Shown in pieces: positions 1 through 64,000 of a stretch of DNA of 64,000 nucleotides. The stretch is from an uncultured delta proteobacterium (lineage in GTDB: Bacteria > Desulfobacterota > WTBG01 > CAIYCZ01 > CAIRTM01). The notes below the pieces were generated by a model, which saw only the letters and a program-made list of their open reading frames with translations, did not search any database and was not told where the DNA came from. A program made the translations under genes and the position numbers. Positions within the stretch are counted from its first letter, which is position 1, and every line of letters starts with the position of its first letter. Location of the stretch: contig CAVRBJ010000002.1 of the NCBI GenBank assembly GCA_963718965.1, positions 7,936 through 71,935 of the forward strand. Direction: 5' to 3'.

Positions 1-862
1 TCATGCCCGGTATGGTATTTATTTCAAGAATAAAGGGCCTGCCATCCGGTGTCAGAATAAAATCAACTCGCGCCGCGCCGCTGCAGCCAAGCACGGAATA
101 GGTATCCACGGCAAGCTTTTGTATCAGAAGGGTCAGCTCCTGCCCTATTTCAGGCGCGACAACATACCGTGTCGATCCCTGGCTGTGGTACTTGGCCTCA
201 AAATCATAAAAACCGTCCTTGGCAACGATTTCAACCAGAGGCAGGGGCTTGCCGTTCAGCACCCCTGCTGTCAGTTCGCGTCCTTCAACAAATGCTTCAA
301 TCAGCACCTCGCGGTCAAACTGCGCTGCCAGGCTGACCGCCTCGCCAATACGAGCGGCATCCCTGACAATACTGATGCCGATGGTTGACCCCTCTTCCGG
401 CGGTTTGACCACAAACGGAACCGGCACAGTTATGGATTTTACCGCATGCTCAACATCGCCATCCCCTGAAAAAACAACCTGGAATGCAGGGGTCGGCAGG
501 CCATGATATGCCAGCATCTTTTTGGTTATCACCTTATTGATGGAAACAGCGCTTGCCAGCACGCCCGAGCCAGTATAGGCGATGCCAAGCATTTCCAGAA
601 GACCCTGTACAGCACCGTCCTCGCCGAAAACGCCATGCAAAGCGATAAAGGCACTGTCAATGCTGCTTGCTTTCAGATTTTCGGCGATATTCCTGTCAAC
701 ATCAAGTTCAACGGCATCATAGCCTCGCCGCTGCAGGGCGCTCAGTATGGCTTTGCCTGTCTTGAGCGATATGTCCCGCTCCGATGACATGCCGCCCATC
801 AAAACAGCAATCCGCTTTTTTAAAAACTTCGCTCTTAATTCTTTATCGGTATTTTCCGCCAT
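1..862 (-). CDS. ddl: D-alanine--D-alanine ligase (C-terminus runs off the window edge)
   Basis: Minus-strand translation from the ATG at 862 gives MAENTDKELRAKFLKKRIAVLMGGMSSERDISLKTGKAILSALQRRGYDAVELD. At the window edge it reads ...RVDFILTPDGRPFILEINTIPGM, the Ddl ATP-grasp C-terminal motif. It is absent from the ORF track because no stop codon lies in the window. Confidence 0.9.
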   Translation of the reverse strand, partial: MAENTDKELRAKFLKKRIAVLMGGMSSERDISLKTGKAILSALQRRGYDAVELDVDRNIAENLKASSIDSAFIALHGVFGEDGAVQGLLEMLGIAYTGSGVLASAVSINKVITKKMLAYHGLPTPAFQVVFSGDGDVEHAVKSITVPVPFVVKPPEEGSTIGISIVRDAARIGEAVSLAAQFDREVLIEAFVEGRELTAGVLNGKPLPLVEIVAKDGFYDFEAKYHSQGSTRYVVAPEIGQELTLLIQKLAVDTYSVLGCSGAARVDFILTPDGRPFILEINTIPGM

Positions 863-897
863 TTCCTTAATCCTGAATCATTCTCATTGCGCATTAC

Positions 898-2275
898 TTA
901 TTGGCTGATGCCATGCCCCTTCATGATCACCTCGCCCGACTTCCATACATCGCCGGCCCCGAGCGTCAGCAGAACATCGCCCTGCTGCAGGAAACCAGCA
1001 AGAAAAGACTCCGCGCTTTTGAAATCTGGAATATATTTCACATCCTTATGGCCGTATTCTTTCAGGCTTTCGCAAAACTTGAGCGATGTGACATCAGGCA
1101 GGGGGGCCTCGCCTGCGGGATAAATGTCTGCCACAACAAGCACATCGGCATCGTAAAATGCCGTCATGAATTCATTGAAAAGATGAAAGGTGCGCGAATA
1201 GCGGTGCGGCTGAAACAGCACGACGATCCGCCCCGGCGCAATCTGCCGCACGGCCTTGAGCGTCATCTTGATCTCGGTCGGATGATGGCCGTAATCGTCG
1301 ATCCAGGTGATGCCGCTCTTCTTTCCGCGCAGCTGCAGGCGGCGCTGTATGCCCTTGAAATCGGCAAGCCCCTTCCTGATAGCCTTGAACTCAAGGCCAA
1401 GCTCAAGCCCCACGCCGATGGCGGCAAGCGAGTTGCAGACATTATGCATGCCCGGGAATACCGAGCTTCACCGTTCCGAGCTTCTTTTCATGCCGGTAGA
1501 CGGCAAAGTTGGTGGTATGCCCTTCAAGCCTGATATCGCGCGCCTGCAAATCAGCCTGCGTGGCCCGTCCATAGGTCAGCAGCCGTTTTTTAATTCGGGG
1601 TATGATACTTTGAATATTTTCGTCATCCAGACATATAATATTGACCCCGTAGAAAGGCACCTTGTTGAGAAAGGCTACAAAGGCCTCTTTGATGGCATCG
1701 ATATCGGGATAAAAATCCATATGCTCCCGGTCGATATTGGTGACCACGGCAATGGTCGGCGGCAGATTGAGAAATGAGCCGTCGCTTTCATCGGCCTCGG
1801 CCACAAGAAATTCTCCGGAGCCAAGCACTGCATTGGTATTGGTCTTGATCAGCCTGCCCCCCACGACCACAGTCGGATTCACGCCGCCTGCCTCCAGAAC
1901 TGCAGCCACAAGCGAGGTGGTGGTGGTTTTGCCATGGGCTCCTGCCACGGCTATGCCGTACTTCAGGCGCATGAGCTCGCCGAGCATCTCAGCCCGGGGA
2001 ATCACCGGTATGCCCCGCTCCTGAGCGCATTCAACCTCGGGGTTGCCTTTTTTTATTGCTGATGAAATGACCACGACATCGGCGTCGGTAAGGTGCTTTT
2101 TTTCATGCCCATAGCAAATACGCGCACCGCAGGCGGCCAGGCGCTCGGCACTCTCAGACCTGCGGGCATCCGAACCGCTCACCCGGTACCCCAGATTCAG
2201 CAGCAGCTCGGCAATGCCGCTCATGCCGATGCCGCCGATGCCTACAAAATGAATATGCTGGTTCTTTTTATACAT
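898..2275 (-). CDS. murC: UDP-N-acetylmuramate--L-alanine ligase, one frame break near 1445
   Basis: ORF 1442..2365 carries [25 protein letters not shown] and [14 protein letters not shown] 898..1449 carries [13 protein letters not shown] and [10 protein letters not shown]. The two halves abut at GIPG/HNV. Start is taken at MYKKNQ. Confidence 0.9.
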
Positions 2276-2449
2276 AGTCAGCCTTTCCCGTGCAGCCTTT
2301 TCTGGCTGCGTCCGTAAAAAATCACACCGGTCCTGACAAACACGGCCTCCATGGACATGATGCACTGAATAAGCGCGGGTCGCTTGCGCAGCTGATAGCG
2401 CAGCGTCATGATTCTGTTAAGAATAACATGATTAATGCTGTTGCGGGCA

Positions 2450-3548
2450 TTAACGATATCCATGTCCTCCTCCCTTCTCCGCTGCCAGGCGGCAGCATTC
2501 TTCAACGACGCGCCCTGCCGCATCGGGCTGTGCAAGCATGCGGGCACGTGCGGCCATGCCGGCAGCTTTTTCGCGGTCGGCATGAAGCGCAAGGACTGCC
2601 TGCGCAAGCGAACGGCCGGTGAGCTCGCCGGCAAGCAGCAAAACCGCAGCGCCTTTGGCGACGAAAGCGCGCGCATTGTGTTCCTGATGATTGTGGGCGG
2701 CATACGGATACGGAATTAAAATCGACGGTTTGCCGCACAGCGCAAGCTCGGCAAGCGTCGAAGCCCCGGCCCGCGACACAACGACATGCGCCTGCGCATA
2801 CGCGCTGTACATGTCATCGATAAATGGCGACACTGCAGCAGTAAAGCCGCGCTTTTCATATCCCCGGGAGACCATACCGGCATCCATGGCGCCGGTCTGA
2901 TGAATAAAGCGAAGCGAGCCCTTAATACTCTCAAAATCAGGAAGGGCTTCCATCATGGCTTCATTAATGGCATGGGCGCCCTGGCTGCCGCCGCAGATAA
3001 ACACGCACAGGCGGCCGTCATCAGGCTCCGGCGCCGCAGCCATGCTGCGACATGCGCACGGGCATTCCTGAAAAAACCGTCTTCCCGGCATTAAAAAAAG
3101 GCCTGCTTTCTTCATAGGAGATAAAGACCCTGTCGGCAATTGTGCCAAGCATGCGGTTTGACAGGCCGGGCACGCTGTTCTGCTCATGAATCGCGGCCGG
3201 TATGCCCAGAGCCTTTGCCGCGGCAATGCCGGGAAATGAGATATACCCGCCAAGGCCAAGCACCAGATCGGCCCTGTGCCGCCGCAGGCAGGCAGCTGCG
3301 CACAGAAAGGCCCGCGGCAGCGCCAGCAGTGCGCCAAGCTTCTGCCCCATGCCTTTGCCTTTAAATCCTCTCACCGGAACGGTCTCAAGCGCTAATCCGA
3401 GCTTCGGGAGCACGCGCGACTCAAGCCCCTTTTCCGTGCCCAGAAACAGTATCCGTGCAGCGCTGTCGCGGCGCAAAAACTCCTGCGCAATCGCCACCCC
3501 CGGAAAAAGATGGCCGCCTGTTCCGCCGCCTGCGATCACGATATTCAT
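2450..3548 (-). CDS. murG: undecaprenyldiphospho-muramoylpentapeptide beta-N-acetylglucosaminyltransferase, one frame break near 3050
   Basis: The N-terminal fragment (in ORF 3021..3569) reads MNIVIAGGGTGGHLFPGVAIAQE...GMPVR. The C-terminal fragment (ORF 2450..3337) reads LCVFICGGSQGAHAIN...VVSRAGASTLAEL...HNHQEHNA. The ATG at 3548 directly follows the ftsW stop. Confidence 0.9.
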
Positions 3549-4657
3549 GCCTTCCCCATAAAATGGCACTGCCCTGATATGCTCAGCAGTATGCCCATGC
3601 AGCTCATATCGACAAGCAGCGCGGTTCCGCCGTAGCTGATAAACGGCAGGGGCATTCCTTTCGTGGGCAGCAGGCCCATCACTACGCCCATATTGATGAT
3701 AGTCTGCAGGCCGATGAGCACGATAATGCCAAGCGCCAGGTACGTTCCGAACAGATCATAGGAGTTCATGGCGATCTTGATGCCGCAGGCCACAATGGTT
3801 ACGAAAAGCCCGATAACAAATACAACGCCGATAAACCCCATTTCTTCGCCGATAACGGCAAGAATGAAATCCGTGTGCGGTTCGGGCAGGTATAAAAGCT
3901 TTTGTGTTCCCCTGCCTATGCCAGCCCCGAAAATACCTCCGGAGCCAAATGCCAGAAACGACTGAACGATCTGAAATCCCGCTCCGGTTGGATCCTTCCA
4001 CGGATTTAAAAACGTAACCAGCCGCTCCATGCGATAGCCCCTGGTGGCAATCAGCATAGCAGCGGCAAGAAGCCCGATGAACCCGAGGCTCAGCATAAAG
4101 CGTTTTTTTATCCCGGCGGCAAAAAGCATGACAAACAGAAGGGACAGGATCATCATGCAGGTGCCGAAATCAGGCTGCACGACAATAAGCAGGCACAGGG
4201 GCATAACAAGCAGCAGATGGGGAAGAACACCAATAGAAAACTCCTTGATTCGCTCGTTCTCTTTTTTAGCAAGGCAATAGGCCAGAAGAATGACGACCGA
4301 CAGCTTTGCCAGCTCAGCAGGCTGAAAAGAAAATAACCCCAGGGACAGCCATCGCGCCGCGCCGCCCGCCTTGACGCCGATGCCGGGAATGAGAACCATC
4401 ACCAGCAGCCCGAGCGTCAAGAGCCAGAGAGGATAGGCGCAGCGCTTTAAAAAGCTGTATGGCACGCGCATCATGATCAGCATGCAGCCGATGCCGCACA
4501 GGCCGAACAGCGCCTGCTTCTTAAGAAAGTACATGCCGTCGTGATACCGTTCTGCGGCGATAATCGAGCTCGCGCTGTAGATCATCATGATACCCAGGCC
4601 AACGAGAATGACCGGAACAAAAAGAATAATGCTCTGCGTCAGGCTCCTGTTATACAT
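3545..4657 (-). CDS. ftsW: cell division protein FtsW (SEDS family lipid II polymerase/flippase)
   Basis: Intact 370-aa polytopic membrane ORF with SEDS-like motifs (PDFGT, LPEPHTDFI, LPTKGMPLPFISYGG). It sits at the canonical dcw position between murD and murG. Confidence 0.9.
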   Translation of the reverse strand: MYNRSLTQSIILFVPVILVGLGIMMIYSASSIIAAERYHDGMYFLKKQALFGLCGIGCMLIMMRVPYSFLKRCAYPLWLLTLGLLVMVLIPGIGVKAGGAARWLSLGLFSFQPAELAKLSVVILLAYCLAKKENERIKEFSIGVLPHLLLVMPLCLLIVVQPDFGTCMMILSLLFVMLFAAGIKKRFMLSLGFIGLLAAAMLIATRGYRMERLVTFLNPWKDPTGAGFQIVQSFLAFGSGGIFGAGIGRGTQKLLYLPEPHTDFILAVIGEEMGFIGVVFVIGLFVTIVACGIKIAMNSYDLFGTYLALGIIVLIGLQTIINMGVVMGLLPTKGMPLPFISYGGTALLVDMSCMGILLSISGQCHFMGKA

Positions 4658-4664
4658 ATGGCAT

Positions 4665-6008
4665 TCATCCCTTCAGCTTTTTTACACTGTCGACGAAACA
4701 CTGGCCGCGATGGGCATAGCTTTTAAACATGTCGAAACTTGCGCAGGCAGGTGAAAAAAGCACCGAATCGCCCGGGCATGCACGGGCCAATGCTTCGGCC
4801 ACGGCTTTTTCAAGTGAATCGACAATGACCGTTGGCACGGCATGGCCGAGCTCTGCCGCTATCCGCTCTCTGGCCTCGCCAAGCACCACCAATGCCTTGC
4901 CTTTGCCTGCAAGCAATGCTTCCAAAGGACTATAGCTGCCGCCTTTGTCCTTGCCTCCTGCAATCAGGATGATGGGCCCCTCAAGGCTCTCGAGTGATTT
5001 AACAACAGCGCCGACATTGGTGCCCTTGGAATCGTTGAAAAACCTCACGCCCTGTATCTCGTCAACGAACTCCATGCGGTGCGGGAGCCCTGCAAAAGAA
5101 AGCAGCGCATCCCTGATCAGGTCTCCGGAAAGGCCGCACAGAAAGCCCACCGAGCCGGCTGCCAGCATATTCTCAATATTGTGAGCACCCCTGAGCTGTG
5201 CGCCTGAGGCGTCAAGCGTGAGACGGCCCCGGTCTCTGCTGCGGACAAAATGGAACAGGCCGTCATGCCATGCGCCGTTTTGACTCGGATGGGAGGAGCT
5301 GAAATAAAAAACTTCAGCCTTGATGGACGGAGCCAGGGCCAGCACCGCGGGGTCGTCGGCGCTGATCACGGCCACGTCGCTGCTCTGCTGGTTCATGAAA
5401 ATGCGGGCCTTTGCCCCGCAGTATTCATCAAATGACGAATGGCGGTCGAGATGATCATCGGTCACATTCAAAAGCACGCTGATAAAGGGCCTGAAATGCC
5501 TGATCGCCTCAAGCTGAAAGCTGCTGATTTCGGCCACGATATAGTCAAACGGTTCGCTCTGCATGCAGCACTCAATAAGCGGCGTACCGATATTGCCGCC
5601 GACAAAAACCCGCTTGCCTGCTGCCTGAAGCAGTGCGCCGATAAGCGATGTTGTGGTGGTCTTGCCATTCGTGCCGGTGACGGCGATGAGCGGTGCACGC
5701 AAAAAACGGCCGGCCAGCTCGATTTCGCTGATCACTTCAATGCCGCGTGCTTGCGCCTCGATAACGGGCCTTATCATAATGGAGATGCCGGGGCTTATGA
5801 CAACAAGGTCATGACGCACAAACGTTTCAATAGAATGGCCGCCCGCTTCGACAGCCATTCCCTGATCAAGCAGGTCCCGGGGAACATCAAATTTTTTCTG
5901 CATGTCGTTGAGCGTCACGCGTGCTCCCTTCCCGAGACAGAAACGGGCAGTTGAAATGCCTGTCCTGCCGGAGCCGACAACAAGAATTTTTTTACCCTGA
6001 AGGTCCAT
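4665..6008 (-). CDS. murD: UDP-N-acetylmuramoylalanine--D-glutamate ligase
   Basis: Intact 447-aa ORF with KILVVGSGRTGIS and [13 protein letters not shown]. dcw position is between mraY and ftsW. Confidence 0.92.
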   Translation of the reverse strand: MDLQGKKILVVGSGRTGISTARFCLGKGARVTLNDMQKKFDVPRDLLDQGMAVEAGGHSIETFVRHDLVVISPGISIMIRPVIEAQARGIEVISEIELAGRFLRAPLIAVTGTNGKTTTTSLIGALLQAAGKRVFVGGNIGTPLIECCMQSEPFDYIVAEISSFQLEAIRHFRPFISVLLNVTDDHLDRHSSFDEYCGAKARIFMNQQSSDVAVISADDPAVLALAPSIKAEVFYFSSSHPSQNGAWHDGLFHFVRSRDRGRLTLDASGAQLRGAHNIENMLAAGSVGFLCGLSGDLIRDALLSFAGLPHRMEFVDEIQGVRFFNDSKGTNVGAVVKSLESLEGPIILIAGGKDKGGSYSPLEALLAGKGKALVVLGEARERIAAELGHAVPTVIVDSLEKAVAEALARACPGDSVLFSPACASFDMFKSYAHRGQCFVDSVKKLKG

Positions 6009-6010
6009 GC

Positions 6011-7087
6011 TTACCTCAACTTCAATGTGCTGATCGCCAGCAGGGCGAAAATGACGCCGACGATCCAGAATCGCACGATCACTTTTGACTCGGCCCAGCC
6101 CAGCAGCTCAAAATGGTGATGAATGGGCGCCATTTTAAAAATCCTTTTCCCTCGCAATTTATAGGAGCCGACCTGAAGGATCACCGACAGCGCCTCAACC
6201 ACGAACACGCCCCCGACAACGGCAAGCAGAACTTCATGCTTGGTGATGATGGCAACGGCGCCGAGCGATCCACCAAGTGCAAGGGATCCGACATCCCCCA
6301 TAAATATCTGCGCCGGATGACTGTTGTACCAGAGAAAGCCCATGCTGGCGCCGACCATGGCTCCGCAAAAAATCGTCAGCTCCCCGGCGCCTCTGACAAA
6401 GGTTATCTTGAGATAGTCGGCAATGACTGCATTCCCGGTGATATAGGAAAAAATCATATAGGTTACCGATACGATAAGGACAAGCCCTATGGCAAGACCG
6501 TCCAGGCCATCGGTCAGGTTAACGGCATTGGAAGACCCGACCAGAACAAAAATAATGAATGGCCCGTACAGCAGCCCGAGATCGGGGAGCACCCGCTTGA
6601 AAAAAGGAAGGCTCAGATGCGTATCCACGCCGGCCTGCATGCACAGATACACGGCAACTGCTCCCGCCACGATCAGCTGCAGGCCTGACTTCTGCCCCGC
6701 CGTTATGCCCTTTGAACTGCCGCCGGTGATCTTGCGCCAGTCATCCAGAAGGCCGATGGCTCCCATGCCGCCAAGCGTACCGAGCACCACCCATATGTAC
6801 TTGTTTGTCAGATCAGCCCATAACAGCGTTGACACAATAATGGCCGACAGCACAAGAATACCGCCCCCTGTCGGCGTTCCGCCTTTCTTGAGATGGGTTG
6901 AAGGGCCGTCCTGGCGCACAACCTGCCCGAATTTGCGCTCCTGCAGTTTCCGGATAAGCCATGGCCCCACCACGAGCGTGATTAAAAGAGCGGTCATGGC
7001 CGCATAGATAGTCCGGAATGTAATGTAGCGGAAAACGTTAAAAAACGTCACCACCTCATGCAGCGGATACAGCAGATGATACAGCAT
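6011..7087 (-). CDS. mraY: phospho-N-acetylmuramoyl-pentapeptide transferase
   Basis: Intact 358-aa membrane ORF with MLYHLLYPL...[23 protein letters not shown] and PIHHHFE. Confidence 0.93.
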
Positions 7088-7099
7088 TGAACGGTTCCC

Positions 7100-8512
7100 T
7101 TATGTTAGTGATGCGCTCGCGGGCACGCCCTGCTCCACATACTCGAGAATTTTCTCCATTTTCATCCGTCGAGACCCCTTGAGCAGTATGACGTCATCCG
7201 GGGCAATAATTTCTCTGAGCTGACCGGCAAGCGATTCAAGCGTGTCGCACACATGCAGCGCATGCCTGCTCATGCCTGCCTCTGCTGCCCCGTCACGGAC
7301 GCTTTCGGCAAAATCTCCCGTAACAAACACATAATCGATATGCAGCTGGCCGGCAGCCCTGCCGACCTCGCGGTGGAAAGCAACGGCACCGTCGCCAAGC
7401 TCCAGCATGTCGCCGAGCACGGCAATGGTGCGCCGTTTCGGAGCAAAGCCGGCAAGCGCTGCAAGCGCTGCTTTTGTCGAAACGGGATTGGCATTGTAGG
7501 CGTCATTTATAAATGTGCAGCCTGCTGTTTGAATGGTTTCCATCCTTCCGGGTACGCCCCTGAATGCTTCAAGGCCTGCCTGAATATTCTCAAGGCCGAT
7601 GCCCAGTCCCGTGGCTATGCACGCGGCGGCAAGGGCATTTATAACAAACTGCCCGCCCGGAACATGGAGCTGCACAGGCACTGACCGGTCCATGATATGA
7701 AGGTCAAACAGCGTACCGAAGCAATCAGCATCCTTTATCGGCCCGGCATGTACCTGACCGTGCATGCTGCCGTAGAGCATCTGGCGTGCCTGCGTGGTTT
7801 TGCCCATGGCCGCAACGCGTGCATCATCTGTGTTGATGATGGCCAGATCCTGCGGGCCGAGACAGGCAAACAGCTCTCCTTTTGCCGCAGCAACCCTTTC
7901 AAGGGTTTTAAGCTGCTCGAGATGCGAAGGCCCAACATTGGTTATGATGCCTATATCGGGATCGCAAATTTGCGAAAGCCGTGCTATCTCGCCAGGCTCG
8001 CTCATGCCGAGCTCGAGCACCGCAGCCTGATGTTTCCGGTCAAGCTGAAAAAGCGACAGGGGAAGACCGATGAGATTATTGAAATTTCCGGGGTTTTTCA
8101 GCGTCGAAAATACCCGCTCAACAATAAGGGCTGCCATTTCTTTGGTGCTTGTCTTGCCATTGCTGCCGGTAATGGCAACGACCTTCAGATCAAAAAGGCT
8201 GCGCCAGAAGGCGGCAAGATCTCCGAGCGCCTGCAGCGGATCATCAACCTCTATGAGCGCTGCAGCATGTGAAGCTGCGGCAACCGTCGCGCACACGGCA
8301 TGCCCTTTTTTAACAAAACAGGCAGCGCCTGCGCCTAGAGCTTCTGCAATATAATCATGCCCGTCGGCACGACTGCCCACAAGAGGAACAAACAAACTGC
8401 CGGGCCCGGAGAGCCGCGAGTCGATAATCACAGCGGTGACCGTCCGCTCAGCCCTTCCCTGAAGGAGCCTGCCCTGTGTTGCCGCAAGTATCTGCTGAAG
8501 TGTCAGTTCCAT
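7100..8512 (-). CDS. murF: UDP-N-acetylmuramoyl-tripeptide--D-alanyl-D-alanine ligase
   Basis: ORF 7100..8704; start trimmed to MELTLQQILAAT (8512), just after the murE stop. Motifs: ITGSNGKTSTKEM, DAYNANP. Confidence 0.9.
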   Translation of the reverse strand: MELTLQQILAATQGRLLQGRAERTVTAVIIDSRLSGPGSLFVPLVGSRADGHDYIAEALGAGAACFVKKGHAVCATVAAASHAAALIEVDDPLQALGDLAAFWRSLFDLKVVAITGSNGKTSTKEMAALIVERVFSTLKNPGNFNNLIGLPLSLFQLDRKHQAAVLELGMSEPGEIARLSQICDPDIGIITNVGPSHLEQLKTLERVAAAKGELFACLGPQDLAIINTDDARVAAMGKTTQARQMLYGSMHGQVHAGPIKDADCFGTLFDLHIMDRSVPVQLHVPGGQFVINALAAACIATGLGIGLENIQAGLEAFRGVPGRMETIQTAGCTFINDAYNANPVSTKAALAALAGFAPKRRTIAVLGDMLELGDGAVAFHREVGRAAGQLHIDYVFVTGDFAESVRDGAAEAGMSRHALHVCDTLESLAGQLREIIAPDDVILLKGSRRMKMEKILEYVEQGVPASASLT

Positions 8513-8537
8513 ATCATTCCCGACGCGCCTCTCAGGC

Positions 8538-10032
8538 TCAGGCTCCGAGTATCCGGCGCGCTTCCTCTCGATCGTCAAAATGCAGCTTTGTGCTGCCGAT
8601 CTCCTGATAGTCCTCATGGCCCTTGCCGGCAATAAGCACCACATCACCTGCGCGGGCCATGCCGAGAGCTTTTTCAATTGCCGCGCGCCTGTCGGCAATA
8701 ACACAGTAGCCCCTGTCCTGTGTCAAATCGGAGTCAAAACGCTCAAACCCAAGGGCTGCAATGCCCTGCTCAATATGGCTGATGATGGCGCCTGGCTCCT
8801 CGCTGCGCGGGTTGTCGGAAGTGACGATCACCAGCGAACTCAGCCGCGCAGCCACGCTGCCCATGACCGGCCGCTTCTCCCGGTCACGATCACCGCCGCA
8901 GCCGAAAACGGTAATGATGCGCCCGGCGCCGGCAGCCCGCAGCGTTTCAAGCACATTTTCAAGGGCGTCGCCCGTATGGGCATAATCGACAAACACCAGC
9001 AGCCCACGGCTGTTTGTAATCCGCTCCATCCTGCCGGGAGCGCCGGGCATGGCGGCAATGCCTTTTTGTATCGCTTCGGTCGGTATGCCCATCGCCGATG
9101 CCGTTGCCACCGCGCCAAGTATATTGGCAAGATTATACCGGCCTGTAAGAGGGGAGGAAACGTCAATGACGCCCTCCGGGGTTGCAATCTCTGCGGTGAT
9201 GCCCTCAAGCGTGACAGCGCTTGAACGCGCATGCACATCCCCCTTAGAAATTCCGAAGGTCAAAGCCCTGCAGGGCGTTGCCTTGAGAAGTTCAGGCCCC
9301 AGTGGATCATCGATATTGATGACGGCTCTCTTATGCTGCTTGCAGGATGCGGGCAAAAGCTGTGTAAAAAGAATCTGCTTGCTGCGAAAATAGTCATCCA
9401 TGGTCAGGTGATAATCAAGATGCTCGGGCGTGAGATTGGTGAACAGGGCAGCATCGAAATGGCACTGCGCAGCGCGACCCTGTTTCAGCCCGTGTGACGA
9501 AACCTCCATAACAGCCGCAGCAACTCCGTCTGCAGCCATCCGGGAAAAAATCTGCTGGATCTCAAGCTGGTCCGGCGTGGTTCTCTCAGCGGCAATACTG
9601 CGTGGCGCCCCAGCGATAGGAAACCGTGCTCACAAGCCCCGTGGTTCGGCCTGCAGCCTTAAAAACAGCTTCAAGCAGATATGCCGACGTGGTCTTGCCG
9701 TTGGTGCCCGTAATGCCCACCAGCTGCATCCTTCGCGTAGGCTCCCCATAAAACCGTGCGGCAAGGCGTCCGAGGGCGATGCGGGCATCGGGAACGATGA
9801 TATTGAGAATTCCAGGCCGCTCATAGGGCTTTTCCGTAACAAAAACTCGTGCGCCCAAGCTCCAGGCTTCATCAAGCCAGGCATAGCCGTCGGTTTTACT
9901 GCCCGGTAAAGCGACAAAAAGGCTTTCAGAGAAAGCCTTTCCGGAATGCGTCACAATGGCGGCTATATCGGTGTCCCGATCGCCGCTGCACTGAAACTGA
10001 TCTAGAGCTGTAATGAGTTCTTTAAGCTTCAT
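8538..10032 (-). CDS. murE: UDP-N-acetylmuramoyl-L-alanyl-D-glutamate--2,6-diaminopimelate ligase, one frame break near 9595
   Basis: The N-terminal fragment (ORF 9586..10137, start at MKLKELITAL) has GITGTNGKTTSAYL. The C-terminal fragment (ORF 8538..9539) has VMEVSSHGL, DYAHTGDALE and GCGGDRDREKRP. By hand translation the frames join through ...ERTTPDQLEIQQIFSRMAADG. Confidence 0.9.
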
Positions 10033-11796
10033 CAAGCTTTGCCAGTTTGATAGGTTCTGTTCGAATCTCCTTGAGCAGCTCCGGATCCTGCACCGGCGCC
10101 GTTTCAGGCGGCACATGAAGATAATTAAGCATGGCATTTGCCATCCTGCTGAATGCCGGAGCTGCGATTTCGCCGCCGAATTTCATGCGCTGCGGCTCAT
10201 CAACAAGCACAATGATGGCGAGCCGGGGAGCATCAGCCGGCACGAAGCCGGCAAATGAGGCTATGACTTTTGAATGCGAATACCCGCCCTGATCGATTTT
10301 CTGGGATGTGCCGGTCTTGCCGGCAACGCTGTATCCCTCAACCGCTGCCTTTGTGCCTGTGCCGCCGGGCTGCAACAACCTGCTTGAGCATGTCGCGCAT
10401 GATGCCGGCCGTCTTCTCTGAAATGACCCGGTGCTTCATGACGGGAGTGTTCTGCTTGACAACAGAGCCGGTGGCATCAACAATGCGCTTGACTATCTGG
10501 GGCTGCATGAGCATGCCGCCGTTTGCAATGGCGCTGTAGGCTGTCACCATCTGCAGGGGCGTTACGGTTATGCTTTGCCCGAATGAAATCGCGCTCTGCG
10601 TATGCTCGGAGCAATTTTTCAGCGGCGGCATGAACCCGCTCTGCTCCGCCGGCAGGCTGATGCCGGTTTCAGCCGTAAAACCGAATTTGCGGATATACTG
10701 ATACATCTGCTCTTTGCCGAGCTGCCTGCCGATTTTGCTTACGCCGATATTGCTGGAGTGCTTGATGATGTTTGCAACATCAAGCCAGCCGTAGGCATGC
10801 ACATCGTGGATCACGCGGCTGGCAACGCGATAGGAGCCGTTCTCGCAAAAAAACATATCCGAGGGCTTGACGATGCCCTCTTCCAGTGCCGATGCGACAA
10901 GAAATGTTTTGAATGTCGAGCCGGGCTCATAAATATCTGACACAGCCCGGTTGCGCCATGATTCGCGCGCCGATTCGGCGTATTGATTGGGATTAAACAG
11001 CGGGCATACAGCCGATGCCAGAATTTCGCCCGTCCAGGGATCCATAACGATTGCGGTTCCGCCTTTTGCCTCAGACAGCGATACTGCTGCCTGCAGCTCT
11101 TTTTCGGCGATATACTGGATGTTTTTGTCAATAGACAGAAGCAGGTCATTGCCCTGCCGGCTCTGATCCGATGGCTGGAGCCCCTCAACAAACACATTCC
11201 TGCCTTTTGCATCACGGTCGGCAAACAGCTTGCGGGATTTACCTTTGATGATGCTGTCATACTGGCGCTCAATTCCTTCAAGTCCCTGCGAGTCGACTCC
11301 GACAAACCCGAGCACCTGTGCCGCAAGTTCCTTCTGCGGATAGAACCGCTGGCTTTCCTTCAGAAATCCGACGCCTTCGATCTTCAGTGCCCTGTATCTT
11401 ATCCGCCTGTGTCGGCGTCACCTTCCGCTGAAGCCAGACAAACGGTTTCGGGCTTGCAAGATCACGGTAGACCGCCTTGGCCGGCAGCTCAAGAATCGGC
11501 GCAAGCAGCTTTGCCGCAGCCTTTGGGTCTCGAACAAGGGCCGGCCTGGCGTACAGCGACTCCACATCAAGGCTGGCTGCCAGTTCAGCGCCGTTTCTGT
11601 CATACACGGTTCCGCGGTATGGCATGAGTTCGACGCTGGTCATGTACTGGTTCTGAATAATCCCGGTAAGCTCGCCGGACTTCAGCACCTGAAGAAAATA
11701 CGCTCGCATGGCAGTCACGGCAAACAGCACCATAAAGCCCATGGCTATAAAGCGTATATTTCGCGCTAGTTCGTTTCGTGATTTCATTTTTACCAT
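10022..11796 (-). CDS. ftsI: peptidoglycan D,D-transpeptidase FtsI (PBP3), two frame breaks near 11392 and 10370
   Basis: Three ORF fragments (11278..11796, 10338..11315, 10022..10378) are collinear with PBP3. Features: N-terminal TM helix, STFK, HSSNIG, KTGTS. Confidence 0.9.
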
Positions 11797-12143
11797 GGCA
11801 CGATCACCACCTGTGTTTTTCTGGGCAGGGTCATGCCCAGCTGGTTGAGTGCTATCGTCTCAAGTCGCGACGACGATTTGAGTGCCGCCCGCTCGACTTT
11901 CAGCTTTTTATTCTCCTGAACGAGCTCCTCATGCACTTTATGATCATCAGAAATACGATATCCGATTTCCAGCGAATAAATCCGCACCCAGAGAAATATG
12001 AAAAAAGCCAGCATGGTTAGTGCGCACATGCAGATAATGCATGCCAGATCCCTGCCGGAAACATCCGTGTCACGCCGCACGTGCTGACGGGCTAAAACAT
12101 TTGTGTGGATGAATTTTTCAGCCGACGCCATAAAATTCTGCAT
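11790..12143 (-). CDS. ftsL: cell division protein FtsL-like (small bitopic, coiled-coil)
   Basis: 117-aa ORF with a single TM helix (LACIICMCALTMLAFFIFLWV) followed by a heptad-like region. It occupies the canonical slot between rsmH and ftsI and overlaps the ftsI start. Confidence 0.7.
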   Translation of the reverse strand: MQNFMASAEKFIHTNVLARQHVRRDTDVSGRDLACIICMCALTMLAFFIFLWVRIYSLEIGYRISDDHKVHEELVQENKKLKVERAALKSSSRLETIALNQLGMTLPRKTQVVIVPW

Positions 12144-12145
12144 AG

Positions 12146-13084
12146 TCAGTGCAGCCTTTCCGCGACACGAAGCCGTGCGCTGCGCGAGCTCGGGTTAAGC
12201 GTTACTTCTTCATCAGTTGCATACACCGGCTTGCGGGTAAGCACCTTGAGCCGCTGCGTACCCCCGCACACGCAGACAGGCAGTCCCGCAGGACAGGTGC
12301 ATTTTTTCTCCCCGTCGCGGAATCTGTTTTTTACGATACGGTCTTCGAGGGAATGAAACGAAATGGCCAGCAGACGTCCGCCGGGTGTCAGGAGATCCAT
12401 GGCCTGATCAAGCCCCTCCTTAATCGCCTCAAGCTCATCATTGACAGCGATACGCAGGGCCTGAAACGTACGGGTAGCCGGATGCAGTCTGTCGGGGTGG
12501 AACCTCACCGGAATCGCCCGGAAAACAGTGTCGGCAAGACCGCCCGTTGACAGATGGTCATTGCGGGCTACAGCCTCTTTAACAGCACTGGCGATCCGCC
12601 GGGCGAAGCGCTCTTCTCCATAGCTGCGGATAATGTCTTCGAGCTCCTGCGCAGGCAGCTCCTTAACAAGATCCAGTGCCGTCTGCGGCATGCTTGTGTC
12701 CATTCTCATATCCAGCGCCCCATCGTTTGAAAAACCAAACCCCCGTGCCGGGTCCTTCAGCTGCGGCGTTGAAACGCCGAAATCAAACATGATGCCGCCG
12801 ATTGCCGCAATGCCTTCCTGCGAAAGAAGCCGTGTGAGATGCCTGAAATTTCCATGCAGCAATGTCACTTTGTTTTTAAACGGCTCAAGCGTTACACGCG
12901 CCCGCTCAAGCCCTTCCAGATCGCAGTCGATGCCGATCAGGCGCCCAATGCCGCCGTAGCGCTCAAGAAGGCCCAGGCTGTGCCCTCCGCTGCCAAGCGT
13001 GGCATCGACAAAAACACCGCCATCACGGCAGCACGCATATTCAAGTATCGCATTATAAAGAACGGGTACATGCAGGGCAGCCAT
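12146..13084 (-). CDS. rsmH: 16S rRNA (cytosine1402-N4)-methyltransferase
   Basis: Intact 312-aa ORF with HVPVL...VDATLGSGGHS...GIDCD...SFHSLEDR, typical of MraW/RsmH. Confidence 0.93.
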   Translation of the reverse strand: MAALHVPVLYNAILEYACCRDGGVFVDATLGSGGHSLGLLERYGGIGRLIGIDCDLEGLERARVTLEPFKNKVTLLHGNFRHLTRLLSQEGIAAIGGIMFDFGVSTPQLKDPARGFGFSNDGALDMRMDTSMPQTALDLVKELPAQELEDIIRSYGEERFARRIASAVKEAVARNDHLSTGGLADTVFRAIPVRFHPDRLHPATRTFQALRIAVNDELEAIKEGLDQAMDLLTPGGRLLAISFHSLEDRIVKNRFRDGEKKCTCPAGLPVCVCGGTQRLKVLTRKPVYATDEEVTLNPSSRSARLRVAERLH

Positions 13085-13089
13085 CGTCC

Positions 13090-13536
13090 TTACAGGCCCA
13101 CATCATGCCGGAGGGCACGAATATCATCGGTCTCTGTACTCTGCTGGCCCTGCTGAATGGTATTGTGGTAGCGATCCAAACTCCATATTTCAAAATGATC
13201 GATTTGGCCCGCGATCACCACATCCTTGTCAAAACCGGCATACTGCCGCAGGCTGTGCGGAACCAGAATCCGCCCCTGCTTGTCGATAGTGCATTCCTGA
13301 ACACCGCCAATGAGAAAACGTTTAAAATTGCGCTCAGCAGTTGTCCGAACAGGACGCGAAAGTATATTTTTCTCAATTTCAGACCAGGCAGACGTTGGGT
13401 AGGCTAGCAGGCAATCATCAAGGTTGGTAAGGATAAGGGTTGTTTCGTCTTTTTTTGACAGGGTCTCTCGAAACTTGACCGGCAGCATAACGCGGCCCTT
13501 GTCATCAATCGCACAATCATTTCGCCCCCTGAACAT
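13090..13536 (-). CDS. mraZ: transcriptional regulator MraZ
   Basis: Intact 148-aa ORF with MFRGRNDCAIDDKGRVMLPVKFRE and a second DKQGRILVP repeat (two SpoVT/AbrB-like halves). It is the first gene of the dcw cluster. Confidence 0.92.
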   Translation of the reverse strand: MFRGRNDCAIDDKGRVMLPVKFRETLSKKDETTLILTNLDDCLLAYPTSAWSEIEKNILSRPVRTTAERNFKRFLIGGVQECTIDKQGRILVPHSLRQYAGFDKDVVIAGQIDHFEIWSLDRYHNTIQQGQQSTETDDIRALRHDVGL

Positions 13537-13576
13537 TGAATAACCTCGCTAGATAGTGTAAATATAGGATTTAAAA

Positions 13577-13602
13577 ACCAATTTTTACCACTTTCTACCA
13601 CT
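13577..13602 (-). promoter_or_regulatory. candidate MraZ operator: three hexamers at exact 10-bp phasing
   Basis: The minus strand reads AGTGGT-agaa-AGTGGT-aaaa-ATTGGT (plus-strand ACCAAT 13577, ACCACT 13587, ACCACT 13597). The boxes lie 41-66 nt upstream of the mraZ ATG and just downstream of the putative -10. This resembles the GTGG/TGGG direct-repeat MraZ boxes described in other bacteria. Confidence 0.45.
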
Positions 13603-13612
13603 AATAATTGAA

Positions 13613-13641
13613 GATATAGACTCCAAGAGATTCTTTGTCAA
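13613..13641 (-). promoter_or_regulatory. putative sigma-70 promoter of the dcw cluster (Pmra)
   Basis: The minus strand reads TTGACA (13641-13636), a 17-nt spacer, then TATATC (13618-13613). The candidate MraZ boxes begin 10 nt downstream. Confidence 0.45.
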
Positions 13642-13971
13642 GAAAAAAAATGAAGCTTTTTCAATTGCTTCTAGACTATATTTAAACATAAAACACAAAA
13701 TATGGTGCAACGAACCCTGAAACCAATCAATATATTGTGGTTTTTGAATTAAAAATATATTTAAGAACCTGGAAGTTTTTTTATTTTTTTTATTTAATTC
13801 ACCAGGTGAACGTATTACTAAAAAACCAGACAAAGCAAAAAACTTTATATTTCCTTCAATATAAGGTGTTTTTGATACATTTTACGGATAAAGGCCTTGC
13901 AAGATTTTCAGTGAAGTTATAATCTTGAAGCAGGGTTATATATCAAATGATCCAAATGCATTCAGGGTCCT

Positions 13972-15022
13972 ATGCAGACAATCAAATTCCTCTGTAAAAT
14001 CAATATGATCATGCTGCTCATGCTCCCTTTCCGGGGAACAGTGCCGGTAATGCTCTGCCACGCCGGGCAGCAGTCATTCACCGTACAGGTCATGTCCGGC
14101 TCCAATAAAGAGGCGGCTTCACGGTTTGCTGAAGAACTTATACACAAGGGATTTGATGCCTCTATTGCTGAACGTACAGAAAAAGAAAAGCCTGTATACA
14201 AGGTCTCTTGTGGGCAATTTTAAACACAGAAAAGATGCTGCACAGCTTTATGAAGAGTTGCGCATGCAGGGTATTGAAGGCTGGATAACGCAGGTACTTG
14301 AGCCGTCTGCGCAGGAACACGATGAGGAAAAAACCGCGCCGGTACTGCCACAGCACCATGAAACAGCAGGAGTGAAAAAGGCTGAGACTGCGGCGAAGCC
14401 TGAGGCTGCACCCTCCCCAGCTGGAGAAGAGAAGCCTTTTGTTCTTATCATAAACCCTGTTCCGACATTTGCAGAAGAGGAAACACCGGCCGCAGCTTCA
14501 ACAAAAAAGGCGGATACACCGGCTTTTCAACCTGCAAAAACATATAAATATTTCAATCCCGGGGACAAGACCATCCATATCACCTCGAGCCTTGCTACAG
14601 TCCCTGTGCACTACCAGAAACAGATAGGGGAAATCGCCATATACCCTGTTTATTTTAAAAGCGTGAACCTGCGGGATATGAGCATGAAGGTGGACATTGA
14701 AGGCGCAGACAAGGATGTGATTCTTGAAGGCCTCACCCAACCAGGGCGGGTGCCGACTGCCCAGGCAGTCCGCGATTTTGAAACCGGACTTGAGTCAGCA
14801 CCCTTGCGCATCAACTATTATCCGAAACGCACCGATCCTGACGGAACGCTGCACGGCAGCCTTTTTTTTAAAGATGGAGCATCCGTTGAATGCGACATGG
14901 TCCGGCGCGGGCTTGCCGCATGCGAGGACGACAACCTTCCGTGGTATCAGCATAAATCCTGCGCTGATACTGCCAGCCAGACATCCGGTCAAACACGCCC
15001 GTCCGCGGAACCAAAACAGTAA
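13972..15022 (+). CDS. SPOR domain-containing protein, one frame break near 14210
   Basis: ORF 13972..14223 has a hydrophobic N-terminus and then FTVQVMSGSNKEAASRFAEELIHKGFDA...YKV. The SPOR fold continues in ORF 14126..15022 as VGNFKHRKDAAQLYEELRMQGIEGWI. After that come a Pro/Ala/Glu-rich linker and a ~190-aa C-terminal domain I do not recognise. Confidence 0.7.
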
Positions 15023-15271
15023 AAAATCATATGGCTCGAAGGGATAAGCACAGTCAGGCTGTGCAGGCAATGGCTGTAGCTGCACATACAATAAGCCGCA
15101 TCGAGACGCCGTGACATCTGCATGCGAGAGGGCACGTAAACAGCTATCCTGATCTGCGCCGCAGTGAATCGTTTATAAAAAACTTTTTTTATGGTATGAA
15201 ATGCCGATTAACAATATGCATGCTCGGCTCATGGCTCAGGGGCCTTTTTGACAAACAAGGAGATAGTGTAC

Positions 15272-17004
15272 ATGAAAAAGATCGGATTCGGCGCACGCCC
15301 GTCTGAAGTAAAAAACAGGGGCAAAAATATTGATTTCGGAGACACTCCAGGAGATGAAACTCCCAGGGGCTTCGGCGGGCGGATTTATACGCCCAGGAAG
15401 CCGCCCGGAAAGAGCAAGTCCACCCTGACCTTCGGCAAAATACTGCTCCTTGCCATTGCATCCATGGTAATCGGCATAGCCATAGGAGGCTTTCTCCTTT
15501 TTGACTTTTCATTCGACCTTGCCGTCGACAGCATGCAGCTCATAACCGCAGGCCGCGAGACAGAGGTTAAAAACGGCAGCACCATCACCATTAAATACGC
15601 CGACGGGCTGAAATTAAAATCAATCCTCTACAAGGGCTTTTACAGATTTCTGCCCCCGAAAGACGTGCAGGTGTCAGTTGCGGGCATCAAGGATACGAAC
15701 AATCGTTTCCTTGATGACCTCATCCCGCTTTTAAAACCAGAAGAACGCCTGAGCTATGACATCGTATTCACACGGGGCAGCACAGATCTGGGCAAAATCA
15801 CCCTGACCCTTGACATGGGCACCCAGGACTGGATACTGCGCGCCGATGGCCTTGAAAACAAGCGAATGCAGGCCGAATGCTATAAAAGAGCAGTGGCGCT
15901 GAATCCCGACTCGGAAGAAGCTCATAATGCGCTCGGGCAAGCTCTACGAGGGCGAACAGAAATTCAAGCAGGCCATACCTGAATATGAAGCTGTCCTGCG
16001 CATCAAGCCGGATACTCTGCAGGCCATGCTGTCCCTTCTCAGCCTGTACAAAAAAACCGGCATGGAGGATAAAACGCTCGATATGTATCAGAAGCTGGCC
16101 AAGGCAGATCCCAGGCGGGCGGACGACTACATCTCGAAGGCCGGCGCACTTGCTGAAAAACAGGGCTCGGATGAAAAAGCCCTCGCGATCTATCAGAATC
16201 TGCTCGACAAAAACTCCGGCAATATTGATGCGCGGCAGAAAATTATCAAGCTCTACGAAAAAGACAAAAAGTGGGACAAGGTTATCGAGCATGTCAAGGT
16301 GCTGCTCGATCTTGATTCGAAAAACGCCGACCTGTATCTGTATCTTTCCGATATCTGTTACAAAAAAAATGATCTCAACGGTGCGCTGGGGGCTGCAGAA
16401 AAAGCGCAGAAGCTTCGGCCCAATGACTCTTCCATCTTTGTGCAGCTTGCCGTACTATCTGAAAAAGCAAAAAAAAACGACCGGGCAATTGAGTATTATC
16501 AAAAGTGCTATAAAAACAAACCCAAAAAAGAACCCGACTTTGTACAACAATCTCGGCATGCTTTTGGAGAAAAAAGGCGACAGAAAAGAGGCCATACAGA
16601 ACTATGAAATGGCTGCTGCGCTTGATTCCAAAAACATAGCATGTGCGAAAAATCTGGCTGATGCCTATGAAAAAGAGCAGCAGTGGAAAAAAGCGGCTGA
16701 GATTTATGAGCGGATAACCGTTCTTGACAAGGGCAGCAAGGCTTCGCTTGAAGCTGCAGCAGTACTCTGGTACAAAGCGGGCGACAAGGAGAAATCACTC
16801 GGAGCCTATAAAAAACTTGTGGCGGCCGAGCCGAAAAAAATGCTGTGGCATCAGAAGCTTGCCTATTTGTATGAGGACGCAAACAGAATCGAAGACGCCA
16901 TGAATGAGTATAAAGCCATTCTTGATCTCGATCCGGCAAATGCCGAGGCAAAACAAAAGCGCGTCGAACTGGCAAAGCGGAAAATAAAAAGCAGGGGGAA
17001 ATAA
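15272..17004 (+). CDS. membrane-anchored tetratricopeptide (TPR) repeat protein, two frame breaks near 15940 and 16527
   Basis: AAGGAGA lies 8 nt before the ATG at 15272 (MKKIGFG). There is one TM helix (ILLLAIASMVIGIAIGGFLLF). TPR-like repeats then run through three ORF-track frames (15248..15982, 15927..16607, 15985..17004), e.g. AIEYYQKCYK / AIQNYEMAAALD / AMNEYKAILDLDP. The second break coincides with an A6 run at 16524-16529. Confidence 0.75.
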
Positions 17005-17031
17005 ACCCGGCACAGGTGCCGGCTGGGTGTA

Positions 17032-17877
17032 CTACGAATGACCGCATTGTTCCAGAAAACCAACCACATCATCTATGGTCGCCTGGGGCGTTGAGGCGCC
17101 GGCGGTGATACAGACGGTTGCAGAACCTTCAAACCAGGCGGGATCGATATCATCTTTTGACTGGATCCAGTAGCTGCGCGGATTTAAGTCACGGGCGATT
17201 TCATACAACCGCAGGGTATTGGCGCTTGACCGTGAACCGATCACCAGCACCACATCACATCCTTTGGGCAGTGTTTTTATTTCCTGCTGCCGGGTGGTTG
17301 TTGCTTTGCAAATGGTATTGCAGACCTCAAGCTCCTTAAAATGCGGCCGCAGCGCATCGACAATAGCCTGCACATTCTCTGCCTTCTGCGTAGACTGCAC
17401 GACCACGCCTGCCCGTTCAACGCCCTCTACCTCAGCCCAGGGTATATGTTCTGCCGAATCAATAATAGTGACCGGAGCGTCAATCTGCCCCCGTATACCC
17501 TGCACCTCTTCATGATCACCATCGCCGATTATGATAACATGCAAGCCCCGCTTGTGAAAATCATCAACGATTGTATGAATCTCCTTAACCATGGGGCATG
17601 TAGCGTCAACGATGCTATAGCCGCGCCGCTGCGCATCTTCAACTATATGCTTTGCCGCGCCATGGGCGCGAATAAGCAGCGTCTTGCCCCTGCCGTCGCC
17701 AAGTGCATCCACCTTTCTGACGCCTGCAGCCTCTACCTGTCGCACAACATCCTCATTGTGAACGATATCACCCAGCATTTCCACCCTGACGCCCTGCCGG
17801 GCAGTGTCGAGGGCCGTTTTAATGGCCCGCCGCACGCCGAAACAAAAACCCGCTGACGGTGCAACTGTAATTTTCAT
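17032..17877 (-). CDS. ispH: 4-hydroxy-3-methylbut-2-enyl diphosphate reductase
   Basis: Intact 281-aa ORF with MKITVAPSAGFCFGVRRAI, IVHNEDVV, DATCPMV and NTICKATTTRQ (the three Cys ligands in typical IspH context). Confidence 0.92.
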   Translation of the reverse strand: MKITVAPSAGFCFGVRRAIKTALDTARQGVRVEMLGDIVHNEDVVRQVEAAGVRKVDALGDGRGKTLLIRAHGAAKHIVEDAQRRGYSIVDATCPMVKEIHTIVDDFHKRGLHVIIIGDGDHEEVQGIRGQIDAPVTIIDSAEHIPWAEVEGVERAGVVVQSTQKAENVQAIVDALRPHFKELEVCNTICKATTTRQQEIKTLPKGCDVVLVIGSRSSANTLRLYEIARDLNPRSYWIQSKDDIDPAWFEGSATVCITAGASTPQATIDDVVGFLEQCGHS

Positions 17878-18074
17878 GGGTTATATCCTTGCGTATATCC
17901 TTTTATAGTGCCGCATGTACTGCCATTCCAGCTGGTGCTGTCTGCCCTGCCGGCTCAATGCATGTCAGCTTATATCCCAGGCCACACAACAGCACAAGAG
18001 GCTTTTAGAACATTTTTCTTTTACTGTAGACTGCTCTTTTTAATAATGAACATCTTCCGAAAAAAAACTCCTAT

Positions 18075-18140
18075 CCGTTCGCCCTGAGCCTGTCGAAGGA
18101 TCCACTTCCGTTCATGGTTCGACAAGCTCACCACGAACGG
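18075..18140. repeat. REP-like nested palindromic element
   Basis: The sequence ccgttcgccctgagcctgtcgaagga...ccgttcatggttcgacaagctcaccacgaacgg has CCGTTCG/CGAACGG termini and an internal CGTTC...GAACG. Its translation is the junk-peptide type VVSLSNHER/RQAQGER seen in ORF 18021..18314. It lies in a non-coding gap. Confidence 0.5.
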
Positions 18141-18589
18141 GATTGCCATGTATGGAGAATTCGGCTGCAAAATAAAGAAAAAAGCTCTGGTGCATAGGCC
18201 TTTAGCTGTTTGTAAAAAACATGTCTGAAGACCCAATACTGTCTCTATGCGGGTCAAAAGAAAAGGCCCGATGCACAATGCATCGGGCCTTTTACGTACA
18301 TCGCTTGACTGCAAGTGCAGTCAGCATACGGTCAGCAGGAAGGTATTATAACTTCACCTTGACCGTTCCGCATGCTTCGGTATGCATGTCGCCGTAGGTG
18401 ACGATAAAGGTATAGTCCCTCTTCTCAAGCTGGAACGGACGTGCGAAGCCAAAACCCAATATTAATCTCTTGCCGATTTTAATATGGATAAGGTCATTGA
18501 TGGCTTCCGTACCCCAATCGATAGAGATGGGCCGATCGAACTCAACACCGCTTCCCTCTCAGCTATAATCACAAAAGGCGAAAAAGGAT

Positions 18590-19625
18590 TTACAAAAGTA
18601 AGCGTTTAAAAATAGTCCCGGGAATGACTCTCAGATTCTGTTCGCACTCCGGAGGAGTAACATTGTCACTTTTAATGCCTGATACCAGGCCCAGGAAATT
18701 ATACATGGGTATGGTTTCAAACTGTACTACGCTGTCATTATCCTTTGTGAATTTATCCTGGGGAATCATGGCAAACGGCAGCGTTGCTATATCCTGTCCT
18801 GAGCCTTCATAGACAAGATAGGTGCCATTGTCAACATCGGGGAAATACTCGGGAAAAGCTGCAAGCGTTGCCTTGTTCGGCTGAGCAATGGTTATAGCCT
18901 GCGTACCGCGCAAGCCGGTGGCAAAGCAGTCGAAAACAATCGGGCCGGCTGAGTAATTGTCAGTTGCACTGTCAATGACAACATCATAGGTGCCGTTTGG
19001 TACAGAAGGATCCTTGTAATAGGGATTGTCAACGCATACGCAGTTGGCAGGACCCGAGATATTATCCGGGGTACACTGTGCAAAAGGAGGAGCATCTTCA
19101 ACACAAAGCTGCTTAGCGTTTACATCTTCGATGCACTGGCAATTCGGTGCTGAATCATTGTCGCACAGAGTAAATGTCTCGTTGTCTATGCTTGAATTGT
19201 CAAAACACACTGTTGTTACAGTTGCATTATCATAGGTAAACTTCCAATCTCCAACCCAATCCGCACATTCTGCTTGATCGCGACCGGCGGAGGCGTACAG
19301 GTTGTATGGCAGGTAAGGCAAGACGATGAAGCGCCATGAGCTACAACCAGGTTGCATGCGCCCACATTACCAGTGGGGTGGCATACGATACATGTAGATG
19401 AAGTAACATTTTTACCGGGTACTGAGCCCGGATGGCATGCGCCGCAAGCGACCGATACACTGCTATGCGTTGTGTGCCAGCGCCAGTGCCGCCTGCAAAT
19501 GCATGGCATGCCAGGCAGCCGCCGTCCGGTGTTGATGTTACATTGTCATAAGCATAACCCTGCTGCGCCCCGGCGAACAACAGTGCCGCGAGTAGCATAA
19601 CCCCTGTGAGTACTAGCTTTTTCAT
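18590..19625 (-). CDS. secreted c-type multiheme cytochrome-like protein with a Cys-rich C-terminal domain, at least two frame breaks (near 19490 and 19290); may extend to 18346
   Basis: AGGAGG RBS and signal peptide MKKLVLTGVMLLAALLFAGA. Four CxxCH motifs (CLACH, CGACH, CIVCH, CLTCH) are spread over ORF frames 19341..19625 and 19216..19509. ORF 18590..19357 then gives a Cys/Asp/Asn-rich 250-aa domain. A further open 70-codon stretch without a start codon (18349..18558, ...DYTFIVTYGDMHTEACGTVKVKL) looks like more C-terminus. Confidence 0.6.
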
Positions 19626-20575
19626 TCTTCTCTCCTCCTAAATAGTGTTATTAGTGAACAAACCTGAAAAAAACAAAAATTATTATATTCTAGCATCCAA
19701 TGAATGCATTATTTGGAATATAACTAATAGGTTTAGTTAGTAATGAAGGAAATGTCAACTGCTTTTTTTTATTATTTTTATTCTTTTATACCAGTATTCT
19801 ACTATCAAAAAAAACCTGCGTCTTATTTTATTGTAAAATCAGCCACGTCCTTCTGAGAGCAGCGAAGAATCTGTAAAGTGCTGCAATTTTATAGCCAGGG
19901 AAACCAGCTATCATGTCCGCCGTAGCGGATTTATGACTACACTTTTTCAACAACCAGAAATCAATCGATTTATTGACCCGGATAAACTCTGCTTAGCACA
20001 GTTTCTGGCTGTTTACTAACAGTAACACTTTTATGCTTGCATGGTTTCAAAAAACTTTTGCTACAATGAATTTTTTTTTGCGCCTTGACGCTTCCATCCA
20101 CAGGTGCAAATAAAAAAGCTAAAAACAACTGCAATCAGCCGATCAAAACCAATAAGGCGGTTTTAGTATAGTCTTAATCGGCGCTAACAGAAAAAACTTG
20201 AGTGGAAAATAAGCAGATGGCTAATCGTATTTAATACCCATACAACACCGTTTCTTTTTCTTGCTGCGAGAAAGGGTATGGCAGTGGTTCCCGACTTTTT
20301 CTCAAAGGCGAAAAAAAGCAGAGATGAAATGCTGGATTGCATTCTGACACCGCAATGCAATTTACTGCAGCTTGCCTTTAATTTTTTTACTGGCAAAGAG
20401 CCTAAACACTGCTTCTTTTTATTTTAACCGGATTCAAAGCTGATTGATTCAAGAAGCCTGTATTGACGAATAATTAATTATAAGTTAAAACTATCATTAT
20501 GGTAGATGGTTTATACGATTGAGGGTTTTCATTCCAGTAAAAGTCTGCTTAATATTTCCGAAGGAGGATTATGTG

Positions 20576-22474
20576 ATGTGGTCAACAGTTACAAATGGCA
20601 AGCTCCGTTCAACGCTTTTCGTTTTACTTTTATTCATCATCTTATTGCTGCACCAGAACGTTTTTGCTGCCGCCACAGTAACAATAACACCGGATACAGC
20701 AATTGCTGATAAATTCATCAGGCATACGGTTACCGGTATTACAACGCCGTTGCCCCAATTACCCGATGTGCCTGGATTTCTCGGCTCCTCATTTGTGTCT
20801 GTCGGTTCTCTAAAGAAAAAGGAGAGGGGCGAATTGAGCATTGTCAGCTCTTCAGGCGAAGGCAGTGATGGTAATTATATGACTCTTAATGGAGAAATTG
20901 CTGTTTTTACATGGAATGGAAGAGATCTTGACAGCTGGAAGCAGGGTATCATCAATAACACATTTTCATTCCCTAATGTTCCAGTTCTTACAGACATGGA
21001 TGGTGATGGTGATCTTGATATTCTTGTCGGAGATAATTTTGTAACAGGTTTTGTAACAAAATTTCATGCCGGTATCTACTGGTTAGAAAATAAACGCGGG
21101 GTGCTGACCAAGACTGAAAATTGGGTTAAACATACAATTTATGAGGGCGGCGACAATCCGACCGGCATATCAGGGCTTATGCGTGTTGCCGTACTGGATG
21201 TCGATGGCGACGGGAAGCAGGATATCATTACAAGCAGGCTGGACTTGGGCACATGGCAAACCTATGTACCCAAATATCCTCCCGTTGACCCGCCACCATA
21301 TGAACCGCAATTTTCTTTTATGGAGGTATTCAGACAGGAGACCCCCGATTACCTTCAAACAGATGCAGATGGAGCAGTAGGGAAAGGCGGCACCTGTTAC
21401 GGGTACTCCCGGCATGTGATAGGTGACGGCGCAGGATTTCAGTTTGGCCTGGCGGATTTTGATGAAGACGGTGATCTTGATATTTATGCGCCACAGTTTT
21501 TAATAACCTATTTTGGTGAATACATCGTCAGGCCGGATATTCATGGCGACAGCCTTATATGGTTTGAAAACCCAGGCGCTTCTTCTGCAGCGCTTGAAGC
21601 CTGGGCACGCCACACCATTTCCAACAATAATACCTCCGGCAATCCTATTGGGCGTGGGTATGTGGTGCTCAATGAAGATATAGATAATGATGGAAAAAAA
21701 GAGCTGCTCTTCAGTTCCAACAACCATCAGGATTATAAAAACGGGCATCGCCTGTGGCCTTCCGGAGTGTTTTTTCTCGATATTCCCGAAGACCCTAAAG
21801 TCACTGCGAATTGGTCTGATCCCATAACGATTGAGACCGGTGATCCGAATCTTGATCCTGACAATGCTACTGCAGTGGCCAATGACCTCTATGCCTGTGA
21901 TCGCCCTGGCAATCCAAACAGCACGGGTTCTCCCGGTGATATACGGACGGGAGATATTAACAACGACGGTTATCTTGATTTAGTGGTGCCGGGTGACAGC
22001 AAGGGAGCGGTATATTATTATGAAAGCAGCGGGTCTTCGCCGGAAGCACTGAAGTTCAAAAGGACGACACTGTATGTTGACCAGGGGACTATAACCGGCG
22101 GGTGTGCAATCGTTGATATAGATGGAGATGGTGATCTTGATATTGTGCAGGGAATGTATGATACAAGTGTTTTACAACCGGGTGACACGGATTATGTAAA
22201 GCTCGCATCATCATCAATATTTATCTATGAAAACACTACTATAACAAAAAAATGCCCTTTAAAACGGTTGCTGGGGGAGGATAACCCAACCCTTGCAAAT
22301 CTGCGCGCTTTCCGTGACAGCAGTCTTGTTGAAACTGCCCTTGGTCGGAAGGCAATACAAATCTATTATAACAACTCCGACACTATCAATACGGCCCTTA
22401 CACGCAGTCCCGCTCTGCGGGCAGTGACCCGTAGCGTGCTTGAGGTTATTGCTCCGATGATTGGAAAGAATTAA
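20576..22474 (+). CDS. secreted FG-GAP/VCBS (integrin-alpha-like) repeat protein
   Basis: GGAGGA lies 8 nt before the ATG at 20576. Signal peptide LRSTLFVLLLFIILLLHQNVFAAA. At least six Ca-binding DxDxDG loops: DMDGDGDLDILVGD, DVDGDGKQDIITS, DFDEDGDLDIYAP, DIDNDGKKELLFS, DINNDGYLDLVVPG, DIDGDGDLDIVQG. The distinct ~75-aa C-terminal tail reads LANLRAFRDSSL...IYYNNSD...LRAVTRSVL. Confidence 0.85.
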   Translation: MWSTVTNGKLRSTLFVLLLFIILLLHQNVFAAATVTITPDTAIADKFIRHTVTGITTPLPQLPDVPGFLGSSFVSVGSLKKKERGELSIVSSSGEGSDGNYMTLNGEIAVFTWNGRDLDSWKQGIINNTFSFPNVPVLTDMDGDGDLDILVGDNFVTGFVTKFHAGIYWLENKRGVLTKTENWVKHTIYEGGDNPTGISGLMRVAVLDVDGDGKQDIITSRLDLGTWQTYVPKYPPVDPPPYEPQFSFMEVFRQETPDYLQTDADGAVGKGGTCYGYSRHVIGDGAGFQFGLADFDEDGDLDIYAPQFLITYFGEYIVRPDIHGDSLIWFENPGASSAALEAWARHTISNNNTSGNPIGRGYVVLNEDIDNDGKKELLFSSNNHQDYKNGHRLWPSGVFFLDIPEDPKVTANWSDPITIETGDPNLDPDNATAVANDLYACDRPGNPNSTGSPGDIRTGDINNDGYLDLVVPGDSKGAVYYYESSGSSPEALKFKRTTLYVDQGTITGGCAIVDIDGDGDLDIVQGMYDTSVLQPGDTDYVKLASSSIFIYENTTITKKCPLKRLLGEDNPTLANLRAFRDSSLVETALGRKAIQIYYNNSDTINTALTRSPALRAVTRSVLEVIAPMIGKN

Positions 22475-22492
22475 ACCTGAGACAAAGGAATA

Positions 22493-22532
22493 AAGAAGGC
22501 CTAACTGCCAGATAGAACTGTTAGGCCTTCTT
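22493..22532 (+). terminator. intrinsic terminator after the FG-GAP gene
   Basis: 13-bp stem aagaaggcctaac / gttaggccttctt with a 14-nt loop, running into a T/A-rich tail. It starts 19 nt after the stop codon. Confidence 0.5.
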
Positions 22533-22644
22533 TATAAAAATGTACATTACATCTGCCAACAGGCTATGACAACTGCACCGTAAGCCGTGGTGCAAGCTCA
22601 TCCACCGAAGGGCTTCGATGGGGTCTCAGAACATCCTCTGACAA

Positions 22645-22684
22645 TAAAAAAAGCACGTAGAAAATCGATTCTACGTGCTTTTTT
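22645..22684 (-). terminator. intrinsic (bidirectional-looking) terminator downstream of tRNA-Met
   Basis: 11-bp stem agcacgtagaa / ttctacgtgct flanked by A7 on one side and T5-6 on the other. On the minus strand the hairpin is followed by TTTTTTT, 7 nt after the tRNA 3' end. Confidence 0.6.
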
Positions 22685-22690
22685 AAAATA

Positions 22691-22767
<77 letters not shown>

Positions 22768-22788
22768 ACATTTGTAAATTATTTTATC

Positions 22789-22816
22789 AGTATATAGAAA
22801 ACAACCTGCAAGTCAA
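22789..22816 (-). promoter_or_regulatory. putative sigma-70 promoter for tRNA-Met
   Basis: The minus strand reads TTGACT (22816-22811), a 16-nt spacer, then TATACT (22794-22789). It lies ~22 nt upstream of the mature tRNA 5' end. Confidence 0.4.
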
Positions 22817-22848
22817 GGCTTTTAAAGCACCCGTATCTCTTTTGTCGC

Positions 22849-23277
22849 TCACTGCCGCTGCGCCGCGTCAACATCCAGAAGCTGCCGCACTTTTTCAACC
22901 ACGTCCGGCGGCACAGGCTGAATCTTCACATCGCGGTTTACAAATGCCAGCACCGTATAGCCCCGGGCAAGCAGCGTGCGGGGCTCTTTCCTGTATATCT
23001 CATGCTCAATTCTTATGCTCGCCTTTTTCAGTGCACCGATGAAGGTCTCTATAAGCAGCAAATCATCATAGCGAACCGATTTGATATAATTGCAGTGCGC
23101 CTCCGTGACAGGCGTATAGATGCCCCTGTCGGATATATCGCGGTAGGCAAGTCCAAGTGATCTGAAAAGCTCGGTTCTGCCGCGCTCAAACAGAGTCAGG
23201 TAGTTGGCGTAGTACATGACGTCGAAAGGATCGCAGTCGGCATAGATGACCCTGTACTCCGTTACAAAAGGCTTCAT
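22849..23277 (-). CDS. acyl-CoA thioesterase, 4HBT/YbgC family
   Basis: Intact 142-aa ORF; YRVIYADCDPFDVMYYANYLTLFERGRTELFRSLG is a typical hot-dog-fold YbgC/4HBT N-terminus with a catalytic Asp. Confidence 0.8.
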   Translation of the reverse strand: MKPFVTEYRVIYADCDPFDVMYYANYLTLFERGRTELFRSLGLAYRDISDRGIYTPVTEAHCNYIKSVRYDDLLLIETFIGALKKASIRIEHEIYRKEPRTLLARGYTVLAFVNRDVKIQPVPPDVVEKVRQLLDVDAAQRQ

Positions 23278-23319
23278 AGGGCAGCACCCCTGATAAAGTG
23301 GTTCATAAGCCGTGCGCCT

Positions 23320-24493
23320 TCATCGACACACAATTCCTGACGCGCGGGCATCTTTCTCGCAGTAGGCCCGCTGGTTGTTGATTTTATTGTCGCGGTCTGC
23401 CGAATTATACAGGATAAACGGCACCGGGTCTGATGCATGGGTTTTTGTGCACAGGGGAGTTGGATGATCGGGCATGATCAGAACCTTAAAATCGGCGTAC
23501 CGCTTCTCAAGACCATCGATCATGGGCCCGACGATACGCGCATCAAAATCCTCGATAGCCTGCAGCTTTTCGCTGAAGCTGCCCTTGTGCGAGGCCTCAT
23601 CAGGGGCCTCCACATGGACATAGACAAAGTCGCCGGATTCAAGCGCCTGCAGAGCAGCCGCGACCTTGCCGGCGTAGTTGGTGTCGAGATAGCCGGTGGC
23701 GCCGGGCACATCGATTGATGCAAGGCCCGCGCATATGCCAAGGCCCTTGACAAGATCAACCGCCGAAATAACGCTGCCGGAGATGCCGTATAGGTCTGCA
23801 AATCGCGGAATTTTAAGCGCCCTGCCCTGCCCCCACAGCCAGATGGAGCTCACAGGCTTGTCTCCCCGCTCAGCTCTCCGTTTGTTTATTTCCAGACCGG
23901 GAAGAACAGACCGGCTCTGCTCCATAAGCTGCCTCACCCGCTCGGAGCCCTCACCGCGGGGCAGATAGTCGTCAATTCTTCTGCCTGATATATCATGGGG
24001 CGGCGTGGTTTTAAGTTTGTCTGTGCCGTTTTTCCATACCATCAGATGCCGATAGCTCACGCCGGGATAAAAGGTGATATCCTTACTGTCGAGAGTCTTT
24101 TTAAGCCCTGCTATGATTTCGGCGGCTTCGGCAGTTGCTATATGCCCGGCGCTGTAGTCATCCATAAAGAGCCCGCCGGCTTGTTCCGCAAGAGTGACAA
24201 GGTTGCAGCGGAAAGCGATATCAGTGTCGGCAAGCGCAACGCCGATGCTTGCGGCTTCGATGGAGGCGCGGCCCGGAATAATATTTCCGGGGGTCATAGC
24301 CCAGGGCTGCAAGGTTTGCCACATCGCTTCCCGGGTCCATGCCCTCGGGAATGGTGTGCACAAGGCCGAGAGCGCCCTTCTGCGCCAGCATGTCCATGCA
24401 GGGCGTTGCGGCAAGCTCAAGCGGGGTTTTGCCGCCTTTTTCTTCAATGGGATAATCGGCCATGCCGTCGCCGAGAAGAACCACGTATTTCAT
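23320..24493 (-). CDS. cofactor-independent phosphoglycerate mutase family protein (ApgM / proposed homoserine kinase type), one frame break near 24270
   Basis: N-terminus [34 protein letters not shown]...[18 protein letters not shown] (in ORF 24221..24523). It joins ORF 23320..24447 ([11 protein letters not shown]...FRCNLV...[14 protein letters not shown]...IMPDHPTP). Confidence 0.8.
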
Positions 24494-24500
24494 ATGCGCC

Positions 24501-24556
24501 TCGCGAAAGGGTTCAGCGTTCAAGGTTTAAAGTTCAGGGTTCGGAGTTCGGAGTTT
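24501..24556. repeat. heptanucleotide-periodic repeat array (GTTCRGN type)
   Basis: The array gttcagc gttcaag gtttaaa gttcagg gttcgga gttcgga gttttta has strict 7-nt phasing. It lies in the apgM-GT9 intergenic gap. Confidence 0.6.
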
Positions 24557-24623
24557 TTATTCTGATTTCTTGCTTGAGAACCTTCGCTACCTGAGTATTT
24601 ACAAAATAAACAGATTTCGCATA

Positions 24624-25604
24624 CTACTTGAGGAGCCGCTCTTTGTCAACCGCCCAGCAGCAGGCGCGCCTTCGCAGCACCGTCTCCGGCTCGGGCCAGC
24701 GCCACTGCCCGTCACTGTCACATTCTCTGACAATGCAGACTGACTTTCCCCGCGGCGCCCAGACCGCGGGATCGGTAGGGCCGAAAACGGCAACCGTCGG
24801 TATGCCAAGAGCCGCTGCCATATGGGTGATGCCCGAATCATTGCCGATAAACAGCCCGCTCCGGCTGATGATGGCGGCAACAAGAGGCAGGTCAAGATTG
24901 CGCAGCACGTGGATGCGGAAGGTTGTGTAAGGCCAGTCTGCATGTCTCCTGCTGTATGCTCGTCGGCAGGCCCCTGCAACGATTAAAAACACCGCTCGCA
25001 TATCCTCATGCAGCCGCTGCATGACGGCACTGAAAACGAGGCGGCAGGCCAGCACTTGTGCCGGCCGCCACTGCCGGCATGCACGGCAATAAGCGGCCCC
25101 GTCGTCGCATCAAAATCATTGCGTCGCAAAAAATCATCTGCCCGACGGCGGTCATCACTGCTTACACGCAGCTGCGGTATGGAAATGGCAGGCGCAAAGC
25201 CCATGGCGGCAAGCTGAGCGAGCTGATAATCGACCACATGCTGCGCAGGTCGGGGAATGTCCTGATATGAACAGCGGCAGGATGGCAGCGCTGCACATTT
25301 TCAATAAAAGCGCTTTGCTCGCTGCGCGCTGAAAATAAAAATCCGCTCAAACCCGTCCAGATATCGCCGCATCTGCGCAGATACATCCTCGAAATCGCCG
25401 ATACAGCGTGCTTGCAGGAGCCCAGTCGACCGAGCGGATCGTGTCGGCAAAATTGCCGGTGACCAGTGAAAGTATTCCCGGATAGCCGAGCATCTCGATG
25501 GCCCGTTCCGGAAAAGCATTTTTAATCGTTTGCAGCGCAGGAAGGGAAAGAACAAGATCGCCGATAGCGCCCTGGTGGATGACAAGTATCTTTGCTCCGG
25601 GCAT
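24624..25604 (-). CDS. glycosyltransferase family 9 (heptosyltransferase-like), reading frame broken at least four times
   Basis: N-terminus MPGAKILVIHQGAIGDLVLSLPALQTIKNAFPERAIEMLGYP (ORF 25347..25604). C-terminus LFIGNDSGITHMAAALGIPTVAVFGPTDP (ORF 24624..25055). Intermediate pieces lie in ORFs 25301..25585 and 24983..25237. It may be a true pseudogene. Confidence 0.7.
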
Positions 25605-25606
25605 GG

Positions 25607-26455
25607 CTAATCCACAAAATGCACGGTATGGCTCAGGCTGCGGCCGCGCACGCTCACCAGCACATAATTGAACCTGCCCACGAATCCTTCGCCCCTATCG
25701 CTATACAGGGGGGCGCCTGCGCCTCCGGATATAATAAGCGGTACGCCGCTTATCGATGCCTGTGCATATCCATGCAGGTGACCGCACACCACAGCGCGAA
25801 TGCGAGAGGAATTATTGCGAATCAGTTCGATGAAGGGCCCGGTTATGGCCTCCGCTCCATGCACCTTAAGAGGGGCTATGGATGGAGGCGTATGTGCAAC
25901 GATGACAACATTATTGGCTTTTGCACAAATCCTGTCCAATGGCAAGAGCTCTTTTTTGCCGGGCAGTGAAACAAACTCCCCGTCAAGCTTCCCATCGGTC
26001 GTATCAATAAAAATAAAGTGATACGCCCCGATCTGTATATAAAAATCAGGCGGACCAAAAACTTTTCTAAAAAGATTCCCGCCAGCTGCAACCATATCAT
26101 GATTGCCGGGCACGACAACAACCGGCACCGGGCAGCCCTTCAGCACCTTGACCGCCTCGGCATACTGCTCGGCGCTGCCGATTGTGGAAAAATCGCCGGC
26201 ATGAATGATGAAGGCGGGATCATGAGCCGCAGCAGCAGCAAGAATCCCCTGAAACTTCTCAGGATTGCCCCTGCTGTCGCCAACCAGGGCAAAGGTGAAA
26301 TTATCGCTGCCGGCAAGCCTGTCTGTTATACGCTGTGCGGCTGCGGCGTTCAGCTGCGAGGGCAGATCAGGCTGAAGCCATGGCAGAGAGCAGGCGCCGC
26401 ACAGCAGCAAAAAAAGGGCGCATGCTGAGAGTTTGCTCTTAATCGTTTCTTTCAT
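25607..26455 (-). CDS. secreted metallophosphoesterase (calcineurin-like)
   Basis: Intact 282-aa ORF with an N-terminal signal peptide. Motifs: VGDSRGN, HAGDFS, VPGNHD, GHLH. Its start overlaps the GMC gene stop by 4 nt. Confidence 0.8.
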   Translation of the reverse strand: MKETIKSKLSACALFLLLCGACSLPWLQPDLPSQLNAAAAQRITDRLAGSDNFTFALVGDSRGNPEKFQGILAAAAAHDPAFIIHAGDFSTIGSAEQYAEAVKVLKGCPVPVVVVPGNHDMVAAGGNLFRKVFGPPDFYIQIGAYHFIFIDTTDGKLDGEFVSLPGKKELLPLDRICAKANNVVIVAHTPPSIAPLKVHGAEAITGPFIELIRNNSSRIRAVVCGHLHGYAQASISGVPLIISGGAGAPLYSDRGEGFVGRFNYVLVSVRGRSLSHTVHFVD

Positions 26456-28017
26456 GAGGCTGTACTCTTTTGCTGCATCGCAGAAGAAGCCTGCTCACTG
26501 GCGCGGGTTCGGCCCAGCATGGCGTCGGCCGTCTTGTAGGCGAGGCAGTAAATAATAAAGGCGCAGTTGGCCAGAAGCGGCGCGGGGAATAGGCTGCCGT
26601 CGGTGATCCAGGCATTTTCGAGGTCCCAGCACTTGCCATTGAGATCGGTAACCGAATTTGCGGGATCGGTCCCCATGCGGCAGGTGCCCACCTTGTGCAC
26701 CACGTCGATGCCGCCGGCATACATCTGTGCGGGATCAGCGCCGGCATTGAGCATGATCGAGCGGGCATGCGCAACCCCTGCTGCAAGCCAGGCGCTCTCC
26801 TGCTGATTGGGCTCGAAAGTCACCACCGGCAAAGAAAGGCCGTAGCGGTTTTTGCGTGACTCATGAGGCAGCACGCTATTTTCAGTAAACCCCGTATCAA
26901 AACTTCGCACAAGAGGCGCGGAAATAACCATGCGGCTGTACTGCCGCATAAGGCGCTTGAACGGCAATCCGATGAGGTTGACAAGATCTGCCGTTTCCAT
27001 AACCTCAACCATGGCGCCCATATAGGTGGGAGGGGCCACCATGTTGAACTCAAGCATATAGCCTTTGTCATAGTTGGCGTACAGGTCATTGAGCTCAACA
27101 AGATTGCCCTGATAGGTGCGCACATCATCTCGCTTGAGAATCGAGTAGGTTGCGCGCATGAAATGACCGCGCAGATTTTTGCCCACCTGCCCCGAGCTGT
27201 TGGCAAGAACACGACCGCGCCTGCCCGACCAGTTGAGCAGCATGGGCGTCATCATGGAGCCCGCTGCAAGAATGAACCGGTCAGCATGCAGCGTGTGCTG
27301 CGTGACAATTTCTGTTAAACGACCGGTTTTGACTCTTTTAAGATAGGTAACGCTTTCAATTTTAGATCCGCTGCAATTGGTATTCAGATGCACGGCAAGG
27401 CAGTTGTCGCGCACCGTGGCGCCGAACCAGCGCGCTTTGGGCAGCGTTATGGTCAGGGCATTCGACTTGGCATTGTAGCGGCACCCCAGTATGCAGCAGC
27501 GGCACTTGCGGCACCGGTCATGGTACACGCCGTATTCAAAATAGGGCTCGCGGTTATAGCCTGCCTGAATGGGCCCGAGCATGCCGCCGGAGGCCTCATG
27601 CATGAGCTTTGCATAATGGCTCAGCTCCTCCAGAGGCCAGCGAGACACATGATAGCGCTGCTTGGCAAGGTCTATATAGGGCAGCAGTTCCTCATAGGAA
27701 ATGGGCCACAGGCCATAGTCGCGGGGAGTGGATTCTTCCAGCACACCGGCATAAATGGTTGTGCCGCCGCCCGCACACTCACCCATGTCGGTGCGCCAGT
27801 TGCGGCCTTCATACTGCTCATGCCAGAAAAGGCCGTCATCTATGGTGCGCAGAAAGCTCTGCGTTGCGGCAAAATGATTGTCCGAGCCATACGTAATGTC
27901 GAGGTCTTTGCCCGCCTCTAAAAAAACGACCTTTGCCCCTGCCTCGGCAAGCTCTGCGCCCACGGTAGCGCCTCCGGCGCCGGCCCCGATTATGACAACA
28001 TCGGCATGATCGCTCAC
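26452..28017 (-). CDS. GMC family FAD-dependent oxidoreductase (dehydrogenase large subunit)
   Basis: Intact 521-aa ORF with the Rossmann motif DVVIIGAGAGGATVGAELAEAGAKVVFLEAG. The C-terminal GMC signature is HKVGTCRMGTD...ITDGSLFP. Confidence 0.85.
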   Translation of the reverse strand: MSDHADVVIIGAGAGGATVGAELAEAGAKVVFLEAGKDLDITYGSDNHFAATQSFLRTIDDGLFWHEQYEGRNWRTDMGECAGGGTTIYAGVLEESTPRDYGLWPISYEELLPYIDLAKQRYHVSRWPLEELSHYAKLMHEASGGMLGPIQAGYNREPYFEYGVYHDRCRKCRCCILGCRYNAKSNALTITLPKARWFGATVRDNCLAVHLNTNCSGSKIESVTYLKRVKTGRLTEIVTQHTLHADRFILAAGSMMTPMLLNWSGRRGRVLANSSGQVGKNLRGHFMRATYSILKRDDVRTYQGNLVELNDLYANYDKGYMLEFNMVAPPTYMGAMVEVMETADLVNLIGLPFKRLMRQYSRMVISAPLVRSFDTGFTENSVLPHESRKNRYGLSLPVVTFEPNQQESAWLAAGVAHARSIMLNAGADPAQMYAGGIDVVHKVGTCRMGTDPANSVTDLNGKCWDLENAWITDGSLFPAPLLANCAFIIYCLAYKTADAMLGRTRASEQASSAMQQKSTAS

Positions 28018-28622
28018 TTGCGCACCCCCTTCTTCAGGCTCACGGGGAAAATATAGGAATCGACATAGCCCTCATTGGGCAGGCGGAAGGTGCCTGCCGG
28101 ATCATCCGGGTCATACCAGCCCATGGAGGTAAAAACCGCTGTCTGCTCGTCAGGCGCATTATCTTCAAATGTGCCGATCATGGAAAGCGACAGCATGGCA
28201 GTCAGCAGATCCCGCAGCAGGGGCTTCTGCTGTTCACGCTCGCTCACCCACTTCTTTATTGCTTCAAGCTGCTGTGCAGCTGTACAGGCAGTAAACTTTT
28301 TACCGGCAACTGTGCGGGCATATTGGTTAAGCATCATGGTCAAAAAAGCCTGCCCTGCAAACCCCAGCGTTGAAGCAAGAACTTTATCTGCCCCGTAATC
28401 CGAGCCTTTAAAATCGCCTTCGATCTCAGGATCAACAGGCACAAGCACGTCAACAGCTGCAGTCACCGCACGCCATGGCCGAACCGTATCTTTTGCAGAT
28501 GCCTGCCCAGCGCCGGCAAACATATTGCACGATAGCTTAAGCTCTCTACCCGAGGCCGAATCCGCGACCAGAGCGGAAAAAAAAGCAGCCGTTGAATAGG
28601 TAATAAAGTCTCGACGGTTCAT
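28014..28622 (-). CDS. TAT-signal small subunit, gluconate 2-dehydrogenase subunit 3-like
   Basis: Intact 202-aa ORF with a twin-arginine leader MNRRDFITYSTAAFF. It has 4-nt overlaps with both neighbours and sits upstream of a GMC flavoprotein, as in three-subunit flavoprotein-cytochrome dehydrogenases. Confidence 0.6.
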   Translation of the reverse strand: MNRRDFITYSTAAFFSALVADSASGRELKLSCNMFAGAGQASAKDTVRPWRAVTAAVDVLVPVDPEIEGDFKGSDYGADKVLASTLGFAGQAFLTMMLNQYARTVAGKKFTACTAAQQLEAIKKWVSEREQQKPLLRDLLTAMLSLSMIGTFEDNAPDEQTAVFTSMGWYDPDDPAGTFRLPNEGYVDSYIFPVSLKKGVRK

Positions 28623-29416
28623 TTTTTTGCTCCTGTTGTATCGATGACACCGTTGAGATGATCGCCAAAAGGCAGAATGCTGCGATCAGGTGCAACCGTT
28701 CCCGGATGGCAGCTTGAGCAGTCTGCAGCCGTATTATTGTCAGGGTCGGTAAGTCTGTGGCAGGCGCCGCACAGCGAGGCTGCGCCGCTTGCGTCCTTCC
28801 ACGAAGGCTCCTTATAATTTCCACCTGTAAGCGTTGCCCCGTGGCAATAGACATTTTTGCAGGTCGTTCCGTTCCACACAGGCTGAACGCCGCCTGCCTT
28901 TGCAAGACCGGAAAAAATGACCTCGGCCTTGCCGTCATCGTCGATATGGCCTGCTGCCCAAGTCGACAGCGGCACAATATGGCAATTTGAGCATGCCACC
29001 TGATGCACCGGTAGTGCGCTCATACGCATAAACTTATGGGCGCCGACGCCATCGAGCCCCTGCCCGCACTCGCCCTTAAGATTCTGCGGCGGCGACGCAC
29101 CCTGGTTCCAGCCATGGCATGATGAACAACCGACGGCATAATCAACAGTTCCGTTATTATGCAGATTTGTTTGCAGAAAAGCAAAACTGCTGTCGATGAC
29201 CTGGCCGTGACAGCGATAGCAGCGTGTGTTGTCTGGATGTTTGCCGTGTTTGCCTTGAATGGGTGGGGAATGGCAGTCATTACAGCCTGCTGGAACCTGT
29301 ACTACAGGATAGCCGCAGTCGTCAAGGGCTGGGCTGGCGGCATACGATGAGCCGCTAAACAGCATGAGCATGCTGATGATTGCTGAGAGTATCTTGCCTA
29401 TCGTCATATAAAGCAT
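28619..29416 (-). CDS. multiheme c-type cytochrome with a CxxxxCH...CxxCH (Geobacter-type) motif
   Basis: Intact 265-aa ORF with a signal peptide. Six CxxCH motifs (CNDCH, CYRCH, CSSCH, CSNCH, CGACH, CSSCH) plus one CKNVYCH. Confidence 0.8.
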   Translation of the reverse strand: MLYMTIGKILSAIISMLMLFSGSSYAASPALDDCGYPVVQVPAGCNDCHSPPIQGKHGKHPDNTRCYRCHGQVIDSSFAFLQTNLHNNGTVDYAVGCSSCHGWNQGASPPQNLKGECGQGLDGVGAHKFMRMSALPVHQVACSNCHIVPLSTWAAGHIDDDGKAEVIFSGLAKAGGVQPVWNGTTCKNVYCHGATLTGGNYKEPSWKDASGAASLCGACHRLTDPDNNTAADCSSCHPGTVAPDRSILPFGDHLNGVIDTTGAKK

Positions 29417-29511
29417 ACTAACACCTGTTTATTTGAAAAGTACCAGATAGCCAGTGGCGGGTCAAACGTTTTCACCGGCGCGACCAAAGAAAGCATTTGA
29501 TAAATGCCTGT

Positions 29512-29539
29512 TTTGCAGTTATAGATAAGAAGATATAAA
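29512..29539 (+). promoter_or_regulatory. possible sigma-70 promoter for ccdA-tlpA
   Basis: TTTGCA (29512-29517), a 16-nt spacer, then TATAAA (29534-29539). It lies 24 nt upstream of the ccdA ATG. Confidence 0.3.
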
Positions 29540-29562
29540 AATTAATAACACCGGCGTATCAA

Positions 29563-30267
29563 ATGGAAGATATTCTGACACAGCTGAACACCTATCTGCA
29601 GGGAGCACCGCTTCTGGCTCTGCCCGCAGCATATCTGGCTGGCGTGCTCACCAGCTTCACGCCCTGCGTCTATCCGCTCATCCCGATCACCATCGGCATC
29701 ATCGGCGCAAAAAGCAGCCAGACGCGCAAGCGAGGTTTTCTGCTCTCCCTTGTCTATGTGCTCGGCCTGTCGCTTGTCTACGCAGTGCTCGGGGCCATAG
29801 CAGCCCTGTCGGGCATGTTCTTCGGGCAGATCAGCACCAGCATGTGGGCCTATCTGATAGTGGGGAACCTGTTTTTCCTGTTCGGACTCTCCATGCTTGA
29901 CGTATTTTCTCTGCAATTCACTTTTTTGCAGAAATTGCACCCTTCGGCAAAGGGATCGGGCATGCTCACGGCTTTCATCTTCGGCGGGGTATCAGCCATC
30001 ATCGCAGGGCCCTGCACCACGCCGGTGCTGGGAACGCTGCTGGCATTTGTCGCCTCGCGGCAGAATGTGCTTCTGGGTTTCTCCATGCTCTTTTTGTTTG
30101 CCTTCGGCATGGGTTCTTTGCTAATTATTGTCGGCACATTTACAGGCCTGCTCTCAACCATCCCCAGGTCGGGCGCATGGATGATCACCATAAAAAAAGC
30201 TTTCGGCTTCCTGATGATCGGACTCGGGGAATACTTCATCCTGAAGGCAGGGCAATTAATGTTTTAA
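29563..30267 (+). CDS. ccdA: cytochrome c biogenesis protein CcdA (DsbD transmembrane-domain family)
   Basis: Intact 234-aa polytopic ORF with two conserved Cys contexts: LTSFTPCVYPLIPI and IAGPCTTPVLG. Confidence 0.85.
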   Translation: MEDILTQLNTYLQGAPLLALPAAYLAGVLTSFTPCVYPLIPITIGIIGAKSSQTRKRGFLLSLVYVLGLSLVYAVLGAIAALSGMFFGQISTSMWAYLIVGNLFFLFGLSMLDVFSLQFTFLQKLHPSAKGSGMLTAFIFGGVSAIIAGPCTTPVLGTLLAFVASRQNVLLGFSMLFLFAFGMGSLLIIVGTFTGLLSTIPRSGAWMITIKKAFGFLMIGLGEYFILKAGQLMF

Positions 30268-30278
30268 GGAGTTTCAGC

Positions 30279-30793
30279 ATGAAAAAAATCGTTTTAATCA
30301 TCGCAGCAGTATCTCTCCTATGCGCGTATGTACCGTCAGCATACTGCGCCGGCCCGGCCAAGCCCGTCGTCGGCATCATGAAAGGCCAGCTCGCGCCCGA
30401 CTTCACGCTCAAGGACATCGGAGGCAGGCAGGTATCGCTTGTCATCGGAAAAAAACAATGTTGTGTGCCTGGTCTTCTGGGCGACCTGGTGCCCCTACTG
30501 CGTCCGGGAAATTCCCACGCTATAAGGAGCTGCATGCAAAGTATGCTGCAAAGGGGCTTAAAATCCTTGCTATCAATATAGCTGCCAACGACCCCTTGCA
30601 GCGCGTCGAGGCTTTTCAGCAGAAAACGCAGCTGCCCTACCCCATACTCTATGATACTGCACAGGAGGTAAGCCGGCTTTACTATGTGACCGGCGTTCCC
30701 GTAAGCGTCATTATCGACCGCAAGGGCATTATACAGCACCGCGGCTATCAGCTGCCGGACAATGCCGATCAACTGATAGCGCAGCTGCTGTAA
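30279..30793 (+). CDS. TlpA/ResA-family thiol:disulfide oxidoreductase, two frame breaks near 30450 and 30510
   Basis: MKKIVLIIAAVSLLCAYVP signal (in ORF 30177..30581). A third-frame segment VCLVFWATWCPYCVREIPTL carries the WCxxC active site. ORF 30320..30793 supplies KELHAKYAAKGLKILAINI...VTGVPVSVIID. Confidence 0.8.
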
Positions 30794-30930
30794 CCCTGCG
30801 CATGCTTTCGATAACTATTTCAGATACTGTTTTCAATACTGCACTGTATACCTCTGAGTCGCTCAGACAGAGCCCTATAAATATAAGGCACCAAAACGCC
30901 GGACACGAACCTGCGGGCATATGGCAAGTT

Positions 30931-31008
30931 GTAGGCCGGACAAAGCGAAGCGTGTCCGGCACTGGCTGAAGCACCTAATAAAAAAACCGGGTTCTTTGTC
31001 CGGCCTAC
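30931..31008. repeat. REP/BIME-like palindromic element
   Basis: gtaggccggacaaag (30931-30945) has an inverted copy ctttgtccggcctac (30994-31008). A nested pair ccggacacg / cgtgtccgg lies at 30899 and 30951. The core GTAGGCCGGAcAAaGCG...CCGGC closely resembles enterobacterial REP consensus. Confidence 0.55.
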
Positions 31009-31033
31009 GGTTCATTTTTTTGTACCCTTTTCA

Positions 31034-31579
31034 ATGGGAAGCTGTACTAAGCATATGCCGCACCACTCCCCTCGCCCGCCATTTCCCTACTGCCCCTGGT
31101 GCAGGGGAGATTTGAGCGCGTCAGACCCGCACCGGCAGGTTTGCTCCGCGTGCGGATTCATTCTCTACCACAGCTCAAGCCCGTGCATGGGCGCCATTCC
31201 CGTGGACGAACAGGGCCGCGTGCTGCTTGCCCGCCGCGGCATTGAGCCTTTCTACGGCGACTGGAACACGATAGGCGGATTTCTGGGCTATCAGGAAGAA
31301 CCGCTCGACGGGCTCAAGCGTGAGGTACGGGAGGAGACCGGCGTTGAGTGCGACATACTGGAATGCATCACCATGGCTGCAGAGCAGTATGGCGATGGCG
31401 GCGCAGGACTCATGTGCTGTTATTTCACCGTTCGCCTGCTCCCGGGAACCATCAAACCACAGGATGATGTCAGCGAACTTGCATGGTTCAGCCTTGACAG
31501 CCTGCCAGACACTATACCCTTTGCAAGCGACCGCCGGGCTTTGGCAGTTCTCAGGGAAAGACGTTCAGGCAAAAAATGA
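31034..31579 (+). CDS. NUDIX hydrolase with an N-terminal zinc ribbon
   Basis: CPWC...CSAC ribbon followed by a Nudix box GGFLGYQEEPLDGLKREVREETGV. Its stop overlaps the mutS2 ATG (ATGA). Confidence 0.85.
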   Translation: MGSCTKHMPHHSPRPPFPYCPWCRGDLSASDPHRQVCSACGFILYHSSSPCMGAIPVDEQGRVLLARRGIEPFYGDWNTIGGFLGYQEEPLDGLKREVREETGVECDILECITMAAEQYGDGGAGLMCCYFTVRLLPGTIKPQDDVSELAWFSLDSLPDTIPFASDRRALAVLRERRSGKK

Positions 31580-34032
31580 ATGCTCACTGCCTTAAAGTAC
31601 TGGAGTTCGAGCGCATACGGGAATTTCTTGAAGCATTCGCCGCATCGCCCGGCGGACGGGTTGCCTGCCGAAGCGTTATGCCGCAGACCAGTCATACCGC
31701 AGTCGTACAGCTCCTGCAGGAAACGACAGAAATGCGCGACGAGCAGGACCTGCACGGCCCCCTTCCCCTGAGCGGCATCCACAGCATACGCACGGCCGTA
31801 GACCAGGCCCGGATGCACAATTACTATCTTGAGCCGGAACAACTGATCGAGATATGCGACACGCTTGAAACCGCCGATATAATCAGAAATTATTTCTCGG
31901 GCCATGCCGGCAGCAGGCCCCTGCTGCATGCCATAACAAGCCGGATTGCGCCCCTTGGCAGCATCACGCAGCGGCTCCGGGCAAGCATTTCAAGCCAGGC
32001 GGAGCTGCTTGACAGCGCAAGCCCTGAGCTTGCCGACATCAGGCTGCGAATAAAAAAACTGCGCTCCGGCATCATACGCGCCCTTGAGCATATGCTGGTC
32101 GATGTTGATCTGGCGACTTCCATACAGGACGACTTCATAACCCTGCGCAATAACCGCTATGTTATTCCTGTGCGCAGCGACAGCAAAAACAGCATACCCG
32201 GCGTCGTGCATGACCAGTCGCAGAGCAAAGCGACTTTTTTTGTCGAGCCCCTCTCCGTGGTCAATCAAAACAATGAACTGCAGGGGCTGCGCAAAGATGA
32301 ATATTACGAAGAAATAAGAATCCTCACCGAGCTCACCGGCCTCATTAATGCCAGCGGCCCTGAAATATGCTCAAACCTCGATATCATCGAGCGCATCGAC
32401 CTGATACATGCCAAAGCGCTGTTTGCCCGGGCCCTGCGGGCAACCTGCCCCGAGATCAACCAGGCTGGTGTCATCGGCCTTCGCGCCTGCAGGCATCCCA
32501 TACTGCTGTCACGCTTTATGGAAGACCCTGCAGCTGAGACTGACGGCAAACCGCTGGCTCCAACCGGCACCTGGGTGTTTGACCGCAGCGCCGTTGTTCC
32601 CATCGACTGCATGAAAAGCACGAAATCCTCCACCCTCATCATCACCGGCGCCAATGCAGGAGGCAAAACCGTTGCCATGAAAACCATCGGGCTTTTCGTG
32701 CTTATGGCGCAGGCAGGCATGCATTTACCAGTGGAGGCCCGCAGTACGATTGCCGTCTTTGACAGCGTATTTGCCGACATCGGCGACGAGCAGAACATGG
32801 AAACAAGCCTCAGCACTTTCTCGTCCCACATGAGCCAGATACAGGGCATAATCTCACACATTACGCCTGCATCGCTGGTGCTGCTCGACGAGCTCGGGTC
32901 GGGCACCGACCCGTCTGAGGGCGGAGCCCTTGCCGTGGCGATTCTTGATTTCCTGCGCAGGCACGGCTGCACCACCATCGTAACGACGCATCTCACTATC
33001 ATGAAAACCTATGCCTACAGCCGCAACGATGTCGAAAATGTATCGGTGGCATTCGACCCGGCAACGCTCAAGCCCAGCTACAGCCTGGTGTACGGCATGC
33101 CCGGCTTCAGCAATGCCATTGCGATTGCCCGCACCATCGGTATCCCGGAAGAAATTCTGCAGAGCGCCGGAGGCTATCTCGAAGGTGCCGACCGGCAGGT
33201 AGCTGAGCTGATCCACGGCCTTGAAAAAACCCAGAAAGAGCTCTCTGACAGCAAAGCTGTGCTGCGCACTGCTATCCGTCTGGCACAGAGATATCACAAT
33301 GCCGCTGAAAGCCTCCATGACGGCATGCATGACCAGCGCGAGAAAATCCTTAAAAACTTTGAAGCAAAAGCACGCAGCCTGCTGCGGCAAAGCGAGGACG
33401 AGCTTATGAAAATCATCAAAGATCAGAAAAAACGCACCGTCATCCGCCCCGATGACGACTTCAAGCAGGATGACGCCGCCCGCAAAGCGCTGACAGATGT
33501 TAAGAAAAAACTGCATGAGCAGTTCCCGAAAAAGGCCGGGCAGCATGAGCAGGTTGAGCGCATTGAGCATCTTGAAGCAGGCCAGTCCGTGATGGTTGTG
33601 CACCTGCACAAACAGGGCATTGTGATAAGCGCCGACAACGTGTCAAAAAAAGCCGAAGTGGCCATCGGCCCCATGCGCGTCAAAACCGTCTATCATGAGC
33701 TGATCCATGCGTCCGGGCCAGTCGGACAGGCCAAAGGAGCCGCTCCGAAAAAACCCGCAAAGACAACGGGTTCAACCGCTGAACCGGCATTCTCCCGCAA
33801 GGTAAATGTTATCGGCATGCGTGTCGAAGAGGCCCTGCCCGTGGTCGACAAGGCCGTCGATACGGCGCTGCTTGAAGGCGCAGACACCGTCGAAGTCATT
33901 CACGGCAGGGGTACAGGACGCCTGATGGCAGCCATTCATGAACATCTGAAAACGCATCCGTATGTTGCAGGTTTTGCCCAGGGCACGAACGCTGAAGGCG
34001 GATCAGGGCTAACCATTGTCCATATAAAGTAG
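31576..34032 (+). CDS. mutS2: endonuclease MutS2 (MutS domain V ATPase plus C-terminal Smr domain)
   Basis: Intact 818-aa ORF with Walker A ITGANAGGKTVAMKT, DELGSGTDP, and Smr domain VNVIGMRVEEAL...VIHGRGTGRL. Confidence 0.92.
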   Translation: MNAHCLKVLEFERIREFLEAFAASPGGRVACRSVMPQTSHTAVVQLLQETTEMRDEQDLHGPLPLSGIHSIRTAVDQARMHNYYLEPEQLIEICDTLETADIIRNYFSGHAGSRPLLHAITSRIAPLGSITQRLRASISSQAELLDSASPELADIRLRIKKLRSGIIRALEHMLVDVDLATSIQDDFITLRNNRYVIPVRSDSKNSIPGVVHDQSQSKATFFVEPLSVVNQNNELQGLRKDEYYEEIRILTELTGLINASGPEICSNLDIIERIDLIHAKALFARALRATCPEINQAGVIGLRACRHPILLSRFMEDPAAETDGKPLAPTGTWVFDRSAVVPIDCMKSTKSSTLIITGANAGGKTVAMKTIGLFVLMAQAGMHLPVEARSTIAVFDSVFADIGDEQNMETSLSTFSSHMSQIQGIISHITPASLVLLDELGSGTDPSEGGALAVAILDFLRRHGCTTIVTTHLTIMKTYAYSRNDVENVSVAFDPATLKPSYSLVYGMPGFSNAIAIARTIGIPEEILQSAGGYLEGADRQVAELIHGLEKTQKELSDSKAVLRTAIRLAQRYHNAAESLHDGMHDQREKILKNFEAKARSLLRQSEDELMKIIKDQKKRTVIRPDDDFKQDDAARKALTDVKKKLHEQFPKKAGQHEQVERIEHLEAGQSVMVVHLHKQGIVISADNVSKKAEVAIGPMRVKTVYHELIHASGPVGQAKGAAPKKPAKTTGSTAEPAFSRKVNVIGMRVEEALPVVDKAVDTALLEGADTVEVIHGRGTGRLMAAIHEHLKTHPYVAGFAQGTNAEGGSGLTIVHIK

Positions 34033-34060
34033 TAGGAGTCAGTAGCCAGAATTCAGAATA
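34031..34060. repeat. heptanucleotide-periodic repeat array (RKYCAGW type), copy H1
   Basis: agtagga gtcagta gccagaa ttcagaa, beginning at the last base of the mutS2 stop codon. It has the same orientation as H2 (34654-34680) and is inverted relative to H3 (34756-34795). Confidence 0.6.
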
Positions 34061-34178
34061 AAAGGCACAGGTTCTTCAAGGGTAGGCTGTGCCGACCATT
34101 ACATTGCAAAAATATTGGTGTGTGACGTCCGCTGTGGCGGAATGCACCTACTGTTTAGATAAAACAAGGAGGCTTTTC

Positions 34179-34637
34179 ATGCAGGAGATCAGCAGAGAGG
34201 AAATAAACCGCATTCTTGAAACCGAGCCCGACGGCATGCTCGGGCTGTGCGACAATGGCAGGCCATACTGCATACCCTTCGGATTTGTCTGGACAAACGA
34301 GGCGGTCTACCTGTCGCTTTTCCCGACGGGCCGCAAATGGGACTGCCTGCAGCGCAACCCGCAGGTTTGCTTCAGCCTCTACAGCTGGAACGAGGATCAT
34401 ACCCGATGGTCATCGGTTATCATTGAGGGCGAACTTACAGCCGTTAATGATATGTCTGAAATCGAGCTGATAATCAGGGCCAATATTGCCAAAATGGGGC
34501 TTGATCCTGAAGCCTATCTTGCACAACGCATTGAATACTACCGGGCCAACCGGGATAATCCCAAAGGGCTGAAAAGTTTCAGGATTAGACCCGCGTCGAT
34601 ACAGGGTCGTTCAATGGCGACACATATTGGAAAGTAA
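34179..34637 (+). CDS. pyridoxamine 5'-phosphate oxidase-family (flavin-binding split-barrel) protein
   Basis: AGGAGG lies 7 nt before the ATG at 34179. MQEISREEINRILETEPDGMLGLCDNGRPYCIPFGFVW...VCFSLY...VIIEGEL is typical of the PNPOx-like family. Confidence 0.7.
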   Translation: MQEISREEINRILETEPDGMLGLCDNGRPYCIPFGFVWTNEAVYLSLFPTGRKWDCLQRNPQVCFSLYSWNEDHTRWSSVIIEGELTAVNDMSEIELIIRANIAKMGLDPEAYLAQRIEYYRANRDNPKGLKSFRIRPASIQGRSMATHIGK

Positions 34638-34653
34638 CTAATTGGGGGGAATT

Positions 34654-34795
34654 GCAGAGTCAGTAGTCAGTAGTCAGTAGAAAAAAACAAATGTTAAAAA
34701 CATCGCCGGTTATTATTGCATGAAATCATAAAGCAAAATCTTTGAAGCCAATGTGTCTTCTATTCTGAATTCTGACTACTGAATTCTGGCTTCTT
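34654..34795. repeat. heptamer-array hairpin (H2 and inverted H3 around a ~75-nt spacer)
   Basis: H2 is gtcagta x3 (34658-34678). H3 is tcttctattctgaattctgactactgaattctggcttctt (34756-34795), whose reverse complement is GCCAGAA TTCAGTA GTCAGAA TTCAGAA. H3 is 40/40 identical to 57520-57559. Confidence 0.7.
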
Positions 34796-34851
34796 ACTAT
34801 AAAATACCCACAGATATTGTTGTAGAACCAAGACGTCTATTAAGGAGCCCT

Positions 34852-36370
34852 ATGAAAATCCAGGTAAAAAAAGGCTATATTGCCGCTGAACGGAGCGAGG
34901 CGGTTGTGGCGGGCGTATTTGAAGGCACAAAAAAACTTGCCGGCGCTGCAGCTGCCCTTGACTGGGCTGGGGGCGGTTTAATTTCCGGCATGCTCAAAAA
35001 CGGCGACTTCACGGGCAAATTGTGGAAAACCGCTGCCCTGTATCCCGATAAAGAGCTGCACCTGAAACGGATCGTACTGGTAGGGCTTGGAAAGGAAAAA
35101 GATTTCACCAGCGACAGGCTCCGGGGTGCAGCATCGGCGGCTGCACGGGCCGTGCGCGACCTTGGCGTTACAAGCATGCTGCTGCCCCTTGACTTTGCCA
35201 CTACGACATTCAGCTCTCACGACACAGCGCGGGCTCTCGTGGAAGGCGTGCTGCTCGGGCTGTATCAGTTTAAAGAATTTAAAACACAAAACAATGGCAA
35301 CGGCGGCAAGCCCTTCACGGCATGCACGCTGCTGGCAGGCACAGCCGCCGGCCTTGCGGCCGCAAAAAAAGGCGCGGCACATGCCCAGGTCCGTGTCGCA
35401 GGCGGTCTGCCTTGCCCGCGATCTTGTAAACAGGCCGTCAAACACGGCAACGCCGGGGCATCTTGCACAGGCGGCAAAATCGATAGCCGCGCAGCATGGC
35501 ATCACCTGCACGGTGCTGAACGGACAGCAGGCGAAAAAACTCGGCATGGGAGCTTTTTGCTCAGTGGCCCGCGGCAGCGATGAGCCTGCACGCTTTATCA
35601 TCCTTGACTACAAGCCGCACACGAAAAAAACCCCGCCCACCATCGTGCTCATCGGCAAAGCCATCACTTTCGACAGCGGCGGCATTTCAATTAAACCCTC
35701 ACAGGGCATGGAGGAAATGAAAACCGACATGGCAGGCGGCGCGGCAGTGCTCGGGGCCATGCAGGCGGCAGCGGCATTAAAACTCCCGGTGCATGTCGTG
35801 GGAATCGTACCGGCCACGGAAAACATGCCCAGCGGCCATGCTCTCAAGCCAGGTGACATCATAAAAGCCATGTCAGGCAAAACCATAGAAATAATCACCA
35901 CCGATGCCGAGGGCCGCCTCATTCTTGCCGACAGCCTTACCTATGCGCAGCGCTATAAGCCTGCGGCTATTATCGACCTCGCAACGCTTACCGGGGCATG
36001 CATCATTGCGCTGGGGCATGCTGCATCAGGCGTCATGAGCACGGATGAAAAACTGACGAAAAAAATTCAGGCCGCTGCTGAGGCAACCGGCGAAAAAGTC
36101 TGGCCTCTGCCGCTGTATGAAGAGTATGCAGAGCAGCTGAAAAGCGATGTGGCAGATCTTAAAAACTCAGGCGGCAGGCCTGCCGGCGCCATAACGGCAG
36201 GATGCTTTTTAAAGGAATTCGCCGGCACTATCCCCTGGGCTCATATCGACATTGCCGGCACGGCCTGGGCTGCAAAGCCCCTGCCCTACACGCCAAAGGG
36301 AGCCAGCGGTATCGGCGTCCGGCTGCTGGTGGAACTGATCGAACAGTGGGGAGATACCGCAGCGCTGTAG
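34852..36370 (+). CDS. pepA: leucyl aminopeptidase (M17), one frame break near 35385
   Basis: The N-terminal domain lies in ORF 34852..35583. The catalytic domain lies in ORF 35087..36370 with VCLARDLVNRPSN, KAITFDSGGISIKP, TTDAEGRLILAD and LATLTGAC. Confidence 0.9.
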
Positions 36371-36406
36371 CATCTGCGCCTGTTTTCAGCAGATCATGGT
36401 AATTGT

Positions 36407-37708
36407 TTGTATTCTGCTGCTCGGCTTTACCGCGGGGGGATGAGCATGAAAAGCGCTTTAAAAACGACATCAGCAGCAAACAGGCGGCGATTCGGCATTA
36501 CCGAGCTTCTGCACTATATCGGGCCGGGGCTTCTTGTGACCGTCGGGTTTATCGACCCGGGCAACTGGGCCGCAAACATGGCAGCCGGCTCACTGTTCGG
36601 CTATAAGCTGCTCTGGGTCGTGACGCTCTCGACCATCATGCTCATCTTCCTGCAGCACAATGCCGCGCATCTAGGCATCGCAACCGGCCTGTGCATTTCA
36701 GAAGCGGCAACCATCCATCTGCCCGCCCCTGTTTCCCGCCTGGTGCTGGGCTCTGCCGTAATTGCCTCAGTGTCCACGGCCCTTGCGGAAATACTGGGCG
36801 GGGCCATCGCCCTGAACATGCTGTTCAATATCCCCATCAGGGCAGGTGCTGTCATCATCACGGCACTGGTTCTGTGGATGCTGCTCTCAAACTCGTACAA
36901 CAGGCTTGAAAAACTCATCATCGGGTTCGTATCGCTTATCGGTTTGTCCTTTGTATTCGAACTGGCCCTGGTGAATATCGACTGGAGCACGGCCCTTCAC
37001 AGCTGGGTCATGCCGTCACTGCCCGATGGCTCCATTGTGATCGTCATGAGCGTACTGGGTGCTGTGGTTATGCCCCACAACCTGTTTCTCCATTCCGAAA
37101 TTATCCAGAGCAGGCAGTGGAATCTTGAAGACAGCGCCACGATAAAGCGTCAGCTCAGGTATGAATTCCTCGACACGCTTTTTTCAATGGGCGTCGGGTG
37201 GGCAATCAACAGCGCCATGATACTGGTGGCTGCAGCAACATTTTTCAGCAGATCGGTTGAAGTCACTCAGCTGCAGCAGGCGCAGGAAATGATGATACCC
37301 CTGCTTGGACAGGCGGCCTCAGTGGTATTTGCGCTGGCCCTTCTTTTTGCGGGCATTGCATCATCGGCAACTGCCGGCATTGCGGGCGGCTCGATCTTTG
37401 CCGGGATATACGGCAAGCCCTATGATGCCGCATCCCTTCAATCTCGCATCGGCGTGGGCATTACGCTCATCGGGGCTGTGATCATTATCTTTTTTGTAGA
37501 AAAACCTTTTCAGGGGCTGATCCTTTCGCAGGTGCTGCTCAGCGTCCAACTCCCGCTCACCGTTTTCCTCCAAATATACCTCACGTCATCGGCAAAGGTC
37601 ATGGGCCCGTATAAAAACTCGCTCCCCGACAGCATCATCCTGTGGCTCCTTGCCGCTATCGTTTCAGCGCTGAATGTTCTGCTTCTGGTGGATTTTCTCA
37701 AACAGTGA
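36407..37708 (+). CDS. mntH: NRAMP-family divalent metal (Mn2+/Fe2+) transporter
   Basis: Intact polytopic ORF with GPGLLVTVGFIDPGNWAANMAAGS and MPHNLFLHSE. The true start is probably the ATG at 36446 (MKSALK). Confidence 0.88.
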   Translation: MYSAARLYRGGMSMKSALKTTSAANRRRFGITELLHYIGPGLLVTVGFIDPGNWAANMAAGSLFGYKLLWVVTLSTIMLIFLQHNAAHLGIATGLCISEAATIHLPAPVSRLVLGSAVIASVSTALAEILGGAIALNMLFNIPIRAGAVIITALVLWMLLSNSYNRLEKLIIGFVSLIGLSFVFELALVNIDWSTALHSWVMPSLPDGSIVIVMSVLGAVVMPHNLFLHSEIIQSRQWNLEDSATIKRQLRYEFLDTLFSMGVGWAINSAMILVAAATFFSRSVEVTQLQQAQEMMIPLLGQAASVVFALALLFAGIASSATAGIAGGSIFAGIYGKPYDAASLQSRIGVGITLIGAVIIIFFVEKPFQGLILSQVLLSVQLPLTVFLQIYLTSSAKVMGPYKNSLPDSIILWLLAAIVSALNVLLLVDFLKQ

Positions 37709-37734
37709 CGCATGTGTCATGTTGTCTACCACGC

Positions 37735-39402
37735 CTACAACTTCAGCACTTCACAGTCTTTGATCATTGAAAGCGCCTCGTCGGCTGACTGAGCGGTTTT
37801 GAGCATCTGCAGCAGGTGCCGGTTCCGTGCGGCTTCGGCGGCAAGCCCGAGTATCTGGACATGGGTGCTTGAATCTTGCGCAGGCGTCAGGATCAAAAAA
37901 ACACATTCTATGGGCTTATCGGTTTTTACATCAGCCACACCCTGCTTTGTTATGCCGATGGCGATTATCGGCGCATGCAATACTGTCAATACGCGCATGG
38001 GGAAATGCCACTGCTTCATTAAAAAACGTTGAGCCCTGATTCTCGCGCTCAAGCACTGAAGCCAGGATATCTTCATAGCTGGCGTCAGTGCCTGTGCAGG
38101 ATGCTTTTACAAGCCTTGCAATTATTTCCTGCTTTGTTACCGCATGCTCCCGCATCACAATGCGCTCCGCAGCTAAAAGGCTGCTCAGCGTAAGGCTGGC
38201 CGCCGGGTTCGGTTATCGCCCCTGCAGTCGTAATCACTGGCGGTTCTTCTGCAGGCTTGGGCATAGCAGCTTCCCCTTTGCGGGTATCAAATACCACAAT
38301 CGTAATGCCGCGCGCGGCTTCCGTCAGGCGCTGTACAATGGTCTTGCTGCCAAGCAGCTTCTGCCAGAGCGACTGATGTCTCGGGCTGCCGATGACAATA
38401 TGACCGACACGATACTCACGGGCAAAGCGCAGTATGGTATCGACAACATCCTCTCCCTTGTAGGTGAAGACCATGGCTCCGAGCTGTTTTGCCAGGGTGA
38501 GCGTTCCTGAAAGTTGGCGCTGAACGCTTGAGTCTATGGCCGTGGGATCTTCACGCGGAGTCTGGACATATACGGCATACCAGTTGCGGTTGAGCTTTCC
38601 TGCAAGCCGCGATGCATACCGCAGCAGCATCTCGCTGTTGGGCCCGTTTGAGCTGAGGCAGGCCATGATCTGGTCGGGGGCAATGGTTGCTTCCTCCTCA
38701 AGCGGCTCACGCCTGCGGTAATCAATCTGGGAGGCAAGCTCCCGCAGGGTGAGCTCCCGGAGCTGCTCAAGATTATTGGTGATGAAAAAATTTCCAAGGG
38801 CCGTTTCGATGCGCGATTGGGGATAAATTTTACCTTCCCGTAGACGCTGCTGAAGGTCTTCCGTGGCAAGATCGATATTGACGATCTGGTCAGCTTCGGC
38901 AAGCACGGAATCCGGGAGCCGCTCACGCACCTTCACTTGAATGGACTTTTCAATCGTGTCGTACAGGCTCTCCAGATGCTGAACATTCATGGTGGTGATG
39001 ACATGAATCCCCACGGAGAGCAGATCTTCAATATCCTGATAGCGTTTTGCATTACGACTGCCGGGCACATTGGTGTGGGCCATTTCATCGATGAGCGCGA
39101 CGCCCGGCCTGCGGGCGATGATGGCGTCCACATCCATCTCTTCGACCGTGATGCCCCGGTACTCCTGCCTCAGGCGCGGGATAACTTCAAGCCCTTCGAT
39201 GAGCTGCGCGGTTTCAGCCCGTCCATGGGTTTCCACCAGGCCCACGACAACATCGATGCCTTCATTTTTAAGACGATGGCCCTTCCTGCAACATTTGATA
39301 GGTCTTGCCGACGCCGGCGCAGTACCCCAGATACACTTTCAGTTTGCCGCGTTGCGAGTGTCGTATCAACCGTAAAAAAGAGCTTGTTTTATCTTCCGCC
39401 AT
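37735..39402 (-). CDS. KdpD N-terminal sensor domain / Usp domain protein fused to a PTS EIIA type-2 (PtsN-like) domain; no histidine-kinase domain; three frame breaks near 39270, 38205, 37965
   Basis: The hand-translated start [41 protein letters not shown] joins ORF 38085..39245 (VETHGRAET, DEMAHTNVPGSRN, NVQHLESL, then a Usp-like IMACLSSNGPNSE...GHIVIGSP). After a PKPAEEPP linker it continues as LSSLLAAERIVMREHAVTKQEIIARLV...NEAVAFPHARIDSI (ORF 37931..38158) and APIIAIGITKQGV...ECVFLILTP...HVQILGLAAE (ORF 37735..38076). Its start overlaps the kdpC end. Confidence 0.75.
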
Positions 39403-39993
39403 AAACTCTCACCTTATGCGATTTAACGACATATTGAGCATGCAACACATTCACCCTCGACTCGCCGAAAACCAGCAGATCGCTTCCTTCCGTATGCTCC
39501 TGTATTTTTTTCTGAACATACCTCAAGGCTTATGTTCCTTGCTTTGGCAATGCGCGGAGCCTGCAAAAGCGCGTTCTGAAGGCTTATATGGGGATCAAGC
39601 CCGCTGCCCGACGCGGTTACCGCATCGGCAGGCACCAGAGCATCACGGGCAAGGCCGTTCTCCTGCCGGTAGTCTGCAACGCGCTGCCCGACCGCTTCGA
39701 GAAGCTTTTTTGAAAGCGGCCCCAGATTGCTGCCGCCGGAGGCTGCGGCGTCATACCCGTCGCCTGCTGCCGACGGGCGCGGATGAAAATACTGCGGACC
39801 CGCAAATCCCTGGCCAATAAGACTTGAGCCAACAACACGGCCTTCCTCGTATGAGCAGCGATCCACCTGCCTGATGCGGAAACATCAGCTGCCCCAAGCC
39901 CCATACAGCCAGTGGATACAGGCAGCATACAATAAAGGCAAGCGAGGCAGTTGCAATCGCTGCCGTGCGAAATTCTTTTATAAGAGCTTTCAT
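39389..39993 (-). CDS. kdpC: K+-transporting ATPase subunit C, two frame breaks near 39852 and 39508
   Basis: [46 protein letters not shown] (ORF 39751..39993). Then [15 protein letters not shown]...[10 protein letters not shown]...[11 protein letters not shown]...[13 protein letters not shown] (ORF 39423..39866). A hand-translated tail [13 protein letters not shown] ends at 39389. The second break coincides with a 7-nt homopolymer at 39505-39511. Confidence 0.85.
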
Positions 39994-40009
39994 GGTAGTT
40001 CAGCCCTTC

Positions 40010-42032
40010 CTATACAAGATGTAAAGCATTGACGAGAATATCGATTACTTTTATCCCAACAAACGGCACGACCAGACCGCCGAGGCCGTAAATTAACAGA
40101 TTTCTACGCAGCATCACGGAAGCCCCCACTGGCCGGAACTGAACACCCCGCAGGGCAAGCGGAATCAGGGCAATGATGATAAGGGCATTGAATATCACGG
40201 CGCTTAAAATGGCGCTTGAAGCAGACTGAAGCCCCATGATATTGAGGGGCGCAATAACGGGAAAAACGCCGATGAGCATGGCCGGTATGATGGCAAAGTA
40301 TTTAGCCACATCATTGGCAATGCTGAACGTGGTGAGCGCCCCGCGGGTGATGAGCATCTGCTTGCCGATCTCTACGATTTCAAGAAGCTTTGTGGGGTTG
40401 GAGTCAAGATCGACCATATTGCCAGCCTCTTTGGCCGCCTGCGTACCCGTATTCATGGCAACGCCAACATCAGACTGCGCCAGTGCCGGAGCATCGTTGG
40501 TGCCGTCGCCGGTCATGGCTACCAGATGTCCCTCGGCCTGCTCCCGACGAATGAGGGCAAGCTTATCCTCGGGCTTTGCTTCGGCCACAAAATCATCAAC
40601 CCCTGCCTCAGCCGCAATGGCTGCGGCGGTTAATCGGTTATCGCCGGTAATCATGATGGTCTTGATGCCCATGGCCCGGAACCGGTCAAAACGGTCCTTC
40701 AAGCCCTCCCTTGACAATATCTTTCAAATGGATAACACCCAGAACTTTTGACCCATCAGCAACAACAAGGGGCGTACCCCCGGACTGTGAAATCCGGTTA
40801 AGCGCTGCCTGTACATCAAACGGAAAGGCCTTTCCGATAAAATCACATACTGCTGAAGCAGCGCCTTTTCGTATCTTGCGGCCATCTATATCCACACCGC
40901 TCATGCGCGTCTGTGCGGTAAAAGGCTGAAACTGCGCGTGCGGCAGCTCTGCAATGGAGCGGCCCCGGAGGCCATGCTGTTTTGCCAGCACCACAATGCT
41001 TCTGCCCTCAGGCGTCTCGTCGGCAAGGGAGGCAAGCTGGGCAGCGTTTGCCAGCTCCTGCATGGCCACACCTTCCGCGGGGATGAACTCGGTTGCCTGC
41101 CGGTCCCCCAGTGTTATGGTGCCGGTCTTGTCAAGCAGCAGCACGTCCACATCGCCCGCCGCTTCTACGGCCCGACCGCTCATGGCAAGCACATTTTTCT
41201 GCACCAGCCGGTCGATGCCCGCAATGCCGATGGCGCTTAACAGCCCGCCGATGGTTGTCGGAATGAGGCAGACCAGCAGCGCGACGAGCACGGTAACGGA
41301 AAACGACATGCCTGAATATAGCCCGAAAAATTTCAGGCTCATGATGACTACCAGGAAGATGATCGTCAGGGCCGACAGCAGGATGGTCAGGGCTATTTCA
41401 TTGGGCGTCTTCTGCCGCTTGGCCCCCTCGACAAGGTTTATCATCCGGTCAAGAAAGCTCTCGCCCGGATTGGCCGTGACAATGACTTTAATCCGATCTG
41501 ATAGCACACGCGTTCCGCCTGTCACAGCGCTGCGATCACCTCCTGCTTCTCTGATGACTGGTGCGGACTCGCCCGTAATGGCTGACTCATCGACCGTGGC
41601 AACGCCTTCTACGATCTCGCCGTCGGCCGGAATCACCTCACCAGCCGAAACAAGCACCATATCGTGTTTCCGAAGCTGCTCGGCCGGCACCTCCTCAAGT
41701 TCACCGTTTTCATGGATACGGTTTGCCAGGGTTTTCGTGCGGGTTTTGCGCAGTTCATTTGCCTGTGCCTTACCGCGGCCTTCGGCCATGGCCTCGGCAA
41801 AATTGGCAAACAGCACAGTAAACCAGAGCCAGAGCGTTATTTGTAGGATAAAGTCAAATGTTTCATTGCCGGATTTATAAAAAAGTCCGGCAGTCGTAAT
41901 TGCAGCGCCGACTTCGGTCACGAACATAACGGGGTTTTTGAGCATGGACACAGGGTTCAGCTTCCTGAATGAATTCACAACAGCTGGAAGCATTATTGCC
42001 GTATCAAAAAGTGAGCGGGCTTTAGCAGCCAT
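40010..42032 (-). CDS. kdpB: K+-transporting P-type ATPase subunit B, one frame break near 40710
   Basis: ORF 40686..42032 has [12 protein letters not shown] (the DKTGT phosphorylation site). ORF 40010..40717 has ITGDN and [18 protein letters not shown]. Confidence 0.92.
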
Positions 42033-42044
42033 TGAAAATTCCTC

Positions 42045-43779
42045 CTAAAATACAACCGCAGATTTAGTCATGAGAAAATGTTCAACTACCGGGCCAAGTG
42101 AAAGCACCGGCACAAAGGTCAGTGCGCCCACAATTAGAATTGTCCCCACCAGAAGCACGACAAATGTCAGCCCCGCAACCGGAAAACTCCCTTCGCTGCG
42201 AGGGAGCAGCTTCTTTTTTGCCAGATTCCCTGCAAGGGCAAGTATGGGCACAATCATGAAAAAGCGGCCAAAAAGCATGGCACAGGCAAGGGTCGTGTTC
42301 AGCCACGGGGTGTTTGTGTTCAGGCCTGCGAGAGCGCTTCCGTTATTGCCGGTGGCCGATGAATATGCATAAAGTAACTCGCTCAACCCGTGGGGCCCCT
42401 GATTATTCAAACCTGCAAGCCCCCAGTTGCTGACCAGCCGCCCAGGCGGTAAAGCCAAGAATGCTGAATATCAAAACCAGTACGGCAAGGGCGCTCATCT
42501 TTACATCATAGGCCTCGATCTTTTTGCCGACATATTCGGGCGTGCGGCCTACCATGAGCCCTGCAAGAAAAACCGTCAGCACAACAAACACCAGCATGCC
42601 GTAAAGCCCCGCGCCCACGCCCCCGAAAACAACCTCTCCAAGCTGGATATTTAAAAGCGGTATCAGACCACCCAGGGGCGTAAAGGAATCATGCATGGCA
42701 TTGACCGCGCCGCAGGAGGCATCCGTGGTCACCGTTGCAAAAAGCGCGGAATTAAAAATTCCGAAACGGACTTCCTTGCCTTCCATGTTGCCGGCTGAAG
42801 GGTCAATGCCCAGGGCATGATAGCGCGGATTCCCCGCACTTTCAGCCCACCAGCAGACAGAGAAGCTTCCAAGAAAAAGAACCAGCATTGCCGCCCAGAC
42901 CGCCCAGCCGTGCTTCTGGTTTTTCACCATCCTGCCCAGGTAGTAGGTTAAGGCGCTCGGAATTAAAAATATTGCCAGCATTTGCAGAAAATTTGCCAGC
43001 GGGGTCGGGTTTTCATAGGGGTGCGCGGCATTGGCGTTCATAAACCCGCCGCCGTTTGTACCGAGCATCTTTATAGCAACCTGTGATGCCATGGGACCCT
43101 GCGCAATGGTCTGCGCTGCTGCAGCCTGCTGCAGCGGCTGATCAAGAGCCTGCACGGTCACGTACGGCTTGAAATTCTGAACCACGCCCTGGGAAACAAG
43201 AAAGACGGCAAACAGCAGGCTTATCGGCAGCAGCAGGTAGAGATTGATCCGAACCAGATCAATCCAGAAATTGCCGATGGTTCTGGCGCTGTGGCGGCTA
43301 TGCCCCGCACAAGCGCGGCTGCTACTGCAATGCCTGCGGCGGCGGAGACAAAATTGTGCAGGGTAAGGCCTACCATTTGGGAAAAATACGACAGGGTCGA
43401 CTCACCGCCGTAGCTCTGCCAGTTGGTATTGGTGGTAAAGCTCACCGCCGTATTGAAGGCAAGGTCGGGGCTCACGGGCCCGAACCCCTGCGGGTTGAGC
43501 GGCAGAAAGTGCTGCAGCCGAAGCACTGCGTAAGTAAAAAGGAGGCTTACCAGGCTGAAAACAAACAGCGATACGGCATACTGTTGCCAATTTTGCTCGT
43601 CTTCGCTTTTTATGCTGAGAAGTCTGTATAAAAATTTTTCGCAGGGCTGCAGCCACCGGATCAAGAAATGTTTTTCCGCCCGCGTCAAGAACGCTTGCCA
43701 GATAAACGCCAAGCGGCTTTGTCAGGGCCAGCAGCAGGCCCACAAACAGCGCAAGCTGTATCCATCCATATATATCCAT
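42045..43779 (-). CDS. kdpA: K+-transporting ATPase subunit A, at least three frame breaks (near 43670, 43270, 42440)
   Basis: Four collinear ORF fragments: 43402..43779, 43221..43712, 42403..43185, 42045..42458. Motifs: [57 protein letters not shown]. Confidence 0.9.
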
Positions 43780-43794
43780 GTGTCCGCTCCGTCG

Positions 43795-43878
43795 TTAAAA
43801 TATTTCCGGTCTGATAATAGAAACAAAAAGATAGATGATAAGTACGACCCCGATTATGCCGACACCGATTTCCATCAT
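43795..43878 (-). CDS. kdpF: K+-transporting ATPase subunit F (27 aa)
   Basis: Hand translation gives MMEIGVGIIGVVLIIYLFVSIIRPEIF. It is a single TM helix ending in the KdpF-type YL...RPExF tail. It ends 15 nt before the kdpA ATG and is not in the ORF track (too short). Confidence 0.75.
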   Translation of the reverse strand: MMEIGVGIIGVVLIIYLFVSIIRPEIF

Positions 43879-43881
43879 AGT

Positions 43882-43965
43882 TCAAATCCTTTCACAGGCC
43901 AGTGCATAGAGAATGCACAGGCCGAAAAAAATCACTGCTCCAACGATAAACAGCATATCGATCAT
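43882..43965 (-). CDS. second KdpF-like 27-aa membrane peptide
   Basis: Hand translation gives MIDMLFIVGAVIFFGLCILYALACERI. It is preceded by AGGAAGAG and ends 3 nt before the kdpF ATG. The tail LYALxxER(I) resembles E. coli KdpF ...LVYALINAEAF. Confidence 0.55.
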   Translation of the reverse strand: MIDMLFIVGAVIFFGLCILYALACERI

Positions 43966-43993
43966 GATGTTTGTCTCTTCCTTTAAAGAGGGT

Positions 43994-45805
43994 TCAGCCC
44001 GTTTGAGCGCAACCGTAAACGTGCTGCCTTCTCCAACTGTGCTTTCCACAGTTATACATGCCGCCGTGGGCTTCGACGATCTCGCGGGCTATGGCAAGCC
44101 CCAGCCCTGCGCCCGCCTGGGCTTGCTGGCCGGGGACGCGAAAAAACTGGTCAAATATATTATTGAGATACTCCCGCGGTATGCCGGTGCCGGTATCGGC
44201 AACGGAAAAAACAACCCGTTGTTCATCAGCATGCGCTGAAATGGTGACCGCACCACCGGCAGCGGTATGTTTCAGCGCATTTGAAAGCAGATTATCAAAC
44301 ACATGCACGATCCGCGATGCATCCGCCATGACCTCAGGCAGATCATCCGGTACATCCGTTTTCAAGCTGATGCCTGCGTCCTGAAAAGCCGTTGCGAAAT
44401 GCTCTGCTGCCTGCGCAGCTATCACCTGCGGCGAGACAGAGGTTAAGCTCATCCGGGCTTTTCCCGATTCTATGCGGCTGATATCAAGCAGGTCTTCCAG
44501 AATGGCGTTCAGCCGGTCGCTGTCTTCCCGTGCCGCCAGAAGCAGCTCCGCCTGCTTTTCCGTAAGCGCGCCTACTTTTTCTTCCAGCAGCAGGTGTATC
44601 GCCATGCGTATTGAGGTAAGCGGTGTTTTCAGCTGATGCGAAACGGTGGAAACAAGTCCCCGCTTCATGTCATCATTGTGCTGCTGCTGGGTGACATCCT
44701 TAAAAGACAGCAGCACGCCGGTTGTCTGATGCCGAGTGTCAAGAACAGGCACGGCATGGGGCTGAAAAAAATGCTCTGTGCCGTTCACAAACAATTGAAA
44801 AACTTTTTTCTGCTCCCGGGCTGTAATCCGCCGTCAGCCAAGCTGGCATCGGCATGCAATGTGCGTATCCACTCATGCGGGCTGTCTTGAATTTTGCCGC
44901 CGGCGCGCAGCCCGAAAAATTTTCTGGCTGATTCCGTGGCCGCATCTATGGTGCCGTCCATATCTACAATTGCCGTTATGTCGGGCAGATTCTTAAATGC
45001 CTGCTGGGTTGAGAGCTGCATCAGGGCAAGCTTTGCCTGATCGCTGCGCCTGAACTCGCGCAGGCTCTGCACCATATCGTTAAATGCTTCCGACAGCCGG
45101 CCGATTTCATCATGGCTGCCGACCTGAATGCAGAGATTGAGATTGCCCTTTTTTATCTCATCGGCCGACTGAATGAGTCTGCTGATCGGGTAGAGTATCC
45201 ACTGCCGGGTAAAAATGATAAAACTTACGGCAACAAGAGCACCGACAAAAAGCAATAAACCCATTTGCTGCCGGGCTGATGCCGCTTTTGCACGCGCCAG
45301 ATCATTTGCATCGCTCATATTCTGCTGGTTCAGATGCAGGACCTCATCTGCGGCCTTCTTAGTCTGCTGGAAGAGCGGAAACAGTTTCTTGAAATACATG
45401 TCCCGCCGGGCGTCTTGAGAAGTATCAACGATTAAAAAATCAAGCATCACGCTGCGGTACTGCGAAAAAAGAGTGCGGATCCGCTCCGCCTTCTCTCGAC
45501 TCTCCGGGAACAGTTATGTTATTCAGCTCAATTTTAAGAGCCTTCTCAAACTTCAGCTCATTTTCACTTATTATGTCTTTGCCTTCCTTATAGCTGAGCA
45601 GGCAGAAAAGAGCCCCGCTGTCCATCCTCTCCAGGGCTTCTTTCATGTCCTGACAGGCGATAACGCTGCGGTAGTTCTCGCGCAGGATCACATCGATTGA
45701 CTGGCCCAGATCGGAAACCAGGTAAATGCCCTGACTGCCGATAAGTACAAGTATGACCAGCAGCCCGCCAAAGCCTATTGATAATTTTCTTCGAAGATTA
45801 AACAT
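43994..45805 (-). CDS. sensor histidine kinase (periplasmic helical sensor, HAMP, PAS, HisKA, HATPase_c), two frame breaks near 45465 and 44800
   Basis: Fragments 45440..45814, 44785..45450 and 43994..44794. Features: two TM helices, HAMP (IKKGNLNLCIQVGSHDEIGRLSEAFNDM), H-box VSHQLKTPLTSI, N-box LLSNALKHT, G-boxes DTGTGIP / GAGLGLAIA. Start is taken at the second ATG (MFNLRRK), 9 nt after AGGAGG. Confidence 0.85.
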
Positions 45806-45832
45806 AGCATCCATCCTCCTGCATCAATGTTT

Positions 45833-45850
45833 ATGCATAGCATGTGCCAA
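45833..45850 (-). promoter_or_regulatory. sigma-54 (-24/-12) promoter upstream of the kinase-kdp operon
   Basis: The minus strand reads TTGGCACATGCTATGCAT. The GG and GC dinucleotides have exactly the consensus TGGCAC-N5-TTGCW spacing. It lies ~28 nt upstream of the kinase start and directly downstream of a sigma-54 activator gene. Confidence 0.7.
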
Positions 45851-45911
45851 TACTATATCTTCGAAACTGCCCAGAATTACTGCGGTTATTTTTAAGTCGA
45901 AAAACATGGCC

Positions 45912-45956
45912 TTGAATTGTGCAAGAAGGAAAGCTTAAAGGTGTTGCAATTTGCAA
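45912..45956 (-). promoter_or_regulatory. possible enhancer (UAS) sites for the adjacent sigma-54 activator
   Basis: Two related 13-mers, TTGCAATTTGCAA (45944-45956) and TTGAATTGTGCAA (45912-45924), are built from palindromic TTGCAA halves. They lie ~65-110 bp upstream of the -24 element. Confidence 0.3.
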
Positions 45957-45978
45957 GGTCGGCAGGAAAGTTGAAAAG

Positions 45979-47334
45979 CTAAATACCGTAGTCTTTGCGC
46001 TTGCGCCACAGGGTTGCCTGATCAATGCCGAGCACGTCGGCAGCCTCTTGCAGGGATTTTGTGGAGGCAAGTACGCGGCGTATATGCTGCTCTTCGATCT
46101 GTTTCAGCGGGACCGGGTCACCGAGCTGCGGCAACGCTTCGCCGGGTGCGATGCAGGCAGGAAGATATGCGCTTCCTACCATGTCCGTCGGGCAGAGTAT
46201 GGCTGCACGCTCAATCACATTGCGCAATTCCCTGATATTGCCCGGCCATGAATAGCCCTTAAGGGCTTGGAGAGCATCATCGGTAAAGCCTTTAAACAGA
46301 CGATGATTGTTGCGGCCGAAAAAGCTAAGCAGCCGCTGTGCAAGAGCTGCAATGTCATCCTGCCGCTCGCGCAAAGGCGGAATCTCGATTTGAATCACGT
46401 TGAGCCGGTAAAACAAGTCCTCGCGAAAGCGGCCTTCTGCAACCGCCTGCTCAAGGTCGATATTGGTGGCGGCAATAAGGCGCACATCCGCCTTGCGGGG
46501 CGCATAATCGCCCACGCGCTCATACTCCCTGTCCTGAATAAAGCGCAGCAGCTTGGGCTGTATTGAGAGCGGCACGTCACCGATTTCATCAAGCAGCAGC
46601 GTGCCTCCTTCGCATGCCGCTATCCTGCCGGGGTTGTCGCGCACAGCGCCGGTGAAGGCCCCTTTGACATGTCCGAAAAGCTCGCTCTCAAGCAGCTCCG
46701 GGGTAAGGGTCGGGCATGACACAACGCCGAAAGGTTGCTGCGCGCGCCTGCTCCAGACATGCAGCATGCGGGCCAGCACGGTTTTCCCTGTGCCGCTCTC
46801 ACCGCGCAGCAAAACAGTCGCATCAGTGGTCGCAACCTTGCGGGTTTCATTGATTGCAAGCTGCATCTTTGAGCAGGTTGTTGAAAAGTCTAATTCCGGG
46901 GTTAAGCGGCACATATCCTCCTGCAGCGCAGAAACTTTCTGTTCAAGGGAACGAATTTCTGCAACCTTATTGACGGCAAGCTTCACCTGCGCCGGTGTAA
47001 AAGGTTTGGGGATATAGTCGGTTGCGCCGCGGCGCATGGCCTCGACTGCCGTATCGATGGACGCATAGGCCGTAATGACGATAATTTTCAGACAGGAATT
47101 TTTTGCCAGCAGCTGCGGTATAAGATCAAGTCCGTTTGCCGTGCCAAGGCGCAAATCAACAAAGGCAAGCTCAAACGTGCTGCGTGACGCTTCAGCCACG
47201 GCATCATCAAAGTTGCTGACAGCAACAACTTTGTAGCCTTCCGTTTCCAGGCACACGGCAAGTGTTTTGCGGATATTTATTTCATCATCCACAACAAGGA
47301 TATTTAAGGTATGCAGGGTGTTTGTATCAGCCAT
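45979..47334 (-). CDS. sigma-54-dependent response regulator (NtrC family: receiver, AAA+, Fis-type HTH)
   Basis: Intact 451-aa ORF. Receiver ILVVDDE...FVDLRLG; AAA+ GESGTGKTVLA, GAFTGA, ESELFGH; C-terminal HTH LQEAADVLGIDQATLWRKRK. Confidence 0.92.
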   Translation of the reverse strand: MADTNTLHTLNILVVDDEINIRKTLAVCLETEGYKVVAVSNFDDAVAEASRSTFELAFVDLRLGTANGLDLIPQLLAKNSCLKIIVITAYASIDTAVEAMRRGATDYIPKPFTPAQVKLAVNKVAEIRSLEQKVSALQEDMCRLTPELDFSTTCSKMQLAINETRKVATTDATVLLRGESGTGKTVLARMLHVWSRRAQQPFGVVSCPTLTPELLESELFGHVKGAFTGAVRDNPGRIAACEGGTLLLDEIGDVPLSIQPKLLRFIQDREYERVGDYAPRKADVRLIAATNIDLEQAVAEGRFREDLFYRLNVIQIEIPPLRERQDDIAALAQRLLSFFGRNNHRLFKGFTDDALQALKGYSWPGNIRELRNVIERAAILCPTDMVGSAYLPACIAPGEALPQLGDPVPLKQIEEQHIRRVLASTKSLQEAADVLGIDQATLWRKRKDYGI

Positions 47335-47354
47335 GTTTGATGTTTATTTAAAAA

Positions 47355-47927
47355 CTATACCTTCTTTGCAATCATGCTGGCAAGAGCGTTATAGCCGCCT
47401 TTGCCGTCGGGCTCGATGCGCTCGTGGTAGAACAGGACGAACAGATCCAGAAACGACTCGAGCAGCTCATTGGGTTTTAATAAAAAATCGGGGTTATGAG
47501 GCCCATCGAAACGCTGCTGGTCGAGCGTGTAGGTCTCGAAAAAAAGAAGTCCGCCCTTTTTAAGCCCGGCTTTTATGCGCGGCACAAGATCGCGCTCAAG
47601 AAAGTAGAAGTTAAGAATGACGTCAAAATGGTTTTCCGGAAACGGCCATTCGAGCATATCTGCAGAAACAGCAGCAATTGAAACCCCCTTATATCGGGCA
47701 TATTCACGGGCATGGGCAACGGCTGCCTGCGAGCGGTCAATACCTGTCACGGTATAGCCGCGTTGCGCAAGAAAAACGCTGTTCTGCCCGGCGCCCATGG
47801 CGATATCAAGGGCCGTTCCTGCCAATTCCAAGCAAGCTGCATGCTCCAGCAGAAATGCTGCCGGCTCCGGAACATCCGCCAGAGTCTTGATGCTGTACTT
47901 TTCTTCCCATGCCCGTTCATTGCTCAT
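47355..47927 (-). CDS. class I SAM-dependent methyltransferase
   Basis: Intact 190-aa ORF with motif I ALDIAMGAGQNSVFLAQRGYTVTGIDRS. Confidence 0.75.
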   Translation of the reverse strand: MSNERAWEEKYSIKTLADVPEPAAFLLEHAACLELAGTALDIAMGAGQNSVFLAQRGYTVTGIDRSQAAVAHAREYARYKGVSIAAVSADMLEWPFPENHFDVILNFYFLERDLVPRIKAGLKKGGLLFFETYTLDQQRFDGPHNPDFLLKPNELLESFLDLFVLFYHERIEPDGKGGYNALASMIAKKV

Positions 47928-47957
47928 GCAAACCTCTCAGTGCGATTGCCTGGGCTC

Positions 47958-47983
47958 GTAGGAACGGTCGCGACCGTTCCTAC
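47958..47983. repeat. perfect 26-bp palindrome (hairpin between hydF and the methyltransferase gene)
   Basis: GTAGGAACGGTCGCGACCGTTCCTAC is self-complementary over its full length. There is no flanking T-run, so it is REP-like rather than a classical terminator. Confidence 0.6.
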
Positions 47984-48045
47984 CATGTTCGCAATTAAGC
48001 ACTGCCTCACAAAAAAAGAAAATACACTGCACGACTGCATAACCG

Positions 48046-49265
48046 TCACTTTTCAAGCAGGCTCTGCTCATAAGGAAAAGGCGACAGCGCTCTTTTCAGC
48101 ACCCCGTGCACAAATGATATGGCAATGCCGTAGTTGGTAATGGGTACATTCAGGGATTGCGCATCGCCGATGCGCGCAAGCATCTCCTGCCGGTTTATCA
48201 TGCAGCCGCCGCAGCTGATGACAAGGGCGTACTGCGAAATATCCTTATCCACCAGCGGCCCGGCATTGGTCTCAAAAACAATATTTTTGCCCGTATAGCT
48301 GCGTATCCAGCGGGGCAGTTTCACCCGGCCGATATCATCGGGCATGGGGTGATGGGTGCAGGCCTCGAGAATCAGCACCTTGTCCCGTCCTGCAGACTGT
48401 CGATGCGGCGCACGCCGCGCACGAATTCCGCAAGGTCGCCCTTCTGCCGCGAAAAAAGAATCGAGAAGGTCGTAAATTTGACATCATCCGGTATATCGCC
48501 CGACACCTTCAAAACAACCTGCGAGTCACATATTACCAGAGCGGGTTTTCTGCCAAGCCCCCGCAGCGCATACTCTATCTCGCGCTCCTTGGCAGTAACG
48601 GCCACGGCATCATTATCAAGAATATCGCGAATGATCTGCACCTGCGGCAGTATCAGCCTGCCTTTGGGCGCCCCGAGGTCGATCGGGACAATCAGCAGCA
48701 CGATATCGCCATGGCTTATAAGATCGCCGATAATCGTTTCGCGCTCAACAAATAGCTTACTGCCCGCCTCGACGATAAGCTTTTTGACCGCATCGATATT
48801 GTCGCCCGTGCGGCATGAAATGGCTGCATACGGCACACCAAGGGCTGCAACCTTCTCGATCTGTGCAGTGTCAGGCTGCATCCGATCACTTTTATTGAAG
48901 ACTACCAGCACGGCCCTGCCCTGCCCCAGCAGTTCACGGATCAGAGCTTCATCATCCGCGTCAAAATCTTCCCCTGTCGTGACAAGCACGGCAAGGTTAA
49001 TCTTGCGGATTATCTGGCGCGTGCGCTCCACGCGCAGCAGGCCAAGCTCGCCCGTATCGTCAAGGCCTGCCGTGTCATACATATAAACCGGCCCGATGCC
49101 CGATATCTCCATGGCCTTGCCGACAGGGTCTGTCGTGGTGCCCGCCACATCGGATACTATGGCTGTGCTCTGCCCGGTCAGCGCATTAATAAGCGATGAC
49201 TTGCCAACATTGCGTTTGCCGAAAATGCCTATATGGAGCCTGTTGCCGACCGGCGTCGTATTCAT
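48046..49265 (-). CDS. hydF: [FeFe]-hydrogenase H-cluster maturation GTPase HydF, one frame break near 48385
   Basis: ORF 48372..49265 has GTPase motifs GKRNVGKSSLINALTG, DTAG, NKSD. ORF 48046..48378 has the HydF cluster-binding EACTHH...SCGGCM. The break coincides with a GGG/CCC run; ...SLQDG(D)KVLILEACTHH is restored by adding one G. Confidence 0.85.
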
Positions 49266-50651
49266 TTTTTTATTCCCATCATGCGTATGTTTTCAGCAGA
49301 CAGAAGGCTGTCGAGCTCCTGCTCGGACAGAAGATTATCGGCAAGAATCAGCTGCCGCAGGGGCTGCTTTGTTGCACAGGTGCTTCAGGTACAGCCTTGA
49401 TGCCGCTTCATGGCCGATAGACTGAGCAAGACAGGTCACCACAGCAATGGAATCGGAAAGGTGGGCAGCAATATTCTCGCGGTTCAGCTGCAGGCCCTCT
49501 ACCGCTTTTGTCCGCAGGCGGTTGACGGCAAGCTCAAGGCTGCGCATATTGTCGAGCATGAGCGTTGCCGCAAGGGGATAAAACTGGTTCAATTCCAGAT
49601 TCCCGAGCCCCGCGGCCTGGGCGATGACGCTGTCATTGCCCATAACCAGAAGCGCTGTCTGCGACACAAACTCAAGAATAACCGGGTTGACCTTGCCCGG
49701 CATGATGGATGAGCCCTCCTGCACAGCCGGCAGCACCACCTCGGCAAAACCGCCGGCCGGGCCCGATGACAGCAGGCGCAGGTCTTCTGATATTTTTAGA
49801 AGATTCACTGCGAGCGTTTTTAAAAGACCCGATACTTCAACAACGCTGTCAAGGTTCTGCGTGGCATCGACCATATTCTCGGCCCGCGTTACCTGCAGGC
49901 CGGTTACGGCCCGCAGCTTTTCAATGACGGCAAAGATATATTTCTGCGGAGCGCCGAAGCCCGTGCCGATGGCCGTGCCCCCGAGGTTCACAACCTTGAT
50001 GCGTTCGCGGGCTTTAAATATCCGCCAGCGGTCCCGCCCGATGGCTTCGGCATAGGCGGCAAACTGCATGCCCGCGGTCATGGGCAGGGCATCCTGCAGC
50101 TCGGTGCGCCCGAGGCGCACGACATCGGTAAACTCCAGCTCTTTCTCCTGCAACGCCTGCTGAAGGGCCACAAGGCCGGTCTCGATCCGTTCAAGATAGA
50201 TAAGCAGGGCAATACGCAAGGCTGTGGGATAGGTGTCATTGGTAGACTGATGCAGGTTGACATGCTCAAGAGGATGAATGAATCCGTAATCTCCTTTGGC
50301 CCTGCATGCCCGCTCCAGCGCATGGTTGGCAATCACTTCATTAACATTCATATTAAGCGACGTGCCCGCCCCGCCGCACAGGGGATTGACTATAAAATCG
50401 TCAAAAGCATTCCCGGCAAGCAGCCCCTCGATTGCCGCAATGATGTGGTCTGCCTTATCAGTATCGAGATACCCCAGCTCGCGGTTGGCAAGGGCTGCGG
50501 CTTTTTTAACCTGCAGATAAGCCTGCAGGAAAACCGGGTCGTGCCGCTGCCCTGAATCGCCGAAATTTTCGCGTGCCCGCTGCGTATGAATGCCAAAATA
50601 GCGGGCATCATCGATCTGCAAAGCACCCAGAAAATCATGTTCAGTGCGCAT
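49262..50651 (-). CDS. aspartate ammonia-lyase/fumarase class II family protein, one frame break near 49375
   Basis: ORF 49335..50651 has GAGTSLNMNVNEV, HQSTNDTYPTA and the signature GSSIMPGKVNPV. The hand-translated C-terminus ...ATKQPLRQLILADNLLSEQELDSLLSAENIRMMGIKK ends in ATGA, overlapping the hydF start. Confidence 0.85.
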
Positions 50652-50707
50652 GGTATGCCCTATATTTTTGTTTGAGTCTTAAGGGTATTGCGTTAGAATC
50701 ATCTATA

Positions 50708-50736
50708 ATATTAAGCCAATACGGCTTCCGAGTCAA
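50708..50736 (-). promoter_or_regulatory. putative sigma-70 promoter for the aspartase-like/hydF operon
   Basis: The minus strand reads TTGACT (50736-50731), a 17-nt spacer, then TAATAT (50713-50708). It lies ~57 nt upstream of the ATG at 50651. Confidence 0.4.
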
Positions 50737-50752
50737 GAAACAGGAGTTGTCC

Positions 50753-52421
50753 ATGGAAAATGCCGAAATCGGGCCTGCCCGGCACCGCCGGGTCAATCGA
50801 CCTAAAAAAACTCGGGCTTGACCACTACCCCAACATTGCGCTCACCCGCTTTCTCAATGTCGATTATGTGCATGCCAAAACCGGCGACGGCGGCGATATC
50901 TATGTGACCCGCCACGGCCTGCCGTTCATCGGCCACATGGAGCCGGAAAACTGGTATACCCCCACGTGGTTCAAGGCACACCGTGAAAAGCTGGCCGGCA
51001 CAAGCACCGTCTACAAGGTCACAACAAAACCCGTCGGCAGGGCAAATCGCTCGACATGGTCGTCAAGTGGTGCCGCATGGGGCAGGATGTGCCGCTGGAA
51101 ACAAAAATCATCGAGGACGTGCTGCGGGCCGAATTCAACAGCCCCTTCGAGGAATTCTCCCTGGTGGAGGAACTGCGCGCCAACAGCTATGGCCCGAGCG
51201 ACCTGAAAATAATGCTGCAGAAGCCCCTTGCCGTGTATGTGCCGCCAGAGCGGCTCCAGCTGTGGCAGACCGGCCGCTCCAAGGCCAAAATCATGAGCAA
51301 AATCGCCAAGCACCCCGGCATAGAAATAGACATCCTGCGGCAGTATATCCTTATCTACAAATGGGTGAGAGGGTTGAACGCCGTTGCTGCTTTCGAGCAG
51401 GCCGGCCTGCCCGATCAAAAACTGTCGGCATTCACGCAGCAGGTCATAAACGACCTGCGGCTCAAGGGCTACCGCGTGCTTGATCAAAAACCCGTTCACT
51501 TCATTATGCGCCCGCGGCCCGACGGCTCTATCATGCAAAGGCGCGACAGCCGCATGCCCTATGCCCTTGTTGATTTCGAGCTGCTTGAGCGCATGCCCGA
51601 GCATGAAGAGCAGGTGAAAGGCATCGCGCCGCGGCAGCTACCTTGTGAAGCAGCGCGACCGCTTCCGGGACGATGTGCCGAAAAAATGGCCGCAGCACCT
51701 GCGGCCCATGACGATCATGGGCGTGGACTATGTGTATGGATTAACCGAAAGCACAAACGGCCATCTCTGGGTTGCGGGGCATGACCCGGACCTGTTCGAC
51801 TATTTTCAGCCCGAGCGCTGGCGCAAGACCCCCCGCACCAGGCTTTCTCCCACGGACGACGTTTTTTACACCAAAACAAAAGATAATATTAACATCGTCT
51901 GGAAAGTATCAAAAGTGGGGGAACTGCCGGACGCAGCCGCTGGTCCCGGCGCAAGGATACAGGAGTGCGGCTATAACAGCCCCTTTGAGGAATTTTCCAT
52001 CGCCTTCGAACTCACGCGGCGCGGCATCGCTACCATCTACCCGCGCGCAATTTACAAAACGGGCCTCACTGCCGATACGGGCTGTATTGCCGACAAGCGC
52101 AGATATGGTCCGCATGCCGACATACTGACACCTGAAGGCATTCCCGTACTGGAGATGGATCATGACTATATTACGGTCTGGGGATTCTGGAACGGGCCCG
52201 ATGAATCGCTTGCGGAACACGATGGCGAATTCTATACCGGCATCAATGCAGCAAATGCCCTGCGCCGCGAAATCATTACCGGCCAGGAGTATGACCGCCT
52301 CATGCAGCGCCTGCAGCGCCTGCTTGCAGAAAATGGCATGAAAAACCTGAGCCTTAAAGGAAACCATGTGCTGCTGTCGCTCAATCCGCGGGGCGAGCTC
52401 ATGCGCGACCAGCGAAAATGA
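50753..52421 (+). CDS. hypothetical protein with two tandem ~270-aa protein-kinase-fold-like modules, two to three frame breaks (near 50760?, 51045, 51630)
   Basis: ORFs 50760..51206, 51056..51784 and 51645..52421 are collinear. Module 1: VDYVHAKTGDGGDIYVTRHG...PENW...VVKWCRMG...FNSPFEEFSLVEELR...LDQKPVHFIM...LVDFE. Module 2: VDYVYGLTESTNGHLWVAGHD...PERW...IVWKVSKVG...YNSPFEEFSIAFELTRRG...LKGNHVLLS. AGGAG lies 7 nt before the ATG at 50753. Confidence 0.6.
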
Positions 52422-52493
52422 GCTTGACATCCGGCTGTGCAATTTCGAGACCATGCAAAGGATTGCATGATGCCGAAATCTGAAGATGAAGCG

Positions 52494-52528
52494 AAAAAAA
52501 ACGCCGGGGCTGTATGCTCCGGCGTTTC
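52494..52528 (-). terminator. bidirectional-looking intrinsic terminator between convergent genes
   Basis: A8 run, then stem acgccggggc / gctccggcgt (one mismatch, 5-nt loop). On the minus strand the hairpin is followed by TTTTTTTT, 34 nt after the RRM-protein stop. Confidence 0.55.
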
Positions 52529-52561
52529 TGTATCTCTAATAAAATAAATCCGAGGGGAATG

Positions 52562-52879
52562 TTAATAACCGCCGCGGCTCTTGAATCCACCGCCGCCGCC
52601 AGGGCGCCTGCGGTCACCGCCGGGACGATCAGTTTGAGGACGGGCCTCATTGACCACAATACCCCGGCCATACAGTGGGGCATTATGCATTGTTCGTATT
52701 GCTTCCTGCGCGCCCGCTTCTGTTGCCATTTCAACAAACCCGAAACCCTTGGACTGACCCGTAAATTTGTCAAAAACAATATTGACCGAAACGACTTCTC
52801 CCGCTTCCGAAAAGCGTTTCTGCAGATCTTCCGTCGTTACTTTGTAGGACATATTGCCCACATACAGCTTTGTACCCAT
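52562..52879 (-). CDS. RNA-binding protein (single RRM domain with a Gly/Arg-rich tail)
   Basis: Intact 105-aa ORF with RNP-2 LYVGNM, RNP-1 KGFGFVEM and tail GGDRRRPGGGGGFKSRGGY. Confidence 0.9.
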   Translation of the reverse strand: MGTKLYVGNMSYKVTTEDLQKRFSEAGEVVSVNIVFDKFTGQSKGFGFVEMATEAGAQEAIRTMHNAPLYGRGIVVNEARPQTDRPGGDRRRPGGGGGFKSRGGY

Positions 52880-53288
52880 ACAACTCTCCTTTTCTGTGTT
52901 TACCGTTACCCGGAGGCTGCCGCCCTCTGGTGCGGTGACGCACCATTAACATTTTCCGGACATTATAAGAATGCTCAAGGGTGCTTCTCTGAGCGGAAGG
53001 TGCAATCCCGATCGATCTGGCTTGCTCGCAAAAAAACCCTTGAAGGTTTACTATTTTAAACCCGCAGGGCCATACCGTGATAAGGCGGACTTAAAATTAA
53101 AAAAAATAAAAAGTGTTATTTTTAACACTTTTACACAAATGCAAAAATCTGTCAATCTAAAACAGTGCGAAAGCAGACTGGAAACTGGTCTGCCCCGAAT
53201 CCGTAGAGGCAACCGCCAGTCGCACCTACCCTGAAAGGGCGCGGGCACCACGCCCCTACGATACAAAATCATGCTGCAGGCACGGCTG

Positions 53289-53826
53289 TCAGACCCTCAC
53301 AACAAAACTGCCTGCCATCTTGTCATGCCAGCCCTGCTTGCGGCCGTCAAAGGCAATCCAGACAAAGCCAAGCCCCGCACAACAGCAGGCTGATGAACGA
53401 GCCGAAATATCGCACCGTGGCCCGCCCAAAGCCGATAGTGTCTCCATCGCGTTTAACCACCTTGAGGCCCAGAGCAAGCTTGCCAACGGTCTGCCCCGTC
53501 AGCGCATGAAAATAGATGAAGTAAAATGCTTTGATAAGCGTGTTTGCCACAAGCTGGGGAATCAGCAGCGCTTTGACGGGGTCTTCGATTTCAGGTGATA
53601 TATACCGTACTATGACAATGCCTGCGCCATAGACAAGCATTGAGGCAAAACCGAGCACGATACCGTCGAGCATACAAGCCCAGAAACGGCGCCAGAAGCC
53701 GCCATACCGGGCAGGAGCGGCAGCCCCTGCCGGAGGGGCAGCGGCCCGAACCTCAAGAGATGCGCCACAGTGAAAGCACAACACATCATGCTCAGCATTT
53801 AAACCTCCACAGCGTTGACAGCGCAT
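53289..53826 (-). CDS. RDD family membrane protein with an N-terminal zinc ribbon, one frame break near 53385
   Basis: MRCQRCGG...CFHCG ribbon, then YGGFWRRFWACMLDGIVL (RDD-type) in ORF 53347..53826. The tail GLGFVWIAFDGRKQGWHDKMAGSFVVRV is in ORF 53289..53486. Confidence 0.75.
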
Positions 53827-53841
53827 ACTCCGAAATCCTTC

Positions 53842-54582
53842 CTATCCGATTGTGCCTGTTTCATAACCAATGATTGCAAGCACGGCAAGGGGCACTGTCT
53901 CGGCTCGCAGTATTGTTGTGCCGAGCCCGGCTGCAATAAACCCATGCCTGCGGGCAAGTTCAGCCTCGGCATCAGAAAATCCGCCCTCAGGCCCCACAAC
54001 AAAAACAATGCCGTGCAAAAGGCCTGTGCGCGGCAAGCAGACTGCCGAAGCCCACGGCCTTTTCCTGTTCCCACAGCAATACTTTTAAAAAACCGTCAAA
54101 AGGGCCGGCCAGAGCTTCTTCGAAATCACCTGCCTGATCGACCACCGGCACCCGGCGCACACCCGACTGCTTGACAGCCGATATGGCAATCTGCTGCCAG
54201 TGATGCTGCTTGTGCGCAGCTTTGTCCCTGTCCCAGCGGGTAATGCAGCGCGATGAAAAAAAAGGTATGATGCGTGAAACGCCCAAGCTCCGTGCTTTTT
54301 TGTACGATCAAGTCCATCTTCTGTGACTTGAGCACCGCCTGAACAAGCACGACCTGGGGCGCGTCAGGGCTTTCGGCAGCAAAAGTTTCGGTAATCCGAA
54401 CAGTAACGGCATCGGCAGTACGCTCTGCAATCCTGCCGCTGTAGGCAGCACCCGTTGCATCAAACAGCACTATTTCGTCATCGCGCTTCAACCGCAGCAC
54501 CCGGACTATATGCCGCGCTTCATCACCGGTCAATGTCACAGTCGCGGGATACTGGGGGACTCTCCAAGTAAAAACGACGCAT
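53842..54582 (-). CDS. rsmE: 16S rRNA (uracil1498-N3)-methyltransferase, at least three frame breaks (near 54540, 54280, 54035)
   Basis: Hand-translated start MRRFYLESPP. Then LTGDEARHIVRVLRLKRDDEIVLFDATG (ORF 54126..54539), RIIPFFSSRCITRWD...AISAVKQSG (ORF 53987..54286), and VVGPEGGFSDAE...LGTTILRAETV (ORF 53842..54036). Confidence 0.8.
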
Positions 54583-54596
54583 GGTGTCCTTTCAGG

Positions 54597-54673
54597 CGAA
54601 GGCTATAAGGCTATAGACTGTAGGCTGTTAGGTTATTGTAGCCTAAACTCCTACAGCCTAAACACCTACAGTC
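54597..54673. repeat. heptanucleotide-periodic palindromic repeat (TAGGCTR type)
   Basis: The left arm aggctat aaggcta tagactg taggctg ttaggtt faces the inverted right arm gcctaaa ctcctac agcctaa acaccta cagtc. It lies in the rsmE-purD divergent gap. Confidence 0.6.
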
Positions 54674-54792
54674 CCCTCGATTACTTTCGACCTTTACATA
54701 GCATAGTTTTAGTGATAAAAAAACTTCTCTTAAGCAGGAACACAAACTATCCGGAATATCTCATCAATTCAATTTTTTGCAGGAGTGAAGCC

Positions 54793-56064
54793 ATGAAGGT
54801 TCTGGTTGTCGGCGGCGGCGGGAGAGAGCATGCCCTTGTCTGGAAAATAGCTCAAAGCCCGAAGGTGACACAAATCTACTGCGCGCCGGGCAATGCGGGC
54901 ATAGCAGGCAGTGCAACCTGCGTCAATATCTCCGCAGACGACATCGACGGGCTGAAAAAATTCGCCATCGATAACGGCATAGGCCTGACCGTGGTAGGCC
55001 CCGAGATGCCCCTCACCCTGGGCATAGTCGACAGTTTCGAAAAAGACGGCCTGCGCATATTCGGCCCCAATGCCGCAGCTGCCCGCCTTGAGGGAAGCAA
55101 AAAATTTGCAAAAGAAATCATGCGGGAAGCCGGCATACCCACGGCGGACTTTGCCGTATTTACCACTGCAGAAGCTGCAAAAAAATATATCCATGAAAAG
55201 CAGCAGCCCCTGGTGGTGAAGGCCGACGGCCTTGCCGCAGGCAAGGGCGTATTCCCCTGCCGGACAGCTGCGGAAGCCGCAGCTGCCGTTGACCGCATCA
55301 TTACGCAAAAAGAATTCGGCGATGCGGGAACGGTTATCGTTATTGAGGAATTTCTCGAAGGAGAAGAGGCCTCATTTATCTGCTTTACCGACGGCACAAC
55401 CATCGTGCCGCTGCCCTCATCGCAGGACCACAAGCGCATCTTCGACAATGATGCAGGGCCCAACACGGGCGGCATGGGCGCCTACTCGCCGGCCCCGGTA
55501 GTAACACCTGAGGTACATGAACGAACCATGGAAACGGTTATGAAACCCCTTATGGCTGCATTTGCTGCAAAGGGCATTCCCTTCAAAGGCATTGTCTATG
55601 CCGGGCTGATGATCAAAAACGGCATACCCCGCGTGCTTGAATTCAACATGCGCATGGGAGATCCTGAAACCCAGCCCATTCTGTTCAGGCTCACAAGCGA
55701 CCTGGTGGAGCTCATGGAGGCCGCAATCGACGGCAGGCTTGCGCAGATAGATGTGCAGTGTGATACCCGGCCCGCGGTCTGTGTGGTCATGGCGGCAGGC
55801 GGCTATCCGGATGCCTATACAAAAGGACATCCCATACGTGGTCTTGAGGATGCAGCCCGCGTGCCGGACACCTTCGTTTTCCATGCAGGCACTGCCCTCA
55901 AAGACGGCGCTATTGTAACCAGCGGCGGCCGCGTGCTCGGCGTAACAGCCCGGGGCGCTACCATTCAGGATGCCGTTGATGCCGCCTACTGTGCAGCTGA
56001 GCGCATCAGCTGGGACGGCGTCCAGTACCGAAAAGACATTGCACGGAAAGCGTTCGGCAGATGA
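54793..56064 (+). CDS. purD: phosphoribosylamine--glycine ligase
   Basis: AGGAG precedes the ATG at 54793. Motifs: MKVLVVGGGGREHALVWKIAQSPKV, ATP-grasp LVVKADGLAAGKGV, EFNMRMGDPETQ. Confidence 0.93.
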   Translation: MKVLVVGGGGREHALVWKIAQSPKVTQIYCAPGNAGIAGSATCVNISADDIDGLKKFAIDNGIGLTVVGPEMPLTLGIVDSFEKDGLRIFGPNAAAARLEGSKKFAKEIMREAGIPTADFAVFTTAEAAKKYIHEKQQPLVVKADGLAAGKGVFPCRTAAEAAAAVDRIITQKEFGDAGTVIVIEEFLEGEEASFICFTDGTTIVPLPSSQDHKRIFDNDAGPNTGGMGAYSPAPVVTPEVHERTMETVMKPLMAAFAAKGIPFKGIVYAGLMIKNGIPRVLEFNMRMGDPETQPILFRLTSDLVELMEAAIDGRLAQIDVQCDTRPAVCVVMAAGGYPDAYTKGHPIRGLEDAARVPDTFVFHAGTALKDGAIVTSGGRVLGVTARGATIQDAVDAAYCAAERISWDGVQYRKDIARKAFGR

Positions 56065-56112
56065 AAACAGCAATGGCTTGAACAGCGAAAAGATATTTTT
56101 GTCCGCAACCTG

Positions 56113-56838
56113 GTGCAGGATTTTTTTACTGCAAAACACTATTTTGACGGCGTGCGGGAGCAGTATAAAAAAAAGGGCTCCCTGCCCTACAGCATGCTTG
56201 ATGTCTGGGTCGGCACGGAAACAGACAAGGGCCCACTGTGGAATCTCAAGGAGCAGAGCCACCGCCTCTACCGCAAAAACCGCCCGGCAATAAGCTTATA
56301 TGAAAATCTTTTTGACTGGGTAGTCGGATCGATTTTTCACGAATCCATGAAGCTGAAGGAAGACATCTATCAGATAGAGTCCTACAAGCCCCTTCTGGAA
56401 CTGGGCCTGAGCGACACGACGGCGCATCAGGAACTTGCCAAAATAATCCAGGAGTATTACGCCCTTATCGACCGCGCCAGCTGCAGCCTCAAGGAGGAAA
56501 TTGAAAGCATCGATGAACTGTTCACCAAAGGGCTTCTGCATCTGCGCGCCATGATCGTTGCTTATAAAAACAACGCCCTGCTGCTGCGGTTTTTAATCGA
56601 TAATAAAAAGACCGCTGAAACAATGTTCGGCCAGGGCGCACTGCACCAGATACTGCAGGAGATGTTTCCGGCAGGCACGCACGAAGCCTATATTCTCATG
56701 TCCGAAAGCTGCATGCAGAACGGCTGGTACACCCAGGCTCAGAAATATCTCAAAACCGCAATGAAAACCGGGGCCGCACACAAAGGGCTCCAGGAACATT
56801 TGACGGCAAAACTCGGACTCATCTCTGGAAAGGAGTAA
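56113..56838 (+). CDS. hypothetical protein (predicted all-helical), wedged between purD and purE
   Basis: Intact 241-aa ORF from the GTG at 56113, in the same frame as purD. The frame stays open back to the purD stop with no ATG. Its stop is 4 nt before the purE ATG and the purE RBS lies inside it. I recognise no motif. Confidence 0.55.
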
Positions 56839-56842
56839 GCGT

Positions 56843-57353
56843 ATGCAGACACCACTGGTTGGCGTCATCATGGGGAGCGACTCTGACCTGCCTCTCATGC
56901 AGGAAGCGCTCAAAATACTTGATTCGTTTGCCATTGCCTATGAGGTGCATATATCATCGGCCCACCGCACGCCGGCGCGCACAGCGCAATTCTGCAAAAA
57001 CCGCCCGTGACCGCGGCCTTGAAGTTATCATTGCGGGAGCCGGCTGGGCAGCCCATCTTGCCGGCGTTATTGCCGCGGAAACAACCCTGCCGGTCATAGG
57101 CGTGCCCATCGACTCATCATCGCTCAACGGCCTTGACGCGCTGCTGTCCATGGTGCAGATGCCGGGCGGCATACCGGTTGCCACCATGACCATCGGCAAG
57201 GCCGGCGCTAAAAATGCCGCTCTTTTTGCCGTTCAGATACTGGCCCTGAAATATCCCGAGCTCCAGCAGAAGCTCCTCGCGTATAAACAGGCAATGGCCG
57301 CAGAGGTGGAAGCAAAAGATGACGCCCTGCAGCAGAAGCTCAATGCAAAATAG
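56843..57353 (+). CDS. purE: 5-(carboxyamino)imidazole ribonucleotide mutase, one frame break near 56990
   Basis: Hand-translated [44 protein letters not shown] joins ORF 56859..57353 ([28 protein letters not shown]...[10 protein letters not shown]). Confidence 0.9.
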
Positions 57354-57417
57354 CTTTTTTGATGCGGCGTGCCGGCTTATCACATGGAGCAGACTGCAAT
57401 TGAAAACTACAGGGTTG

Positions 57418-57559
57418 GGATTCAGAATTCAGGAGTCAGAAGCCAGTATTAAAAATACAGCGGTAAAATTTCAGGATATGATTGTCTGGAAGATAAGTAA
57501 ATCACTTAAAGCCTATTTTTCTTCTATTCTGAATTCTGACTACTGAATTCTGGCTTCTT
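57418..57559. repeat. heptamer-array hairpin element
   Basis: Left array attcaga attcagg agtcaga agccagt (57420-57447). A ~70-nt spacer reads KFQDMIVWKISKSLKAYF. The right inverted array 57520-57559 is 40/40 identical to 34756-34795. Confidence 0.7.
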
Positions 57560-57633
57560 TTCTAAGGCACCATAACCATACATAAAGACTACTAGAAATA
57601 CCTTCTGATATTGTTATAGAACCAAATTACTGT

Positions 57634-58257
57634 ATGCCCCGCATATTTACCCTCAACCCCCAAGCACCCGATGACGCTGCGCTGCATGAAGCAGCAGTCA
57701 TTATCCGCCGTGGCGGCATAGCCGTCTACCCGACAGAAACATTTTACGGGCTTGGCGTGCTGTTCAACAATGAACAGGCACTTGAACGGCTGTTTGCAGC
57801 CAAGGGGCGGCGCGAAACAAAGCCGGTACTGCTGCTCATAGAAAACAGCCGGGCGCTGGACAGGTTGACTCCCGAGATTATTCCGGAAGCACTCGCCCTG
57901 GCAGAGCGCTGGTGGCCAGGCCCCCTGACCCTGCTGTTCAAAGCCCTGCCGAACCTCTCGCCGTATCTCACCGGAGATGAAGGCAAAATCGGCTGCCGCA
58001 TTTCAGGCGATCCTATTGCACGGCGCCTGGTCGAGCTTGCAGGCGCGCCCATTACCTCCACGAGCGCCAACCTCGCAGGCGGCCCGAGCGCTGCCTGCAT
58101 TGCAGATATACCCGATGAGCTTCTTGACAGGGTTGATGTGATAATCGACGCGGGGGCAACTCCCGGCGGGCTTGCCTCAACCGTGCTGGATGTTTCTGCT
58201 CTGCCCTTCACCGTCGCGCGTGAAGGCGCGCTGCCGGTAAGGCATCTATTGCCGTAG
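57634..58257 (+). CDS. tsaC: L-threonylcarbamoyladenylate synthase (TsaC/YrdC/Sua5 domain)
   Basis: Intact 207-aa ORF with IAVYPTETFYGLG, KGRRETKPVLLLI and SANLAGGPS. Confidence 0.88.
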   Translation: MPRIFTLNPQAPDDAALHEAAVIIRRGGIAVYPTETFYGLGVLFNNEQALERLFAAKGRRETKPVLLLIENSRALDRLTPEIIPEALALAERWWPGPLTLLFKALPNLSPYLTGDEGKIGCRISGDPIARRLVELAGAPITSTSANLAGGPSAACIADIPDELLDRVDVIIDAGATPGGLASTVLDVSALPFTVAREGALPVRHLLP

Positions 58258-58472
58258 AAACACCGCACATCTGCCACAGTCGGTATGCCCCACGAATGAC
58301 GTTTTCCCGTTTGCTTTCTCCGAAAAAACTGTCTGCAAACAGATATCCCATTTTTTCCGCCCTGCACAATATGATACATGAGAGCTTTTTTTTTACTTGA
58401 GAGAGTTGTTGTATTCCGTCATCTCTTCGACCCCTTTGGCTTCGCTCAGGGCAGGCTCCGGGAGAGATCTGT

Positions 58473-58507
58473 GCCTCCGAGCAGGGCTCAAAATTTTGAG
58501 CCCCTAC
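58473..58507. repeat. palindrome-containing repeat, copy 1
   Basis: gcctccgagcagGGGCTCAAAATTTTGAGCCCctac contains a perfect 20-bp palindrome. It is repeated with 2 mismatches at 58657-58692. Confidence 0.65.
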
Positions 58508-58563
58508 GAAAGTAACGCCGAAATGACTGACTGGCTAAACTATCTAAAAAATACTATAAACCG

Positions 58564-58600
58564 AAAAAAGGGCCGGGTATCATTGCTGATCCCCGGCCCC
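58564..58600 (-). terminator. intrinsic terminator downstream of the DRTGG/ACS operon
   Basis: The minus strand has stem GGGCCGGG / CCCGGCCC (14-nt loop) followed by TTTTTT. It starts ~110 nt after the 58710 stop. Confidence 0.5.
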
Positions 58601-58656
58601 TGATGGCCTGATGCCGCGTCCGTAGCGTCGTGTACAACAAGATGATGGTCCCAACA

Positions 58657-58692
58657 GCCTCCGAACAGGTGCTCAAAATTTTGAGCCCCTAC
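58657..58692. repeat. palindrome-containing repeat, copy 2
   Basis: gcctccgaacaggtGCTCAAAATTTTGAGCccctac; see copy 1. The two copies bracket the terminator hairpin. Confidence 0.65.
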
Positions 58693-58709
58693 TTTTACTT
58701 GTCTGCGGT

Positions 58710-59750
58710 TTACGCCATCAGCTCATCGATATTCACATTTGTTTTCACCATGTTTTTCAGCAGTTCGACTTTGTCTGCAGCTTCCCGGGTCAGCAGCGCC
58801 TCCATGCGGTCGATCTGCCGAACGACCTGAAACGTATCGGGCGTAACCAGCAGCATGGGCGTGCCGCTCTCTTCAGCCTTGGCAATAATGTTAGAAGGGG
58901 GAAGTATGTTATTGGTAAGGATAATGCCGGCGGCATTGTGATTGAGCGCGGCAAGAATCATGTCGCTTCGGTCGCCGCCCGTGATGATCAGCTTGTCTTC
59001 TTTTTTAAAAAGAGGCTTCTGCACGGCAACGTTGCCCGACATGGCGCCGATAAAGATGTTTTTCACCCTGCGCGACAGATTCGCCTCGGCAGTGAGAACC
59101 TTGGCAAAAAGCTTGTCGGCAAGATACCGCAGCGAAAAATAGGTCAACTCACTCTGATACGGAAGAACACCAAGCACGTTCAGGCCGGTTTGTTTGATTT
59201 CAGGCAGATAGGTTTCCTTAAAATCATCCACATTGTGGACCTTATTGACGATGATGCCGGCGACCTGCACCCCTTTCATGTCGACGCTGCGCTTGACGAA
59301 CATGATATCGTCGAGAATCGTGTCGTCGTCGCCGCTGATGACAAACACAACCTTGCCGCCCAGATACTGCGCAAGCGACAGCGCGTCGAGGTGCACCGAG
59401 GTGCCGTAGGAAATGGATTTGCCCGCCTCGACAATGAGCAGGTCTTTGCCGACGCCGATGCGTTTCGGCAAGCTCAATGACCTTTGCCCTGATCGTGTCT
59501 CGGCGTTATACATAAAGCGCAGCTTTGAGTGGTCAAACCCGATGCTCATATCATCGGGGTGCTCCTTCATGGCATACAGGCCGGTCATGAGCGCCGCGTC
59601 ATAGTCCCACAGGCGTTTTTTGCTGTACAGCAGCCGGTCGCCAAAGGGCTTCAGGTAGCCTACTTTTTTCTGCAGAGCCTCGGTCAGGCCGACGATAAAA
59701 TTGGTCTTGCCCGTGCTGCTGCGCAGTGATGCAACAAGTAACGTATTCAT
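58710..59750 (-). CDS. phosphotransacetylase-N-terminal-like protein (BioD/CobQ-type P-loop-like domain plus DRTGG domain)
   Basis: Intact 346-aa ORF with MNTLLVASLRSSTGKTNFIVGL, a later IITGGDRSDMILAAL (DRTGG motif), and no Pta catalytic domain. Confidence 0.7.
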   Translation of the reverse strand: MNTLLVASLRSSTGKTNFIVGLTEALQKKVGYLKPFGDRLLYSKKRLWDYDAALMTGLYAMKEHPDDMSIGFDHSKLRFMYNAETRSGQRSLSLPKRIGVGKDLLIVEAGKSISYGTSVHLDALSLAQYLGGKVVFVISGDDDTILDDIMFVKRSVDMKGVQVAGIIVNKVHNVDDFKETYLPEIKQTGLNVLGVLPYQSELTYFSLRYLADKLFAKVLTAEANLSRRVKNIFIGAMSGNVAVQKPLFKKEDKLIITGGDRSDMILAALNHNAAGIILTNNILPPSNIIAKAEESGTPMLLVTPDTFQVVRQIDRMEALLTREAADKVELLKNMVKTNVNIDELMA

Positions 59751-59840
59751 GCATTTCTCCTCTCATCATGTGAAGCATGATTCCCGTGCTCCGGCGGACA
59801 GGTGCCCGTGCTTTGCTTGTACAATAGAACATGCCTGTTT

Positions 59841-61965
59841 TCAATTGTTGCCGGCCTGCTTTGCAAGCAGAATTCTCACGTCAACGGCCTTTGAACCCTC
59901 GCCCTGCTCATACACCATCAGCGGATTGATTTCGATATCGGAAATGAACGGTGCACTTGCTGATCAGGGCGCCCAGCTTTATAATAATGTTCACCACGCT
60001 GTCGATGTCCTTCTGCTCTTCGCCGCGTACGCCCAGCAGCAGCGGATAGGAGCGCGTTTCCTTGATCATGTTCATGATCTCGCGGCGGCTGACGGGCAGG
60101 GCCCGGAAGGCCACGTCCTTCATCACTTCAACATAGATGCCCCCGAGGCCGAACATGATAATAGGGCCGAAGGTGGTGTCGCGGCGGGCGCCGATAATGG
60201 TCTCGACCTCCTTTTTCAGCATCTCGGCTATTTCAACGCCCTCTATGTTGGCCTCGGCGTTATAGGCCCTGCAGCTCTGCATGATCGCCTGATAGGCGTC
60301 GATGATTTCGTCGCGGTCATCAAGATCAAGGGCCACGCCGCCGGCATCGCTCTTGTGCACAATGTCCTTGGACACGACTTTCATCACGACCGGATAGCCG
60401 CATTTTTCAGCGCAGGAAATGGCCTCGTCGAGATTGCGGGCAACATAACTTTTCGGCACAGGTATCCCGACGAGGTCCATAATCTTGCTGCGCTTCATGG
60501 GCAAGAAGAAAGTAGCGGTCCTGTCTGATGGCGTTTGTGCAGATTTCAGTAATCGCGGCAACGGGAATATCAGCATCCTCATACAGCTCAGAATGATAGC
60601 GCAGGTAGCGCTGATACCAGTAGAGTTTTCCAAGGCAGGCGACAGCCTCATACAACATCACCATAACCGGGCACATTTTTTCTGCCCAGTTTGACAATTG
60701 CGTTTTCTATATCTTCGCCGCCCACGATGGCAAACAGCAGCGGCTTCTTCTTCAGCTGGCATATTTATTGTGGTTTTCTTCCAGCACTTTCTCGAGGTCG
60801 GCTGCAAGAAAAGTAGCGGTCTCGCAGTACAGGGCCATGCTCGCGCCGATTTCCTTTGAGTCAAGCGCAACGCTCAGGGCCGAATTGTACTCGGCGCCTG
60901 CCGCGCCGCCCGGTGATGTCGATGGGGTTTTTGGTTGAGCCGAAGCTCGGCGTGACGGGCGAAAACATTTCCTTGAGCTTCTTGCCGTCGTCATACAGCT
61001 CGATTTCGTATTTTTCGCAGGCGTCGGTGGCCATGACGCCGATGCCGCCGCCATTGGTGATGATGACGGCCTGGTCGCCGGTTGGGGGCGGAGAGTTGCC
61101 GAGATATTTGCTCCAGTTGAAGGCCTCCTGTATGGTTTCGGCCCGGATGACGCCGTTCTGCCGGGATGGCATCGATGATTTCATCGGAGCCGGCAAGCGA
61201 GCCCGTATGCGAGGCCGCGGCCACGGCGCCCCGCTCGGACCGCCCGGACTTGATGACCACGACAGGCTTTTTTCTGGTGGCCTTCTTCACCGCATCGATA
61301 AAGCGCGTCCCGTCCTTGATGCCTTCGATATACATGAGGATGACCTTGGTGCGCTCCTGCCCGGTGAGATACTCAAGCAGATCAGCCTCATCAACATCGC
61401 ACTTGTTGCCGATGGAAACGATGGCCGAAAGCCCGATATTTTCCACTTTTGTTTTGCCGATCATGGCAAGGCCCGAGAGCGCCCGACTGCGTGACGATGG
61501 CCACAGATCCCGGCAGGATGCTGCCGGGCCCGAAGGTTGCGTCCATATGCGCCTCTGCCGAATAAACGCCGAAGACATTGGGTCCGACGATGCGCATGCC
61601 ATGGCTCAGCGGCGTAGTCGGCGATTTTGCGCTCTGTTCGATATCGCCGATCTCGGAAAATCCCGAGGTGATGATGACATTGTATTTGACGCCGCGGTCG
61701 GCGCAGGCTTTTCACCGAATCGTAGACGAACCTCGCAGGGATGGTTGTGCAGACGACGTCGACTGTCGCCTTCGATGGCACTGATGTCAGGATATGCCTG
61801 CAGCCCCAGCACGTCGCCGCCTGCGGGATTAATCGGGTAGACCTTGCCCTTGTATCCGCCGGCAAGAATATTTTTCACCACGGTATGGCCGATTTTCTTC
61901 GGGTCTTTTGAAGCGCCGACCACTGCGATACTGCGCGGCTCAAACAGCAACTTGATATCGTTCAT
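59841..61965 (-). CDS. ADP-forming acetyl-CoA synthetase (acetate--CoA ligase, fused alpha/beta), at least six frame breaks
   Basis: Collinear pieces across ORFs 61606..61965 (LFEPRSIAVVGAS), 61461..61865, 61391..61597 (RIVGPNVFG), 60991..61602 (IVTQSGALG-like, AASHTGSLAG phosphohistidine loop), 60861..61196, 60752..61054 and 59908..60651 (ATP-grasp GYPVVMKVVSKDIVHKSDAGGV). The hand-translated end ...DIEINPLMVYEQGEGSKAVDVRILLAKQAGNN stops at 59841. Confidence 0.8.
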
Positions 61966-61978
61966 AATCCATCTCCCG

Positions 61979-63909
61979 TCACATGTCCTTGAATACCAGT
62001 TTCAGTTCATATACGCCTTCGCTTCTGCGTTTTTCAATATCAAAGCCGCCATTTTCAAACAGCCGCATCATGGGCTTGTTCTCCACGAGCACCTCGGCGG
62101 TGAAGCCGAGCAGGCCCTGGCGCTTGGCAAGATAGGTCACATAGGCCAGCAGCTCCGTGCCGATGCCCTTGGCCTGATACTGGTCGCGCACCACGACGGC
62201 CACTTCCGCCGTATGGGAGTTTGGATCAATACCGTACTGGGCTATGCCGACAATCGTCTTCGCTTTCGGCTTCCCCGACAACCGCAAGAATGATCAATTC
62301 CTGGGTATAGTCGATAACGACAAAATCCTGAAGCCGCTCATGGGGCATATCCTGCCGCTTTGAAATAAAACGGCGGTACAGGCTGCGGTCGGAAAGCGAG
62401 TAGTAGAAATCCTTCACCATGGGCTCATCGCTGATCTTGACCGGCCGTAAAAGCACGGTAAATCCCGAGGGCGTGGTCCGCCAGGTTTCCAGACTCTCGG
62501 GATATTCGCCGCGCTTGCCGGGTATAAACGCCTGGTCTTTATAAATAAGGCCCAGGCGCTTTGCCTCTTCAATAAGCCCTGGCCTGAACTTCGGGTGCGC
62601 GATGGCGATAAGATCCATGGCGCGCTCCCGGATATTCTTGCCGTGCAGATAGGCGATGCCGTATTCGGTTATGACATAGTGAACGTCGCCGCGCGTCAGC
62701 GACGTGCCGGAGCCCTCCTCCAGAAGCGGGACAATGCGGGAATGCAGCCCATCGTTGGATGTGGAGCGAAGCGTGAGGATGGTTTTGCCGTTGGGGGAGA
62801 GGGCTGTGCCGCGCATAAAGTCCGCATGCCCGCCTATGCCGCTGTAAAAATATTTTCCTATTGATTCGGAGGATGACTGTCCGGTCAAATCTATCTGCAG
62901 GGCCGAGTTGATGGCCACCATGTTGTCGAAACTGGCTATCGTCAGCGGGTTATTGGTTACATCTATCGTCCTGAACTCGATCTCGGGATTGTCATGAATA
63001 TAGTCATAGGTCTCTTTCGTGCCCATGCAGAAGGAGGCCACGGTCTTGCCGCGGCCGAACTTCTTCTGCGAATTGTCGACGACGCCCGCCTTCATGAGCT
63101 CGACGATGCCGTCGGAAATCAGCTCGGTGTGGACGCCCAGATGCTTCTTGCCGCTCAGGCTTGCAATAATGGCATTGGGCATGGCGCCGTAGCCGACCTG
63201 TATGGTGTCGCCGTCCTGCACGATGCGGGCCACATATTCCCCGATTTTTTGGGCGATGTCGTCGGACACGCTCGGCTTGAACTCCAGCAGCGGCTCATCA
63301 TACGGCACGATGTAGTCGATGTCGGATACGTGGATAAACGTGTCGCCATGCGTGCGGGGCATGAATGCATTGGACTGCGCAATGACAAGAGTTGCCTGCT
63401 CGACGGCGGCTTTCACGATGTCGACGCTGATCCCCAGGCTCACATACCCGTGCTTGTCGGGAAGCGATGTCTGGATGAGGGCGATATCGAACTTTACGAT
63501 GCCGCCGTGATATCAGTGCCGGGACCTCGGAAAAAAACAGCGGCGTATAATCGGCAAGGCCCTTGTTGACCGCATCGCGGGAATTGTTTCCGACGAAAAA
63601 CGAATTGAGCCTGAAATTGCGCTTGAATTTTTCATGGGCATAGGGCGCGACGCCCATGGTCCAGACATGGAAGACCTCGGCGTCGAAAAAAGCCTTGGGG
63701 TTTTTGTCGACATAGTCGGACAGCGCCTGCACCAGATGCTGCGGCTCGCCGCAGGCAGTGCCGATAAATATCCTGTGGCCCCGGTGTATGCGCTTGAAGA
63801 TGTCGTTGAGAGAAGCAAACTTATCGGTGTATGACTTCTTCAGCTCATCAAAGTACAGTCGTTTGTCTTCGGAAAACATACTGGCCTCACTGGTATAACC
63901 GCTTAACAT
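61979..63909 (-). CDS. acetyl-CoA hydrolase/transferase family protein fused to a C-terminal GNAT acetyltransferase domain, two frame breaks near 63509 and 62262
   Basis: CoA-transferase motifs IFIGTACGEPQHL, ELISDG and SGIGGHADF (ORFs 63298..63909 and 62226..63443). Then LLRPVKISDEPMVKDFYYSLSDRSLYRRF and, in ORF 61979..62287, the GNAT core VVVRDQYQAKGIGTELL. The alternative start MFSEDK is at 63879. Confidence 0.8.
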
Positions 63910-64000
63910 TATTGTTACGTCAGCCCGGGCAATGCATCAATGCCGGAATCGTTCTTTGCTTCCCCACAGGGGACCAAATTTTATATGTGCGAGTTCAGCA

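Follow-up and report, generated by a model that had tools for sequence, protein, structure and literature searches.

PtsN modulates K+ uptake via KdpD and TrkA in Proteobacteria by a mechanism that is debated, and the serine-kinase role of the KdpD N-terminal domain was recognized only in 2024. The stretch of 64 kb analysed here, denoted as the window, bears on both, as its kdp operon ends with a gene in which the N-terminal half of KdpD appears to be joined to a PtsN-like EIIA domain. This raises the question whether the fusion is real and, if so, what a KdpD without its histidine-kinase half might do with a covalently attached PTS domain.

The fusion gene and its frame breaks

37735..39402, minus strand: fusion gene (KdpD N-domain, Usp, flexible linker, PtsN-like EIIA), 554 aa after frame correction
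39409..39993, minus strand: kdpC, three frame breaks, stop separated from the fusion ATG by 6 nt

The gene is read on the minus strand from an ATG at 39402 (39402..37735) and, as the initial annotation had stated, is the last gene of the kdpFABC operon, located 3′ of kdpC. Contrary to that annotation it does not overlap the 3′ end of kdpC, as the kdpC stop codon TGA (39411..39409) is separated from the fusion start by a short spacer. All peptides quoted at that time recur, distributed over three frames, when the minus strand of 37700-39450 is translated, and the three single-base corrections then held to be necessary could be placed: DNA alignment to the intact homologous loci L001 and L004 reveals extra single bases near 39279, 38207 and 37976. 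Deletion of these three bases results in an uninterrupted ORF of 554 aa with one terminal stop, whose product shares 89% identity with intact P0002 (89-91% for P0001 and P0002 taken together). An independent EIIA gene was also considered. The EIIA reading in frame 2 opens only after a stop codon inside the linker, and its first possible start, a GTG, lies within the EIIA domain itself. No convincing candidate for an intrinsic terminator is found 3′ of the fusion gene.

Assembly errors most likely account for the three breaks of the window copy. The operon harbors 15 frame-breaking indels in 9.2 kb, located in five of its six genes, and this density of 1.6 breaks per kb throughout the operon points to assembly noise. 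Breaks at a similar density are found in unrelated genes of the window, e.g. the split pepA and hydF-like ORFs, in agreement with the earlier remark that the frame breaks are in line with the noise of the window as a whole. Alternatively, the frameshifts might be real and the gene, or the whole operon, in the course of being lost from the host organism. The three breaks within the fusion gene, the total of 15 in the operon and their positions outside of long homopolymer runs would fit such a decaying pseudogene. However, the unrelated genes are split just as often, nearly all breaks are single-base indels, the same kind of split genes occurs in the related long-read assembly L004, and the sequence between the breaks is free of in-frame stop codons and under strong purifying selection. 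The dN/dS ratio relative to the closest intact locus is 0.10, with 0.05 for the N-domain, 0.05 for Usp and 0.16 for EIIA. With this indel pattern and this dN/dS value, decay is judged very unlikely.

The fusion is no peculiarity of this genome but belongs to a widespread family, with over 130 intact members (535-594 aa) of the same architecture and identities of 35-91%. Its members stem from Aminicenantes, Thermodesulfobacteriota/delta MAGs, Smithella, Phycisphaerae, Chlorobiales and Hydrogenedentes. In all of these intact homologues KdpD_N, Usp and EIIA are encoded by one ORF, which rules out two separate genes and bears out the original reading as a single fused protein. Judged by its sequences, the KdpD_N-Usp-EIIA fusion is genuine and under selection.

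Among GTDB species genomes, the closest full-length fusions (63-66% identity) are those of Aminicenantes, Thermodesulfobacteriota and 'delta proteobacterium' MAGs. Some close relatives stop directly behind the Usp domain; one of these short KdpD proteins without EIIA, L017 of 383 aa, shares 69% identity with the window protein. At another single kdp locus (L013) the fusion is accompanied by a 708-aa protein composed of KdpD_N, Usp, transmembrane and GAF regions, and in a crude neighbor-joining tree the fusions nest within a clade of sigma54-associated short KdpD proteins. These three observations are counted as evidence suggesting that input domains have been swapped.

Domain architecture of the fusion protein

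38724..39354, minus strand: KdpD N-terminal domain (aa 17-226), predicted atypical Ser-kinase module (Pfam, 309 bits)
39327..39301, minus strand: Walker A motif GYCAGVGKT (motif mapping)
39092..39072, minus strand: Walker B motif IDEMAHT (motif mapping)
38346..38648, minus strand: Usp domain (aa ~252-352; Pfam PF00582, 25.6 bits, just over the 24-bit cut-off)
38180..38285, minus strand: variable Pro/Ala/Glu-rich linker (aa ~373-405; pLDDT, composition), holding the second frame break
37756..38179, minus strand: PtsN-like EIIA domain (aa 408-548; PF00359, 76.8 bits)
38005..37991, minus strand: FPHAR motif (motif mapping)
37999..37997, minus strand: putative phospho-His codon (alignment to 1a6j)
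41576..41565, minus strand: TGES motif of KdpB (...AITGESAPV...) with the putative target Ser156 (motif mapping)

All three profiles named for a check of the frame-corrected translation score above their cut-offs. The KdpD N-domain and Usp architecture assigned earlier is recovered with PF02702 (309.1 bits, residues 17-226, full model, cut-off 26.1) followed by the weaker Usp match at 25.6 bits, and PF00359 (PTS_EIIA_2) matches residues 408-548 with 76.8 bits (E=2e-21, model positions 2-143/144, cut-off 27). HisKA, HATPase and GAF domains are absent from the corrected protein according to Pfam. Its hydropathy peak (19-residue Kyte-Doolittle mean) is 1.06, compared to 2.08 for a membrane-bound KdpD control. 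In accordance with the initial annotation, which had noted the lack of a transmembrane segment and of HisKA and HATPase, the fusion protein is predicted to be soluble and devoid of a membrane segment.

The N-domain is matched by PDB entry 2r8r with 228 bits and a TM score of 0.94. The KdpD N-domain is an atypical serine kinase which phosphorylates Ser162 of KdpB, and both Walker A (G-X5-GKT) and Walker B (D-E) are required for this reaction (PMC11018627). Because of this activity the former label of a kinase-less sensor module is outdated and needs revision, all the more as the catalytic residues named in that study are essentially invariant in the fusion family. Counted over 133 members, Walker A is kept in 132, the Walker B aspartate in all 133 and the glutamate in 132, and Arg186, corresponding to R190 of E. 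coli, which together with Trp39 coordinates adenine, is invariant (133/133). An aromatic residue follows the GKT in 127 of the 133 proteins. At this position, where E. coli KdpD has the adenine-stacking Trp39, Tyr is found 120 times, Phe six times and Trp once; the window protein has Tyr, an exchange which we regard as conservative. On the side of the putative target, the window KdpB keeps the E-S of TGES.

The top structural match of the Usp domain among Usp proteins is the USP domain of S. aureus KdpD bound to c-di-AMP (7ji4, TM 0.86). Compared with the published c-di-AMP motif, the window Usp appears to be a partial match only (CLSSxGPNS). The short KdpD of D. geothermalis is regulated by c-di-AMP (PMC11018627), and by analogy it could be the Usp domain of the fusion through which the real regulatory input enters.

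Usp and EIIA are connected by a tether of about 30 residues, which is modelled as flexible and disordered. Residues 375-401 have AF2 pLDDT values below 50, and across the family the linker is 22-51 aa long, consists to 56% of P/A/E/S/T and evolves with a dN/dS of 0.33. The AF2 model of the whole protein has a pTM of 0.45 and depicts no confident inter-domain arrangement. Given this value and the disordered linker, the structure gives no support for a contact in cis.

The PtsN structures 1a6j, 3urr, 4gqx and 2a0j outrank the sugar-specific EIIAs as matches of the C-terminal domain, both by sequence profile and by fold. In the PDB profile search the PtsN entries reach 47-60 bits, versus 15-31 bits for IIA-Mtl and related entries, and Foldseek gives the same ranking with TM scores of 0.81-0.87 for 3urr, 1a6j, 2a0j and 4gqx. 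The NCBIfam scores are nearly equal for fruA-IIA (55.5 bits) and PtsN (51.6 bits), and the PtsN equivalog level is not reached (TIGR01419, 51.6 vs 138.7 bits; PRK10896, 44.6 vs 221 bits). By profile and predicted fold the domain is thus PtsN-like, as had been proposed from its layout. His468 of the FPHAR motif, previously assigned to the phosphorylation position, aligns with the histidine of AIPHGK in 1a6j, the structure of E. coli IIA-Ntr; the latter is the phosphorylated His73. This histidine is kept in 131 and the arginine equivalent to R57 in 132 of the 133 fusion proteins. The entire signature R-E-x3-S-T...F-P-H-x-R is nearly invariant in sequences of down to 35% overall identity, which is hard to explain without a catalytic or phospho-acceptor use of the domain.

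With regard to its genomic setting, the EIIA domain, which is covalently attached as the C-terminal domain of a protein encoded inside the kdp operon, differs from canonical PtsN, a free protein of ~150-160 aa typically encoded in the rpoN cluster. Such a separate ptsN in an rpoN cluster is found in L033, and a free ptsN paralogue is located directly 3′ of kdpE in L074. E. coli HPr, NPr and EI, used as tblastn queries, match nothing in the window or the 84 loci searched, and Pfam scans of 30 large window ORFs revealed no PTS genes. One fusion-bearing contig harbors an lptB-rpoN-hpf-ptsN-EIIA(Man) cluster, and thus PTS-Ntr-type components are present in at least one such lineage. Along with the experimental work on PtsN and KdpD (PMC9239096), this cluster and the L074 paralogue are regarded as independent links of PtsN to Kdp.

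The kdp operon and its predicted sigma54 control

40010..42032, minus strand: kdpB, one frame break (synteny, indel mapping)
42045..43779, minus strand: kdpA, several frame breaks (synteny, indel mapping)
43795..43878, minus strand: kdpF, 27 aa (Pfam Potass_KdpF 28.5 bits; TIGR02115 28.2 bits, over cut-off)
43882..43965, minus strand: 27-aa hydrophobic ORF (MIDMLFIVGAVIFFGLCILYALACERI) just 5′ of kdpF (positional conservation)
43994..45814, minus strand: membrane sensor histidine kinase (4HB-like N-terminus, HAMP, PAS, HisKA, HATPase), three frame breaks (Pfam on the intact L001 orthologue; synteny)
45834..45850, minus strand: sigma54-type -24/-12 promoter element TTGGCACATGCTATGCA (GG-N10-GC), ~44 nt 5′ of the kinase start
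45912..45956, minus strand: two upstream palindromic sites (TTGCA-N3-TGCAA), TTGCAAATTGCAA at 45956..45944 and TTGCACAATTCAA at 45924..45912, presumed binding sites of the NtrC-type regulator
45979..47334, minus strand: sigma54-dependent response regulator (REC, AAA+, HTH_8), intact (Sigma54_activat 209, Response_reg 86, HTH_8 31 bits)
46662..46645, minus strand: GAFTGA motif of the sigma54 regulator (motif mapping)

From this arrangement we infer a transcription unit comprising the kinase gene, the 27-aa ORF, kdpF, kdpA, kdpB, kdpC and the fusion gene. The 27-aa hydrophobic ORF has no family match in Pfam or NCBIfam and occupies the equivalent place in at least 30 kdp loci of several phyla.

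The promoter element is located 40-45 nt 5′ of the mapped kinase start in nine loci, namely the window and eight homologous ones, at a background frequency of the pattern of 0.3 per kb. Offsets of -133 and -128 in L006 and L022 are consistent with this position if an incompletely mapped kinase start is allowed for, and in L044 the element lies at -221. The pair of palindromic sites lies at about -151/-119 in the window and in L001, L004, L005 and, after offset correction, L006; in L017 it is found at -161/-129, and five further loci have a single site.

A KdpE of the OmpR type is not detected in the window by tblastn with E. coli KdpE. At loci with a full-length KdpD whose contig extends 3′ of kdpD, KdpE is present with the exceptions of L048 and L073. 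The predicted sigma54 promoter, the NtrC-type regulator and the HAMP/PAS kinase appear to replace the KdpD/KdpE pair, and the different wiring of K+ sensing which the initial annotation had suggested can be specified in these terms.

Proposed function and relation to known systems

The fusion gene product is an uncharacterized variant of short KdpD, and its mechanism is deduced here from its parts. The best explanation as a whole, to which we assign a probability of about 0.55, is a short KdpD serine kinase gated by the fused PtsN-like EIIA domain. The N-domain would phosphorylate the TGES serine of KdpB, as has been shown elsewhere, and so switch off KdpFABC post-translationally. The EIIA domain would act as a phosphorylatable input whose conserved histidine receives its phosphoryl group from a nitrogen-PTS carrier of the NPr/HPr type, its phosphorylation state would set the activity of the serine-kinase module, and a contact with the operon's own histidine kinase may come in addition. 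Transcription would be left to the adjacent NtrC-type regulator and the HAMP/PAS kinase, acting on the sigma54 promoter with its two upstream sites without a KdpD/KdpE pair. The net effect would be a coupling of carbon/nitrogen status to K+ uptake, and the fusion probably ties the control of this uptake to the carbon/nitrogen signalling of the cell. Against this account weigh the missing HPr, NPr and EI matches in the window and the loci searched, EIIA scores under the PtsN equivalog level and close to that for fructose IIA, the Tyr in place of the adenine-stacking Trp, an AF2 model without confident inter-domain arrangement, and the chance that Usp carries the actual input.

A further contact of the EIIA domain is central to a reading in which it acts in trans, binding the DHp region of the operon's HAMP/PAS kinase in the manner of free PtsN, which binds KdpD and PhoR in E. 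coli. It would thereby tune sigma54-dependent kdp transcription, with KdpD_N/Usp serving mainly to anchor EIIA at the pump. E. coli PtsN indeed binds the HisKA region of KdpD (PMC9239096), 11 fusion-bearing loci from different phyla have the fusion and kinase genes in one operon, and the long disordered tether would let EIIA reach another protein. However, the operon kinase is not a KdpD-type transmitter, with only a generic HisKA/HATPase resemblance at 28-36% identity, and four fusion loci (L008, L009, L011 and L012) are without an adjacent kinase within the sequence available. As the main account of the fusion such a modulator is doubtful; it is compatible with gating of the serine kinase, and both could operate together. 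Still less probable is an EIIA fold that serves as a ligand- or protein-binding module and is never phosphorylated, control being exerted via Usp (e.g. by c-di-AMP) or by K+ itself. The absence of a PTS carrier gene near any locus examined, the EIIA scores under the PtsN equivalog cut-off, the c-di-AMP-bound 7ji4 as best Usp structural match and the c-di-AMP control of the D. geothermalis protein (PMC11018627) would all agree with it. Against these stand the near-invariance of the histidine and its surrounding signature even between distant family members and the ptsN and EIIA(Man) genes in the rpoN cluster of one fusion-bearing contig.

A more tentative generalization, slightly more apt to fail than to hold, is that KdpD/KdpE may have given way to a three-part regulator in several phyla (Aminicenantes, Thermodesulfobacteriota, Phycisphaerae, Chlorobiales, Hydrogenedentes). 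A sigma54 activator and its kinase would govern transcription, a PTS-gated serine kinase would stop the pump at once, and the PtsN domain fused to the latter would hand the PEP/nitrogen-PTS state straight on to the Walker-type module. On this reading, a P-type ATPase would for the first time be seen as the target of a serine kinase that is itself under the control of a PTS EIIA domain. PtsN and Kdp would then share an ancient connection, acting on the serine-kinase half of KdpD and not solely on its histidine-kinase half.

In E. coli KdpD it is the HisKA/DHp region, and in S. fredii KdpD the GAF domain, that PtsN is reported to bind (PMC9239096). The view of the locus as a Rosetta-stone fusion holds insofar as a PtsN-like domain is covalently joined to a KdpD half. 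As both reported binding surfaces, DHp and GAF, are missing, the fusion does not unite two known interacting surfaces and is not a literal Rosetta stone. With the canonical KdpD/PtsN system it shares the Walker A, Walker B and Arg residues of the N-domain followed by Usp, the association with kdpFABC including the retained KdpB TGES serine, and a PtsN-type EIIA with conserved histidine, for which a role in Kdp control is proposed here. In contrast to canonical KdpD/KdpE, it lacks transmembrane helices, GAF, DHp and CA, no KdpE is present, and transcription at the fusion loci is predicted to depend on sigma54 and an NtrC-type regulator.

The similarity to short KdpD, as known from D. geothermalis (PMC11018627) and from the NCBIfam entry NF038185 ('KdpD-like non-kinase potassium sensor'), is closer. 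Both are soluble KdpD_N-Usp proteins without a histidine-kinase half or nearby KdpE, and the fusion is likewise expected to act on KdpB post-translationally only. It differs by ~180 extra residues, i.e. linker and EIIA, and NF038185 matches residues 8-369 only, with 351.2 bits under a cut-off of 550. Furthermore, its proposed input is PTS phosphorylation, replacing or adding to c-di-AMP.

An EIIA domain as built-in phospho-receiver has precedent. PRD regulators of the MtlR, LicR and ManR types contain a C-terminal EIIA(Mtl)-like PF00359 domain which controls the protein it belongs to, and the same role is proposed for the PF00359-type EIIA of the fusion. PRD regulators bind DNA or RNA at sugar operons, whereas the EIIA of the fusion has as its partner a Walker-type module that is predicted to phosphorylate a serine of a P-type ATPase.

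A full-text search for KdpD-EIIA/PtsN found no paper describing the fusion; a mention in the PTS genomics review of Barabote & Saier is possible. The survey of KdpD domains (PMC11018627) does not name EIIA or PtsN in its main text, and the terms PTS, EIIA and IIA are absent from the supplementary files searched. Database names are misleading for these proteins, which are listed as 'PTS sugar transporter subunit IIA' or 'sensor histidine kinase KdpD'. The family offers a strongly conserved, naturally occurring case of a PtsN-like domain covalently joined to a predicted serine kinase, in phyla remote from the model organisms, and a single soluble protein is enough to test whether post-translational silencing of the Kdp pump is gated by the phosphorylation state of the PTS.

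The fusion loci also document a conserved, predicted sigma54-dependent kdp regulon in place of KdpDE. Its nearest counterparts are the sigma54-associated short-KdpD loci of Bacteroidota and Verrucomicrobiota (e.g. Chryseobacterium, L040-L047), where an NtrC-type regulator, a separate HAMP-type histidine kinase, kdpABC and short KdpD are clustered as well. Unlike the fusion loci, these are without an EIIA domain, and in the Bacteroidota order the kinase gene is located 3′ of short KdpD.

Reading frame and domain composition

The peptides quoted in the initial annotation were all recovered from the minus-strand translation of 39450..37700, scattered across three frames, and the ORF list carries the gene in four pieces (39402..39268, 39245..38085, 38158..37931 and 38076..37735). 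The three single-base corrections proposed earlier were reproduced by DNA alignment to the intact homologous loci L001 and L004, which places one surplus base at each break (approximately 39279, 38207 and 37976). Deletion of these bases yields a 554-aa ORF with one terminal stop, the product of which is 89% identical to the intact homologue P0002. The gene does not overlap kdpC as had been stated, the kdpC stop codon being located at 39411..39409 and the fusion ATG at 39402.

Three breaks in one gene could indicate a pseudogene. However, as the initial annotation had held, their density is not peculiar to this gene: relative to an intact homologous operon, 15 frame-breaking indels are found in 9.2 kb, affecting five of six operon genes (about 1.6 frame-breaking single-base indels per kb in window 37735-47334). 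The window indels are mostly insertions outside long homopolymers, and pepA-like and hydF-like genes elsewhere are split as well (e.g. 34852-36370, 48046-49265), so that ORF-based readings of the window require frame correction. The dN/dS ratio of the corrected gene versus L001 is 0.10 overall, with 0.05 for the N-domain, 0.05 for Usp, 0.16 for EIIA and 0.33 for the linker. From the intact homologues, the low dN/dS and the spread of indels over the operon and other window genes we conclude that the three breaks are most probably assembly noise. A pseudogene is very improbable; the window copy is an ordinary family member damaged by assembly errors.

All three Pfam families expected from the initial annotation were matched by the corrected protein. 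HisKA or HATPase domains gave no Pfam match and a membrane segment is excluded by hydropathy, which bears out the earlier description.

Table. Pfam matches of the frame-corrected 554-aa protein
Residues 17-226, KdpD N-domain, PF02702, 309 bits
Residues 252-352, Usp, PF00582, 25.6 bits
Residues 408-548, EIIA (almost the full model), PF00359 (PTS_EIIA_2), 76.8 bits, E=2e-21

The NCBIfam KdpD and "KdpD non-kinase" models cover residues 8-374, and the EIIA part matches several EIIA models, among them fructose IIA (55.5 bits) and PtsN (51.6 bits), all of these lying below their equivalog cut-offs. In sequence searches of solved structures the N-domain matched 2r8r, while the C-terminal domain as a single-sequence query retrieved PtsN entries only (1a6j, 3urr, 2a0j, 4gqx); the family profile scored PtsN entries at 47-60 bits and mannitol-type IIA entries at 15-31 bits. 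An AlphaFold2 model of P0002 (63-sequence alignment; mean pLDDT 79.8, pTM 0.45) comprises three folded domains and a disordered linker at residues 375-401 (pLDDT <50). Foldseek superimposed this model on 2r8r with a TM-score of 0.94 and on four PtsN structures with 0.81-0.87, the latter outranking IIA-Mtl; for the middle domain the best match among Usp proteins is 7ji4, in which the USP domain of S. aureus KdpD is bound to c-di-AMP. The label "PtsN-like" is therefore valid for fold and profile, but not at the NCBI equivalog level.

Occurrence of the fusion

Judged from its homologues, the KdpD-EIIA fusion is real. The same three-domain architecture, which the initial annotation had suggested seeking in relatives, is found in single database proteins: the best 120 matches among 5.8 billion proteins searched span 544-576 aa at 97-100% query coverage and 62-91% identity, every one with both PF02702 and PF00359. 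About 13 more full-length clusters, with identities down to 35%, were found among representatives clustered at 50% identity. Species-representative genomes carry full-length fusions in Aminicenantes, Thermodesulfobacteriota, "delta proteobacterium" MAGs, Smithella, Tepidisphaerales/Phycisphaerales and Chlorobiales and, according to NCBI names, Hydrogenedentes also possess it. The database names of these proteins are misleading ("PTS sugar transporter subunit IIA", "sensor histidine kinase KdpD"). A description of the fusion was found neither in the KdpD domain survey PMC11018627 nor in the other literature covered, which did not extend to one older PTS genomics review. We regard the fusion as a variant of short KdpD, putatively of the serine-kinase type, that carries a new, proposed input domain and is placed within an apparently sigma54-wired kdp regulon.

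Operon order and predicted sigma54 control

Table. Gene order at the kdp locus of the window
47334..45979, minus, sigma54-dependent response regulator, intact, GAFTGA present
about 165 nt, minus, regulator-kinase intergenic region with promoter and upstream sites
45814..43994, minus, HAMP/PAS histidine kinase, three frame breaks
43965..43882, minus, 27-aa ORF, conserved, no known family
43878..43795, minus, kdpF
43779..42045, minus, kdpA, several frame breaks
42032..40010, minus, kdpB, one frame break
39993..39409, minus, kdpC, three frame breaks
39402..37735, minus, fusion gene, three frame breaks

The fusion gene is followed by an Nramp gene in convergent orientation. This gene order is repeated in L001-L007, L014-L016 and L022, from four phyla. 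Within the regulator-kinase spacer, TTGGCACATGCTATGCA forms a -24/-12 element roughly 44 nt 5' of the kinase start, and the palindromes TTGCAAATTGCAA and TTGCACAATTCAA are located at -151 and -119, respectively. In nine loci, the window among them, the element is positioned 40-45 nt 5' of the kinase start as mapped, its position in L006 and L022 being consistent after allowing for an incompletely mapped start; the palindromes recur as a pair near -151/-119 in four loci besides the window, and singly in several more, against a background of about 0.3 per kb for these patterns. No OmpR-type KdpE is present in the window, whereas in the fetched loci with full-length KdpD and a contig reaching past kdpD it adjoins, except in L048 and L073. 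The conserved element, the palindromes, the adjacent regulator and kinase and the lack of KdpE suggest that transcription of the operon starts at a sigma54 promoter controlled by a two-component system of NtrC type.

A sigma70-like promoter candidate (TTGCCA-18-TATAGT, 10/12 matches; window 47354-47383, minus) lies just 5' of the response-regulator gene, in a region where such sites are not more numerous than chance. In L001, the closest intact locus, an additional 254-aa gene lacking a Pfam match (4604-5368) separates histidine kinase and kdpF; it is absent from the window and L004. The 27-aa hydrophobic ORF directly upstream of kdpF (MIDMLFIVGAVIFFGLCILYALACERI; window 43882-43965, minus) is located at this same place in 30 or more kdp loci of many phyla, including alphaproteobacterial kdpFABC-kdpDE loci, with the common motif M-x-D...FF-x-L...Y...C-[ED]-[RK]-[IL]. 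It matched no Pfam or NCBIfam family and may encode either a leader peptide or a small, so far unannotated subunit of Kdp. In L004 (1-1000), the locus with 87% identity, trkH and trkA are located about 1 kb upstream of the kdp sigma54 regulator with an acetyltransferase gene between. Trk and Kdp, both K+ transporters known to be under PtsN control in E. coli, are thereby close neighbors at this locus.

Putative serine kinase and proposed EIIA input

In a 2024 study (PMC11018627) the N-terminal KdpD domain was shown to be an atypical serine kinase, active in isolation, that silences the pump by phosphorylating KdpB Ser162; this activity depends on Walker A (G-X5-GKT), on D109/E110 of Walker B and on W39/R190. 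According to the same study, short KdpD/Usp proteins devoid of the histidine-kinase half occur commonly in settings lacking KdpE, and that of D. geothermalis is controlled by c-di-AMP. Among 133 fusion proteins, Walker A is kept in 132, the Walker B residues D and E in 133 and 132, and the R190 equivalent in all; the W39 position is occupied by Tyr (120), Phe (6) or Trp (1). As the window's KdpB also retains TGES, we infer by analogy with this precedent that the N-terminal two-thirds of the fusion protein would act as a serine kinase that silences the pump.

The EIIA domain sits where other KdpD forms have sensory parts, and close relatives (L017) end directly after the Usp domain. Its histidine is found in 131 of 133 fusion proteins within a nearly invariant signature, which argues for a putative phospho-acceptor. 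Given this position and histidine, we propose that EIIA would serve as a PTS-Ntr-type phosphorylation input setting the activity of the serine-kinase module; the histidine kinase encoded in the operon may be a further target. We consider this overall mechanism slightly favored (probability roughly 0.55). HPr, NPr and EI genes are lacking in the window and the fetched loci; on the fusion-bearing contig L033, lptB-rpoN-hpf-ptsN-EIIA(Man) form a canonical cluster (6022-9793) some 4 kb away from the fusion gene, and no NPr/HPr gene is visible within this cluster.

The Rosetta-stone interpretation stands in part. A functional PtsN-Kdp link is supported by the fusion itself and by a Methyloceanibacter MAG (L074, 4430-5586; order kdpD-kdpE-ptsN), where a free PtsN-like gene of about 153 aa (GNGVALPHARLKG) follows kdpE by about 10 nt. 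The reported contact sites of free PtsN, however, are HisKA/DHp in E. coli KdpD and GAF in S. fredii KdpD (PMC9239096); both are absent from the fusion protein, so that the parts fused here are not the interaction surfaces known so far. The observation made in the initial annotation is confirmed, its interpretation partly supported and refined.

A crude NJ tree groups the fusions as a subclade among the sigma54-associated short KdpDs; a few non-fused proteins also fall inside this subclade. The kdp locus L013 (8263-19871) of a delta-proteobacterial MAG carries two KdpD_N paralogues around one kdpABC: upstream, immediately after a histidine kinase, the EIIA fusion, and downstream of kdpC a KdpD_N/Usp/TM/GAF protein of 708 aa that lacks DHp/CA. 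Many representatives of about 730-780 aa (P0129, P0138-P0144, P0151-P0154 etc.), matched twice by the KdpD_N/Usp query (about 20-360 and 400-750), have the appearance of a short-KdpD module duplicated in tandem in one chain. The left end of the window (1-13100, minus) is taken up by a complete dcw cluster of cell-wall genes (mraW, ftsI, murE, murF, mraY, murD, ftsW, murG, murC, ddl), which shows that the window is chromosomal.

What the first reader, a model, noticed from the sequence alone, without database searches (positions are those of the whole stretch)
43994..47334. kdp operon apparently driven by a sigma-54 promoter with a dedicated NtrC-type activator and sensor kinase
- An intact sigma-54 enhancer-binding response regulator (45979..47334) is followed by a near-consensus -24/-12 element, TTGGCACATGCTATGCAT (45850-45833, minus strand).
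- After the promoter come a HAMP-PAS histidine kinase, two KdpF-like peptides, kdpA, kdpB, kdpC and the KdpD-N/EIIA fusion.
- Intergenic gaps are only 3-28 nt from the kinase onward, so no separate kdp promoter fits between the kinase and kdpF.
- Classical kdp control uses KdpD/KdpE (OmpR family, sigma-70).
- Here a sigma-54 system and a PtsN-like domain (PtsN is usually encoded in the rpoN operon) converge on the same locus.
- Two TTGCAA-based 13-mers upstream (45912-45956) are candidate enhancer sites.
Basis: partly seen in the sequence, partly recalled or inferred. Interest (0 to 1): 0.62.

Follow-up and report, generated by a model that had tools for sequence, protein, structure and literature searches.

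The report
Sigma-54-controlled Kdp potassium pump operon
This potassium-pump (kdp) operon is almost certainly switched on through a sigma-54 promoter by the neighbouring NtrC-type two-component system, but the wiring was already shown in Desulfovibrio vulgaris in 2011, occurs in many phyla, and this copy carries what look like technical frameshifts.

Summary
That covers an intact NtrC-type activator, the -24/-12 element TTGGCACATGCTATGCAT, two upstream 13-mers, a 4HB-HAMP-PAS kinase, two KdpF-like peptides, kdpABC and a KdpD-N/Usp/EIIA gene.

The promoter match alone is not rare; about 4.5 such matches are expected by chance in the window. Conservation carries the argument. In 80 related loci from at least 12 phylum-level labels, a -24/-12 element sits 41-53 nt (five loci ~71 nt) before the kinase start. 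The palindrome TTGCA-N3-TGCAA occurs at two fixed positions 31-32 bp apart in 60 of 64 loci, against 4.3 in shuffles. Where kdpFABC is separated from the kinase, each unit has its own sigma-54 promoter and site pair.

murG, murE, ftsI and pepA in the same window are also split, so this is most likely assembly noise.

The wiring matches the published D. vulgaris DVU3334 system. The less described part is the KdpD-N/Usp/EIIA fusion. Verdict: real, a new member of a known kind, modest interest.

The parts
47354..47383 (-). Candidate sigma-70-type promoter (TTGCCA-18-TATAGT, 10 of 12) just upstream of the activator gene. A consensus match only.
   Evidence: The number of such hits in the region equals the chance expectation, so this is weak evidence.
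45979..47334 (-). NtrC-family response regulator and sigma-54 enhancer-binding protein, 451 aa, intact. It has the receiver Asp (FVDLRL), GAFTGA and a C-terminal Fis-type HTH.
   Evidence: Sigma54_activat 213.7 bits, Response_reg 86.2, HTH_8 31.1. Orthologues at 64-89% identity appear.
45944..45956 (-). Distal activator-binding site (UAS1), TTGCAAATTGCAA. It is a perfect TTGCA-N3-TGCAA palindrome starting 107 nt upstream of the -24 element.
45912..45924 (-). Proximal activator-binding site (UAS2), TTGCACAATTCAA, one mismatch to the palindrome, 32 bp from UAS1.
45833..45850 (-). Sigma-54 promoter TTGGCACATGCTATGCAT. GG is at 45848-45847 and GC at 45836-45835. The inferred start of transcription is near 45823.
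   Evidence: It is conserved in position in 12 of 12 close relatives and 63 of the related loci.
43966..45805 (-). Sensor histidine kinase with a 4HB-type periplasmic module, HAMP, PAS, HisKA (H-box SHQLKTPL present) and HATPase_c. It is broken by three single-base indels (about 45499, about 44820 and about 44056). In this assembly its stop codon is missing, so the frame runs into the next peptide.
   Evidence: The intact 613-aa orthologue in G003 is shown.
43882..43965 (-). First 27-aa hydrophobic KdpF-like peptide (MIDMLFIVGAVIFFGLCILYALACERI).
43795..43878 (-). kdpF, 27 aa (MMEIGVGIIGVVLIIYLFVSIIRPEIF).
42045..43779 (-). kdpA, broken by three single-base indels (43652, 43300, 42435).
40010..42032 (-). 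kdpB, the P-type ATPase subunit, with DKTGT and the TGES serine present. It is broken by one insertion at about 40700.
39423..40000 (-). kdpC. The start is approximate. It is broken by three insertions (39850, 39519, 39441).
37735..39402 (-). One gene for a soluble KdpD-N (Walker A GYCAGVGKT, Walker B DE) - Usp - PTS EIIA_2 (AFPHAR histidine) fusion. It is broken by three insertions (39284, about 38217, 37976).

Best explanation
The locus is one member of a widespread eight-gene cassette. Its order is activator, then [2 UAS + sigma-54 promoter], kinase, small peptide, kdpF, kdpA, kdpB, kdpC and KdpD-N/Usp/EIIA.

Inferred mechanism:
- The membrane kinase (4HB-HAMP-PAS-HisKA-HATPase) phosphorylates the receiver Asp of the NtrC-type activator.
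- The activator assembles on two TTGCA-N3-TGCAA palindromes, 32 bp apart and centred about 126 and 94 nt upstream of the predicted start.
- Using its GAFTGA-containing AAA+ domain, it remodels sigma-54 RNA polymerase bound at TGGCAC-N5-ATGCA.
- Transcription then runs through the kinase (positive feedback) and the tightly packed kdp genes.
- The last gene encodes a soluble short KdpD. [quoted passage not shown] Its fused PtsN-like EIIA domain would add an input from the PTS phosphorelay.

Shown here: the sequence elements, their conservation, their co-occurrence and their uniqueness in the genome.
Inferred: all of the biochemistry.

The 13 frame breaks are most likely insertion-biased assembly errors, not gene decay.
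For: Domains and motifs are.

Promoter and binding sites:
- The promoter and sites are at the stated coordinates.
- They are conserved among 12 loci from the same class.
- In 80 loci from genome contigs, the order activator-kinase-kdpA-B-C-KdpDN-EIIA is kept in most.
- A -24/-12 element is found upstream of the kinase in nearly all loci with an adjacent kinase, mostly 41-53 nt before its start.
- The palindrome (up to 2 mismatches) occurs in 60 of 64 loci, against 4.3 in shuffles. It sits at two fixed positions, about -107..-97 and -77..-64 from the -24 element.
- Loci with divergent kdpFABC and kinase units carry two divergent sigma-54 promoters, each with its own site pair. L042 has the promoter and site pair directly before kdpA.

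This genome and its relatives:
- rpoN is intact.
- The only paired palindrome followed by a -24/-12 element in 3.6 Mb is this one.
- The KdpD domain occurs only here.
- In relatives it occurs once per genome, in frames of about 560 aa where not cut off or broken, and co-occurs with the activator orthologue in 11 of 12.
- EI, HPr and a ptsN-like gene next to rpoN are present.

Published precedent:
- DVU3334 binds upstream of kdpF at CGTTACATTTTGTAACG, position -149. That site has the same 5-3-5 palindrome architecture and distance as here (PMC3333781). It is listed as a sigma-54 regulon for potassium uptake (PMC4641369).
- KdpD-N acts as a serine kinase of KdpB S162 (bioRxiv 10.1101/2023.11.09.566405).

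Frameshifts as artefact:
- murG, murE, ftsI and pepA are split in the same window.
- Further indels lie in 47335-52480.
- 11 of the 13 breaks are single-base insertions.
Against:
- The -12 element reads ATGCA, not TTGCA, and the pattern is not rare by chance in 64 kb.
- The frame-break density in the kdp stretch (about 1.6 per kb) is somewhat higher than in the 5 kb upstream (about 0.6-1 per kb). The activator has none, so real decay of the operon cannot be excluded.
- The signal sensed by the kinase is unknown.
- The roles of the KdpD-N and EIIA domains rest on analogy only.
- Sequence orthology to DVU3334 itself was not tested. Only a Syntrophobacter MAG homologue at 69% identity was seen.
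Confidence: 0.8

Rival explanations
1. The operon in this particular organism is a decaying pseudogene cluster. The 13 indels would be real, the pump and kinase dead, and only the activator still intact.
For: There are 13 frame breaks in 8.1 kb and none in the adjacent 1.36-kb activator. The density is somewhat above that of the upstream 5 kb.
Against: - Essential genes murG, murE and ftsI are broken in the same window, and no viable cell could tolerate that.
- 11 of 13 events are single-base insertions, a technical signature.
- Between the breaks the proteins stay 80-90% identical to relatives, with all catalytic motifs intact and no in-frame stops or deletions.
- At 1.6 breaks per kb, zero in the activator has P of about 0.11, which is not significant (inference).
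Confidence: 0.1
2. The sigma-54 promoter drives only the kinase. The kdp structural genes would be transcribed mainly from an internal sigma-70 promoter in the kdpF region or from read-through.
For: Two weak sigma-70-like matches (9 of 12) lie at 43862-43814, just before kdpA. In D. vulgaris two other regulators also target the kdp promoter region (PMC3333781).
Against: - Those matches are at chance level for the region, 8 found against 7.3 expected.
- Gaps from the kinase to kdpB are 0-15 nt.
- Whenever kdpFABC is separated from the kinase it has its own sigma-54 promoter and site pair, so the structural genes are sigma-54-dependent in this family.
Confidence: 0.07
3. The -24/-12 match and the 13-mers are chance similarities in an ordinary intergenic spacer.
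For: The pattern with one mismatch is expected 4.5 times per window by chance.
Against: Positional conservation in about 60 loci across phyla, against shuffled controls. The paired site is unique in the genome.
Confidence: 0.01

Closest known systems
Desulfovibrio vulgaris Hildenborough DVU3334-DVU3339.1 Kdp system (Rajeev et al. 2011, PMC3333781; Kazakov et al. 2015, PMC4641369), with a counterpart in Syntrophobacter fumaroxidans
   Same: - An NtrC-type sigma-54 response regulator, a PAS histidine kinase and a separate KdpD-N/Usp protein are clustered with kdpFABC.
- A palindromic activator site of the same 5-3-5 design (TTACA-TTT-TGTAA there, TTGCA-N3-TGCAA here) lies about 150 nt before the first gene's start.
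- A sigma-54 promoter is predicted.
   Different: - Gene order differs. In D. vulgaris the regulator and kinase lie at the 3' end of the operon (kdpF-A-B-C-KdpDN-HK-RR). Here the regulator is upstream and the promoter sits between regulator and kinase.
- Here there are two sites 32 bp apart and an extra small peptide.
- The KdpD-N/Usp protein carries a C-terminal EIIA domain, which the paper does not mention for DVU3336.
- Direct sequence orthology to DVU3334 was not tested here.
Escherichia coli KdpD/KdpE with PtsN (EIIA-Ntr) stimulation of KdpD
   Same: A two-component system controls kdpFABC. KdpD-N and Usp domains are present. An EIIA-Ntr-type protein is functionally linked to Kdp control.
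   Different: - No full-length KdpD with TM, GAF and DHp-CA.
- No OmpR-type KdpE.
- A sigma-54 promoter in place of a sigma-70 one.
- The EIIA domain is covalently fused to KdpD-N and is not a free PtsN.
Short kinase-less KdpD (KdpD-N/Usp), e.g. Deinococcus geothermalis, an atypical serine kinase of KdpB S162 (bioRxiv 10.1101/2023.11.09.566405); NCBIfam NF038185 KdpD_non_kinase
   Same: A soluble KdpD-N plus Usp protein, with Walker A G-X5-GKT and Walker B DE conserved. KdpB keeps TGES. The genome lacks KdpE.
   Different: - It has an extra C-terminal EIIA_2 domain.
- It scores below the NF038185 cut-off (343 against 550 bits).
- The operon does have transcriptional control by a different two-component system, whereas that paper suggests such species rely only on post-translational control.
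Classical NtrC-type enhancer promoters (e.g. glnAp2) with tandem upstream sites
   Same: Two dyad-symmetric sites about 100-130 nt upstream of a -24/-12 promoter, spaced by about three helical turns. The activator is a receiver-AAA+-HTH protein.
   Different: The site sequence, the signal and the regulon all differ. An IHF-like core between sites and promoter is seen in only 17 of 64 related loci and not in this window.

Membership tests
Sigma-54 (-24/-12) promoter | GG and GC dinucleotides separated by 10 nt, within TGGCAC-N5-TTGCW | tested here: met
   TGGCACATGCTATGCA has correct spacing and one mismatch (A for T at the first -12 position). The ATGC variant also occurs in six related loci.
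Sigma-54 (-24/-12) promoter | Correct orientation and distance upstream of a gene, conserved in orthologous loci | tested here: met
   The element starts 44 nt before ATG 45805. The equivalent distance is 41-53 nt in most of 63 loci.
Sigma-54 (-24/-12) promoter | rpoN present in the genome | tested here: met
   TIGR02395 scores 432 bits against a cut-off of 277, in a 473-aa open frame at C22.
Sigma-54 (-24/-12) promoter | Transcription start about 12 nt downstream of the GC, dependent on RpoN and an activator | not testable with these tools
NtrC-family response-regulator enhancer-binding protein | Receiver domain with phospho-acceptor Asp, AAA+ sigma-54 interaction domain with GAFTGA, C-terminal Fis-type HTH | tested here: met
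   Pfam hits. GAFTGA and FVDLRL are read and conserved in 77-80 of 80 orthologues. No NCBIfam equivalog is reached.
DVU3334-type sigma-54 Kdp two-component system | Activator, PAS kinase and separate KdpD-N/Usp protein clustered with kdpFABC | tested here: met
DVU3334-type sigma-54 Kdp two-component system | Palindromic activator site resembling CGTTACATTTTGTAACG about 150 nt upstream of the first gene | tested here: met
   TTGCAAATTGCAA starts 151 nt before ATG 45805. It has the same 5-3-5 dyad, with G/C where D. vulgaris has A/T.
DVU3334-type sigma-54 Kdp two-component system | Sequence orthology of the activator to DVU3334 | not tested
The only indirect link is a Syntrophobacter sp. MAG homologue at 69% identity with the full cassette, and the paper reports an S. 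fumaroxidans orthologue.
DVU3334-type sigma-54 Kdp two-component system | Same gene order (regulator and kinase at the 3' end of the operon) | tested here: not met
   Here the regulator is upstream and the kinase is the first gene of the operon. This is a matter of arrangement, not of mechanism.
Canonical KdpD/KdpE | Full-length KdpD (KdpD-N, Usp, 4 TM, GAF, DHp-CA) with an adjacent OmpR-type KdpE | tested here: not met
   The KdpD domain occurs only in this locus, joined to Usp and EIIA. Relatives have one copy each in frames of about 560 aa. NF007793 scores 364 bits against a cut-off of 1123.
Short KdpD atypical serine kinase | Walker A G-X5-GKT, Walker B D-E, Usp domain, and a KdpB target serine in TGES | tested here: met
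   GYCAGVGKT is in the window. Conservation is 54 of 55, 54 of 55 and 55 of 55 across loci. Kinase activity itself cannot be tested with these tools.
PtsN / EIIA-Ntr | PTS_EIIA_2 fold with conserved phosphorylatable histidine | tested here: met
   PF00359 scores 76.6 bits in the intact orthologue. AFPHAR is in the window. P-H-[AV]-R is found in all 50 loci.
PtsN / EIIA-Ntr | Free-standing protein reaching the PtsN equivalog score | tested here: not met
   It is fused to KdpD-N/Usp. TIGR01419 scores 58.7 bits against a cut-off of 138.7. A separate ptsN-like gene lies next to rpoN.

The most novel reading that the evidence does not exclude
The last gene of the cassette is a natural fusion of the KdpD-N serine-kinase domain, a Usp domain and a PtsN-like EIIA domain with an invariant histidine. 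It would make the pump's off-switch (phosphorylation of the KdpB TGES serine), or the activity of the partner histidine kinase, depend directly on the phosphorylation state of the PTS relay. That would be a covalent version of the PtsN-KdpD interaction known from E. coli. Together with the sigma-54 two-component pair, it would form a horizontally spread 'three-component' Kdp controller that replaces KdpD/KdpE in many non-proteobacterial phyla. I found no paper describing the fusion, and annotation pipelines call it either 'KdpD histidine kinase' or 'PTS sugar transporter subunit IIA'.
Probability: 0.4. Interest if true: 0.6.

Novelty: new member of a known kind. Interest (0 to 1): 0.3.

Why it matters
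- It confirms that textbook KdpD/KdpE control is not universal. A sigma-54 circuit with a fixed promoter and enhancer layout governs the high-affinity K+ pump in many anaerobic and uncultured lineages.
- The site consensus (TTGCA-N3-TGCAA, two copies 31-32 bp apart) and promoter geometry can be used directly to annotate such operons.
- The conserved KdpD-N/Usp/EIIA fusion gives a testable link between PTS signalling and post-translational Kdp control.
- For this genome specifically, the main practical message is that its gene calls are corrupted by single-base insertions.

Tried and rejected
- A window-wide pattern count showed that the -24/-12 match alone is not significant. I therefore dropped it as stand-alone evidence and used positional conservation.
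- A simple sigma-70 scan found no candidate in the activator-kinase gap and only chance-level hits elsewhere.
- An IHF-like core between enhancer and promoter is enriched in relatives (17 of 64 against 1.9 in shuffles) but absent in this window, so I did not include it in the mechanism here.
- Pseudogenisation was considered and judged unlikely, because essential cell-wall genes are equally broken.
- Literature searches for a KdpD-EIIA fusion or for sigma-54 kdp control outside Desulfovibrio found nothing beyond PMC3333781 and PMC4641369.
- Loci from the genome search could not be read in the Python box. Synteny statistics therefore rest on the 80 loci from genome contigs.
Full report
**Anatomy of the locus**

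All elements lie on the minus strand.
- The ORF 47334..45979 encodes an intact 451-aa NtrC-family response regulator. It has Response_reg, Sigma54_activat with GAFTGA, an AAA lid and HTH_8.
- A 164-nt gap follows. It holds TTGCAAATTGCAA (45956-45944), TTGCACAATTCAA (45924-45912) and TTGGCACATGCTATGCAT (45850-45833).
- After AGGAGG (45820-45815) the kinase starts, most likely at ATG 45805. The alignment to relatives begins there.
- The kinase has a 4HB-type sensory module, HAMP, PAS, HisKA and HATPase_c.
- Next come two 27-aa hydrophobic peptides, the second a typical KdpF.
- Then follow kdpA, kdpB, kdpC and a gene for KdpD-N + Usp + PTS_EIIA_2. Gaps are 0-20 nt.
- A convergent Nramp gene ends the unit.

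From the kinase onward nothing is an open frame.
- tblastn with intact orthologues from a genome of the same genus (G003) shows each protein spread over two to four frames.
- A four-way DNA alignment places 12 single-base frame-breaking indels. A three-way kinase alignment adds one more deletion.
- The 13 events are near 45499, ~44820 and 44056 (kinase); 43652, 43300 and 42435 (kdpA); 40700 (kdpB); 39850, 39519 and 39441 (kdpC); and 39284, ~38217 and 37976 (KdpD-N/EIIA).
- Eleven are insertions, and none sits in a long homopolymer.

I read these as assembly errors, for four reasons.
- murG, murE, the ftsI-type transpeptidase and pepA in the same window are split in the same way.
- The 5 kb upstream of the activator also differs from a close relative by several frame-affecting indels, and a hydF-like gene is split there.
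- Between breaks the proteins remain 80-90% identical to relatives with all catalytic motifs present.

The genome is a 49-contig MAG scored 79% complete.

**Is the promoter more than chance?**

On its own it is not. TGGCAC-N5-TTGCW with up to one mismatch is expected 4.5 times in 64 kb, and it was found once. At that rate, however, only about 0.006 matches are expected in this gap on this strand. Conservation settles the matter.

- Among 12 orthologous loci of the same class, TGGCA and the -12 TG are invariant, and both upstream sites are aligned blocks.
- A scan of one genome per species returned 80 loci whose activator is 64-89% identical. They carry labels from Thermodesulfobacteriota, Aminicenantes, Hydrogenedentes, Krumholzibacteria, Planctomycetota, Verrucomicrobia, Chlorobiaceae, Nitrospirales, Zixibacteria, Gemmatimonadales, Riflebacteria, Myxococcota and others. 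Several are closed chromosomes.
- Most keep the order activator-kinase-kdpA-B-C-KdpDN-EIIA.
- A -24/-12 element lies 41-53 nt (in five loci ~71 nt) before the kinase start in nearly every locus with an adjacent kinase.
- TTGCA-N3-TGCAA with up to two mismatches occurs in 60 of 64 loci, against 4.3 in shuffles. It sits at two fixed positions, about -107..-97 and -77..-64 from the -24 element, 31-32 bp apart.

The most telling cases are the rearranged loci.
- Where kdpFABC and the kinase are divergent (L052, L085, L077), the shared spacer holds two divergent sigma-54 promoters. In two of the three each has its own pair of sites at one mismatch or fewer.
- Where kdpABC precedes the kinase (L042), the promoter and pair sit before kdpA.

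Hence the structural genes themselves are sigma-54-dependent in this family. In the arrangement seen here, one promoter serves kinase and pump together.

**This genome**

- rpoN is intact.
- The paired palindrome followed by a -24/-12 element occurs only at this locus in 3.6 Mb. This supports the idea of a dedicated activator.
- The KdpD domain occurs only here.
- In 30 relatives the KdpD domain occurs once per genome, in frames of about 560 aa where complete. It co-occurs with the activator orthologue in 11 of 12 cases. No canonical KdpD/KdpE therefore competes for the role, within the limits of incomplete assemblies.
- No sigma-70-like site lies in the gap. A 10-of-12 match just upstream of the activator gene may serve that gene.

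**Comparison with what is known**

- Rajeev et al. 2011 showed by EMSA and DAP-chip that the sigma-54-dependent regulator DVU3334 of D. vulgaris binds upstream of kdpF at CGTTACATTTTGTAACG (-149).
- They noted the split of KdpD into a sensor/Usp protein (DVU3336) and a PAS kinase (DVU3335).
- They also found the orthologue and motif in S. fumaroxidans.
- Kazakov et al. 2015 list DVU3334 -> DVU3339.1-DVU3337 as the potassium-uptake part of the sigma-54 regulome.
- The site here has the same 5-3-5 dyad and the same distance from the first start codon (151 nt).

The window is thus a member of a known kind with a different gene order. Direct orthology to DVU3334 was not tested.

**The last gene**

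The less explored part is the last gene.
- The intact orthologue has KdpD (299 bits), Usp and PTS_EIIA_2 (76.6 bits) in one 555-aa chain.
- It falls below the cut-offs of the KdpD, KdpD_non_kinase and PtsN models.
- Walker A G-X5-GKT, Walker B DE, the EIIA histidine (P-H-[AV]-R) and the KdpB TGES serine are conserved across the loci and present in the window.
- At least 7,995 protein clusters resemble it. All of the best 120 have the KdpD + EIIA_2 architecture, and they are named 'KdpD histidine kinase' or 'PTS sugar transporter subunit IIA' by pipelines.
- A 2023 preprint shows that KdpD-N is an atypical serine kinase that inactivates KdpB. It also shows that short KdpD-N/Usp proteins occur in species without KdpE, but it does not mention EIIA fusions or sigma-54.
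- This genome also has EI, HPr and a ptsN-like gene beside rpoN, so a phosphodonor for the fused EIIA exists.

The inference is that the fusion ties the pump's off-switch, or the partner kinase, to the PTS state. This is plausible but untested.

**Earlier notes and verdict**

Earlier notes of this scan on other genomes reached the same reading of the cassette and the fusion. They are not independent evidence, but they show that this instance adds little. It is a new member of a known kind, in a noisy assembly, and of modest interest.

Noticed in passing
window 2450-11800 (minus strand): Cell-wall genes of the dcw cluster are split across frames. murG has its N- and C-terminal domains in overlapping ORFs 3021-3569 and 2450-3337. 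murE starts mid-domain at 8538-9539. The ftsI-type transpeptidase is truncated at 10338-11315. This is consistent with assembly indels.
   Followed up: partly
window 34852-36370 (+): The leucyl aminopeptidase (pepA) N-domain and catalytic domain lie in two overlapping frames.
   Followed up: partly
window 48046-49265 (-): A GTPase gene (hydF-like) is split at about 48385 relative to a 421-aa intact frame in relative L024. Further one- and two-base differences from L024 lie at 52411, 51619, 51040 and 49377.
   Followed up: partly
window 43966-44049 (-): In this assembly the kinase has no stop codon before the first small peptide, so the frame runs on into it. In G003 a TAA precedes the peptide's ATG. 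This is probably another base error.
   Followed up: partly
L052 15990-16650; L085 6500-7250; L077 15800-16700: Divergent kdpF-A and kinase operons share a spacer with two back-to-back sigma-54 promoters and three or four palindromic sites. This is a compact bidirectional enhancer region.
   Followed up: partly
L052 20304-20621: There is a second, weaker KdpD-N-like match (39%) just downstream of the fusion gene. It may be a canonical KdpD next to the cassette in that genome.
   Followed up: no
G029:C1:3097574-3098203: One relative has a KdpD-domain gene in a 663-aa open frame without an orthologue of the activator. Its best activator match is 42% identical. It may be a different Kdp control type in the same class.
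   Followed up: no
80 loci: The activator is at least 64% identical across MAGs and closed chromosomes labelled as 12 or more phyla, and the whole cassette travels together. This suggests horizontal spread. No tree was built.
   Followed up: no
related loci, -40 to -30 from the -24 element: An IHF-like core (TCAA-N4-TTR) occurs in 17 of 64 loci, against 1.9 in shuffles, but not in this window.
   Followed up: partly
G000 C42:4555-6856: HPr, EI and EIIA_2 matches lie in tandem on one strand, possibly a multidomain PTS phosphotransfer protein. A separate EI (C13) and a ptsN-like gene beside rpoN (C22) also exist.
   Followed up: no
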